Assembly: GCA_044892505.1 (NCBI GenBank)
Contig: CM097882.1
Location: 67,704,001-67,768,000 of the forward strand
DNA length: 64,000 nt
Direction: 5' to 3'
Source of the DNA: Schmidtea nova
Taxonomy: Eukaryota
Shown: positions 1 through 64,000 of the stretch, piece after piece
Layout of the letters: each line of letters opens with the position of its first letter
Position numbering within the stretch: position 1 is the stretch's first letter
Notes under the pieces: model-generated
Told to the model about the DNA's origin: nothing
Seen by the model: the letters and a program-made list of their open reading frames with translations, nothing else
The model's database searches: none
Position numbers and translations under genes: made by a program

Positions 1-1
1 T

Positions 2-229
2 TTAATCGAAAGTCGGAATGAGACAGCTCCTGCAGCAAATTCAACCACCTCATCGACAAATGCGCACCATAAACGCAAGCGCATTGGGCAGAAACGGCGG
101 AGACAGAGAAAATTATTTGCCCAGCGATTACAAAGCCAAGTAGATGGTCTACATCAGATGACCGAGGAGGCATTATTGACGGAGATTTTTCCTCCGGCGG
201 GAGTGTTTACCGAACTAATAGAAAATTAA
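2..229 (+). CDS. 3' end of an unidentified ORF running in from the window edge
   Basis: Open frame LIESRNETAPAANS...HHKRKRIGQKRRRQRKLFAQRLQ...FTELIEN* to TAA at 227-229. GC-richer than its flanks, with a basic NLS-like stretch. No family recognised. Confidence 0.35.
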   Translation, partial: LIESRNETAPAANSTTSSTNAHHKRKRIGQKRRRQRKLFAQRLQSQVDGLHQMTEEALLTEIFPPAGVFTELIEN

Positions 230-839
230 ATAAATTGTTGTATTGGCTTAAGAATTTTATCGTTCATTTAAATTGATTTAATTAATGATTAGATAAAGAT
301 AGAACAAAAGTATAAATTCATTTTACAAAATATCGAATAGAGATAATTAAACAATTAAGCGAGCATTCATTGAAATACTTCTCGCAGACTGGGCAATGAT
401 AAAAATAAAATTTCTGAAAGATTAACACGGAATACATAAGTAGATGATTAAAGCATAAGTCCTTCTAACGGCAGCGATGAACCCGTGAACATAAATGGGG
501 AGTAGTACTAGCGATAGTGCTCACCTGCCCATCATTGTTCAACCACCCTGCGCATCACCAACTTGATTATATAGGGAAATAATCAAGGGCGCTTGAGTGT
601 AGAATTGCAATTTTATGCATGATCATGGATGGGGGATCCCTAGTCATTGTTAGAGCATTTTTCATCTAACCCCTCCATGAACCCAGCACTTATAATAATA
701 ATATTATTATTAATAACAATATCATAATTATCTTTTTTCACCTTTGATCTTTTTTTATTATTATTATCAATAATTCTCATAATGACTATAGATCAAAATT
801 TTTTTTTATAAACAATGACACAATATTTCGGCACAGCCT

Positions 840-895
<56 letters not shown>

Positions 896-2075
896 CATTT
901 AAAAACATTCAAGGATTCAAAATCTTTTAAACAAAGACATTGTATTGCCAAAACATCTTAACAAAGGCATTGCAATGCAGATACTAGTTAACAAAGACAT
1001 ACATACAAGTTACTAATAATAACAATAATAATAATAATGATAATAATCTCATTTTGACACTGCAATATTAACAAAGACATTGCAGTACAGATGCAAGTTA
1101 ACAAAATCATTGCAAGCCAGAATTACAATGACATACATTCAATAATAATAGTAATAATAATAATGATAATTTTAAAAAAGAAACATTCAAGGGTTCAAAA
1201 TTTTTAAAACTATATAAATATCATGCGAAAGATATTTGAGATGTGTGTGTATATATTTTCAAAACTTCAAGATGCCAAAATAAAATAATTAAACTACCTC
1301 AACGTAATATATATATATTTATTTATTTTCCTACCCATTTTGACACTGCAATTCATGTGCAATATTAACAAAGACATTGTAATACAGATGCAAGTTAACA
1401 AAGACATTGCAGTGGCAAGCCAAGTTAACGAAGACAAGATGTCAAAAAAAGACTAATAATTAATCACAAAGTGCATTCTCTTAGCCAATGATACAAATAA
1501 ATTAAATGAAAATACATATATTTTGTACGACATTATATGTATATCACATGATATTCATCAATATTAATACCACAAGATTCACACTTATCAATATCTTTTA
1601 AACATTTTGAAAAAATAATGACATGTCCACAAGGTAAATATAAAATGCCAACTCTATTGATATTACATATTGAACATGTGAGAAATCTTTGTTTGGTTTC
1701 TTCAAATTTATTGGTTACATTTACCTCTAAAATATCCACATTCAACATGAAAGTTCGAATAATAGTACGATATTTTCCTAGACGAAATTCCATATATTAT
1801 GTTATTATGTTTTATTATTAAATATATATATATATAGGAAACTATATGTCGTGTGAGTGTGTGAGAGTAGAAATGAAAGAGCCCGAGAGAGTCCTGCGGT
1901 ATTCGTGAGCAGACACTCGGGGTGTATGCTATGTGATGTAATATAACAGATACAGGATTAAATAAAAAAAACAGAACAATAAATCTCAGTTAAATTATTA
2001 GCAATAAAAGAACAACAACGTTTAAACGACACAACTAATCCGAATTACTTTGGTATTGAATTCCGCAAGTTTGTT

Positions 2076-2320
2076 CAAATTCAGGAACCTGACACAAATT
2101 CAGTTGTATTAGATTGCTTGCAGGATAATAGTATTGAATTTTGATCAAATTCAGGAACCTGACACAAATTCAGTTGTATTAGATTGCTTGCAGGATAATA
2201 GTATTGAATTTAGATCAATTTCAGGAACCTGGCGCAAATTCGGTTGAATTAGATTGTTTGCAGGATAATAGTATTGAATTTAGATCAATTTCAGGAACCT
2301 TACACAAATTCGGTTGTATT
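2076..2320 (+). repeat. 70-bp tandem repeat, ~3.5 copies
   Basis: Unit CAAATTCAGGAACCTGACACAAATTCAGTTGTATTAG... starts at 2076, 2146, 2216 and 2286. Confidence 0.9.
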
Positions 2321-2729
2321 AGTCGTTATGTTCGGACAAAACGTGTTGTCTCTAAAAATTCATTTCACAATTTCTGAACTTTTCTCTAGCTATGTATAAT
2401 TTTTTCCAATAGTTTCTTTTCAATACTCTGATGTTTACTTTTTAATTGTAAATGTTCTCTTAATTTCCTTATTTGATTTGCAGTTTTTTAATATAATTAT
2501 TCTTTTAATTGATTTTTTTAATTGTCAATTTGGCTTACTATAGCTTTTGCCATAGCAAGCCAAATTTAAAAATCAAATTTAAATAATAATTATAATAATA
2601 ATAAAAATAAATATTAGCATTCACCAGATAAAAGGGGGTCCACGGTGACCGCAAAGGCATCGTCCATAACGATGACGGCGCTTACAACATCATACACGAA
2701 TAACCATATAAAAATAACCATAAAATATT

Positions 2730-3252
2730 ACATTCACATAACTTCCCCCTTTAAAACCGGAGGTTAACAAAAGAATAAAAATTAACATTTATATTTTAAC
2801 CATTTTTACAAATTACTCAAAATTTATATTTTTACTCTAGCAGTAACTTAAAACTTTTTTATTCTCTTTTGTTTTATTGTGTTTTGTTTTTTTGTTTTGT
2901 TTTGTTGTTTACCACGTTTTAACTATAACTTTTACATATTTACAGAAAAAATAAAAACTGTACATTTCGCTGTGTTGTGCTTGTGTTTTGCTCGTGTATG
3001 TTTGTGTATTTTTTATTTGAGGCATTCGCTATAGCGTTTTTTGTAAAGAGGTGTGATTATTGAGTCCTTGTCGAACAATTTTATTGAGTTTTTGTAGTTG
3101 AATGTGATGTGTTTATTTTTTGTTTGTGTTTTTGTTTCTGTCTGGGCTTTTTCTTTTGTGGGGTTGTTTGAAGTGTTTTGATTGTTGTGGTATGGTTTAA
3201 TTCTACTAAGATTGATTCTTGTTTTGATGTTGTCTTTTATTATTGCTGCCAC
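2730..3252 (-). mobile_element. Ty3/gypsy 3' fragment (integrase C-terminus plus polypurine tract)
   Basis: ORF 3013-3252 has INLSRIKPY, compared with VNLSRLKPS at the integrase end of 19632-21575. AAAGGGGGAAG lies downstream on the - strand near 2745. Confidence 0.55.
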
Positions 3253-3302
3253 ATTTTTGTGAATTTCCAGCAGTTTAAATTTACTAATATAAATTTATTT
3301 TA

Positions 3303-3359
<57 letters not shown>

Positions 3360-6300
3360 CTAATATAAATTTATTTTAAAATCATTTACTAATAAATTTG
3401 AACCCACATGACCAGAAAATGTAATTCAAATTGAATTCAGTAGAATCGATATCATTAAGAATCATAATAAAACTGTATAATTTCATCATAGATTTATCAT
3501 AGCCGAATGATTCTGTTAAACCAATAATTAATTTATTATTGAAGGATTTGAATAATTTTGAAAGAATGTCGATATCGCATTTCTCAATTGAAGTTAAAAG
3601 GTCATCAAGTATTAAAAATGATTGGATCCAATTGTCCAAAAGTAATGAAATTATCTGTAACCTAGTTTAAAATAATTAATTTAAATATATATATTTTTAA
3701 AACTAACTTTATTTGTTTCTTTATTTGTTTCTTTATTCATTTACGTCAATCAATATTATTTACAAGTTGTATTTATATTGCAAAAATCAACCAATTTAAT
3801 AACCAACCATTTTATTGACCAACCAATAATTGAATGTTTTGCTAAACTGATGCATTGAAATGATGATAAGGGACATTGAAAATTAGGTAACAGTATATTT
3901 ATTATTAGAAATATGTTCAAGAAATGAGCTTTTGCACATAAAAACCATCACAGAATAGGTTCTGCTACTATGGTTCTGATCTCATTGTTCTGCTACTAAA
4001 TGTTCTGTCAGTATGATAAATACATGAAAATTTATCACACTATTGAGATAATTACACATATTATTCTTAAATTATAGTACCAATATATCAAAAATACATG
4101 AAATATACATTACATACTTAAAATATTATCACAAAGTATCATTACATACATGAAATATCATCATACTATTGTGTAAAATACATACAAAATATCATCATAC
4201 TGCAATTACATAGAAAATCAACAAAGTTACACACAAAATATGAAAAGTACATAGAAATTCGTCACATACAAAAAACATTATATATGTGAAATATTATCAA
4301 AAATACATACAAAATACATAGAAATTTATCACATACGTACAAAGTATCACCATACTATAGTGAATAAATATACATACAAAATATCAAAAATACAACCATA
4401 CATAAAATTTCATCTTACTATAGTTTGATAACATAGAAATACTTGTAATATCCACAAAATACAGAAACTAACAAAGATATATAGAGTCATCACACATACA
4501 AAATATCACATATAAGAAATATCATTACAGATTATCACATGCATGAAATATTATTATTATTATTATATTGCAAATTACATAGAAAATATCAAAGGGACAT
4601 GAAATATCATCACAAAATTATAGGAAATTTCCACACATTAGAAATACATACAATAATAATCATAAAAAGAATATTATCACACCAGTGCAAAATTATCACA
4701 TTGCACAAAAGCTTATGATATTTATGAAATATTATTATACTTTTATGTAAAATACAAAGAAAAAATACAAACATAAACACAAAATATTATCACATTATAG
4801 TGCCTAAACATTAGAAATATTCACAAAATATATGAAATATAATCATAAAATATCAAAGATTCACAAAGAAAATACACAAAAATTATCATATTATTGTTTG
4901 ATAACATAAATATACATTGAAATACATAGAAAATTATTAAAATACATACATACATGAAATATCATTACACAAAAGGTTATAACATACATGAAATATCTAC
5001 ATACAAAATATCAAAAGTACATAGAGATAAATCCTATACGCAAAGCATATCATTACATATATGAAATATTATCAAAATATCTTTACGAAATATGAAATAT
5101 CATCATACTTTAATGCAAATACAGACAAAATATTATCATGCTATATTGCAAATACACTTAATATTAAAAAGAAATATTATACATACACAAAGGATATCAT
5201 ACGTGAAAATCTGTCATGTTATAGTCAGTCAAATGCATGAATTATTATCATATTAGTGTAAAATACATATATAATATCAAAAAAAATATCATACATACAA
5301 AGGATATCATCACAAAGTATCATTACATACATGAAATATCATCATACTATAGTGCAATTACATATATAATCATCAAACATATACAGAAATTAATCAAATT
5401 CACAACAATATTCATTAAAGAAATATCTACATACTTGTGCAATTACATAATAAATATACAAAAATATCAAAAGTATATGAAATATCATCACAAATATCAA
5501 CACATATGAAATATTATCATACAAACACAAAAGATATAATATCATACTTAGAAAATCAATACATACAAAATATCAAAAGTTCATCACACATACAAAATAT
5601 AATTACATATATCATCATACTATAATTTAACAGTAATAAATGTTTAACTAATGAGCTTTTGCACATAAAAACCATCACAAAAGATGTTCTGATACCAATG
5701 TTCTGGTCGTAATGTTCTGCTACCAATGTTCTGGTCGTAATGTTCTGCTACTAAATGTTCTGATACTGAATAAAATTGATGAAAATGTAACAATGTATTA
5801 TGAATGAAAATATATCTTACAAACATTACAGTAAATTCTACTTTAAAATGAGGTCGAATGTTTGAAATGTCATCATACTATAATGTAAATACATGAAAAT
5901 ACTCACAAAGTAACATTAGATACATCAAATATTATCTTACTAAAGTTTGATAACATAGAAAAAATATATAGAAATCATCAAATTATACATACAAAATATT
6001 AAAAATAGATCATATTAAATGTCATCATAAAATATATAGATATTCATGTACAAAATATTAAAAATACAAACATACACAAAACATTATCACATTATAGTGC
6101 AAAAACATAAGAAATACATATCAAATATATATATGAAATGTCATCACAAAGTATCATTAAATACATTAAATATCATCCTTCTATAGTGTAATTACAAGAA
6201 AATGACCACAATATATCGCAAATACAATGAAATTCATCAAAAATACATTGAAATTCATCAAACATACATAGCAATTCATAAAACAAGAAATATTTACATA

Positions 6301-7410
6301 AAAATTGTCATTAAAGTGTATCAGTAAATGTAATATGCTTTCACAATTTGTCTGTTACATTGATCGAAGCTCATATGCTAATGATTGTTATTTTAGTATG
6401 TGTGAATAATGAGCTTTTGCACATAAAAACCATCACAAAAGATGTTCTGTTACTAAAGGTTCTATTCGAAATGTTCTGCTAGTGGATAAATTTAATGAAA
6501 ATTATACGAGTGACAATAAATTGTTAGAGTAAATTCTACATTAAAATGAGGAAAGCCAATAGATATTTAAAAAAAACAATAGAGAAAATATTAACTGGTG
6601 AAAATATTAGAACAAATGATGCTGAATGAATTGCAATAAATGTTCGAGTAATAAGCTTTGACAGATAAAATCCATCACAGAATAGGTTCTGCTACTAAAT
6701 GTTCTGTTCGCAATGTTCTGCTAGCATGAAATTAATATAATAAAATGATAGTCTGTGACAAAAAATGTGAAATAATTATTGGAAATATATAGTCCGTAAC
6801 AAAGATGTGAAATAATTATGAATAATACGCGCGCGGGTTAAATAAAATGAGACATCACAAAAACATCAAGAATTTAAACATTATTGTAAAAAACAAAATG
6901 GGTTATCAAAATTCATGTTCTAAATAAAACTTTAAAATTTAAAATGCCACAACGTAAAATATTTATAAAGTACCACAACGTAATAAAAGTTGGTATATAT
7001 CTATTACAATTTTATAAGTAATTCATTTGAGATATAAATATTAATTTAGGGTATATTGTCAGATGTTAAAAAAACTTCAACATTAAAAACAAAGTATCAA
7101 GCAAGATATCCTAAGAAACATATCCATCATTACATATATATTCAAATTTCTGAATATTTAATAATTTCATCGAAAGATCAAAAACATGGTCTGAAATATT
7201 TTATGATTTAAATTATTTCACCTCTTCACCTCTTCATATCTTTAAATAGTCATAAATGTCATCAATAGCTTTACTATAAATTATGTATCTATACATTCAA
7301 AAAGGTTATGTACTTTACATGTTTATTATTTAATATAACAAATATACTAATAAAATTTTAACTCGGATGATGTATAACAAAACAAAACAAATCTATTAAA
7401 ATATTTTATT

Positions 7411-7686
7411 TCATTGAACATCTTTCGATTCTCGGATTTCATTCATTAATCTTTCATTTTCAATTTTCAACTTGATTATTTCTATATTCCTTTTGCGAAG
7501 CTTGATTAATAGCCTTTCTTTTGAGTCCAAATATGAATAGATTATGTTCTGTATTTCTTCGATTGGACTCTTGATTTCTTTATTTCTTTCTAATAAATGT
7601 AATAATAATAACTTTATAAAAAATAAATATAATTTTACTTGAACGTTTTCTTGAAAGTTTAGGACTTTCAAATATCGAACTTCCAT
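7411..7686 (-). CDS. Small hypothetical ORF in the palindrome spacer (F-box-like motif plus coiled coil)
   Basis: PIEEIQNIIYSYLDSKE resembles the F-box LP.EI...IFSYL pattern, followed by a K/E/L-rich heptad-like tail. Confidence 0.3.
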   Translation of the reverse strand: MEVRYLKVLNFQENVQVKLYLFFIKLLLLHLLERNKEIKSPIEEIQNIIYSYLDSKERLLIKLRKRNIEIIKLKIENERLMNEIRESKDVQ

Positions 7687-8741
7687 TTATTGATATTGTT
7701 TCCTTAACTTCATTATCATTATTGGTATTTTGTTGACAATTCATAGTTTAAATGAATTACTTATAAAATTGTAATAGATATATACCAACTTTTATTACGT
7801 TGTGGTACTTTATAAATATTTTACGTTGTGGCATTTTAAATTTTAAAGTTTTATTTAGAACATGAATTTTGATAACCCATTTTGTTTTTTACAATAATGT
7901 TTAAATTCTTGATGTTTTTGTGATGTCTCATTTTATTTAATCCGCGCGCGTATTATTCATAATTATTTCACATCTTTGTTACAGACTATATATTTTCAAT
8001 AATTATTTCACATTTTTGTCAAAGACTATCATTTTATTATATTATTTTTCATGCTAGCAGAACATTGCGAACAGAACATTTAGTAGCAGAACACATATAA
8101 TCATGTTTTTTGTATGTGACGAATTTCTATGTACTTTTCATATTTTGTGTGTAACTTTGTTGATTTTCTATGTAATTGCAGTATGATGATATTTTGCATG
8201 TATTTTATACAATAGTATGATGATATTTCATGTATGTAATGATACTTTGTGATAATATTTCAAATATGTAATGTATATTTCATGTATTTTTGATATATTG
8301 GTACTATAATTTAAGAATAATATGTGTAATTATCTCAATAGTGTGATAAATTTTCATGTATTTATCATAGTGACAGAACATTTAGTAGCAGAACATTGCG
8401 ATCATAACCATAGTAACAGAACCTATTCTGTGATGGTTTTTATGTGCAAAAGCTCATTTCTTGAACATATTTCTAATAATAAATATACTGTTACCTAATT
8501 TTCAATGTCCCTTATCATCATTTCAATGCATCAGTTTAGCAAAACATTCAATTATTGGTTGGTCAATAAAATGGTTGGTTATTAAATTGGTTGATTTTTG
8601 CAATATAAATACAACTTGTAAATAATATTGATTGACGTAAATGAATAAAGAAACAAATAAAGAAACAAATAAAGTTAGTTTTAAAAATATATATATTTAA
8701 ATTAATTATTTTAAACTAGGTTACAGATAATTTCATTACTT

Positions 8742-9305
8742 TTGGACAATTGGATCCAATCATTTTTAATACTTGATGACCTTTTAACTTCAATTGAGAA
8801 ATGCGATATCGACATTCTTTCAAAATTATTCAAATCCTTCAATAATAAATTAATTATTGGTTTAACAGAATCATTCGGCTATGATAAATCTATGATGAAA
8901 TTATCCAGTTTTATTATGATTCTTAATGATATCGATTCTACTGAATTACATTTGAATTACATTTTCTGGTCATGTATGGAATTTCGTCTTGGAAAATATC
9001 GTACTATTATTCGAACTTTCATGTTGAATGTGGATATTTTAGAGGTAAATGTAACCAATAAATTTGAAGAAACCAAACAAAGATTTCTCACATGTTCAAT
9101 ATGTAATATCAATAGAGTTGGCATTTTATATTTACCTTGTGGACATGTCATTATTTGTTCAAAATGTTTAAAAGATATTGATAAGTGTGAATCTTGTGGT
9201 ATTAATATTGATGAATATCATGTGATATACATATATTGTCGTACAAAATATATGTATTTTCATTTAATTTATTTTTATCATTGGCTAAGAGAATGCACTT
9301 TGTGA
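8742..9305 (+). CDS. RING-finger protein with IAP/MDM2-type C3HC4 RING and no BIR domain
   Basis: CSICNINRVGILYLPCGHVIICSKCLKDIDKCESC matches the IAP-type RING pattern. The TTG start is uncertain and a splice acceptor may lie upstream. Confidence 0.7.
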   Translation: MDNWIQSFLILDDLLTSIEKCDIDILSKLFKSFNNKLIIGLTESFGYDKSMMKLSSFIMILNDIDSTELHLNYIFWSCMEFRLGKYRTIIRTFMLNVDILEVNVTNKFEETKQRFLTCSICNINRVGILYLPCGHVIICSKCLKDIDKCESCGINIDEYHVIYIYCRTKYMYFHLIYFYHWLRECTL

Positions 9306-10110
9306 TTAATTATTAGTCTTTTTTTCGACATCTTGTCTTTGTTCACTTGGCTTGCCACTGCAATGTCTTTGTTAACTTGCATCTGTATTACAATGTCTTT
9401 GTTAATATTGCACATGAATTGCAGTGTCAAAATGAGTAGGAAAATAAATAAATAAATAAATATATATATATATATATTACGTTGAGGTAGTTTAATTATT
9501 TTATTTTGACATCTTGAAGGTTTGAAAATATACATACACACATCTCAAATATCTTTCGCATGATATTTATATAGTTTTAAAAATTTTGAACCCTTGAATG
9601 TTTCTTTTTTAAAATTATCATTATTATTATTACTATTATTATTGAATGTATGTCATTGTAATTCTGGCTTGCAATGATTTTGTTAACTTGCATCTGTACT
9701 GCAATGTCTTTGTTAATATTGCAGTGTCAAAATGAGATTATTATTATTATTATTATTATCATTATTATTATTATTATTGTTATTATTAGTAACTTGTATG
9801 TATGTCTTTGTTAACTAGTATCTGCATTGCAATGCCTTTGTTAAGATGTTTTGGCAATACAATGTCTTTGTTTAAAAGATTTTGAATCNNNNNNNNNNNN
9901 NNNNNNNNNNNNNNNNNNNNNNNNNNNNNNNNNNNNNNNNNNNNNNNNNNNNNNNNNNNNNNNNNNNNNNNNNNNNNNNNNNNNNNNNNNNNNNNNNNNN
10001 NNNNNNNNNNNNNNNNNNNNNNNNNNNNNNNNNNNNNNNNNNNNNNNNNNNNNNNNNNNNNNNNNNNNNNNNNNNNNNNNNNNNNNNNNNNNNNNNATTT
10101 GTTAACTAGT

Positions 10111-11400
10111 GGTTGATTTCGGTCGGGTTCTTCTGATTTTCTCGACGGAATCATTGTCATTCTCATTCAGCAATCCATTAACTGCTTTCCCCCGATTATC
10201 ACTGCTCCGCTTCCTGATTCTGTCAGTGCCATCATCGTTATCATCATTCGTGTGCACCAACGAGGACGCAGATGAAGTCCGATGGGAATCGCCACCAATG
10301 TCTTCCATCAAATGAAAAGCCAAACAAGCAACCAATAGGCCTCCAAACGTTTCATTTATTTGCCAATAAGTGAGCAACTCGATCATATATATACTTTATA
10401 CTTTAAATCAAAAAAATTAAAAACCCATAATTTCCTCATTTTCCAAAAGACCACTCTAATTTACAAAAAAATCTTTACACAAAAACTTAAATTTTTTCCT
10501 TTTTCATAAAATTTATCTAATTTACAAAAATCCCAATTTAAAATTCAAAATTACAAAATAATTACCAAATTTTAGAAATTATAACTTAAACACAAATTAA
10601 GTTCAAATTGAATTGTCACTAAAAAAATAGAAATTGTGCTCAATAGTCCTAACGACATCGTGAGAGTTAGCATTTTCATCGTTTTCATTTGTCGGTTTGT
10701 ATGTATGATTCGTCTGGCTGGGACAATTCCCCACTGGCGGCTAACTTCTGTTGAGATACCAGCGTTATTTTAGCTTTAGCATTGCAATTCCATGAAGTGG
10801 ATTCGCATTCTACATTGCATTGCAGGAAAATGCCCATTGATCGCTGGCTTTTATCCAAATTTGTAGAATTGTTTGGAACTCGAAACATTACTAAAGTCTT
10901 CCATGGCAAGCATCGAACTGTTATCGTATCACTTAGAAGCTATTTCTCTCTGCCGGGCTCGAAATTGGTCTAGCCTCATCATCATCGGCATATAAATCAC
11001 CGGTGTCATCTACCATTTATTTATTTATACCTTCTGCAGTAGACGTTTAGGTATTAGAAAATTAATCGTAATTTTGTAAACCCGAAAACACTACACCACA
11101 TCCGTTGGTGTTGTTTTGATTCAAAATAGTTAAAGGTGAATCTATTTTATTATTATGCGAAGAGAAATTTGTCATTTCCGGAAGAGTTGAATCAATATCC
11201 ATTGGTTCGTTGGAATTTATGTCATTGGATATTGTGCTTTCTCATTGATCATGTTCATATAAGATTTATATAGATTTCGATAAGTCCGTTTACCGGCTTC
11301 AAGGCTCGCCCCACAATCTCTCACAGCGATCAAGCACCCAATATATTATTTTAATTATTATTTAATTAATTTTAAAATTATTTTAAAAGCGGGCGCGACC
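10111..11400 (-). mobile_element. Truncated copy of the pogo-type cargo element (copy A)
   Basis: Blocks 10111-10315, 10375-10640 and 11260-11400 match 23207-23405, 23908-24110 and 24410-24560. Flanked by AACTAGT direct repeats within palindrome-arm modules. Confidence 0.75.
10748..11016 (-). pseudogene. USP7: Captured fragment of the USP7/HAUSP N-terminal MATH (TRAF) domain
   Basis: MVDDTGDLYADDDEARP, then after a frameshift and stop VRCLPWKTLVM...SMGIFLQCNVECESTSWNCNAKAKITLV. Compare USP7 VRNLPWKIMVM...[25 protein letters not shown]. Confidence 0.85.
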
Positions 11401-12625
11401 AACTAGTATCTGCATTGCAATGTCTTTGTTAACTTGCATATGTATTGCAATGTCTTTGTTAACTTGCATATATATTGCAATATCTTTGTTAGCATGTTGC
11501 TTACACTGCACGAGTATTGCAATGTCTTTGTTAAGGATCTTGGCAATGAAATGTCTTTGTTTTATCAATTGATGCTGAATAAAGTTGAATTGTAATTAAT
11601 TTTCGAGTAATAAACTTTGGCAGATAAAAACCATCACAAAAGATGTACTGATAGTAAATGTTCTGCTAGTAAATGGTCTGTTCGTAAGGGTTTACGCAAG
11701 GAAATGTCTTTGTTAAGTAATTTGGCAATGAAATGTCTCTGTTAAGTAATTTGGCATTGAATTGTCTTTGTTTAAATATTTAACCAATGAAATATTTTTT
11801 TGTCTTGGTTATTTTATAAAATTTTTTATATGTTATTATTTATTGTAATTTAAGTTTAATATTATTATTTTTTTTTAAGTTTAAAAGTTTTTTAAAAATT
11901 TATTATTATTATTATTATTATTATCATAATTATCTTTTTTCACCTTTGATCTTTTTTTATTATTATTATCAATAATTCTCATAATGACTATAGATCAAAA
12001 TTTTTTTTTATAAACAATTGTTTATAAAAAAAAAATTTGATCTATAGTCANNNNNNNNNNNNNNNNNNNNNNNNNNNNNNNNNNNNNNNNNNNNNNNNNN
12101 NNNNNNNNNNNNNNNNNNNNNNNNNNNNNNNNNNNNNNNNNNNNNNNNNNNNNNNNNNNNNNNNNNNNNNNNNNNNNNNNNNNNNNNNNNNNNNNNNNNN
12201 NNNNNNNNNNNNNNNNNNNNNNNNNNNNNNNNNNNNNNNNNNNNNNNNNNNNNNNNNNNNNNNNNNNNNNNNNNNNNNNNNNNNNNNNNNNNNNNNNNNN
12301 NNNNNNNNNNNNNNNNNNNNNNNNNNNACTATAGATCAAAATTTTTTTTTATAAACAATAACACAATATTTCGGCACAGCNNNNNNNNNNNNNNNNNNNN
12401 NNNNNNNNNNNNNNNNNNNNNNNNNNNNNNNNNNNNNNNNNNNNNNNNNNNNNNNNNNNNNNNNNNNNNNNNNNNNNNNNNNNNNNNNNNNNNNNNNNNN
12501 NNNNNNNNNNNNNNNNNNNNNNNNNNNNNNNNNNNNNNNNNNNNNNNNNNNNNNNNNNNNNNNNNNNNNNNNNNNNNNNNNNNNNNNNNNNNNNNNNNNN
12601 NNNNNNNNNNNNNNNNNNNNNNNNN

Positions 12626-13398
12626 GCGGAGTGTTACAACACACACACATGAATATGACCATCATACTCAACTTTCAATTACCTTTTGTTTGATACATAT
12701 ATTACATAGTTTTGAACCTTGGACCCTTCGAGGGTTGACCACCCACCTTCAAGGGTATGTCCATGAAACTCATTTATCAATTACCTTTTGTTTGATACAT
12801 ATATTACATAGTTTTAAAAATTCTGAACCTTGGACTCTTCGAGGGTTGACCATCATACTCCACTCTCAATTCCCTTTTGTTTGATATATAACTTGTAATG
12901 TTTAAAATATTTGAAGGTTTTTTACCCTTTTAAGGTTGAGCACCCACCATAGACCTTTGAAGGTATGACCATTGTGTGCATATCTCAATTACCTTTCGAA
13001 TGATATATAACTTGTAAGGTTTGAAAAGATTTGAAGGTTTTGCACTTTTTGAAGGTTGAGCATCCACCATACACCTTCGAGGGTATAACCGTTGTGTGCA
13101 CCTCTCAAAGACCTTTCGAATGATACCCTTGTTTGAAGGTTTGACCTTATTTGACCTTTGGAAATTTGAATTTAAAATGAGTCATCGATGACGTCATAAC
13201 CTTTATTTGACCTTTGGAAATTCAAATTTAAATTTTGAATTTGAAATGAGTCATCGATGACGTCATAAAATTTGAAATGAGTCATCGATGAGCCATAAAA
13301 AATTTTCTACCCCATGGGGAGGGGGTAGAGAAAAATGAGTCATCGATGAGTCATATGTCTTTGTTCTCGATGAGTCATGCTCCTCATAACTATCTACT
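12626..13398 (-). mobile_element. Polinton/Maverick-like terminal inverted repeat (right end)
   Basis: Reads 5'-AGTAGATAGTTATGAGG on the - strand from 13398. Contains multiple ATGA(C/G)TCAT and ATGACGTCAT boxes and ~100-130-bp subrepeats. A 5'-AG(TAG) start is typical of Polintons. Confidence 0.65.
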
Positions 13399-14178
13399 AT
13401 GGTCTGCCTTAAACTTTCACTATTCAGTGCTATTAGATTTTCAACAGTTCATTTTAATGATGAGTTAACTCCAAAAACATTCAAGGCACTAATAATTGAA
13501 GCTACAGAATGGTCTTGAAATCATGTATATTGAAAATCGAACTTATCATGAAATATTTGCTCAATTATCAAAAAAAATTAAGAAAATTCAAGTCAAAAAA
13601 ATTTATGCAATTTAACCATAAATTTTTTTCCTCAAAATTTTGTATATCTTATAGACTAAATTCTCTGGTTATGGTATTACCAGATTTAACATTTTGAATG
13701 GCAAAATTTTGTTTATGAATTACTTAAAAATAAGTATTTTTTTTCGAGGATTTAAAAATTGTATTTTGTACTCAATTGGTGAAAAGCCTTTTTGTTTAAA
13801 TAAATAATTTCAAGTGATTAATTTGTAGTTAGATTTTTTGAGCCACTATCATCACAATTTGGAATACACGTCGATCAATTTAATTCTGTACTCTGCATGT
13901 TTGCTGCCTCACTGATGGATCGGCAGTTCCAGACGAAATACAGCATCAAAAATATCAGTGCTGAACAAAGGCATCGGTTTTTATTTTGCCATCAAATAAT
14001 GCATCATGTACTTTTTACCATATCAACATTCTCGTTTCATTATCCTGGTTTTCGCTATGTCCTCTTTAGCTATACACTTGACATAACTGGTGGCATTTGC
14101 GTGAAGAATAAAGAACAACAGAAAATTTACAATTTAACATCGTTTCATATATCATTTTCAAATAACAAATTCAATGAA

Positions 14179-14294
14179 TATCCAAATGTAATGCGTGATT
14201 GTGAAATTCATTTGAATTTCAAAGTTCACAGAGACAGGGGCACATTATTTGGAGATGGATTAGCGTTTTGGTTTACAGACAATCCTTTACAGCC
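14179..14294 (+). pseudogene. L-type lectin (VIP36/LMAN2-like) fragment embedded in a mosaic ORF
   Basis: MRDCEIHLNFKVHRDRGTLFGDGLAFWFTDNPLQP compared with LMAN2-type LRDWELQVHFKIHG...LHGDGLAIWYT.DRMQP. The flanks are not lectin-like. Confidence 0.7.
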
Positions 14295-15193
14295 AGACAC
14301 TTACAACATCCATAATGCTCCACCAAAAATGGTGTCAGAACAAAATATCAATTGTCAATCTACAAGTCAAAAGGAAATCAAACATTTCGCTCCGAAGTCT
14401 CACAACAGCCAGCAAAAATGAATAATTCTTTTCAATTATGCTCATCTTACTCTTAAATTGCAAGTAGTCAAATGGAAGTCGTTAAGCGAATAGCAGCTAC
14501 AACGCAACCACTATCATTTCTGATGCATTTAATAAATCGACAAAATCAACCTTCAATTCCCATAATTTTAACCCCATCGCGAGTAAATCTAAATTCTCAA
14601 ATAGATTGTGCTCAAATGGTAAGAATGCCAACCAGTTCACAAGTCAGCCACTAACATTCGACAGGCTTTGTATATACTACAACAGAATTTAATCTCACAA
14701 AGTGATAAATCCAAACAAGCTAACAATCATATATCAGATGCCTGCTGGTTCAGTTTCCAATCTGTCTTTAATCATTAACAACTCAACGAATAGTAGCCTA
14801 TCAGCAATAACAATAAATTCATCTCCAGTCGTTTCACAGAATCAAAATGCTACAATTCTTCCAATGAGTAACGTCGACGTTCAGACATTAGAAGCGATAA
14901 ATCGATCGATTTCTCAGCAGAATCCAAAACCAATAAATTCAAAGCCAGTAAATTCCAATCTTTCTCTCATTCAAGCGGATTCCAAAGTCGCTCAACAGTT
15001 GATTAATGGCTTTCAAAAGCAGTCTCCTCGCACACCGTCGGGTGTTAATTCACAGGGATACATGTCAATTGGTCAAACATCGGAAGCAACACAAATCAAC
15101 ATGAAAAATAGCAATAACATCAAATCTATCATAATTTTTTCACCAGCTCCATCGAAAATGAACTTAAACACCAACAACGATATTGATAATTAG
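14295..15193 (+). pseudogene. Broken N/S/Q-rich reading frames, probably a fragment of an unidentified host gene
   Basis: Consecutive ORFs 13897-14421, 14472-14654 and 14702-15193 are low-complexity. The last stop (TAG) coincides with the AGTAG terminus at 15192. Confidence 0.4.
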
Positions 15194-16427
15194 TAGGTAG
15201 TTAGTGGCTCCCTGACTCACTGGCTTTCTAACCCCCCCCTAGAAAAAAAGTGAGTTAGGAAGCCACTATGTTTTTTCGTCGATCTTTTGTATAGGAAAAT
15301 TTTTTGTCGGTGTTTTGTATAGGTGAGTTAGAAAGCCACTATGTTTTTTCGTCGATCTTTTGTATAGGAAAAATTTGTCGATCTTTTGAATAGGATTTTC
15401 TACTCCGAGATTTTTTCTCGGGCAAAAAGGGACTCTTGATTTGTGTACAGGGATTTTGAATAGGATTTTTGGTCTGGTTTTTGAATAGGATTTTTGGTCT
15501 GGTTTTTGAATAGGATTTTTGGTCTGGTTATTTTGAATAGGGAATTTTGGGTCGATCTTTTGTATAGGAAATTTTTGTCGATCTTTTGAATAGGATTTTC
15601 TACTCCCAGATTTTTCTCGGGCAAAAAGGGACTCTGAAATTTTGTACAGGGATTTTGAACAGGGATTTTTGGTCAAGTATTTTTGTATAGGATTTTGGTC
15701 TGGATTTTTTGAATAGGATTTTCTACTCCCAGATTTTTCTATGGCAAAAAAAGACTCTGATAATTTTATTTTGAAATTAAAAAAAACACGTGTAAATTTT
15801 TTTAAACTAGTAAAATAGATTGAAATTATTTTGAATAGGATTTTCAATTCCCACAATTTCTAGGGCAAAAAGGAGCACTGGTAATTTTGAACTGAAATTT
15901 TAAATAAAGATTTAAGAAAAGGATATTAAACACATGGTAAAGTTAAATAGGCAATAAAACATGGAGAATTTTACAAAAACATAAGAATGACATAATTTTT
16001 AAAACTTAATGAAAAAGGGTAAAATTAAAGCAAAGTCAGAGTTGAAATGACATAATATTTAAAATTTAATAAAAAAAGGGTAAAATTAAGGCAAAGTTAG
16101 AGTTGAAATGGCATAATATTTAAAATTTAATTAAAAAGGGTAAAATTAAGGCAGTCAGAGTTGAAATGACATAATATGAAAAATTTAAAAATAAGTACGA
16201 AATTTTTTGGGAAATCTCGGAGTTGGTTATTTAAAAGTAAAATTTTTAAAGTAAAATTTTTAAAGTAAATTTTTCAAAGTAAAGTTTTTTAGAATAAAAT
16301 TTTTTATACAATTTTAATTTTTATAAAATCTTAAACTAAATTCAATAAACTTTTTTATACTGAAATTTTTTATGATAAATAAAAAACACGTGTAAATTTA
16401 GAAAAATGATAAATCGATTTAAATGGT
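15192..16427 (+). mobile_element. Second Polinton/Maverick-like terminus (left end) with subterminal satellite-like repeats
   Basis: Starts AGTAGGTAGTTAGTGG...TGACTCA...CTAACCCCCCCCTAGAAAA, the same architecture as the 13398 end. Followed by GAATAGGATTTT arrays and ~58-bp repeats that resume after the gypsy insertion at 22205. Confidence 0.55.
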
Positions 16428-17021
16428 TGTAGTGCCTTAGATTAAATTTTCAATTTTATAAATTAATTAATTATTAAATGGATTAAATTAGATGTTGTTT
16501 TAATATTTACATATTTACTCTTTTTCACGCTGATCAAAAAAAATGCAAGCTGTTAACAATGATTCGATATACCCATTCACTCAAGACATTCACATCGACT
16601 CGTTTTCATCAAATGACAACAATTATCAGTTCTACTCTAGTGGAGATTGTGTAGTCGATATTCAAAGAAGAAACAATTGCCAGTTCCGCAGATTGCAGAA
16701 ATGTTTCGCTGCTGGAATGCGTAAAGAAGCCGTACAAACTGGAAGATGCTTGTCAACAACTGGATCAATATGAATATACTATCCAGACAAATCTGAAATG
16801 TATAACTCAAAAAATCTACAAATCAATACATTGGATCACAACCAATCTCGATTAAACGATTATTCGCCAGCACCAGAAATCAATCAATACGGACTGTCAT
16901 AGAGCTTGCTCATTTCAACTCTTGTTATCATCGGTCAGGATTTCCGGTTGCCAAAGACCAACTTGTCAATTGGAGATCGATTTCTATTAATAAAATCTTA
17001 TTTGCTTTTAGCATTCCTACA
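16428..17021 (+). repeat. 5' LTR (594 bp)
   Basis: TGTAGTGCC...TTCCTACA. Near-identical to 21606-22199; one A/G difference noticed at 16901 vs 22079. Confidence 0.97.
16642..16746 (+). pseudogene. Nuclear hormone receptor DNA-binding domain fragment (second zinc finger plus T-box) inside the 5' LTR
   Basis: GDCVVDIQRRNNCQFRRLQKCFAAGMRKEAVQTGR compared with HNF4-type [34 protein letters not shown]. One ligand Cys is replaced by Arg. Confidence 0.85.
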
Positions 17022-17023
17022 AT

Positions 17024-17037
17024 TGGTGTCAGAAGTG
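17024..17037 (+). promoter_or_regulatory. Primer-binding site
   Basis: TGGTGTCAGAAGTG, 2 nt after the LTR CA end. Confidence 0.85.
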
Positions 17038-17414
17038 ACAAACGTAAGCTTTTTGAATTTATTATGTAAATATTTAAATTCATCTAATTGCTCCATTTAT
17101 ATTAATAATAATTTTAATAATATATTGAATAAAAATTTTAATAATTATTTTAATAATAATTTTCATACTCCGCTTACCAAAACTACAACAGTTTTCTCTA
17201 CCTGTTCACAACCATTTACCCTTCATGACGGCTTACTCAACATCACTGTACGCCACAAAAATATTATTCACTCAGTTAAAATTACCACGACAATTTTTTT
17301 TAACGATATTAAACGTTTTTTTTAATTGAACACAACGACTTCTTTATTTTAAATAACGGAGTTCCCATCACAGATCCTCTTTCAGTCCCAACAAACGCAA
17401 TAATAACACTCTTC

Positions 17415-20400
17415 ATGCGGGCAAGAGGCGGTGCCAAAACTAACAATGACCATAACCCTCCCACGTCCATAGGTCGCACTCAACTGATATTTTTAGACGC
17501 AGACGGCACACCATCATCTTGGTTCCGCATTTTTGAATCGCGCACTAGAGCCAATCCCAAGTCTAGGCAAGATCTTCTGCTGGATGCAATACCCGACGAG
17601 TTAATGTCAGAATTAGGCTCACAAATAGCTGACGCATTAAACTCAGAAACCCCTTATCAATCAATCAAAGCGGTCATAGAAAAAAAATATTCACCCACGC
17701 GCACTTCAGCGATTGAAAAGTTATCAAAACCCACCCCATACGCCGGTCAACCCCCATCATCCTTTTTATCGCATCTAGTACGCGAACTTGAGGCCGCCCA
17801 CACCGGTTTATCAAAAAACACTGCTCTCCTATGCCATCAATTTTTAACAGCTCTTCCACATCACATCCAGACCTCACTCCTCGTCGTCGATTCCGATGAT
17901 CCTTTTCACCTTGCAAAAATTGCTGATAAGTTGGTTACTCGACCCCCCATCCGAAACGCACCAACTACCATCGCATCAGTTTCCGACCCTTCATTACAGG
18001 AACAGATATCTTCTCTGACAAAAACAGTCGACGCGATACTCAACTCCTCTCAGTTAACTACACACACCCAAAGAAACGATAAACCGAATTCTTTTCCCCC
18101 TCTGACTTGTTCTTTTCACAAGAAACTCTCATCCGACGCAAGAACATGCCATATAGGATGTTCATGGCCAACTTTGAGGATCATTCCTATTTGCATCTAT
18201 CACAATATCTTCGGTATACACGCACAAAAATTCCTTTCAGGTTGCACATTTGTAAACCGTTTCTCAAATAAATCATGCGACAAAAACAATTTCAATTCTC
18301 CCAAAAAAAAACTAGCGCCGCTGTCTGTCAACCCTGGATTTTCAGGCAGCGTCCTTGCGATCAACAATATCTTCACTGTTGAAGCAGACTTTGACTCCAG
18401 CTCATCAATTCATTTTCTCATAGATTCGGGCTCGTCATTTTCAATCCTTCCAACAACTTTCACACCAGACTTCAAATCTTCGTTCATTGTCTTGGCCGCT
18501 AACAGCACACCGATCCAATTTTTGGGAACAAAAAAACTCTCATTCACTATACCAACATTAAACTCAACTTTCACTCACACCTTCCACATAGCAGACACGA
18601 TCCACCCAATATTAGGCTCCGATTTTTTAAGCAACGAATCCATCATGGTAGATTTCAAAAATCGTAAGTTGTTCACTGTAAAACACGACATTGCCAATAT
18701 ACCGACAATTTCATCGTCAAATGTAACATCAATTTCAACGCAGACATCTACACCGACACAACTCAACTCAATTCATCAAGATTCCACGATGGAAAACGAT
18801 AAAAACACGTTGGACATCGACCAATCAGCCAATCTAGATACGATCGATGACATGATCAAATTAATTTCAATCAAATATCCAAACCTCATCACTAAATCCG
18901 ATACCATACCACCCACTACCTTATCGACTCACTATATTCACACATTACCATGCATACCACAACACAATCGAGCCAGACCTCTCTCTTCCACGAAACTCGA
19001 CGCAGTCAAAGCTGAATTTGTTAGTCTAGAAAACGCAGGCATTATACGTCGTTCATCTTCACCATGGGCTTCGCCAATACACGTAGTAACAAAAAAAGAC
19101 GGGTCATTCAGACCCTGTGGAGATTATCGACAGCTCAACCAAGTAACAGTCCACGACGCCTACCCAATGCCACTCATTAAAGATTTAATAACACGCTTTT
19201 CACAATCTACAGTGTTCTCAACTATAGACCTCTCGAAAGCATACCACCAATTTCCCATCCATACGGACGACGTCCCCAAAACGGCTGTCACTACACCATT
19301 TGGGAATTTTGAATACATGTTCATGCCTTTTGGTCTTAGAAACGCAGCTCAGTCCTTACAACGTTTCATGGACACAATTCTTTGCGATGTCCCTCACACT
19401 TTCGCATACCTTGACTATATCATCATAGCATCCCCGGATCGAGACAGCCACTAAAACGATTTACACACGGTCCTTGATATATTGAACCGTCACAACTTAC
19501 AGATAAACGTAAACAAATGTAGCTTGTTTCAAGAACGCGCCAGATTCCTTGGCCATATACTTTCATCTACTGGTTGTGAACCTTTCCCCGAAAGACTTTA
19601 AGTAATCCGCAGCTTTCCCCTGCCAACCACCGTGACACAACTACGTAGCTTTTTAGGCATCGTCAACTTCTGCCATAGATTCAATAAAAGCGCATCTCAC
19701 ATAACAGCACCTCTTTCAGCACTGAACACAGGAAAAAAGAATTCCGTCATCAATTGGTCCAACACAACACGCGACTCATTCAACAAAGTCAAAGACGCTC
19801 TAACCAAGATTACCACTCTTCACTACCCATGTCACGACCTCCCATTCACCCTGAAAACTGACGCATCAAATATTGCTGCAGGCGCAGTCCTTCACCAAAT
19901 TAAGGATAAAATCTCACTACCAATAGAATTTTTTTCGAGAAAATTTTCATTAGCAGAGTCAAAGTACAGCGCATTCGACAGAGAATTACTTGCCATTTTT
20001 CTAGTAGTCAAACATTTTAGTCACATTTTAGAAGGAAGACAATTTACAATCTTCACCGACCACAAACTTCTCATCCACTGCCTTACCATGAAAGACCCAT
20101 CGAACAGAGTACATCGTCAGATAACATACCTATCAACTTTTGATATTAAATTTGTTCACGTTTCGGGCAAAAATAATGTAGTCGCCGATTATCTTTCTAG
20201 AAACATTGCTACATCAATTACCTCTACCCCGGTTTTCACCCAACAAATTCTCCGTTCGACTCCACCAACGACAGCTGACCTCGCCCGCTTCAAAGACTCG
20301 CTTGAGATAATAGACGGTATACATTATGACCCAACGTATAAAAACACTCTTAGACCAATTTTGCACTCGTCACTCAGAAAAGAAGCATTCTTCGCGATTC

Positions 20401-21575
20401 ATAATCTACACCATCCAGGAATTAAGTCCACATACCATCTCATACGACAAAAAGTCACTTGGTTCTCATTATTTAAAGACGTTAAACAGTGGGTCTCTGA
20501 ATGTACAGGCTGCCAACAACACAAAGTGAACAAACATACTAAACCACCAATCACACCATTCCCGACTGGTTCAAGATTCGACATACTCCACATCGACTTA
20601 GTAGGCAAACTCCCCGCTGACGAAGGATTCTGCTATATACTGACAATGATCGATAGGAAAACACGCTGGTTCGAGGCTATTCCAGTTGCTGACATCACCG
20701 CAAAAACGGTTGCACACGCCTTAATATCCACTTGGTTTTCGCGTTATGAAATCCCAACCGCCATAATCACAGACCAAGGAACACAATTTGAATCAGACCT
20801 TTTCGATCATCTGACCACTAGCCTCGGTATCAGTCATTTACGTACCAGCTCATATCACCCACAAACAAACGGTCTTGTGGAACGCGCCCACCGGACTTTG
20901 AAATCATCCCTCAGAATACTCTCAACGACAACTTCGTGGACCAAAGCATTACCATTCGTCTTGCTCGGGTGGCACAACACTCCCAACCGCTTAAGTGGCG
21001 TGTCACCTTCACAACTTTTGTTCGGTTCCAACACATCCATGCGCAACGAACTCATAGATCTACAGAACGAATCGTCACTAGAGGAAATCAACCTCACTCG
21101 CAATCATTTTTTGAGTCTTGATACAAATCCATCTTTCACATATTCTACATCATACAAACCGTATATACCACAATCACTTTCATCTGCCACCCACACATGG
21201 ATGAAGACAATTGACTCATCAAACCTCAAACCTAGATACAAAGGCCCATTCCGCATCATCGAACTATACAAAAACACAGCGAAACTAGAAATTGATAACA
21301 ATCACATTATGGTCAACCTATCAAGATTAAAACCATCCTTTTGCACACTTGAGTATGATGAACGACCAAATTACCATATCATAAAAGAAGATCCTATAGA
21401 TGAAGACATTCAAGAAGACACGGAACAACTGAAGACCCTTACAGAAACGCCCAATACCCAACTTTCTCAAGACAACCCGCCATTCCTTCTAGGCGAACAA
21501 GTAAACTCCCTCAATATCTCTCCGATTATCACCTTCAGTGACTCACCCAACACCCAAATTCATTTTGTAGCTTAG
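17415..21575 (+). pseudogene. Single-frame gag-pol polyprotein with two in-frame stops
   Basis: Gag CHCC (CSFHKKLSSDARTCHIGC), protease FLIDSGS, RT YMFMPFGLRNA and YLDY, RNase H TDAS/ELLAI/TDHK, integrase HHCC, DDE and GPF. TAA at 19452 and ~19599 in the same frame. Confidence 0.93.
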
Positions 21576-21593
21576 AGACGCTCCGCGTACTTC

Positions 21594-21601
21594 GGCGGGG
21601 G
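21594..21601 (+). promoter_or_regulatory. Polypurine tract
   Basis: GGCGGGGG, 4 nt before the 3' LTR. Confidence 0.7.
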
Positions 21602-21605
21602 CTAT

Positions 21606-22199
21606 TGTAGTGCCTTAGATTAAATTTTCAATTTTATAAATTAATTAATTATTAAATGGATTAAATTAGATGTTGTTTTAATATTTACATATTTACTCTT
21701 TTTCACGCTGATCAAAAAAAATGCAAGCTGTTAACAATGATTCGATATACCCATTCACTCAAGACATTCACATCGACTCGTTTTCATCAAATGACAACAA
21801 TTATCAGTTCTACTCTAGTGGAGATTGTGTAGTCGATATTCAAAGAAGAAACAATTGCCAGTTCCGCAGATTGCAGAAATGTTTCGCTGCTGGAATGCGT
21901 AAAGAAGCCGTACAAACTGGAAGATGCTTGTCAACAACTGGATCAATATGAATATACTATCCAGACAAATCTGAAATGTATAACTCAAAAAATCTACAAA
22001 TCAATACATTGGATCACAACCAATCTCGATTAAACGATTATTCGCCAGCACCAGAAATCAATCAATACGGACTGTCATGGAGCTTGCTCATTTCAACTCT
22101 TGTTATCATCGGTCAGGATTTCCGGTTGCCAAAGACCAACTTGTCAATTGGAGATCGATTTCTATTAATAAAATCTTATTTGCTTTTAGCATTCCTACA
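21606..22199 (+). repeat. 3' LTR (594 bp)
   Basis: Direct repeat of 16428-17021. Confidence 0.97.
21820..21924 (+). pseudogene. Nuclear receptor zinc-finger fragment in the 3' LTR
   Basis: ORF 21721-21951 encodes the same 76 aa as 16543-16773. Confidence 0.85.
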
Positions 22200-23156
22200 A
22201 TGGTTAAATTAAATAGGTAATAAAACATAGAGAATTTTACAAAGACAAAAGAATGACATAATATTTAAAATTTTATAAATAGGGTAAAATTAAGGCAAAG
22301 TTAGAATTTAAATGACATAATATTTTAAATTTAATAAAAAAGGGTAATTTTTTGGCAAACTCAGAGTTGGTAAATTTTTAAATATAAAATTAAAATTTTT
22401 TCACAAAATGAAATTTTTAAACTAATAAAAGTCTTAAGAAATAAAACTTTACCACATAAAAATTAATCAAGAAATAAAATTTTTTAGCAAATAAAAATTA
22501 AACATTACAAATCGAATTTCAAATACAAAATTTTATTCAAGAAAGGTTTTGTTGTAATATATTCTTCTTAATTCTGCCAAAGGAAAAGTGTTTGGTCTGG
22601 GAATTTCCAAAAATTAAAAAGTTGTCAGAATTCAATAATTTTATACCAATCTACTGCGAATTGAAAGGCGAACAATAAAGGTCAAAAATTAAAATCATGA
22701 AAAAATCAAAATTTTATACAGGAAATGTCAGTCTCAGTAAAAAAGGGCAAAGTACATAAAAAACGTGGAAATATTTAAAAACTTTTTAAACTAAATAATT
22801 AAATCTAAATAAATTTATGATAATTAAATAAAAAAGTAAATAATTTCTATACGAATTTCCAAACTCAGTAAATAATCCAATCAATATTTTTGTATTGAAT
22901 TTATTAAGTAAAATGATACATTAAATAAAAAGCATGGAAATAATAAGTAAATTAAAGTTAGAAATTTAAAATAATTTGTACTGGATTTATGAAAATTGGT
23001 AAAGTAAATAAATTAAAGATAGAATTTGAAAAATAAATTAAGAAATTAAAGATAAATAGAATTATAAGCAAATAATTCTTTTAAAAATAAGTAAATTAAG
23101 AGAGACGTGAGTTTTAATGACAAAATTTAAAAATGAATTGGTTCTAAATGAACTTT

Positions 23157-23723
23157 TTAAAGTAATATTTGAAAAATGTGAGAATACAGGAATACCTCGA
23201 ACAGTATGGTTGATTTCGGTCGGGTTCTTCTGATTTTCTCGACGGAATCATTGTCATCCTCATTCAGCAATCCATTAACTGCTTTCCCCCGATTATCACT
23301 GCTCCGCGTCTTCCTGATTCTGTCAGTGCCATCATCGTTATCATCATCCGTGTACACCAACGAGGACGCAGATGAAGTCCGATGGTAATCGCCACCAATG
23401 TCTTCCTCCTCATCCGAAGACAAACAAATGTTCTCCTCTACCCCATTAACGGGAACTGTTTCACATTTAATAACAGCAGCATCATTAACCTCCTGGCGGA
23501 ACGCATCAATCAGCTGCTGCTTGTTATCAGGCTGGATAGAAATATGACCAAACAATTGACTAGCTGGTTCGTTCAAACGCTCATAGCCGCACCTATTCAA
23601 AGCATCCAATAATTCTGCACCTTCAATATCACTTCCCAATTGCTCAATAATTGATTTAATTGAGGCTTCCTTCAGATCCATAAATCCAGAATATAAATCC
23701 ATATTATTTAAAAAACCAATCAT
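23157..23723 (-). CDS. 188-aa hypothetical cargo ORF (helical N-terminus plus acidic tail)
   Basis: Open and GC-richer than its flanks. The acidic C-half is shared with copy A (10102-10386). It reads through the left TIR. Confidence 0.45.
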   Translation of the reverse strand: MIGFLNNMDLYSGFMDLKEASIKSIIEQLGSDIEGAELLDALNRCGYERLNEPASQLFGHISIQPDNKQQLIDAFRQEVNDAAVIKCETVPVNGVEENICLSSDEEEDIGGDYHRTSSASSLVYTDDDNDDGTDRIRKTRSSDNRGKAVNGLLNEDDNDSVEKIRRTRPKSTILFEVFLYSHIFQILL

Positions 23724-25161
23724 ATTTTTAAATTCTTCAAAATAAAGATCATTATTTAAACATCCATATATTATAACCCCATTACAAATTTTTAAATTCC
23801 TTTACATTACCCATCAGCAAATTACAAAATCATTTATATTCCAATTTACACAAATTCTAATTATTCTTCATTCAAAAAATCCATTTATATATCCATCATT
23901 ATTTAAACAACTCCATCATATATAACTTTTTACTTTAAATCAAAAAAATTAAAAAATAATTTCCTCATTTTCCAAAAGACAACTCTAATTTACAAATACA
24001 TTTTTTTAAAATTCACAGTCCATATATCAAACTAATTTTCCACTTTATCATAAAAAATCCAAAATTTAAAAATTACAAATTCAGTTCAAATAGAATTGTC
24101 ACTAAATAGAATTAGGCCACTGTGGGTTTGTGGCGCACTGTTTACATTGTCATATAATTCAGGAGACAACACTTAAAGGAATCGGTGAATCGATTAAGTC
24201 CATAGTCCGAGAGTTGGGATGCTGATGAAATAGTGATTGGAAAACACACGGTCTGCTGTGAAGATAATTATCCATTCTGTATAATGCGCCGAGTGCCGAT
24301 CCTTCAACAACGTTGATTACCACTGATCCGACGAGTGAATGTATCACATATTTAATAGAAGAATGAATGTCAATTGCACCTCCCATGTTGTGGTGCCCAC
24401 GCCATATCATATACGATTTATATAGATTTCGATAATACCGTTTACCGGTTTCAGACTTCCAGACTCGCCCCATAATCTCTCACAGCATCAAGCCCCGCCT
24501 TTTACTATTTTATTTTTATTTAATTACTTTTTTAATATTTTACAAAGCGGGCACGACCAAGTACGGTTAATCATTTCTGGAATTTAGCCGTACTATTTGA
24601 AACCGGATTTTTCGAGGCATTCTGGCGCTAATAAATTTACAGCTTAGTACCCCTATTAAGAAATTTAAAAATCGTGATTATAATCTAGTAAACAAAAAAT
24701 ATTTTGTTATGTTTTTTTATTTTTCTGATATTCAAGAGCAAAACAAGCATATTTAACACAGTTCTACATTTAAATATATATTTATTGAAATTTATAAGCC
24801 GGCAATACCAATTCATTGCAACTAAATCAAAAAAAAGAATTTATTTAATTTTAAAAATATTAAAAATAGCTGATGAAAAACAAGTAAAAATTAAATTAAA
24901 TAAACACAACAATTTAATTTAAAAAAGATCAACAAAAGCAATTCACTTAAATTCTAATGTTTAGATTCATTTTTCATTGTTAAAAAATTTCAATAACGAT
25001 GTTTGAACTTTATTTGGTCGTTTCTCCTCATACAATTCTTTGTAGCAATGAATTGAACTTTTTTAAATTTCGAAAATTTTATTTAATCATTTTAAAAACA
25101 ATCATATTTTGAAAATTTCAAAACCGTACTGATCGAAACCATAATATGCGAGGTATTCCTG
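23187..25161 (-). mobile_element. Non-autonomous pogo/Tigger-type TIR element carrying non-transposase cargo (copy B)
   Basis: TA|CAGGAATACCTCG...CGAGGTATTCCTG|TA, with imperfect TIR similarity to ~25 bp. Transposase C-terminal remnant inside. Confidence 0.85.
24967..25060 (-). pseudogene. pogo/Tigger transposase C-terminal remnant
   Basis: KSSIHCYKELYEEKRPNKVQTSLLKFFNNEK* resembles the CY..LY.EK...KQTSL..FF tail of pogo transposases. Confidence 0.65.
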
Positions 25162-25689
25162 TAATTAAATATTTTTGAAATTCTTTAAAGTAAAATTTTT
25201 TAACAATAAAATGTAATTTTTTTTTAAACATTAACCAACAAGTATAATTTTTTAATTAAAAAAAATACAAAGTAAATATTTTTTTTCACAAGTAAAATTA
25301 TTAATTAATAAATACAAATCTAACTGTTTTTCATTATGATATTTTTTAAGGAAATGATCAAATAACAACAAATAAATGTAGTAAATAAAACACATGTAAA
25401 TATTAAATTTATTTAGAATAAAAGTAGTTATTAAACAAGAGTTGCTACAATTTTGTATACTAAGTTAGAAAATATCGATTAATGACATAAATTTTTAAAA
25501 ATAAACGTAATTATTGAAAATATGGGAACAAGTAAAATAATAATAATATTAATAATAATAATAAGTAACGCATATCAATCAATCTAAGTACCAACAATAA
25601 ACCGATCAACTAACAAATAATCTCATTACACATACAAATCATCCACTGACTAGTATTTGATCAAATACCAACTGACTCTATCCACAAAT

Positions 25690-27130
25690 CAAAAACGTAC
25701 TAGTTACTTACCAGTTACCAACTGACTATACATGTTAACCAACTAGTTCTTTACATTAACCAACTTAATCTATTCATTAATCCTATACCAACCAACTACT
25801 CACCCTTTACACACAAATCAACAACTAACTGATACAATACCAACAGACTCTATCCAAAATCAATTGGTTAAATCAACTAATCAGATACCAACTGACTCTA
25901 TGTATTAACCAACTAAGAAAATTGTTCCATATGTCAATCATTTATCTCAGTTAACAAACAAACAAAGTACTTACTTACCAAATAGTTCTATACATCAACC
26001 AACTAACTCTTCTCATTAACCAACTAACTCGTCTCATTAACCAACTAACTCTTCTCATTAACCAACTGACTCTTCTCATTAACTAACTATACACACTAAC
26101 CAACAACTAATCTCTTACTTACCAACTAACTCTTCTCATCAACCATCTAACTCTTCTCATTAACCAACTAACTCTATTCGCAAATCACCAACCAACTGCA
26201 CTAATCAACTAACTAACTATACATACTAACCAGCAACTAATCTCTTACTTACCAACTACAACAATACATCAACCAACTAACTCTTCTCATTAACCAACTA
26301 ACTTTATTCACAAATCACCAACCAACTGCACTAATCAACTAACTAACTATACATACTAACCAACAACTAATCTCTTACTTACCAACTAGTTCTATACATC
26401 AACCGACTAACTCTTCTCATCAACAAACTAACTGTTCTCATCAATCAACTAACTGTTCTCATTAACCAAGTAACTCTATTCACAAATCACCAACCAACTA
26501 CACTAATCAACTAACTAACTATACACACTAACCAACAACTAATTCCTTGCTTACCAACTACATCAATACATCAACCAACTAACTCTTCACATTAACCAAC
26601 AAATATTATTCATTAATCTTATACCAACCATACCAACTATATTAACCAACCAACTAACTAACCACTCTAACTATCAACCAATATCTTACTTTCCAACTAC
26701 TTCTTCTCATTAACCAACTAAATCTATTCCCAAATCACCAATCAACTACCCACTCTATACATACTAACCAGTCAGCAACCAAATACCTACCTACCAAGTA
26801 GTTTTACACATTAACCAACTACTTCTACATGTTAACCAACTAGTTCTTTACATTAACCAACTAGTTATATTCATTAATCCTATACCAATTAACCAACCGC
26901 TCTATACATACTAACGAGAAATCAATTCCTTACTAACCAACTAGTTCTATACATCAACCAACTAACTCTATTCACAAATCACCAACCAACTACACTAACC
27001 AACTAACTAATTATACATACTAACCATCAACCAATTCCTTACTTACCAACTATTTATATACATTAACCAACTAACTCTATTCATAAATCAACAACAGACT
27101 AGTTACTTATTAAAAATCAATCGATTCTGT
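25690..27130. repeat. A/C-rich complex minisatellite (AACCAACTAACT core, 21-bp units)
   Basis: Repeated AACCAACTAACTCTTCTCATT and higher-order blocks; G is nearly absent on the + strand. Confidence 0.9.
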
Positions 27131-27739
27131 CCACAATCAACTAGTTAAATCAACTCTATATTAAACAAATAAATCTTCACTCTAAGGAAATTGTTCCACG
27201 TATCAATTAACTCTTCGTATTAATTAGATATGATATTTAAAACTAACTGATTCTAAATGTCTTGTCATAAAATTAAATTTATTACTTAAAATAATTGAAT
27301 TAATCTTTAGTTGATTATCAGTTTTTTAAAAAGGTATACAAATAACCGCGTTGTTAAAATGAAATTTTTTTTTTATTAAACAAAGTTCTTAAAATTTAGA
27401 ATATATTTAAAATACAAATGACTTTTAATCCAAAGCTCAATTGAAATCCTTGTTCATCTAATTCTTCACTTGATAACTAACATGTATAATTAACTTAAAA
27501 ATCATTATAAAAAACTCTGTTAACTAGGTAAACTTATTAAAATGATAAGTAAGCAACTAATGAAATATTTTTTGATACTTCTTATTACATGTTCAAATTA
27601 ATTCTTCACTCCGTTAATTTAAAAAATTAAATAAATAAATATTCAATTAATATTTTGTTGATTGTCAATAAATTCTAAAAATAATAAAAATTAATTCAAA
27701 AATTTCAATACAAATATTTATTTATTAAACATTTTCGTT

Positions 27740-27920
27740 AACCACGCTAAACAGTACTACCATAGGTTTTTTCATCGGATTCTGGTATCAGATTCAGTTA
27801 TATTCAATTCACATCAACATTGACGATAATCTTTTCATCAATAGAGGTGGATAATAAAATCTCATTGGATCAAACATATGTATTTTATTGGGTTTCACAA
27901 AAACTGCAATCATGAAAATA
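27740..27920 (-). pseudogene. Adenain-like cysteine protease remnant (Polinton-type)
   Basis: (H)-IAVFVKPNKIHMFDPMRFYYPP...IEYN*I*YQNP follows the HW....YFDS.G..PP...EYN...YQ...CG pattern, with stops and indels. Confidence 0.5.
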
Positions 27921-28019
27921 TAATTTGAATCTTTTAAAGGTAAAAACCATCACAAAAGAGGTTCTGCTACGAAAGGTTCTGATAGAAAGGTTCTTCTACG
28001 TGATAAATAATTTCAAAGC

Positions 28020-28940
28020 AATCAAGTACTTACTTACTATTTCTTCGCGTTAACCAACTAGTTCTATACACCAACTAATTGGTTCTATTCATTAATCTTA
28101 TACCAACCAACCAACTAACCGCTCTATACATACTAATCAGCAACCAATTCCTTACTAACCAAATAGTTCTACACAACAACCAACTACACTAACCAACTAA
28201 CTAACTATACATACTAACCAGCAACTAATCCCTTACTTACCAACTTCAACAATACATCAACCAACTAACTCTTCACATGAACCAACAAAATCTATTAATT
28301 AATCTTGTACCAACCAACCAACTATATTAACCAACTAACTAACTAAAAACTCTAAATATCAACCAATTCCTTACTTCCCAACTACTTCTTCACAACAACA
28401 GACTAGTTCTATTCATTAATCCTATACTAGCCAACCAGCCACTCACTCTTTACACACTAACCATCTAAGTACTTACCAACTACTTCTATACATTAACCAA
28501 CTAGTTCTATTCATCTATCCTATACTAATCAGCCAACCAACTAACAATCAATCTCAATATGCACACAAATCTACAACCAATTAGTTACTGGTCAAATATC
28601 TACTACCACTATTCACAATCAATTAGTTAAATCAGCAAATCAGATACCAACTAACACTATTCACAAATCACCAATCAGCTACACTAATCAACTAACTATA
28701 CATACTAACTAACAACCAATTCCTTACTAACCAACTAGTTATATACATCAACCAACTAACTCTTCACATTAACCAACTAACTGTATTCACAAAACACCAA
28801 CCAACTACTCTAACCAACTAACTAACTATACATACTAACCAGTAACCAATTCCTTACAAACCAACTAGTTCTATACATTAAACTACTCTAACCAACTAAC
28901 TAACTATACATACTAACCAGTAACCAATTCCTTACTAACC
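28020..28940. repeat. Second block of the A/C-rich minisatellite
   Basis: Same modules as 25690-27130. Confidence 0.9.
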
Positions 28941-31900
28941 AAATAGCTTTTCTATTCGTTTGTTTTTTAGCTGACATTATTAATTGTAATGATTTGTAAA
29001 AATTTGTAAAATTGTAAATTGTAAAACTTTATTTGGATGTAATAAATGAATAGACTTAAAATTATAAATTACCTTTAACTTTAATTGAATTTATATTTGA
29101 AATTTTTTGCATCGCGTTAAATCAAATCAAATCGCGTAAAAACAGAACGAAATAATTTTGTTGAATCGCGTTAATTCAAATTCGCGTAAAAAAGTTCGCG
29201 AAAAAACAGAATTAGGTGTATATATATATATTGTTGGGCCAAAACTGCAAATTGTTTAAATGAAGCGGTAACACGACAAGTAGAGAGCACGCAAGATTCT
29301 AATCTAAAGTCCTTTAATCAAAACATCAAGTAAAAATAAAAATAGTTAAAAGAAGCACGTCTCAAAAGCTAGAATAGACAAAAAAACACATGCACGCGGA
29401 GAACGCATTCATGATATAAAACCTCGGTTGTGGAAATTTAGCATGTTTGCAGAAGGAAGATTGCGATTTTATCTTAAAAATTCCTAAAAATATAAAAGAA
29501 AATAATTTTGATAGAAAATGCAACAAATTAAATCAAATAAGAATAAACTTTAATTCAAAAGTAAAATTTTGGATTAAAAAAAATTATTTAAGGTTTTATG
29601 AAAATTTGATGTAAAATTATTAATTTTGTTTTGCGGAAAATTGTTGAAATTAATTTCAAGAAAATTAGAAACTCCTTCTAGAACGATTTGTTTTAATACC
29701 TCAACGGAAATAAAAATGCAGAAAATTTATATAAATACCCCCCTCAAAATGGAGAGAATTAGCATAATAATATTTTGCAAAGGATTTGTGGAAGAATTTT
29801 GTTGCTAAGAATTTTGAGGTTTTTAGCAGGGAAATTTTAACAGAGAATCTCTTACTACTAGTGTACATGTGATTAGTGTACATGTGACTAGTGTACATGT
29901 GACTCTACCAGAATATTACGAAAGAAGATTATTTGCTGTCGTGAATCGATTTATTCGTAAGAAACTTGATTTTGTTTCCTAATTATAAAGGCCCGTGAGA
30001 TCATGCCCTCGCTACCCGGCCTAAGTATTTTTCCTTATTTTAACCTTAGTTCTTGCGTACTATATGATATTTTATGTATTCTTTTATGAAAATTATAATT
30101 TTTATATTCAACATTTTATAATATCTCGTCACATTTTCTCATAAACAATATCATTTTACTATTATTTATCATATATACATCTATATTTTATTATTATATA
30201 TATATATACATTTTGACATCCGTCCGGCCTTGTGCTGTACGGATGAAAGTAGCCTGGGTGAATCTTTGTTCGGTTCGTAACTGGCCAGCCCATTTTCCGC
30301 CTCAATTGAAGCCCAAACATCCATGATCACTCCATCCCAACTGGGGAACAGTGGCTTGGCCAAGGGCAAGGATTTTCATATTAATGATAGTCAATCTATA
30401 TTAATGTATTTTTTTATTTGAACTATATCTTACAACATACAGTGCAATTAAAAACTGATACTTCAGCAAAATACCAACGTTAATTCATCCATCAATGTCT
30501 TTACTGCAATAAAATTCATCAGCACAAAATATCCAGCTCGTTATTCGCCTTCAATCCATAAACGTCGTCTTCACTATGAAAGAAATTCGCAATATCGATT
30601 GGAAAGTCAAATATATAAAAGATCATAAATGACCACTCGAAGAATAGTAAAAATGTTATATAGAATAATGCTTACTGATTATGCTCGATAATAGTTCGTT
30701 GAATTTTTACCAAATCGAAAACATCATTGATGAAAACTTCTAAGAGTTGCAGAGATTGCCAAGAGAACTATCTCGAATTTTATATATATTTTAGAAGTTC
30801 GTATATGATCGGAATTAATTTTTGTAAAAATTTATAATTTATTTTTAAAGATAATTTAATATATAAAAATCTTTTTTGAATTATTTAGATTGTGCAATTT
30901 GTGAATAAAAATTTTATTTTTGTATAAATATTTTATAATTTTTTGATTAGGTTAAAAAATAAAAAATTACTTTTATAGATACTATGTTATGTAAAAATTA
31001 TAAATAAAAATTTTTCCTAGAAATTCTTATATCAAACGTGAAAATTAAACGTGAAAATTATACGTGAAAATTATAAGCCAAAAAATTTATTATTATTTAT
31101 TACTATTTTATAAAATTCTAAATTTGAAATTTTGTAGAAAAATTTACAATTAAAATATATGTACATCCTTAAAATATAAAAATTAGAATTCAAAAATTTA
31201 TTATCATATTATAAAAATTTGAAATTTTATTATTATATAACGTTTATAAAATTTTAAATTTTGTAAATGGAATTGTAAAATTATTATTATTATTTTAATT
31301 CTAAAAATATTTTATATATAAATATATATTATTTTATAAAATACCCCCCCCCCCGATATCACAAAATCATAATACATCCATATTTGCAAAACAATACATC
31401 CATACCATTCACTAACACCATCCATACTAATACCACATGCAACATTTATTTAAATACAATACACACACAACATCGTTTCACTCTTTAACATATAGCAACA
31501 TCACACATCCAGAAAATTCACACACGAAATTCATTCAACAACATCTGTCTGCATCACACATCCAGAATTTGTACAAGCATTCACCGCTATCAAGGAATTA
31601 CTTATTTCACCCAACATACCTTCACATACATTCACAACAATAGGATATTCATTTCAAATTTACAATGGTATACATACACACAAACTTGCAGTCAACAATC
31701 CACATCCACATGTCCCATCACACATGAAAATCACATCTTCATTCAAACTGCACCACCCCTGTTCATAATAGTCCACCTTCCGCCTACTACCTCCAGAAAG
31801 TCCCTGCAACTTTCCATTTATCAATAGTTATCAACCCGCTTGCTATTTTATCCGGTAAGATAAATTACTGAATCATTAAACCGAACATTTCCCATTTTAT

Positions 31901-34893
31901 TTGCATCACTTCCAAAAATCTAACAAGTTTCTGCATGTAACAGCTTAAAGCTTTCACAGATTTGACTTACGATATATAACACCCTTGAGATGGACTATAT
32001 CATTTTCTACTTCGGTCGATAAGTTATAATAGATTTAAATACCATCGTTGGGAAAGTCAATTGTAGAAACCCAAGAATGGTAAAGGAGATATTTCTTACT
32101 GCCGATCACCCTTTTCAGGATAATAACATATCAGGAATCCCTTAGAAATGAGAGCAAAAAGTTGGTTACAATGACGTGAAATCTACGACTTAAATGACAA
32201 CATAAAAGAAAATATATTTAAAATAATCATAATATCGTAAAAATGTTTAAGATAATCATATCATTATAAAAATCACAAGAGGGAAAAACACGAATAGCAG
32301 ATTTATTAAAAATTTATGCCATAAAAAAGAACACTGTAAAATATTACCAATATTGAATCCCAGTATGAATAAAATTGTGTACTCCGAGTTAAATTTAGCG
32401 AGAAAAAGACAATTTTTTTTAACGAAAATCAGATTAAGATAATGTCGATGGTGTAGATTAACCAATCAAAATTCGAGAATTTTTGTTTCTCCTTTCATAG
32501 TATTTCTTCTTATAGAGGGTCCGTGGATATTCCTGACGGGAGAGTGACCAGGATTAGATTTTGTAAATAAAAATAAGAATTGGAATTCAAAAATCATCCT
32601 CAAAATTCATGAAAACCATAAATAAATTTTCAAGAATAATATATGAAATTAACGAAATAATTGTATCGTTACCTGTTGCCAGGGCCTCAGCGAATTTTTG
32701 AAAGTCAAAGTTAAAATTTTAATAAAATGCTAAATATTTTTAAATAAGCAAGATAGACAATAGGGTCAGGATAAAAATATAAATTACTTAAACTTTAAAT
32801 GTTAAAAACACGAAAATTTGAAAATAATAGTAGTTTTGGGCGAAAATAACCACAATCGTATACCCCGATTGTATGTAATTTTGAAGAAATATTCGATCCC
32901 CGAATTGAGATTGTGATGATATGTTTGAATATGAGCTTGGGAATAAACTAAAAAAGTGAATATGCTTGTTTTCTTCTGATAATATAATGTATAGTGATTG
33001 ATGGAAATAATTGACTCAATTATGTTTAGATTTTGATCGGAGAAATCGTGAATTCAGTGACAATAAGGTACGAAAACATCTCGGAAAACCCAAAGAATTT
33101 TAACACTTCTTGTATGAATGATTGTGTTGATTCTATTCTGTTTGTTCTTGTGCTATGTGCATCGTAAATGGATCATTGCATGAATTATTAATGTTTTGAG
33201 GTTGGAAAATGGGTTATTTTGATATCAATAATAAATGTATATTGATGTAGATTATTCATTTCGAAATTCCGAATTAAAATTTCATTGAATGTTTATAGAT
33301 TAAACCTTCTATCGGTAGCCCTTGGACCCAAGAGATATTCGGTCAATCATAGTTTCGAATTTTCGACGCTCATTGATTTCGAATACCCACCCATTTGTTG
33401 CATTACCAACGTTACATTGTGACGGGCAATAAGATGGTTAATTCAATGTTTTGTATGTTGAGTTGTTGATGTGATCCATAGCAACGTCAAGGTCATAATG
33501 ACGATCAACAACCCACCAATATATATGTTTTCACGTGTATATTTGATGCACCTTTCTTCATTTTAAATTTTAAACGTGTTTTTTTAATTATTTCGGTGTT
33601 TTCTGATTACTGTGTTTTACTTGGTGTTGTAGCTCATAGAATTTTAAATTTACTTCTTGCGCGCTATCTACGTGCTGTATTACCGCATCATTCAAACAAC
33701 TTTCAGTTTTTGACCAACTCATTCAAGAGATCAAAGTTAAATTTAAAATTTTCCAATCTGCATTTATGTAGTTATTATCTAGGGTCCGTGAGATAGTTTG
33801 ACTATGAAAAGGGTTCGTGGGCCAAAAGAGCTTGGGAAACACGGGCTTAAACGTTACCAAACCCGAATTTGAGACGAACAACATCGAAGGCAGGAAAATC
33901 TTGCTGGAATTCTTCAAAATTTGGCATTTTCTGAAAATGTTTCAGCTGATTTTATTTTGTCTGTGACTAGTATATGTTTATTTAGATATAATTACGGATT
34001 GATAGTCTATTTGTGTTGTTCATTATAATTGATTTGGATGAACTCATAAATTTATCTTGATGTAATCCTTTATTTCAAATTACCGAATAAAGTCTTAATG
34101 AAAATTTTTGGATTATTTGTTATTTAAGGGACTCAAGTGGGCACTAAACCTTCTATCGGTCACCATTGAATCCACTGATATGTTCGGTCAATCATAGTTT
34201 TGATTTTTCGATGCTCACTGTTTGCGGACATCCTCACACTTGTTGCATTATCTACGTTACATTGTGACGGGCAACAATATGGTTAAACTAATGTTTTATG
34301 CGTTGACTTGTTGATGTGAGCCATAACAAGGTCAAGGTCATATTGACGATCAGCAACCCATCACAATGAATTACACCCAAGTTCAAAAGTGAAACAAAAG
34401 GAATTAATGTATTTTTGATAATTAGCTCCTGGGCTCTTGAAATCATAATTAGGCCATTAAACCTATCTGTAAAATCATAGAAAACAAACAAAGTTATTTA
34501 TATACTTAAATTTAGTATTCACATTTGTAAATTATAATAATTTTTATTTTATAAACACAACTATCGGAAAAATTAATTTTTTTTCTCACAAAACTTAAAA
34601 TATTTTATATTTATATAATTTGTCACAACGACTTAAAACCATATTTTATATCCTTATTATGGTATTAATTAAAATGAAATATAGTTGTTTAAATACCGTG
34701 TAAATTTCTTCTAATCTATAATAAATTCTTTGTTATTTATTTAAGAAATTTCTAAAAAAATTCAAATTTCAATGATTTAATTTAATTTTTCATTATTTAG
34801 ACCATAAAACAGTACATCTTATGTAATATATTTTATTTTATTTCTGATTATTTAAGAATAATTTAGTTAATCATTAATTCTGTCAATTGAACA

Positions 34894-35068
34894 ATGTTTA
34901 AAGACGTAACAAATGTATTGAGTAATTCAACAAATGTAAGTATTGAAAGCACAAGTTCCAACAGGACAGAAGAGTCTAGCATTAAAGAATATAAAATCAG
35001 TCAAATAATATGCGGCAAAGTGGGAAAATATCCGTGGTGGCCCTGCATGGTTAACGAGATTTCTGCTG
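34894..35068 (+). CDS. NSD: NSD exon 1 (start of PWWP1)
   Basis: YKISQIICGKVGKYPWWPCMV; the ATG is putative. Confidence 0.8.
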
Positions 35069-38000
35069 GTTTGTTCAATCATTTCATTGTCATAATTATC
35101 ATATCCAATCAGGTAATAATCCGAGAGTTCTTGTTAGTTATTTTGGAAAGCAAAACCATTACAGTTATTTATCCGATGATTGCACTATGTTTGTGAACAC
35201 TAAATTGGATTATGATAATTTTTTAAAACTTCAATATTATGATAAAAAGGTATGTTACAAGTTTTTTAAAATGTTTGTTGAAGTAATTTTGGATTACATT
35301 TTTTAATCGAACTTGAATTCTCTGTACTTACTGTTAGCTGGGGCCAATTGAAACAATATTAATCCATTTCTTATTTTTTCACTGAATAATTTTTTTCTCA
35401 TTAAATATTAAATTAGTTTATTTACTCTTTTATATACCGAAAGACTTTTGCATTCTTGTAGTATGTAAAAGAAATAAGAAGCTTTACTTTAAATCGTGTA
35501 TTTTCTGGAATTGCAGATAATCAACTTGTCGATAGACCAGCCGACAGTCAAATTTGACATTTGCTAAATAGCTAAATAAAGGACACAGGAACAATGTATC
35601 AGCATTTGAAGTCGCATTTAGCTGAATTTATTTGGAGATTGGATTAAGTCAAATACAAAAATGTATTTGATGTCACTTTTGGATTTAATTAAAATTTATA
35701 GATGATATTTTGAATCTTGATTTAAAAAGTGTTTTTTCTTCAAATGGCTCCAGGCAAGTACAGAATTTTCTAATCATTTTGTTTTTTATTAAAACTCGAT
35801 ACATTTTAGTCATTAATTTTTTGCATAATTTCTCCAATTCCTTTTGATAATAAAAAAACTCTTCATTTTAAAGCTTGTTGGTTCTATTTCAATCAATTTA
35901 TCGCTTCTTGACTTTTATCGATTTTTTCTATCAGATTCAGAAATTTTATCTTTCAAATAATTTTCTATTGTTCATTTAATTTAGTAGCTTTTCTGTTCTT
36001 CACCTTTTTCTTTTGATATTCGCCCGCCTTATTAACTATGTATTCAATATAATCCTTTAAGAGTCGACTTTAATTATTGGTTATCGTGATTTTATTTATT
36101 CCTTTCTATTACCCTTTTCAACTGCAGATATGTTAAATATTTCGTTATCATCGATATTAAATGGCAAGCCGATTTGTGGAAATCCTCGCGATGGTGATTA
36201 AATTCAAGCCAATTCAAAATTAGTCAGAAAATTTGTTTCTTTTGTCATTTCACGTTTTCCTTTATAAACTCTCGGTTGATTATCGGAATAAGTAGTGAAA
36301 CATTTAGGCTTGTTTTGTTGGAGTAGTTGTATTCCGTTTATAATCAAATCCGTCATTACAACCCCAGCAGTTTCTAATCTCAAACTGAACATTGTCACGT
36401 CTAACAGTAATATATCCTGTACAGCTTCTAATTTTCTCCCCACTGCTACTTTTCATGCAACTACCAACTTCGAGATTTATTGATTTATTCGAAATCCTTT
36501 CCCATTGAATGGATCCTGCAATAATTTCTTGATTTTCGGTATTATTGTTAAATAGCCAACTAACAATACTATGAATTATTTTCTTATTCAACTTTGCATC
36601 ATATAATGCCATTTCTACCGGGTTATAATGTCGAACGGACCAAATCGGATTTAATTCCTGTAATTGAAATTGAGTTATATTAAATAAATGAAATATGAAT
36701 AAATAAATATAAAATAAATAAATATGAAACTTATAAGATATCTAATTAAGACTCTAGTACGGCTAAGTTATTACAGGGAAAAGCTGGATTTGGCTTGGAA
36801 AGAAGCGGAAAGTGCCTCACTATTAGACGACAACATAAGATTTGAAATGTATAAAATTAAATGCAAAATAAAAGGTAAGTAGAGTTATTTTTGGGTTTTA
36901 TTGATATTTTGACAATTATTTCAATAATAAAAACGTTTTAGATGTCTCAATTCTATTCTAATAATTTCGATTAAAATTAAAATATGATTTTAATATTGTC
37001 GTATTAATGACTGGCTAATCTCAAATATTCGTCCGATACATAAATTGAATGATTTATTAAGCAATTATTCAATTTATTGTCATTGTGAATCGTGTTCATC
37101 AAAAGAATAATAACGTATCATTTTGAGACAATATAAAGTGTATTTGATACTTTAAATGTTGAAACTGACCTCTCTGACATATCTCGACATACTTTCTTCT
37201 TGCCCTTATCACAGACAGATAACATTAATCTTAAAAGTCCCATTGGTAAATACCAAGATAAGTTTTACTGAAGATTCATACGCACTCACTACTAAAACCC
37301 ATTAACACCAAGTCTGCCAATTGGCCAGATTTTTACATGTCCTAATGCGATACAAAATCCTGTTACTACTAATAAAAAGGAATAGAACCGTTTTTAACTG
37401 CCCCGACACAAATTTAGTGGATAAACAATTATTCCTACCCAAATATTTAATATTCCTAATTTTGCGATTCAATATTTTCCGTAATCCCATCTTACCACAC
37501 AATTGGAAACTTTCATAAGGATTCTCAAGTTTTGTTGATTTTTTAACCTGCTTCTTCACCGACTCATATCAGTTTGAAAATGTCGATAAGAGAAGTTCAT
37601 AAACCAAGTTTAAAACTTGAGGTCCCTTACAAAAGTTTCCCATTGCCCTGTAACAATTTCTCCTAAAATCCATATGTATACAATCAGTTCACAACAAATA
37701 AGTAGTAGTTCATATAGATATTTAAAATACAAAGTGAAATCTAAGCTAAAAATCTATTTTAAGCAAAATCAAGGAAATAAAATTTTAAATCACGATCTCT
37801 ATTAAAACACCTCCTGACACTTAATTGATGGAAGGAAGTTCCTCTTTAATTTTCATATCTTCATCTTCGTATTCCAATTTGGTTTTATTTTGAAATTCTT
37901 CTAAAATCTCCATAAAAAGCTAAGCAATTCTTAAATTCAATTTTAATCTCTGTAGTGTTCAATTTTGTAGGATTAGCAAATTTATATTTAGAAAACATAG

Positions 38001-41000
38001 GCGTATGGATGGTGACAGAAAGAGACATATGCGCTGGGCGTCTAGAACAGGGAGCGCCAAAACGAACAAGAATTTTTTTCCTCTCAAATAATAACTTTCT
38101 TTTCTATAAATAAAATGATAATTAAAGTGAACTGTCAAGTCTCTCCAAATCTCAGTATTTAATTGTCTGTTAATACATTCAAAAATAACCTTATGTATGC
38201 ACACAGGGCGACGACAGCTGTAAAATAGGATGAAAATAGTCTTAAAAATTATTCTTTTTAATATACATTGTTCATTCAAGCAAAACTGAACTTTCTATTT
38301 TATCAGATGCATGTTCCTAAAAACAGGTACATCTTTTATACATAGTAATTCATAGTAATTAAGAACACGGTTCTAATGAAACCGATGAGTTTTAACCCAA
38401 TGTTCTTTGTTTCAGTGCAAATATATTTTAAATTCAGTCATAATATTTCATAGGTGCATAAATTCTTGTCTATTTGACAATTCTTGTTTACGAAATAGAA
38501 TTAGATAAAATACGAATATTGATTGAGGAAAAGGAATGAAATATAAAATGAAAAAAATATTTAGAGTCAGAAGTATGAAGTCACACATAATGTTAAAGAC
38601 TTTTAACCTTACTAATAATCAGCATTTTCATGACTAGAAGGACTGCTAATTTTTCTCAAAAAATTACACTGTGATCTAAATACTCTAGTTTGACATTTGA
38701 ACAACATCCTATAACACAATCACGTCTATGACCGGAACTCTTGTAAGCAGTAGTGCACTCAAGGGGCAAGGCTGCAGCTTTCCACAAAGTTCTCTAATTA
38801 GAAATCAACTTCCAGAACTATTCATTAATGAAAAAAGTAAACGAAAACAATAAAATACCATTTATTCCTTTCTATGCATTTTTTGTATTTTTTTCATGCA
38901 TTTTGACACATTAAAATTCTCTTACTAAAAGTAGACCAATCATATTTTTTTCCAAAAATGTATACCGAAATCCGAATAAAATTCAGATGTTTTTTATTGC
39001 AATATACCAAAGAATTAAAGGAGTGTCAAAGGAAATACCATAAATAATTTTTAATATACATAATTACATTAGTATCCACACACATAAAAAATTCATATTG
39101 CATATAGATAAAGATATTTGTAGCTTACACAGTTTTTAACAACACATATTAGGGAAAATAGAACGTATGTTAGACTAATCGAAGCTCTCCCTAGCCAATA
39201 ATTCTCTGTGTGCCACTGAATCAGAGATAAACATATCTCTGATTTCTCTGCAACATGAGCTCCGATAGACCGGAATCCTGAGACTCACACTGAAATTTTA
39301 CATTATTAATTCTGATGTCATTATAATCATGCAATAAAAGACCTGTGCACCAATTAAAACAAGTAATTTCAATTGATTTCATCGGTACTTTTCATTCATA
39401 TCTGATTCTCGAAGAAAGAATTTATCTCTTATGCGAACCCTAGCTAAATATTTTTCATAGTTTTTCTTTAAAGTTTGTACTTACAAACAAAGTTTAAATT
39501 GTCGTATTTAGAAAATAATAATCGATCAAAGAGACGAAATCGTGTACCAAAACCGAATAAAGAAAAAACAATGAGAAAACCACGGGAACTTATAATAAGA
39601 GTTAATATTTTTTATCTTAATATGTAAATAAGAAGTATTTTAAAGGAACCCATTAAATATGCATTTGATGAACTAACACTACCATTCGATTATGTGAAAT
39701 TGACTAACAAAAACTGTCGCTATTGTCTTGAAACTAAAAATATAGTTCAATGCAATAAATGTTTATTTAATAATTTCCACGTAAAATGTTTGGAATTTCT
39801 ACAAAATTCAATTGAAGCGAAGGTCAATGATTTAAATTCATGCCTGGAGTGCTCTGAAGGAATTATCAGGTGCTATGCATGCTATGTTGGTTTTTGTTAT
39901 TATTTATGGAACATTATAAAATTACTTTGTTTATAGAGCAAAGTCGACATTAGCAATGAAAAATTGTTCATGAAATGTATAATTAAAACATGCAATAAAT
40001 GGTATCATACAGAATGTTTGGAAACTGGACCAATGTTAGAAATGACTAAATTTCCTAAACCCGGACAATTGGTCTGTCCTTGCCATATTTGTCATAAGTG
40101 TGAATTAGTAAATCCATCTCCGAAATATAGGTGCACAAAATTGGTTGTTTGTATTATGTGCCCTGCGACATTCCATACCGGGGATTGGTGTATTCCGGCT
40201 GGTTCTGTTGAGGTAAATTTTCATTATTTTCATTATATCTTTTCAAATTCGTTTCCACATATAATATATATAAAGTCACAATTAATTTATTTTAAAATAT
40301 TAACCAATAAAAATTTAAATAAATCAAATTTAATTAACGCATTCGTTACTGAAATCCCCAAATGGGAATTTTCATTAATTTTTATTAAATAATATGTGTA
40401 TTCGTTAAACATACATACCTTCTAGTTTTCGAAATTATTTTTTGTTTCATTGCTGCCCAAATTGTAAAAGTATTTAACATAAATTTATAACCAATTCGAT
40501 GAAATGATGTTTTAATGTTTACGTTGTTTTCTAGCGAATTTTTGCCCGTATTTTTTGCGTTTTTGACAGATTTGGGTGCGAGACTATTAACACATACTTT
40601 TAGGGTACTTTCCGGTTATTTCGACATCAAAAAATGAACAATTTCAATTTAAAAAATCTTCAACCAATTTAGGCAATAAACAACAGAACCATCATTATTT
40701 TTATNNNNNNNNNNNNNNNNNNNNNNNNNNNNNNNNNNNNNNNNNNNNNNNNNNNNNNNNNNNNNNNNNNNNNNNNNNNNNNNNNNNNNNNNNNNNNNNN
40801 NNNNNNNNNNNNNNNNNNNNNNNNNNNNNNNNNNNNNNNNNNNNNNNNNNNNNNNNNNNNNNNNNNNNNNNNNNNNNNNNNNNNNNNNNNNNNNNNNNNN
40901 NNNNNNNNNNNNNNNNNNNNNNNNNNNNNNNNNNNNNNNNNNNNNNNNNNNNNNNNNNNNNNNNNNNNNNNNNNNNNNNNNNNNNNNNNNNNNNNNNNNN

Positions 41001-44000
41001 NNNNNNNNNNNNNNNNNNNNNNNNNNNNNNNNNNNNNNNNNNNNNNNNNNNNNNNNNNNNNNNNNNNNNNNNNNNNNNTTATTCTTCTTCTTATTAATAA
41101 ATTATAATATAAATTTATTCAATTAAATAAAATAAAATACTACAGGAATAGTATTTTACCAGCGTCTTTGATTAAATTTGATTAATTTTAGAATTTTTTT
41201 GATGAGCNNNNNNNNNNNNNNNNNNNNNNNNNNNNNNNNNNNNNNNNNNNNNNNNNNNNNNNNNNNNNNNNNNNNNNNNNNNNNNNNNNNNNNNNNNNNN
41301 NNNNNNNNNNNNNNNNNNNNNNNNNNNNNNNNNNNNNNNNNNNNNNNNNNNNNNNNNNNNNNNNNNNNNNNNNNNNNNNNNNNNNNNNNNNNNNNNNNNN
41401 NNNNNNNNNNNNNNNNNNNNNNNNNNNNNNNNNNNNNNNNNNNNNNNNNNNNNNNNNNNNNNNNNNNNNNNNNNNNNNNNNNNNNNNNNNNNNNNNNNNN
41501 NNNNNNNNNNNNNNNNNNNNNNNNNNNNNNNNNNNNNNNNNNNNNNNNNNNNNNNNNNNNNNNNNNNNNNNNNNNNNNNNNNNNNNNNNNNNNNNNNNNN
41601 NNNNNNNNNNNNNNNNNNNNNNNNNNNNNNNGCCTAAATTGGCTTAAAAAGATTTTTTAAATTGAAATTGTTCATTTTTTGATGAGGTCGAGATAATCGG
41701 AAAGTACCACTTTTAGTCGATAGCACATAATATGTAAGTAAATATAATATTTATTATATAATATATTCATCCATCATAAAATATGTTCATCCATCTACGT
41801 AAAAATCACAACTCAAAGAATTGCCGAAGAGTGACTGGATAAAAAATAACATAAATTTTTCCAACATTACATTAAAATTAGTGGTGAGCCGATTTTTGAT
41901 TTGGAAATTGGAATTGACCGGATTCCTATTCTTGCTGATTAATCGGCATCAGCACGGACAGGCCTACCGATTCAAATAGTGTTAAAACCGGTTAATCAAT
42001 TAAACATAAAATTATAAATAAATATTGAGCGTTATATACGTTTATAATACCTTCTTTCATGTATCCAGTTACATTATCTTGTCAAATAAAAATATTAAAC
42101 GACAAATTGACTAATAAAAATTTAGAACGACAAATAAGACGTATACAACATACACTTCTTTATTATTATATTAGTGTTTCAATTACATAAAAATTTCCAT
42201 GAATAAAACTTCGCTCTCGTGAGATCTCCGACGACTACAATAAATGGTCCTTGTTATTTGAAACCGAGCAGCACCAACCGATGCTTGTAATAAATATTTT
42301 GCCAGTGCAACATGAATGGCTGTACATGAAGCAGAGATCGAATTACCAAGAGCATGCAATAAAAATGCTTTTAAGGCAGATTAATTAACATTAAAATATA
42401 AATCCACCAGTGAGCTAGCTACAACAATAATTTTATTAAACTTCAGGCCAAATACTGTCTTGACTGATCAACTTATGATCTAGATAAAAAATAAATCCAC
42501 CAATCAATAAAACTTGCAACCTTGCATTAACAATTTGTATTTGACTCAAAATCCATATTAAAAGATTTACAAAACCAAATCATTCAAATATTTTAAGAAG
42601 TTTCTAAAGTTCATTAATATTATAGTAGCTGATAAGATAATAAAAAATTACATAAATAAACCCATAAATGTCAAAGCCAAGAAGTAAAATATGGGAGTAT
42701 TTTGAAATCAACTCTATTGATGAGAGTAAGGCAAATTGTCTAATTTGCAAGGTTAAACTCAAACGAGGTGGGAATGACCCACGTTCTTATGGCACAAGTG
42801 GACTAATAAATCACCTTCGTTCTAAACACTCCGGAGAATATTGTGAATATTCTGGAATTTGCAATGAGGCCAAGAAAAGAAAATTAGAAGAAGATGACAA
42901 AGCACAACAGTCGCTATCAAAAAAAACCGAAATTGCAGACATTGGAACAGTTGATTTTAAAGAAAAAACCGTTTGAAGCCAACGATCCACGTCAGTTGAT
43001 CATCAACAAACGAATTGCGGAAATGATGGCATCAGACATTCTACCATTCAGCTTGGTGAGCAATGTTGGATTTTCAAGATTATTAAATGAACTCGAACCA
43101 CGTTAAGTTATTCCAAATCGTACAACTTTTTCCAGATCTTTAGTTCCTGACATGTACATGGCGGTACGAGCCAAAATTCAAGTGTTAATCGACAATGCAA
43201 CTTACATGAGTTTTACTTCAGATGCATGGACTAGCACAAACAATTTGAACGGTTTTTTATCTCTAACATTCCACTGGATCGATAATGATTGGAATCGGAA
43301 ATTAATTTTTTTATCACTACGAAATCTGGAAGGAAGTCACACTGGTCGGCTACTTGCTGATACTCTCATCAGCATGTTGGATGAATGGAAAATTACTGGA
43401 ACTAAACGGGGCATTTTGGTGAGAGGTAACGGAACCAACATGGTTAAGGCAGGGGAACTATCTGGTCTGAGTCATATGGGATGCTACATCCACAATATTC
43501 AACTTTTGGTAACTCGTGGGTTGAAATCTCAAAAATCTGTGATGGATGCAATAACAACAGCTCGGGCATTAGTTGGTCACTTCCGTCATTCAATATTAGC
43601 CACCCAAAAACTCGAGATAATCCAGAAATCAATGTATAATTCGGATGGATCGACTTTCCCTGCACATCGGCTCATTCAAGACGTGCAAACCAGGTGGAAT
43701 TCGACGTTCTACATGCTAGAAAGACTCTTAGAACAAAAACGAGCGATAGCTATATACTGCCAAGAAAATGCTGAAGTCAAATGTTTGACAGCAAATGAGT
43801 GGAATTTATTGGAAAAAACAATGTCAACTCTACGACCATTCGAGCAGGAAACTCGAAATGCCAGCTTCTCGCATGCAACAGTAAGCATGATAATTCCTAG
43901 CATTAAAGTTCTGCAGGCTACACTTCGAAGACCTGCACGAGCTGGGGACGATATAGGGATACAAACTATGCGATCAGAAATGCTGCAGGATTTAAGTTCA

Positions 44001-47000
44001 CGTTTTAATGAGATGGAACAAAATAAAATTTTTGTTTTATCGACTTTGCTCGATCCGACGTATAAACTAGCGATGCTTAATGTGGACCCTCAACAGTTTG
44101 CCAAAAATTGTCTGACTGAAGAGATGCTGGGTGAAATCGAAAACATCGCCATTGTAGCATCTTCATCAACAGTATCAGAAGTTGCTAATGCCATCGCCGT
44201 GACGTCATCATTGGATTCGTACTATGATGAATTGCTTGGAGCAGAAACAATTGAACCCACTCCTGCTAATGAACTAGAATGTCAGAAACAAATAAATGCT
44301 TATTTGGCCGAATCTCGTCAGCCAAGAAGTAATCCACCGACAGATCCAATAATTTATTGGAAAGCAAAACATCTGGTCTTTCCTATTCTAGCTGCTGTTG
44401 CTATGCGATATTGTACGATCCCCCATCCAGCGTCGACAGCGAGCGAACATTTAGCACAGCAGGAAACATCTGTGATGACCTACGTTCAAGACTGACAGCC
44501 AAGAAAACGGAGATGCTTTTATTTCTTCAAAAGAATCTTGGTGTCATAAATTTCGATTATTAATTTTTATAAATTTGGCTGGCATTCTATTTTTTACCTC
44601 TATGTTATGCACTGTGTAATATTATAGAATATTATATTTACCGCGTAAACAAATTTAGCAAAACATATCAGGAGGTAGATTCCACGTTTTTATTACTTAA
44701 TAATTAAATTGTTATAAATAATATATGTTAATTTAGAAAACAAAAATGTTTTATATAAAAAACGAATGGCGAATATGCAAACTGTAAGGAAAATAATAGC
44801 TGATTTTATTGTTTATTTCTGCGATCATCCCGCGGCAGACTTGATAGGAAACGGATTTTATTAAATCATATAAAATTTCCAAGATTCCGATTAATCGAAT
44901 CGGAATCGGAATCGGTAAAAAAACTTCACCGATATTCGGATTCCGGAATCGCTAAAAAATCATAATCGGCCCACCCCTAATTAAAATATGACAGTGTGTA
45001 TCGGAAATGAAATCAAAAATGACTCTACATTTGAAAAATAAATCGCATGTCGACATGTTTGAACAATTTTTCGATGAAGATTTGTTTAACTACATAGTAA
45101 CTCAAAACAATAGACATAATTTTGAACTTTCCACAAATTACCTTAGAAAGTTTATTGGAATATTTTTGTTATCTGGTTAGCATTTATGTTAACGACGGTT
45201 GTTCCATAATTGAGATAGAAAATAAAGATAAACTATTTAAAAGTTGATTTGTGATTGACAAATTAAATTCAAATTTTAAAAGGTTCGGAATATTTGCTCA
45301 AAATCTTTTAGTCGATGAGGAAATGGTGATATATTATGGACACCACTTTTTAAAACAATTTATAAAAGGAAAGCCAATCAGATTTGGTTTTGACCGTGTG
45401 CTGCTCGAAATCTGGGCATTGCTTTCACGTGGATATTTATTAAGGCAAACGTGAAGTAAAACAAGTTGTGAGTGGTGTTGGAGGCTCAATAATAATGCAG
45501 ATGCCTTCTTTTCTGCAGTATCCATTAGAATATAAAATATTTTTGACAAACTTACCAGCTTTGAATTATTATCGAAATTGCAATAACGTAATATAAAGGA
45601 GACTGGAACAGTACGGAAGAAAGAATAAGTGTCCCTTAAATCTGATAACATAATGAAAAAAGAAGAACGTGGAGCATACTATTATTGTTATTATGAAAGT
45701 AATAAAAAATTTTGCATTTATTTGGAATGACAATAACAGCGTCAAGTTTTATTACTACAGCCTTTAGAAAAAGTGAAAAGATATTCTTAGAAAGAAAAGA
45801 AAGAATTTCGAGTGTATAGACCAAACATTGTAGGGCAACAGAAAAAATATATGAGTGGGGTTGACAAGCTGGATTGGAATGTCTAAAAATATCGAATAAA
45901 ATTTAGAGGTAAGGAATGCTATTTTCCTCTTTTTACAAATGCCATTGATGCTGCTGTTGTTAACGCCAATGCTCTTTATACTGCTTCGAACGAAAACTCG
46001 ATATTAGACTTTAGACGCAATAATGCAATTCCATAAATTAAAAAAGAATCATTATCCAATTCTAAAGTCACAGGAAGACCCAGTTTAAGTATAATAAAGA
46101 AAATTCTTGTACCTGAAGGTGTTAGATTTTATCCAATTTGACATGTATTAGAAAGGACTCGTGAAGAAAAAGAAAGGAAATGTGACAAGTATAGGACTGC
46201 TTGTCGAATGCTTCTCTGTTTGACATAGAACATGCGTTTTTCTTGTATTTGTAATAATTTTTGTTTTTTCAAAATTTTTGTAACTTTAAATTCTACAAGC
46301 TCCAAATGTGTATCAATAGAAAGTGTTAAAAAATAACTATTTTTTTAAATATATACATCAAAAATTAAAATATGTCAGTTAACCCTTTCCTATCCTGTGT
46401 CTATAAAAATATGACAAAAAAAATTAACCATTCTATCCTCTGTCTGTAAAAAAATGACATTATTTTTGAATAGTTTATTTCCTATAAGCCTAAGTAAATA
46501 ATTTGGAAGGATGTCTAAGCGTTTTGAACTTTTTTGAATTTTTTTGAACTTTTTTTGAAATTTTATTAGGTTTGGAACGGGCGGGACACATAAAGTAAAG
46601 AAGATAGGAAAGGTTTAATGGGGGAAACATTTTACCTATATTTAATTTAATTTGTTTACCAATAAAATTGTTTATTAATTAAATTAAAAAAAATAACATC
46701 ACTATTTAGGTAATTTTATTTTATTATTTAACTTTATTATTAAATTAATTATTTTATTTATTTTATTATTAAATTATTTATTTTGTTATTTAATTATTTA
46801 ATTATTTATTTTGTTAAATTATTTATTTTATTTTTAAATTATTAAAAATATTATTTTATTTATTTAATTACTAAATTATTTTTTTAATTATTAAATTTTT
46901 AATTAAATTATTAAATTATTAAATTTATTATTTTAATAATTAAATTTTAATATTTTATTATTAAATTATTTATTTTATTATTAAATTATTAATTTTATTA

Positions 47001-50000
47001 GTAAAAAATAATTTTATTTTTTTATTTAATTAATTACTAAATTATTTATTTAATTATTAAATTATTTATTAAATTATTTATTTTGNNNNNNNNNNNNNNN
47101 NNNNNNNNNNNNNNNNNNNNNNNNNNNNNNNNNNNNNNNNNNNNNNNNNNNNNNNNNNNNNNNNNNNNNNNNNNNNNNNNNNNNNNNNNNNNNNNNNNNN
47201 NNNNNNNNNNNNNNNNNNNNNNNATTTTATTATTAAATTTTTTAGTTTATTATTAAATTATTCATTGTATTATTTGTATTGTATTATTTATTTTGTTATT
47301 AAATTATTTAGTATATTACTTATTATTTATTATATTATTATATTACTTTTTTGTCATTATATTATTTTTTATATTATTATATTATGTATTTTGTTATTAA
47401 CTTATTTATTATATTGATATATTATTTTTTGTTATTAAATTATTTATTTTATTATTTATTTTAATATTAAATTATTTATCAATTATTTATTATATTACTT
47501 ATTAAAGTATTAAATTTATCAATCATATTTTAAATTACTAAAATTGTATTATATGAATATTTTTTACTATGATTACGATCAATTAGAACAATTATTCTAG
47601 AAATTCTTTCATTTATAAATAATTTTTTAGTTAAATCCCGGAGAAATAATTTGCCCAAGACATCTTTTTGATCTTAATTTTTCAATTAACATTATGATCC
47701 CACCATTCGTAGCTAGAGTTAAGAGTGATTTACAGAAAAGAATTTATGGAAATGCTTTAACCACAATATCAGAACCGATTAAAATCACTCCTAGTACAGT
47801 GACGAAGCCTCTAAATGTTAATTGGTGTTTTAAATGTGGTGAAGGAGGTGTATTAATGTGTTGTGAAACATGCCCAGGTGCTTACCATTTAAAATGCACC
47901 GATATGAAAGAAGTAATTATTTTATTAAAAAAAAGTTAATAATGATACCATTTTTTGCAGTTCATCCAATAATATATTATTTCTTCGTGATTTCAGATTA
48001 TTGTTTCAATATTGATCCTTTTTATATCATTATTGAGTTATTCAATAATAAATCGAAACAAACCAAAATAAACCAAAAATTAAAATAAATTGCGAAAAAT
48101 TTGCAAATTATAGATTAATATCTTTATATAAAGTTACATTTTCGGCACAGCCTTTTTCCAGTATGATACATTTACAGATAAATACTGTACCGGAAATTCG
48201 TGTAACTTTATAAAAACTATTGATCTATAGTTTTTTTTTAAAAATTTGAAAATTTCTGAAATAGAAAAGAAAAGACCAACGGTATAAAAACGTCATTAGA
48301 AAAAAATCAAATCAATTAAAAATGAAAAGTTTTAATAATCTAAAAACCTTTCCATATTAGCAAACGTACGTTCTGATTTTCTACAATAATTGGAAATTGA
48401 ATTTCTTCGAAATGTTTCCACTTGTATTTTTTAACCAATGACTTGCATTTCTTCAGTTACACTTGAATACATTTTTTCTTCATCTTATGAATAATGTCAT
48501 CACTTCTACTTTCCTAGTTATGTTAAACTGATGCTCCATTTTCGGTATATTATTATTTCATTGTCTTTAACATTCCTTTACACTGAACTCTCTTCCTTTA
48601 TACAGCCTCATTTGTCTTGTATTGTAAAACTAGCCCTCGATAATTAGCGCGTATGTCAAAAAACACATTTCTTTTGTCAATTGCAACAATTAAACTTTTA
48701 TCTGATGCACTTTCTGGAACTTCTCATAACACTCGATTGACTAATCTACTATAATAACTTCGATTTATTTGGCATAAGACTTGATAATTAATTTGTCAAG
48801 ACATCTCTGAAAGATATTCCACTTGTTATTTCTAGTCTCGACCTGCTCCACTGTCTCCAACTTTTCGATAAATCTTTCCAGGTCTTTAAATTTCCCACAA
48901 AGAATTGACCGAAACTTGTCAATCTGATTTATTTATTTCAGATAATTTAGTTGATTTCCCCCATATTGTCGTTCTAGGTTTATAAGTGAAAAATCTTTTA
49001 AAAATCCTCGTCTTCAGCACATATCAAAGCCTGTTATCTCTCATTCATTGCCACTTTGTATCCTCACACACTAATTGTAATTTTCTGTAGATTGACCGAA
49101 GTTTTTCCCTTTAATTTATTGTTTCCATTTGTCCTCGCTTCACAATACAAGATTCTCAACTAGCTAATTCTTTTCTTGTTTTTTAAGCCGACCTCGAAAC
49201 ATTTAACCACATCTTTCCTGTCTATTTCCTTTTCTAGGCGAATTAAAAGTCGAAGATTTCGACTATTGTGTTAATTTATAATATAATCCAATTATGCCTT
49301 GCGATCTATATTTAGTCCACCCTGATAAATATTCATATGAAATTTACTTTTAGAAAAAATGAATCAGTACTGTGCTGATTCACATTCCAAATGACTTAAA
49401 AACACGTTGTCAGCACTGTTTGCTACAGTGAAGTTGTATTTTTATTGCATGTGCCCATAAATTTGGCCTATAATGATTAATGGGTTAACCTTGAGTTATT
49501 GCATGAATCGATATACTATCTGTAGCCATGTCACATAATATTTCGTTGAATGTCTTGGGTTGGACAAAATCAAACATGGTTTTGCATCTCTTTTGTGGCA
49601 CATGAGTCTCAGATGCTGCACCTTAAACATAAATCTGGCGCTACAAAAGCTGAGGTGAATTAATCACCACACTTAATCGCTGCTTCACACAGTCCACACA
49701 AAGCTTCGGTATTTTTTGTTGTGATTTTTCCTCTTCGTGGCGTAATTACTTACAGTTGATATTATTAGTTGAATATATATTATAAAGTTTTTATGATTTA
49801 TTATTCTATCACAAAGTTAAACTACTTACCTTATAAAAATCGATAAATGACTTCTATAATGAAGAAATGAATTTATTTGCAGTCCAAAAATGTGAAGTTT
49901 AGAATAACGTAAAAATCTCCGTAACATGGAAATTTTTGTAACTTTTATAATAAATTTTATTTGAAGATATGTAGTCAAAAAAATTACAAAAAAATATTAA

Positions 50001-53000
50001 GAAAACCGAAAACCAGTAATAAAAATCCGTGGTTTAGATTTTCTAGTTTATGCCAAAAACCGCCGGTTTTCGATTAAGCATGGTGACAAATTCTATGTAT
50101 GAATTTTTACGATATTTAAAATGCGTTTTGGGAAAATATTATAAATTATAAATAAAAAATACCTTAATATAAAGTTTCAACATATTCCTGTTGGTCTCTA
50201 AAGAATTCGGTTGAATTAGTCCTCTAATCTGGCTTCACGCGTTTCTTTATTCAATAAAATAACTCAATAAACATGAATTTTTTATTTTTACTAATATATA
50301 AAAAATATAAAAATAAAAATATATAAAATATATAAAAACTTTCCTTTAAATCAAGTGGATGATGTTTTAAACAAAATTTGATTCTTTAATCTCAATCTCA
50401 CTATTTACGCTCTGAATACACTTCAAATTTTGACCATAACTAAGATACTTTGTCAAGCCTTCATCCGTCTGTATATGTTACTCCGACTTCAGTTACGATC
50501 AGGAAGTTGTATCAACTATTTTTCCCGATTTTCAATAAGAAGATCTAAACAAACAACGTTTGTTGGTTTTTATTTTACCACAGCTTGACAGATCGCACTA
50601 TCACACCTGTCAAAATCAGCGATTTAGTTTGTATTTTCGCAATTACGTCATCTGGAGACATCCTTCATCAATATAAAATTAATTAATTCGTCTTTAACTT
50701 TTCCTTCTCATTTTAATCAATTTTTTATTTTTAAATTGTATTTCTTCACTTTTTGTGCCACTCCAACATTCTTTTACAAATTGCATTTATTATATTAATT
50801 CTGTTTTTAATTAAATTTGATTCCATTGCCATATTTTCTATTACGCTATATTCGGTAAATATTTTCCATTGTTTTCTCATTTTTTGTGCTAAATTCTTTT
50901 AAAATTTACACAGGTTCCTCTAAAGTTCTACTGCCCTGATTGTGCATCATTCTGTTATAGGAGCTATGGAGAAATAGTTTGGATAAAATGTGGATCCTAT
51001 CCATGGTGGCCTGGCCAAATTCTGCATTTAGATAATGTTCCGAAAAATATTGCTAATAAAAAGCACGCTAACGGTCAGTTTGTAGTTCAATTTTTCGGTT
51101 CACGAGATTATATGTGGCGAGATCACGGAAACGTGTTTCTATATGAGAAAGAAGATGAGGTATTTCATTAATTATCACTTTCCTAATTATTATTGCACGA
51201 AATTTTGAATCACACAAAGTTACAATATTTGATGACTTTTTGAGAACTTTGCTGAAGTGAATGGAAATATTTTTAAATTCATTATTTTCAATATTTGCCT
51301 TACTAAAACAGGAAAATCATTTCTAAAATCGAGATTACTGACTTATTAAAATAAGTAGTTTAAAATTTTTTTATAAATATCAGATTAATTATAATAACTT
51401 GTTAAATTTTTATACTCCATGTTATTTAGGTGGGTGAAAAGCTGTAATTGAATTATATGTTAATACAATATTATCCAAAAGGTAAAGCTTTACAATACAC
51501 AGTGCAAAACCCCAATAGCAGACTAGTTTCAAGCTTTTGGCTGTCATCAGTGCGATACAGGAGACGCCAAAATTGCTTTTCATACTAGTTAAGTATAAAA
51601 TAAAGCTGGAACAACTTTATTCAATAATTTTCCTGGTACACTGGATATCACATCACTTATATATCCAAATTCTTACAGATTATCTGTTAACTTGCAAACA
51701 TGGCGTATGAATATCATATTCGCCTCTGCGCGCTTATAATTAGTTAAAAACAAAAACTGTTTGCAAGCGCATTCGACTGACTTAGCTTTCTCATTATTAT
51801 TATTGTTGGGTTATCATTTTCTAAATTATCTTTCGCTTTTCCCTTAAGTGCTGTCCTGGAAGATTCTTGCTGTAACTCATATATATTAGTGATTATCAAA
51901 TTCATCAATCGATCCAAATGTCGAATCATTTCTTTCACTTTCTTTTCTATTCTTTCGTTAAAATCATCTGGCTAAACAAAGGCTGCGTTGTCTTTCTGCA
52001 ATTTATCACCCTGAAATCTTATTAATTTCTTTAATAACATAATCTAACCTCTGTATGAATGGCATTGAATTTGACCTTGAGGATTCAATCTATTTCTTTG
52101 TGGTTATCACGATTCAGCAAAACAACATTTTGAAAAATGTCCTTTTCTTTCACAATTATAGCATTGCATATTGCCATTAGTTCACTGTTCATTGGAATTT
52201 GTCTTATTGCGACTTTTCTCATCATTTTCTTTAAGCCAATCTCTTCGGTCTTTGTCGTATATTATTTTTAAACAAGCAATAATTGTTATGATGTCCCGTT
52301 TCTGACAGTGTCGCACTGAGTTGGAGTTGGGTTTCTCTGAGAGTTATGTCGGGTTATAATAACTGGAGTCGGTGTTACTTCTGATTCATCGTGCTCCTTG
52401 TTTCAGAATGACTACAATACGAAAAACATTAGATTTATTAAATTTAAAAACAAATTTTTACAATATCGTCAATAGTAACTTTAAATTAGATTTGCACTTC
52501 TCTAAAAATAAAGCAACAGTTTAGGTAACCTAAAGGGGGACCGCCTTCAACACTTATTTTAAATGGTTTTAACTTTGACTTGATTTTTTCAATTCTGTTT
52601 TACACCTCTCTCATTATTTTCTTTGATTCGACCATTTGAAAATTTTTGCTTTTATAGGGCTCTCTCTCATATGTTTGCAATATAATCATTGAGAATTAAA
52701 CAACAATTTAATTAACAAAGAACTCTCCTGAAATTATTGAAAATAATTAAATTAGGCATACGGCTTGTCTGATGAACAGTGACTCTCCTAAAACATAATC
52801 AACCTTTCGATTGTAATATCCAACTAATCTAATTTGTTTTCCAATGAAAACTCAAAAACTCATTCAATTATTTTGTATTTGTTTTGAGGGAGATAACCTG
52901 GCGCTCCCATTACCCAATTAAATTAATTTGTTAATGTTAATTTTTCCTCTTTAATTAATTTTTGTACTTTAATAAATTTTGCCCTTATTAATTGATACAT

Positions 53001-56000
53001 AATTCTCTATATTTAAATTTGTTTCTGCACCAATTTAGATAACCCCAACATTATTAATTACATATTGGCTTTTAAATTCAAACAAGTTCTTTTAAATTGA
53101 TACTAATTATTTAGTATTGATTGATACGTTCTCTGGAACTTTTCATGGAGTTATATGATACTGGAAATTACTGAAAATTGAGCATATTGTCAATGAGAAA
53201 CGATTAGATATGATTTATTCTAATTTAGGTATTTTTTAAATCTGTCACGTGGAAATAATTTTTAAAAAATTTCCAAAGATGCGGCAAATTGCTACAATCA
53301 AAATTATTTTTCTAATATAAATCATTTTGAAAATCTAAAATTAAGTAATTTTCAAAATATTTCTAAGAAAAATTATTAGAAATTATAATTTGTATAAACA
53401 ATTAAAGAATTAAAAACATATAAAAATAATTTATTGAAAAGTTGTCATCTAAAACAAAAATTCTAATTTACATTGTCATCGGAATGTTCAAGATCCTGAA
53501 ATCTTACATTATCAAAAAATTTCACACAAATTGCACAACAATGCTTTTGACAAATAAATTTATTACTAGTGGGACAACTTATTTTTGTTCTGTGGTCCTT
53601 TATATGTGAGTTATTGTTGCATATATTACCTATCAATGTAATTAGCTTTATCATGATATTTTCAATGCAGAAGTAATAAACATTTGTGACTAGGTTTAAA
53701 TAACGTAAAACTCGACGCTAAACGAAATAAATTTTAATTTTAATAAAGTTATCATAGATGAATCAAGATCATAGAATTCAAAAATCACAACGTCATTTTC
53801 TGCCACTTGCCTTTATAGCTTTGAAAATATTATAAAATATGGCATTATACAATTTTTAAATATAGGGGCATTAAAAAAAATAGCATTTTTTTTCTTAAAA
53901 ATAAAAAAAATAGCACTTTTTTTGAAATAATAAAAAATATAGCACTTTTTTTGAAATAATAAAAAATATAGCACTTTTTTTGAAATAATAAAAAATATAG
54001 CACTTTTTTTGAAATAATAAAAAATATAGCACTTTTTTGAAATAATAAAAAATATAGCACTTTTTTTGAAATAATAAAAATTATAGCACTTTTTTTGAAA
54101 TAATAAAAAATATAGCACACTTTATAAAACAATAAAAAAATAGAACATTTAAAAAGGATATATAGAACGAAGAAATAATTATAAAAAAAGCCTAAAAATT
54201 AAAAATAAGGAATTCATTTATTAATTTATATTTGGTGTAAGACCCAAAATTAAAAGAATCCGGGAATATGCAGAAAAATAGAAATAAACCTTTATTTTTC
54301 GGCTTTTTTAAGAATTGTTTCTTCGTTAAATATATCCTTTCTGTATCTTTTTTAAAATGCGCTATTTATTTTATTGTTTTATAAAGTGTGCTATTTATTT
54401 TATTGTTTTATAAAGTGTGCTATTTATAAAGTGTGCTTTATTAAAGTGTGCTTTATTATTTCAAAAAAAGTGCTATATTTTTTATTATTTCAAAAAAAGT
54501 GCTATATTTTTTATTATTTCAAAAAAAGTGCTATATTTTTTATTAATTCAAAAAAAGTGCTATATTTTTTATTATTTCAAAAAAAGTGCTATATTTTTTA
54601 TTATTTCAAAAAAAGTGCTATATTTTTTATTATTTCAAAAAAAGTGCTATATTTTTTATTAATTCAAAAAAAGTGCTATTTTTTTTATTTTCAAAAAAAA
54701 AAGTGCTATTTTTATAATTTTCCCTTTTTAAATATATTGCATCATACTTGAGTTGTACTTGTGCATTTTAATTGTTGTGTAAATTATTTTTACTCAGTTA
54801 AATATTTGCTTGTTATTGTGCCAGAATTATTAATTTGGTTATTTTTGACAATTTGTTTTGTACATTCTATTGAAAAATTGCAATATTTCACGGTTATAAT
54901 ACAAATAAAGTTTTCTTTGTGTAGAAAAACAATTATTTTGAGTTAAGTCGAATAGACATAACATATATTCAGCATTAACATCGATGGCATCTTTGATAGC
55001 CTAGTCCGTTGATTCTTATTGATTGTGCTGGAATTCTGTATTGTTTGTACATTACACATATTGTGTTTGGTATTCGATGGTTTTTGGTTGAGTTCTTTAT
55101 TGGTTTCACACTGACTCATATTGCAGCTACTGAAAATCGAAGACTCATTAGGAATGTTTAAGAACGAGAAATGTTGAGCATTGTTTTGAAATTGGTTGAA
55201 TAAATGAGAATTTGCTATTCCAATAGGAGTACATAATTGAGATGAAGACGAAAGAATTGTCGTATTCAATGACTGATGATTGTTATTGACACGATCAGAT
55301 AGTTTGTAAGTATTCGATTCAGATAGCTTCTTTTCACTCGGTATTTCCACAGATCTCGGATTCGTCACGACATTTGGACTTGAAAGTATTTCATTTGACT
55401 TCTTTTTTGATTTTGAATTAAAAATAGTTAGTTCTTGTTGGGCCATGTTGAATTTATTTGAAAAGTGTCTCGGAAAAAGTAAATATTAAAACAATGCTAT
55501 TTAAATCTTCCATTCAATAATTATTTAATAAATTAATTAATTAAATTAGAGAAATTTTTAATCTAAGGCACTACACCTTGGAAGTTTTATTTTATTAACA
55601 AATTAAATAATAAATCTTTTTTACTGCATTTCAAGATGCCTTTTCATTATTCAAAGGAATACCGTAAACGGAATGTGCCATCTGTTCGTTGTGGATGCGT
55701 TAAATCATGTATCAATGAAATCTCACTTGTTTTTTTACAAATTCTCATTTTGACAATTTTGTCCTCTTGTTGAAAACTATCAGGGAAGATTATTAGAAAA
55801 TTCAAAAGCTTTTAAAATCATAGTAAAATATGTTATTTCATTTTCTCATTTTTGTCGGTTATATATAGTTCTAAATATGATTGTTTAAAAGTTTTCAACA
55901 TAATTATATTTAGATTATTAATTTAATATATCTGTTGAAAATTCCTGAAATAATATGAATAAATACGTTTACGTTTTTTATATTTTCATTGTGCATCTTT

Positions 56001-59000
56001 AAAATTCATATTTTAACATTATAGTGTAATGCTAAGACTTCTAAATACAGAAACAATGACAATTTTCATGAAGGAATTAAAGAAGCTGCAATTGGTTATG
56101 TGGCAAGAGAAGAAAAATGGCAATCAGGTTCTTGTGATCACGTGATGAACTCTAAAATTTATAATAAAATTCAGGTATTGATTAATTTTTAATTGAAAAT
56201 GAAGAGAAAATAAATTAAAATCAATAGTTGAAATTTCACGAAATTTTTTTACAATTAGATTTATTTCAATTTCATTTTCCATTATCGGCGAATATTTTGT
56301 ACATTTGACACAAATTTTGAAAAAGTAAAACTGGAAATCCGTGTTAAATATTGAATAATATATTGATCGATAGCTTAAAAAGAAATGAATATAAAATAAT
56401 GGCTACGGTATAAAACAACTCTCCCACTTTTGAAGGGGAAAAAATTATGTAAATTTAATTAATATTTATTTAAATTTGAATTTTTCCCCTCCAAAAGTTA
56501 TTTACACCATAGCCAAACTCACTAATTACAATATTATAAATTTATTTATTATTATAAAACATTCATGATAAATTTTTTCTTTGGACAACTAAAATATCAC
56601 CGAATTAACCGTTGATTTTATACTATTTTCAATGTATTGAGATTATTTAAAAATAATAAATTATGACTTAATTAATGAAAATGACAAGGTAGTGAAATAA
56701 ATATAACGAGTAGTAATCTTCTATTATTATCAATTGATCTTTTCGTCTATATTTCTGAAATTTTCATTATTTTACAGACTAAATCAATTTTTAAAAAAAT
56801 GTAAATAGTAATCTTTGATTAATTTTAAAAAGAACAAAAAATAGACCAATTAATAACGAAGAAATTAATAAATCAACTAAATGTAAATGATTAAAATAAG
56901 AACAATAACAAGTAAAAATTTGTTAGGGCAATAAATCTTTTATATTGAAATGACGGGTAAACCAGATGTTCTGAAAAAGATGAAAAAAATTGCTCATTTG
57001 ACAACCTTCATAAAAATGGAAAATATATAGACATAATACACTTGTTATTTTAAAGGGATAAAAATACTAGTGAAACGGAAATCGTGCTGCAGTATGAACA
57101 AAAAAATAATTTGTGGATTTATCGAGAGGACTTTGAAAGTAATTTGTTAAAATATTAGGACAATCAAATGAGCCGAGAATTTTCTAATGAAAACAGTAGA
57201 CAAATTGTGATAAAAATGATAAAGAAATCGAAGCAAGTGATTAATTAAGTATTAAGTCTAAAGATAAGTTATTGGAATTATTAAGTGAGGGAGAAGTTTC
57301 ATTTGTGAATCAAGCCAAATGTAAAACAGCATTATTTATAACAAGCTTTATATGTTCCATATTAAATTATGGCGTAATTTTAATTAAAATCACGATCAGA
57401 TTTTGTAAATTGTTGTAAATATTTTTGAGAGTTCATTTGAACAGTTACAGCTCATAGACTTCATATAAATAATAAGTAAAAATCAATAATTGCAATTTAG
57501 CTGATTTCTTTTTATCAAAAACCCAATTAATGTAATTGCATGAGATTAAGACGAATTGATCTAGTTGTTGTAATTGACGAATTGTGTTTTCTGGCAAGTT
57601 TTAATAGTATAACTTGTAATGAAGGTTCGTGGAACATCTGTCTTTAGCAAATGATTTGTTCGATCTTTCCACTACCAACAAATCATGGATTACGAGAATC
57701 CGTTACTTGTTTTATGCGGAATCACTGTTTTTCAAGTGATTAGAAAGTAGTTAATGAAGTAGATAATAATTATGTTCCAGAAAAAATTTGAGTGTATTTT
57801 GGTATTGTATTATTGAATAAATTTAAAATCAATAAAACGGTCCGTAATTTGGCATTCGAATTATTACAATATTCAAAACAAATGCAAAAGGTAAAAAACA
57901 AATCACGTGTTCCGAAGTGAAACTTTTCATTATATGTAGTATAGACTAAATACAAATTTTTAGTGTAACACTGAAGTCCACATTCTTAGACTTAACTTCA
58001 AATTCTATTGTTGAATTCAAATATACTTGTTTCAATTATCTGCTTCCTTTAATTATTATAGGTGAATAAATGTCCTTTGGAACTTCGAAGGAAAATTGTT
58101 CCAGAAACACCACATTGTAACTGTCGTTCACTGGACCCAAAGAGTGATTGTAGTATCGGTAGTGGATGTTTCAACATCGCGTCGAAATTTGAATGTGACC
58201 CCCAGATTTGTAATTTACGAGATAAATGTAAAAATCAAAATTTTGTTAAAAGAATTTATCCAAAACAATATACATTTTGGGCTAACGATCGTGGATGGGG
58301 TTTAAAAACTGATGAATTCATTCAAGCGGTAATTATAATTTAATTATAATTCGAAATTATAAATACAGTCAAAGAAAATTATTAAATTCATAAACTTTCA
58401 TTTTTTATATTTTATTAAAATTCTATATTTAATTTCTTATTTTTAATAATTTGATTCTAATGCAATGAATGTTTTTTACAAAGAAAAATTTACTAATTAA
58501 TAAAAATGCTTTAAAAATTATATTTTGTCAAAATAGTCTAATAAATATTGGTAAATCATTGATTGAACGTCCGAGTGAGAATCTTTATTTGTTTTCATAA
58601 CTACATGAGTTGATCCAAAATCACAGAAAATTTGACCAAAAGGCCCAAATGTTCGAGCTATAATCAAATTAATGTTTTTGATAAAAAGTAACACTATTCC
58701 AAGGATTTTATTATTAATCAGTGTAAAAAGGTTCAGTCTGAAAAGTTCATTTGAATCATTGCGAAAGCGACATCTGAAGAGTTCATTTGAATCATTGCGA
58801 AAGCGACATCTGAAGAGTTCATTGGAATCATTGCGAAAGCGACATCTGAAGAGTTCATTTGAATCATTGCGAAAGCGACAACTGAAGAGTTCATTTGAAT
58901 CATTGCGAAAGCGACATCTGAAGAGTTCATTGGAATCATTGCGAAAGCGACATCTGAAGAGTTCATTTGAATCATTGCGAGAGCGATATCTGATATGGGA

Positions 59001-62000
59001 GTTAATTTCTGAGATTTCCACATCAGCTTCTATAGAATTGTTATCTTTGTTTTCAGAAAGCATTGTGTCTTCTTTTGCTGGATTATTTTCATTATCATCT
59101 GTATTCATATCATCATCTTCTTTTTCATCATTTTTTCGTTTTCGCTTTCATTCATAGTTGTATTTAAATTAATTTCAATTCTTGAATCAAATCTAAATTC
59201 CCTCCAAAAAACTGGAATAATAAAACAACCAATCTAACAATAATTCCTCTAAAGCAAAATCAATAAAAAACTCAATCAACAACAATCTAAAAAATTACCC
59301 AGACAAAATCGCGCACACAGACGCGAGCAGAATAAGCTTTCAAAATTAAGCGCATACAGATGCGAATAGAAAATCGAAAAGCACACACAGACGAACAAAT
59401 ATTTAGAAAAAACAATGAAGCGAACTCTAGTGATTCTGATTTGAATCAAAATTGTGTAAAAATTGTGATAATATGACCTTAGCATTAGATATTGTTAATA
59501 TTTCATTTATTAGTGTTGTTTGGTAATTGTGATAATTTATTGATAATTACATATCTTAGTCTTGTCGTAGGTCACTTACACTTTTATTTTGTATTACATT
59601 CCATTAAGAATAATTATATATAAATTATAACAATTACCAAAAAAACACTAATAAATGAAATATCCTCACTATCAAATGAGAAACACTATGTTGATTTAAA
59701 TTATATTAATTAGAAAAGCCATAAACAGTTTTTATTTGTATAATCAAATGATATAATTATATTTACATACGTACGTCTATAACCTTTGTATTATATTATT
59801 TTTGAATTACTAGATCAAAACTTTTTTAGGTTGTTATGCAAGTGTGATTTCGCTACAGCCTTTATTAAGAATGTATTTCACTCGTTATGCTAACATAATC
59901 TTAAACAGTAAATTTAAGTATTTATTTTTTTTATTTTAAAAGCATTTTATTGGATAAATATTAATTTAATTTATATTTATTTTCCCCTTGGGGATTCTGG
60001 AATAAATAGCTTGGTGCCGTGTCCTTAATTCTCCCTGCCATATTAAAACCACATTTAAAAATTAATTTAATTTACGATTAAAATATAACCAAATAACAAT
60101 TCAACATTTATTTAATTTTAATACAAAAACCATTTACTAATATTAAAACAAACTGTTTTATAAAAATCAATTTAAACTTTAAACATTATTTTTTTGTGCG
60201 AATTGAATGTTGATGAACGGTTTGTGTTTTTTTGATAAAAGCAGTTTAGAAAGCTAATCTTTGTAATGAATTTTTAATCCGTCTTGTAAAAGTTGGCTTT
60301 TTGTTTATAGATGGGATCATTTTAAGTACTTTCTCTCAGTGTTCGTAATAATTACTGATTTTGCTTTAGTGTGTTCATTAAGTCAGGTGCAAAAAGTTGT
60401 GTTTCTCCTATGTAAGTAGTGTCATATTTTTGACATTTTTGGAAAAGCAAAAAAATGGCAAAAAACGACAAAATTATTTATGTCTATTATCTTTTTTGTT
60501 GATAATGGTTCTGATTTTATTGGCTCTAGTGTCATTTAAGAAAGGGAATCGTAGATATGTTGTTATTTGTTATTGTTCGTGTTTCTGACGTTTCTTATTG
60601 CTGGGAATGTTGTCGTAGTGTTTGTTCAGAAAGTATTTTGTTACAAATTCTTCATGGTATCCATTCTGGAGAAAGCGTTTTTCAAAGTTATCTAAGGTTT
60701 CTTGTATTTTGTTTGTGTTTGAACAGTTTCTTATGGCTCATTTTCTAACTCTTATTACTAGTACAATATTGCGTTGAAGTGGAACGTGGTTCTTCCATGG
60801 GAGGATATTATCACTATGTAGACTTTTAGAATATAGATCGGTGTTCGAATTTAGTGGTTCTTTGTGAAACTTACCACGGTATCTAAAAAAGATATTTTAT
60901 CTTCTGTGAATAATTTATTTTTAAATCTTATTTTCCGCAAATTTATCAGCTATAACATTCACAAACATGCATTTTTAAGCTTTGATATTATAAATTTCTT
61001 TTTCATCGCAAATATTTTATCTTATAAAGTGTTGAATTGGAATTTCATTAAGAATTGTTTTGATTAAAATTTCCATTATTTTCCTTTAAACCATTTAATA
61101 ATCAATATTGGCCCCCATAATTCAATAACATTAAATTTTGGCATTTCTATTCTTCTCCCAGCATTGAATATCGTATAAAAAGTAGTCAGTGATAGAGGCA
61201 TTATTATTACACTCATGCACAAAATAAAGTAGACATCTATAAAAATGAGAAGAATAAATTAAGCGTGAAATTTACAATTTGCACCAAGGTGGATTATCGT
61301 ACGAAGAAATTGGCAAAATTTACCAAAAATCAAGAAAAGCTATTGAAAAAGTAGTCAAAAGATACGGAAAACCTCTATTGAAAAGGGGTAGAAAACCCAA
61401 AATTAATAAGAACGATCGTCGAAGAATTAGATCATTTATATTATCCAGAAATAAATCTAAGCAGAAGGTAACATGCAATCAAATATCTCAAGAATTAAAT
61501 TTGAATGTAAGTCGAATGATTATTCTAAGGGAATTAAAAACTTGGAATTATAATTTGTCAAATAATATGAAAAGAGTTCAATTCTGTAAGGATCATTTCA
61601 TTAATAATACGAATTGGTTTCTCGTCTGTTTTACAGACGAAAAACGATTCACTTTGGAAGCTTGTGATTCATACTATTCATGGTACTATAGTTATCAAAA
61701 ACCTGAGCACATAATTAAGGTATTAAGGAGTCCTTCATTAATGATATGGGGTATGATTACCTCTAATGGATTATTAACTTATAAAGTTCCGAAGGGTAAT
61801 CAAAACTCAGATAAATACATTGATAAATTGGATTACTTTGCTCTTTTTAAATATAGGCAATGATTTCATCTATCAGTATGATAATTGTCCTTACCATGCA
61901 TCTCGAAAAACTCTACATTTGTTGCAAAAAGAACGTGTTACTCCATTAAAATGGCCTACCTACAGTCCTGATTTAAACTTGATAGAAAATTGTTGGTCAA

Positions 62001-63572
62001 TGCTAGCAAATTATGTATATAGAGATGGCTCTGTTAAAAATTTATCAGATTTAAAGATTAAACTGGATGCTGCAGTTTTATATTTGAATTCAGAAAAGAT
62101 ACAAGAAGTAAAAAATCTGTTTGGTTCTATGAGACGAAGATTAAGTGAGGTCATATGGAGAAGAGAAAGACTTTCATATTAGAATATTAAACAAAATTTC
62201 ACAGGTGTCTACTTTTTTATGAACATGTCTTTTATAATATTTACCATACATTACATAATTTCAATTTGATGTACAAATAAATATTACAAATAAATATTAA
62301 AATTAAGGGTATCTATTTTATTTTGTACATGNNNNNNNNNNNNNNNNNNNNNNNNNNNNNNNNNNNNNNNNNNNNNNNNNNNNNNNNNNNNNNNNNNNNN
62401 NNNNNNNNNNNNNNNNNNNNNNNNNNNNNNNNNNNNNNNNNNNNNNNNNNNNNNNNNNNNNNNNNNNNNNNNNNNNNNNNNNNNNNNNNNNNNNNNNNNN
62501 NNNNNNNNNNNNNNNNNNNNNNNNNNNNNNNNNNNNNNNNNNNNNNNNNNNNNNNNAATAGTGATAATTATTAATGATGTCAATAATTAATAATAATTAC
62601 GTTAATAAAAATCTGTTACAATCCATGTTTTGTTATAAAATATTCAATGATGGGTGGGTGGGTGGAAATATAGAAGAGTCGAATTTGTTTGGTCTCCAAT
62701 CTTTGATATCTTAAATAGAGAAAGTGTAATATAACCAGGTTGTAAAACTTTAAAAATGTAAGTTGCGTTTTATTTTATACAGATGAGTGAGTGTATATAC
62801 TTTGTTTTTAAGGAAAACAATATCTGGTAGTAAAGCGAGAAAGACAGCTATCACGAAAAGGCATTTGATGTTTGGTATTTGTAGGATGACTATAAAATAA
62901 TTCCCATTGATAATTGTATTATAGTTATGTATGCTGAACTGGTATGACTAAATATTACGCATTATATGTCAAAGATGTGATATTGTATAATGTATGCATG
63001 TTTGTATATTGCTCAAATTATTTACTATATATTTATTTCCTCCTGAGATTAACTCCTCTTTTTCATATGTCTTCTCTTCTTATTATGTCTAACAGTATTT
63101 CTTATATTGCGATTTTCAAGGTGTTGAAATCATGAAAGCATAATAGATGTGGAAGTTGATTCTATATTGCAGATAATAGTCCTAATTTATTGAACGTAAT
63201 ATGATTTAAGATTGAGAAGCGTAGATTGATTGTTAATTCTTTTAAAAGGCGTAAAGAATTAAAGTATTATATGAAATAGAAAATTTATAATTAATATAAT
63301 TTGAATATTTTTTTAATCTTATTGTAGAAACAATTTGTGAATGAATATATTGGGGAGGTTATTACAACGGAAGAATCAGAGAAACGAATATTATGGGCTA
63401 ATGAAAACAACATAACAGATTTTTATTTTATGGAACTTGATAATGGTAGATTAATTGATGCTCGACACTTTTCCAACCTTTCACGATTTATCAATAATTC
63501 ATGCGATCCAAATCTAATTGCTGAGAAATGGATAGTTAATCGTGAACATCGCATTGGTTTGTTTGCTTTGAG
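34894..63572 (+). CDS. NSD: NSD-family histone-lysine N-methyltransferase gene, 11 exons in window, 3' end outside
   Basis: In-frame GT-AG splicing gives 2231 nt with domain order PWWP-PHD1-PHD2-PHD3-PHD4-PWWP-AWS-SET, the order characteristic of NSD1/2/3. Confidence 0.92.
35113..35249 (+). CDS. NSD: NSD exon 2 (PWWP1)
   Basis: Follows a 44-nt intron; NNPRVLVSYFGKQNHYSYL. Confidence 0.8.
35490..35700 (+). pseudogene. Merlin/IS1595-like transposase C-terminal remnant
   Basis: GTMYQHLKSHLAEFIWR resembles the L.SYL.EF.WR motif. Confidence 0.45.
35790..36612 (-). pseudogene. HSP70: Intronless HSP70 pseudogene fragment in NSD intron 2
   Basis: ALYDAKLNK..., SNKSIN, VQDILLLDV..SL.LETAGVVMT, FTTYSDNQP, RGFPQI..FNID, NKITITN, KISESDRK; many stops and frameshifts. 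Confidence 0.9.
36751..36874 (+). CDS. NSD: NSD exon 3 (PWWP1 C-terminal helix)
   Basis: EKLDLAWKEAESASLLDDNIRF; GTAAGT donor. Acceptor inferred from phase. Confidence 0.65.
37030..37520 (-). pseudogene. Possible piggyBac transposase remnant
   Basis: YVIILLMNTIHND resembles V.LLST.HND; heavily degraded. Confidence 0.35.
39512..39600 (+). CDS. NSD: NSD exon 4 (basic linker)
   Basis: NNNRSKRRNRVPKPNKEK; phase-consistent, followed by a 45-nt intron. Confidence 0.65.
39646..39885 (+). CDS. NSD: NSD exon 5 (PHD1, start of PHD2)
   Basis: CRYC...CNKC...FHVKC...CLEC...CYAC. Confidence 0.8.
39937..40212 (+). CDS. NSD: NSD exon 6 (PHD2-PHD3)
   Basis: KCIIKTCNKWYHTEC...CPCHICHKC...CIMCPATFHTGDWCIPAGS. 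Confidence 0.9.
41879..44979 (+). mobile_element. hAT DNA transposon (3101 bp)
   Basis: TIRs TAGTGGTGAGCCGATT / AATCGGCCCACCCCTA, 8-bp TSD ATTAAAAT (41871-41878 and 44980-44987), subterminal AATCGG repeats. Confidence 0.95.
42668..44563 (+). pseudogene. hAT transposase (BED finger, DDE, dimerization domain), inactivated
   Basis: SKIWEYF...CLIC...TSGLINHLRSKH; FTSDAW; VRGNG (second catalytic D replaced by G); TRWNS; SERTFS. Frameshift ~42920, stop at 43104, frameshift ~44420. Confidence 0.92.
46383..46614. mobile_element. piggyBac-type MITE
   Basis: TTAA|CCCTTTCCTATC...GATAGGAAAGGT|TTAA. Confidence 0.85.
47631..47912 (+). CDS. NSD: NSD exon 7 (end of PHD3, PHD4)
   Basis: IICPRH...[28 protein letters not shown]. 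Confidence 0.9.
48400..49750 (-). pseudogene. Possible decayed retroelement ORF1/gag with an N-terminal PHD-like finger
   Basis: ALCGLCEAAIKCGD... near 49700, followed by a charged coiled-coil-like region; many stops. Confidence 0.3.
50914..51159 (+). CDS. NSD: NSD exon 8 (PWWP2)
   Basis: FYCPDC...YGEIVWIKCGSYPWWPGQI...QFVVQFFGSRDYMW. Confidence 0.92.
51700..52330 (-). pseudogene. LTR-retrotransposon gag remnant
   Basis: CCHC knuckle QCYNCERKGHFSKCC at ~52122-52167; PBS-like TGTCAGAAACGGGA at ~52294-52307. Confidence 0.5.
53840..54746. mobile_element. Foldback-like element made of inverted 29-bp tandem arrays
   Basis: AGCACTTTTTTTGAAATAATAAAAAATAT arrays at ~53900-54120 and their reverse complement at ~54450-54710, around a ~240-bp spacer. 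Confidence 0.75.
54760..55575 (-). mobile_element. LTR-like segment sharing its 5' end with the gypsy LTR
   Basis: - strand from 55575 reads TGTAGTGCCTTAGATTAAAAATTTC...AATTAATTAATT, compared with the LTR TGTAGTGCCTTAGATTAAATTTTC. The far boundary is uncertain. Confidence 0.5.
54943..55446 (-). CDS. 167-aa N/S-rich hypothetical ORF inside the LTR-like segment
   Basis: ATG-initiated, ~130 bp inside the LTR-like terminus; no domain recognised. Confidence 0.4.
   Translation of the reverse strand: MAQQELTIFNSKSKKKSNEILSSPNVVTNPRSVEIPSEKKLSESNTYKLSDRVNNNHQSLNTTILSSSSQLCTPIGIANSHLFNQFQNNAQHFSFLNIPNESSIFSSCNMSQCETNKELNQKPSNTKHNMCNVQTIQNSSTINKNQRTRLSKMPSMLMLNICYVYST
56025..56174 (+). CDS. NSD: NSD exon 9 (post-PWWP2 helix)
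   Basis: FHEGIKEAAIGY...IYNKIQ; phase 0 at both ends. Confidence 0.75.
56400..56515. mobile_element. ~115-bp hairpin MITE
   Basis: TGGCTACGGTATAAA / TTTACACCATAGCCA plus inner TTTTGAAGGGGAAAAA / TTTTTCCCCTCCAAAA. Confidence 0.6.
58062..58328 (+). CDS. NSD: NSD exon 10 (AWS plus start of SET)
   Basis: CNC...C...CFN...ECDPQIC...CKNQNF...RGWGLKT. Confidence 0.92.
58737..58985. repeat. 36-bp tandem repeat, ~7 copies
   Basis: Unit GAAGAGTTCATTTGAATCATTGCGAAAGCGACATCT; gives 12-aa repeats in three ORFs. Confidence 0.92.
59498..59663. mobile_element. MITE-like inverted repeat
   Basis: ATATTTCATTTATTAGTGTTGTTTGGTAATTGTGATAATTTA and its near reverse complement ending at 59663. Confidence 0.6.
60250..60870 (-). 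mobile_element. Penelope-like element remnant (RT thumb plus GIY-YIG endonuclease)
   Basis: TDLYSKSLHSD...HVP, FLQNGYHEEF, YLRFPFL, TYIGETQ..CT*LNEH, LREST. Confidence 0.7.
61210..62231 (+). mobile_element. Tc1/mariner DD34E transposon, frameshifted
   Basis: TA|CACTCATGCACAAAATAAAGTAGACA and a degenerate right TIR TGTCTACTTTTTTATGAACATG. ORFs 61279-61863 and 61820-62182 contain FTDEKRF, YDNCPYH and WPTYSPDLNLIE (34 residues between D and E). Confidence 0.9.
63328..63572 (+). CDS. NSD: NSD exon 11 (SET core)
   Basis: FVNEYIGEVI...FYFMELD...IDA...SRFINNSCDPN...RIGLFAL. Confidence 0.93.
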
Positions 63573-64000
63573 GTAGGTAATTGCTTTGAATAGGAGATTC
63601 AATGTTCCAATCCTCGCAAATATATAACATGCCCTATTTTGAGAGTAAATCGACTTGAGGATAGATTAATGAGCCTGATCCTGTTTTACACTAATCTCTT
63701 TTTCGTACAAGGTATTCCATTTTTCCTACACTAAAAATTGTTCTTTCTTATCACATTTTAATAATGAATCTTAAGTAGAAATTTGATTTACATAATTTCT
63801 ATTGGTTCTCAATAAGTTTCATTGGGTTTACCAGAATTCTTATTGTTGGTAGGATTAAGATCTCTATCCTTGAAATATCTATTAACCACTTTCTCTGGCT
63901 TCCTGTGTAATCCTCATATGCATTAGAAATCTTTTTTACTTAATCGTATAATATATATTTTCATTTTCAAATCATCATAATCATAACTTTACATAAATAT

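What the first reader, a model, noticed from the sequence alone, without database searches (positions are those of the whole stretch)
10111..25161. pogo-type Pack-TIR family whose copies share a scaffold but carry different cargo
Seen: copy B (23187-25161) has TA TSDs, CAGGAATACCTCG TIRs and only a transposase tail. Copy A (10111-11400) shares three blocks with B in the same order. Between those blocks A has ~610 bp including the USP7 piece where B has a different ~300 bp, and ~60 bp where B has ~500 bp of the 188-aa ORF. Inference: an animal Pack-TIR lineage with fixed slots that take up different host fragments, i.e. a possible exon-shuffling vehicle.
Basis: partly seen in the sequence, partly recalled or inferred. 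Interest (0 to 1): 0.75.

Follow-up and report, generated by a model that had tools for sequence, protein, structure and literature searches.

The report
Transposon carrying swapped host-gene fragments
A small cut-and-paste transposon in an AT-rich animal genome carries a patchwork of host-gene pieces, and a second copy of that patchwork without transposon ends holds a different host gene piece at the same spot. This is a known kind of gene-fragment capture, seen here in only two copies and with no sign of function.

Summary
The sequence facts hold. B (23187-25161) has TA flanks and a perfect 13-nt terminal inverted repeat. A (10110-11402) shares four collinear blocks with B, at 98-89% substitution identity.

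New findings:
- Where A has a USP7 MATH-domain piece, B's "different ~300 bp" is a piece of protein phosphatase methylesterase 1 (PPME1). One position therefore holds two different host fragments.
- The other "slot" is not a slot. B's 188-aa ORF is one gene fragment running into shared block 1, and A lacks about 480 nt of it.
- The ORF is not shown to be a transposase tail. It has no Pfam or PDB match, and its only relative among 1.8 billion representatives is a 292-aa orphan protein.
- A has no inverted repeats and none of the transposon backbone. It sits in a satellite, bounded by a duplicated CTAG.
- In B the shared unit lies between the two 15-nt units of the left 40-nt inverted repeat. 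What A and B share is cargo, not transposon.

Best reading: B is a Pack-TIR-like element, and A is a copy of its chimeric cargo without inverted repeats. "Fixed slots" and "pogo" cannot be tested, because no other genomic copy could be reached. All host pieces are fragments.

The parts
23187..25161 (.). Element B: non-autonomous TIR element of 1,975 nt, flanked by TA at 23185-23186 and 25162-25163
23187..23226 (+). Left TIR: 10-nt tip, a 15-nt unit (23197-23211), then a weak unit (23212-23226)
   Evidence: 30/40 identical to the right end in register. Positions 21-40 match 13/20, reached by 27 of about 124,000 window 20-mers.
25122..25161 (-). Right TIR: 10-nt tip plus two tandem 15-nt units
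23207..24560 (-). Shared cassette as it lies in B. It starts inside the first left-TIR unit and ends inside the second.
23157..23723 (-). 188-aa ORF with an acidic, Ser-rich tail that reads out through the left TIR. Residues 39-130 (23334-23609) resemble the orphan protein P0001.
23724..24106 (-). AT-rich (20% GC) intron-like spacer holding shared blocks 2 (23908-23996) and 2b (24075-24106)
24107..24406 (-). B-only piece: fragment of a PPME1 (protein phosphatase methylesterase 1) gene, with homology at 24228-24395
   Evidence: PDB 3c5v_A residues 116-171, E 6.4e-10
24407..24560 (-). Shared block 3, with a TATA-like stretch on the minus strand about 12 nt before the variable piece begins
   Evidence: the promoter role is inference
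24553..24568 (+). Further plus-oriented copy of the 15-nt TIR unit, taken as the displaced second unit of the left TIR
   Evidence: score 12 against the right-end unit, reached by 1 of 38,761 random 16-mers; exact motif match
24586..24625 (-). Inner, degenerate but complete copy of the right end, 17 nt after the unit at 24553-24568
   Evidence: 28/40 to the right TIR; 15/20 over positions 21-40
24626..25121 (.). AT-rich (24% GC) right arm with no recognisable content
10110..11402 (-). Copy A: the cassette alone, with no TIR and no backbone
10110..10326 (-). Block 1 in A: tail of the ORF, 86% identical at protein level to ORF188 residues 100-172
10375..10623 (-). AT-rich spacer in A with blocks 2 and 2b
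10624..11254 (-). A-only piece: 5' part of a USP7-like gene, with MATH-domain homology at 10751-10909. The reading frame is interrupted at least twice.
11255..11402 (-). Block 3 in A
10104..10109 (.). Left copy of the duplicated target (CTAG, at most AACTAG). The right copy is at 11401-11406. Together the two flanks rebuild a satellite unit seen intact at 9806-9835.
11403..11800 (+). Satellite of about 30-nt units into which A is inserted; the same satellite lies at 9334-9888
9889..10096 (.). Assembly gap 13 nt left of A. Further gaps at 12051-12327 and 12381-12625 lie outside A and B.

Best explanation
B is a non-autonomous, TA-inserting inverted-repeat element of the Tc1/mariner-pogo group. 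The superfamily cannot be decided here.

Its backbone is small: a 40-nt end made of a 10-nt tip plus two 15-nt units, a 17-nt loop, an inner degenerate right end, and then about 500 nt of AT-rich DNA up to the outer right end.

About 1.34 kb of gene-like DNA lies between the two units of the left end. All of it is on the minus strand. It consists of a 150-nt block with a TATA-like stretch, an internal piece of a PPME1 gene, an AT-rich intron-like spacer, and the 3' part of an orphan acidic protein gene. This is a Pack-TIR-type structure, meaning host DNA captured inside a transposon.

A is a second copy of that chimeric cassette alone, inserted in a satellite. It has a USP7 5' piece where B has the PPME1 piece, and it lacks about 480 nt of the orphan gene piece. 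The scaffold A and B share is therefore cargo, not transposon.

Shown: the anatomy, the identities of the pieces, the block boundaries and the uneven divergence.

Inferred:
- The cassette entered the transposon by template switching or gap filling during repair or replication.
- The middle piece was exchanged by a further switch between family members and a host gene.
- Block 3 acts as a promoter.

None of the host pieces is a whole gene, and no function is shown.
For: - TA flanks and a perfect 13-nt TIR are rare by chance.
- TIR similarity continues in register to position 40 and stops there, as it does between the two right-end copies.
- All three exact copies of AGTAYGGTT in the 64-kb window lie in B, with two further one-mismatch copies there, oriented + + - - -.
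- The unit at 24553-24568 is a significant unit copy, and it abuts the end of A-B homology.
- The cargo identities are USP7 and PPME1. ORF188 relates to P0001 across the block 1 boundary.
- A's 631-nt piece and B's 300-nt piece share nothing with each other or with the rest of the window.
- Substitution identity falls from 98.0% in block 1 to 89.0% in block 3 (Fisher p = 7e-4). This fits a mosaic history.
- Animal Pack-TIRs, 115 of 370 of them TcMariner, and their switch-based origin are described in PMC8277862.
Against: - There are only two copies, and no parental USP7, PPME1 or orphan gene could be reached, so capture and its direction are not shown.
- A ends exactly where the cargo ends in B and is bounded by a clean 4-6-nt target duplication. 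The shared unit also begins TG and ends CA. These points fit a unit that inserts by itself.
- The weak second unit at 23212-23226 scores only 8/15 (p about 0.02).
- The outer right end lies 536 nt beyond the inner one, which this model does not explain.
- No transposase or autonomous partner was found, so 'pogo' rests on the TA flanks and the form of the ends alone.
Confidence: 0.45

Rival explanations
1. The 1.3-kb shared unit is an insert in its own right, for example a solo LTR or another element with TG..CA ends. It landed once in the satellite (A) and once 20 nt inside the left end of a small TA-type MITE (B). On this reading the TA-type element is a bystander, and the unit itself is what carries the host fragments.
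For: - The ends are the same in A and B.
- The ends are TG..CA.
- Flanking direct repeats are ACTAG/ACTAG in A and AGTA/AGTA in B, and each contains a TA.
- An LTR element 5 kb away has TG..CA ends, a 5-nt duplication, and a host-like zinc-finger exon inside both LTRs. LTRs carrying host pieces therefore occur in this window.
Against: - The unit's first 20 nt match the right TIR in register at 13/20, about 2e-4 by chance.
- Its last 7 nt complete a full TIR unit.
- Both coincidences are needed at once for this reading.
- The duplication lengths differ: 5 nt in A and 4 nt in B.
- The unit has no significant terminal inverted repeat.
- A TATA-like stretch about 130 nt from one end would leave more than 1.1 kb for R-U5, which is unusual for an LTR (own knowledge).
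- No internal gag/pol partner lies in the window.
Confidence: 0.25
2. This is a multicopy Pack-TIR lineage that moves by transposition and repeatedly takes up new host fragments at the same junctions. A is a decayed member that lost its ends.
For: - Two different host fragments lie between identical junctions, on the same strand.
- Block divergence is mosaic.
- Multicopy Pack-TIRs exist in animals.
Against: - A's flanks are an intact satellite unit with a CTAG duplication. There is no decayed TIR and no TA-only duplication.
- One of the two claimed slots is a plain deletion.
- With n = 2, no recurrence can be shown.
- Multicopy Pack-TIRs were 4 of 370 in 100 animal genomes.
Confidence: 0.15
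3. A and B descend from one ancestor that held both the USP7 and the PPME1 pieces, and they differ only by deletions.
For: - The 480-nt difference in the ORF region is deletion-like.
- About 75 nt of A's piece and about 120 nt of B's piece are unidentified.
Against: Each copy would need a deletion ending exactly at a shared block boundary and exactly at the USP7/PPME1 junction. No remnant of the other piece is left in either copy.
Confidence: 0.1
4. Part of the picture is an assembly artefact: A is a chimeric contig end next to gaps.
For: - A starts 13 nt after a gap.
- The contig holding A ends in a palindromic repeat at another gap.
Against: A's blocks, the USP7 piece and both satellite junctions lie in one uninterrupted stretch of 1,954 nt (10097-12050). 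B lies far from any gap.
Confidence: 0.05

Closest known systems
Pack-TIRs of animals (Tan et al. 2021, PMC8277862), TcMariner class
   Same: Host DNA of 100-5000 nt lies between the two ends of one non-autonomous TIR element. The cargo is gene fragments, and the proposed origin is template switching or gap filling.
   Different: - In that study each case has a traced parental copy at 90% identity or more; none could be traced here.
- Nearly all cases there are single-copy.
- Here the cargo is chimeric, with at least two host genes.
- A second, TIR-less copy carries a different middle fragment.
Pack-MULEs of plants (own knowledge: Jiang et al. 2004)
   Same: Cargo is chimeric, drawn from several genes inside one element. 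Members with related ends carry different fragments.
   Different: Pack-MULEs belong to the Mutator superfamily, with 9-10-nt duplications and long TIRs. This element is in an animal, has TA flanks and has 40-nt ends.
Ssk-FB4 of Drosophila (PMC8277862)
   Same: It is a multicopy captured gene unit that includes upstream sequence.
   Different: All Ssk-FB4 copies share one cargo and have full TIRs with distinct duplications. Here the cargo differs between copies, and only one copy has TIRs.
Tigger/pogo non-autonomous elements (PMC9219625)
   Same: TA duplication and short TIRs. That survey reports TIRs of 8-33 nt for Tigger.
   Different: The defining transposase (CENP-B-type DNA-binding domain plus DDE domain) is absent from B and from the window, so membership is open.

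Membership tests
Tc1/mariner-pogo group, non-autonomous element (B) | TA target-site duplication | tested here: met
   TA at 23185-23186 and 25162-25163
Tc1/mariner-pogo group, non-autonomous element (B) | Short terminal inverted repeats | tested here: met
   13/13 perfect and 30/40 in register; chance rate 0.015 per window
pogo/Tigger superfamily | Transposase with a CENP-B-type helix-turn-helix domain and a DDE catalytic domain, in the element or in a partner with the same ends | tested here: not met
   - B's 188-aa and 104-aa ORFs, the two longest on the cassette strand, have no such Pfam match at E up to 1; its shorter ORFs were not scanned.
- No second site with this TIR lies in the window.
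- The only DDE hit in the window is DDE_3, of Tc1 type.
- A partner elsewhere in the genome could not be searched.
Pack-TIR (criteria of PMC8277862) | An internal non-TE sequence of 100-5000 nt flanked by both ends of one TIR element, each covering at least 10 nt of the terminus | tested here: met
   Met for B. Not met for A, which has no ends.
Pack-TIR (criteria of PMC8277862) | A unique parental copy elsewhere in the genome at 90% identity or more and 80-120% of the length, not next to TEs and not an intronless retrocopy | not testable with these tools
   - No access to the rest of this genome.
- Protein searches, exact look-ups and metagenome scans were blank.
- Only protein-level likeness to USP7 and PPME1 is shown.
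Pack-TIR, multicopy by transposition | Several copies with the same chimeric structure, full TIRs and different target duplications | tested here: not met
   The window holds two copies. One has TIR and TA, and the other has neither.
Solo LTR (rival reading of the shared unit) | TG..CA ends with short inverted termini | tested here: inconclusive
   TG..CA is present (10110-11401; 23207-24559). Terminal inverted similarity is not above chance.
Solo LTR (rival reading of the shared unit) | Target duplication of one fixed length (4-6 nt) | tested here: inconclusive
   5 nt in A and 4 nt in B
Solo LTR (rival reading of the shared unit) | Full-length relatives with the unit at both ends around gag/pol | not testable with these tools

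The most novel reading that the evidence does not exclude
The cassette is a working transcription unit, made of a promoter-like block, an exchangeable first exon, an intron, and a fixed acidic SIM-like terminal exon. It exists in many copies and swaps its first exon for pieces of different host genes, all in sense orientation. A TA-type transposon spreads some of the copies. That would make it a natural exon-shuffling device in an animal.
Probability: 0.1. Interest if true: 0.75.

Novelty: new member of a known kind. Interest (0 to 1): 0.4.

Why it matters
Capture of gene fragments by DNA transposons is well documented in plants. In animals it is documented mostly as single-copy cases, and multicopy families are rare (4 of 370 in the survey of PMC8277862).

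A family whose members keep one scaffold but exchange a host fragment at a fixed junction would show how chimeric genes can be built repeatedly. It would also give defined breakpoints for studying the switching mechanism.

What is actually in this window is more modest. There is one transposon with chimeric cargo and one TIR-less paralogue of that cargo. Both are decayed, with no evidence of expression or of recurrence.

Tried and rejected
Reaching other copies or the parental genes failed in every way tried:
- Word-indexed protein search with the 188-aa ORF was blank.
- A full HMMER search of 1.84 billion representatives gave only P0001 and a low-complexity 3,919-aa protein.
- P0001 is a singleton UniParc entry with no relatives and no contig on record.
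- Exact look-ups of two window ORFs were blank.
- The bacterial/archaeal genome collection and the viral collection were not scanned, as they cannot hold an animal genome.

The organism was not identified. The best outside match to the window's hAT transposase is 51% identical, and molluscs are among the named hits.

Other attempts that led nowhere:
- AlphaFold on the ORF with a 3-row alignment gave pLDDT 35.5, so no fold search was run.
- Rfam and tRNA scans of the region were blank.
- A literature search for the TIR string was blank.
- The remaining unidentified ORFs of the two variable pieces gave no PDB match.
- One Pfam call failed on a mis-set frame, and one script call got no answer.

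Readings rejected:
- 'Transposase tail', for lack of support.
- Helitron, judged by eye, because the two copies do not share a CTRR-type 3' end.
- The shared unit as a TIR transposon of its own.
- An RNA gene or snRNA-type promoter in block 3.


Full report
**Setting.** The window is 29% G+C with seven runs of N. It is dense in satellites, inverted duplications and transposon remains. It carries animal-type exons: a nuclear-receptor zinc finger, an L-type lectin and an NSD-type PHD finger. I did not take it for human. The organism could not be named. The closest outside relative of its hAT transposase is 51% identical.

**Gaps first.**
- Gaps 12051-12327 and 12381-12625 lie 650 nt right of A and more than 10 kb left of B. 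No block or ORF of the finding crosses them.
- The stretch left of the first gap (11901-12018) and the 53-nt island between the gaps (12328-12380) both match one uninterrupted paralogue at 699-836. An inverted copy of the same 32-nt arm abuts the gap.
- Continuity is therefore unknown, and only the A-to-B distance depends on it. I filled nothing.
- More relevant is the gap at 9889-10096, which ends 13 nt left of A.

**Observation.**
- B is as described: TA, a perfect 13-nt inverted repeat, TA. Simulated windows give such a G+C-containing, TA-flanked repeat 0.015 times per window.
- A and B share four collinear blocks. Substitution identities are 98.0, 96.6, 93.8 and 89.0%.

**What the pieces are.**
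- *A-only piece.* The 631 nt hold, on the minus strand, the 5' part of a USP7-like gene. The first half of the MATH domain matches Pfam MATH at 7.7e-5, and every PDB hit is USP7, the best at 1.4e-9. Its frame is interrupted at least twice.
- *B-only piece.* The 300 nt at the same place are also on the minus strand. They hold 56 residues of protein phosphatase methylesterase 1 (PDB 3c5v_A, E 6.4e-10). The homology begins about 10 nt from the block junction, and the serine-nucleophile motif is not intact.
- *The 188-aa ORF.* It has no Pfam or PDB match. Its one relative among 1.84 billion representatives is P0001, a 292-aa orphan with acidic, SIM-like stretches and no domain.
- *The second 'slot'.* The homology to P0001 covers ORF residues 39-130, and block 1 begins at residue 106. 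The B-only 501 nt and shared block 1 are therefore one gene fragment. A lacks about 480 nt of it, and protein-level homology in A reaches 10326. This 'slot' is a deletion-like difference, and 'transposase tail' is unsupported.
- *The spacer.* The stretch between the pieces is 20% G+C and intron-like.
- *Block 3.* It has a TATA-like stretch about 12 nt before the variable piece. A promoter role is inference.

**Architecture of the ends.**
- Left and right ends agree at 30 of 40 positions in register, and agreement stops at position 40. BLAST extends the match to 52 nt.
- Each end is a 10-nt tip plus 15-nt units.
- The core AGTAYGGTT has three exact copies in the window. All three lie in B, along with two one-mismatch copies, oriented + + - - -.
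- The second plus-oriented copy (24553-24568) is a full unit, a score reached by 1 of 38,761 random 16-mers. It lies exactly where A-B homology ends.
- 17 nt further on comes a degenerate but complete right end (24586-24625), 28/40 to the outer one.
- Comparing the pieces apart, the stretch after the shared unit matches positions 31-50 of the right end. The start of the shared unit matches positions 21-40.
- The simplest reading is a small backbone whose two left units have been pushed 1.34 kb apart by the cassette. On that reading, everything A shares with B is cargo plus a few unit-derived bases at each end.

**Copy A.**
- A has no end-like sequence.
- Its flanks rebuild a satellite unit that is intact at 9806-9835, with CTAG (at most AACTAG) present on both sides. 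This can be read as a 4-6-nt duplication, or as a TA duplication plus one base.
- The shared unit begins TG and ends CA, but it has no significant terminal inverted repeat.

**Interpretation.**
- I favour (0.45) that B is a Pack-TIR-type element and A a TIR-less copy, or source paralogue, of its chimeric cargo. On this reading one host piece was exchanged and one deletion occurred.
- The uneven divergence of the blocks (Fisher p = 7e-4) fits a mosaic origin by switching among family members.
- The main rival (0.25) is that the 1.3-kb unit inserts by itself and is merely nested in a MITE in B. It explains the identical ends, the TG..CA termini and the flanking repeats. It also needs two coincidences: the start of the unit must match the right end in register (about 2e-4), and its last bases must complete a unit.
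- Two copies cannot separate these readings.

**Comparison with what is known.**
- Animal Pack-TIRs are described: 370 in 100 genomes, 115 of them TcMariner, only four multicopy, with origins by gap filling or fork switching (PMC8277862).
- B meets the structural criterion. The parental-copy criterion cannot be tested here.
- TA flanks and short ends fit Tigger/pogo as surveyed in PMC9219625, but the defining transposase is absent.
- I therefore file B under the TA-inserting group only. Novelty: a new member of a known kind.

- The pieces of broken host fragments were searched apart, by reference.
- No spliced model was attempted, because no tool here predicts introns and no relatives were available.
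- No gap was filled.

- In the script I placed the two flanks of the shared unit side by side in a variable that was neither printed nor saved.

The likeness of this TIR to Tigger ends is therefore only a remembered lead, not a result.

Noticed in passing
window 16428-22199: A young LTR retrotransposon lies between A and B.
- Its 601-nt LTRs are 99.7% identical, with TG..CA ends and a 5-nt flanking duplicate.
- Pfam finds RT, RNase H and integrase domains plus a DUF7041-type gag.
- The pol region is not one continuous ORF.
- Both LTRs contain a nuclear-receptor zf-C4 exon-like piece (ORFs 16543-16773 and 21721-21951).
This is a second case in the window of a host-like fragment inside a mobile element.
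   Followed up: partly
window 914-9888: An inverted duplication of about 2.1 kb at 95-99% identity. The left arm is broken by two inserts (1798-3405 and 4289-6685). A RING-finger ORF (zf-C3HC4_3) lies in the right arm at 8742-9305. The duplication is bounded by the same 30-nt satellite that holds A.
   Followed up: partly
window 699-840 and 11901-12380: Direct repeat of a stretch that ends in a palindromic arm. In the second copy the arm is present forward, inverted, and forward again around the assembly gap. This could be a foldback repeat or an assembly problem.
   Followed up: partly
window 43152-44495: A 447-aa hAT transposase ORF with a dimerisation domain and no BED finger. The best outside relatives are 46-51% identical, and freshwater molluscs are among the named ones.
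   Followed up: partly
window 61279-62182: Tc1-type transposase remains in two ORFs (HTH and DDE_3). The ends are different from B's, so this is not B's partner.
   Followed up: no
window 13897-14421, 39964-40392: Host-type exons: a legume-like (L-type) lectin domain piece and an NSD-type PHD finger.
   Followed up: no
window 25700-28950, 46650-47520, 53840-54750, 58700-59030: Four satellite or tandem arrays, with periods of about 130, 8-12, 29 and 36 nt. The 29-nt array forms inverted blocks.
   Followed up: no
window 10110-10306 against 23207-23406: All four substitutions between the two copies of the ORF tail change the amino acid, and the single indel is 3 nt and in frame. The count is too small to read as selection.
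   Followed up: partly
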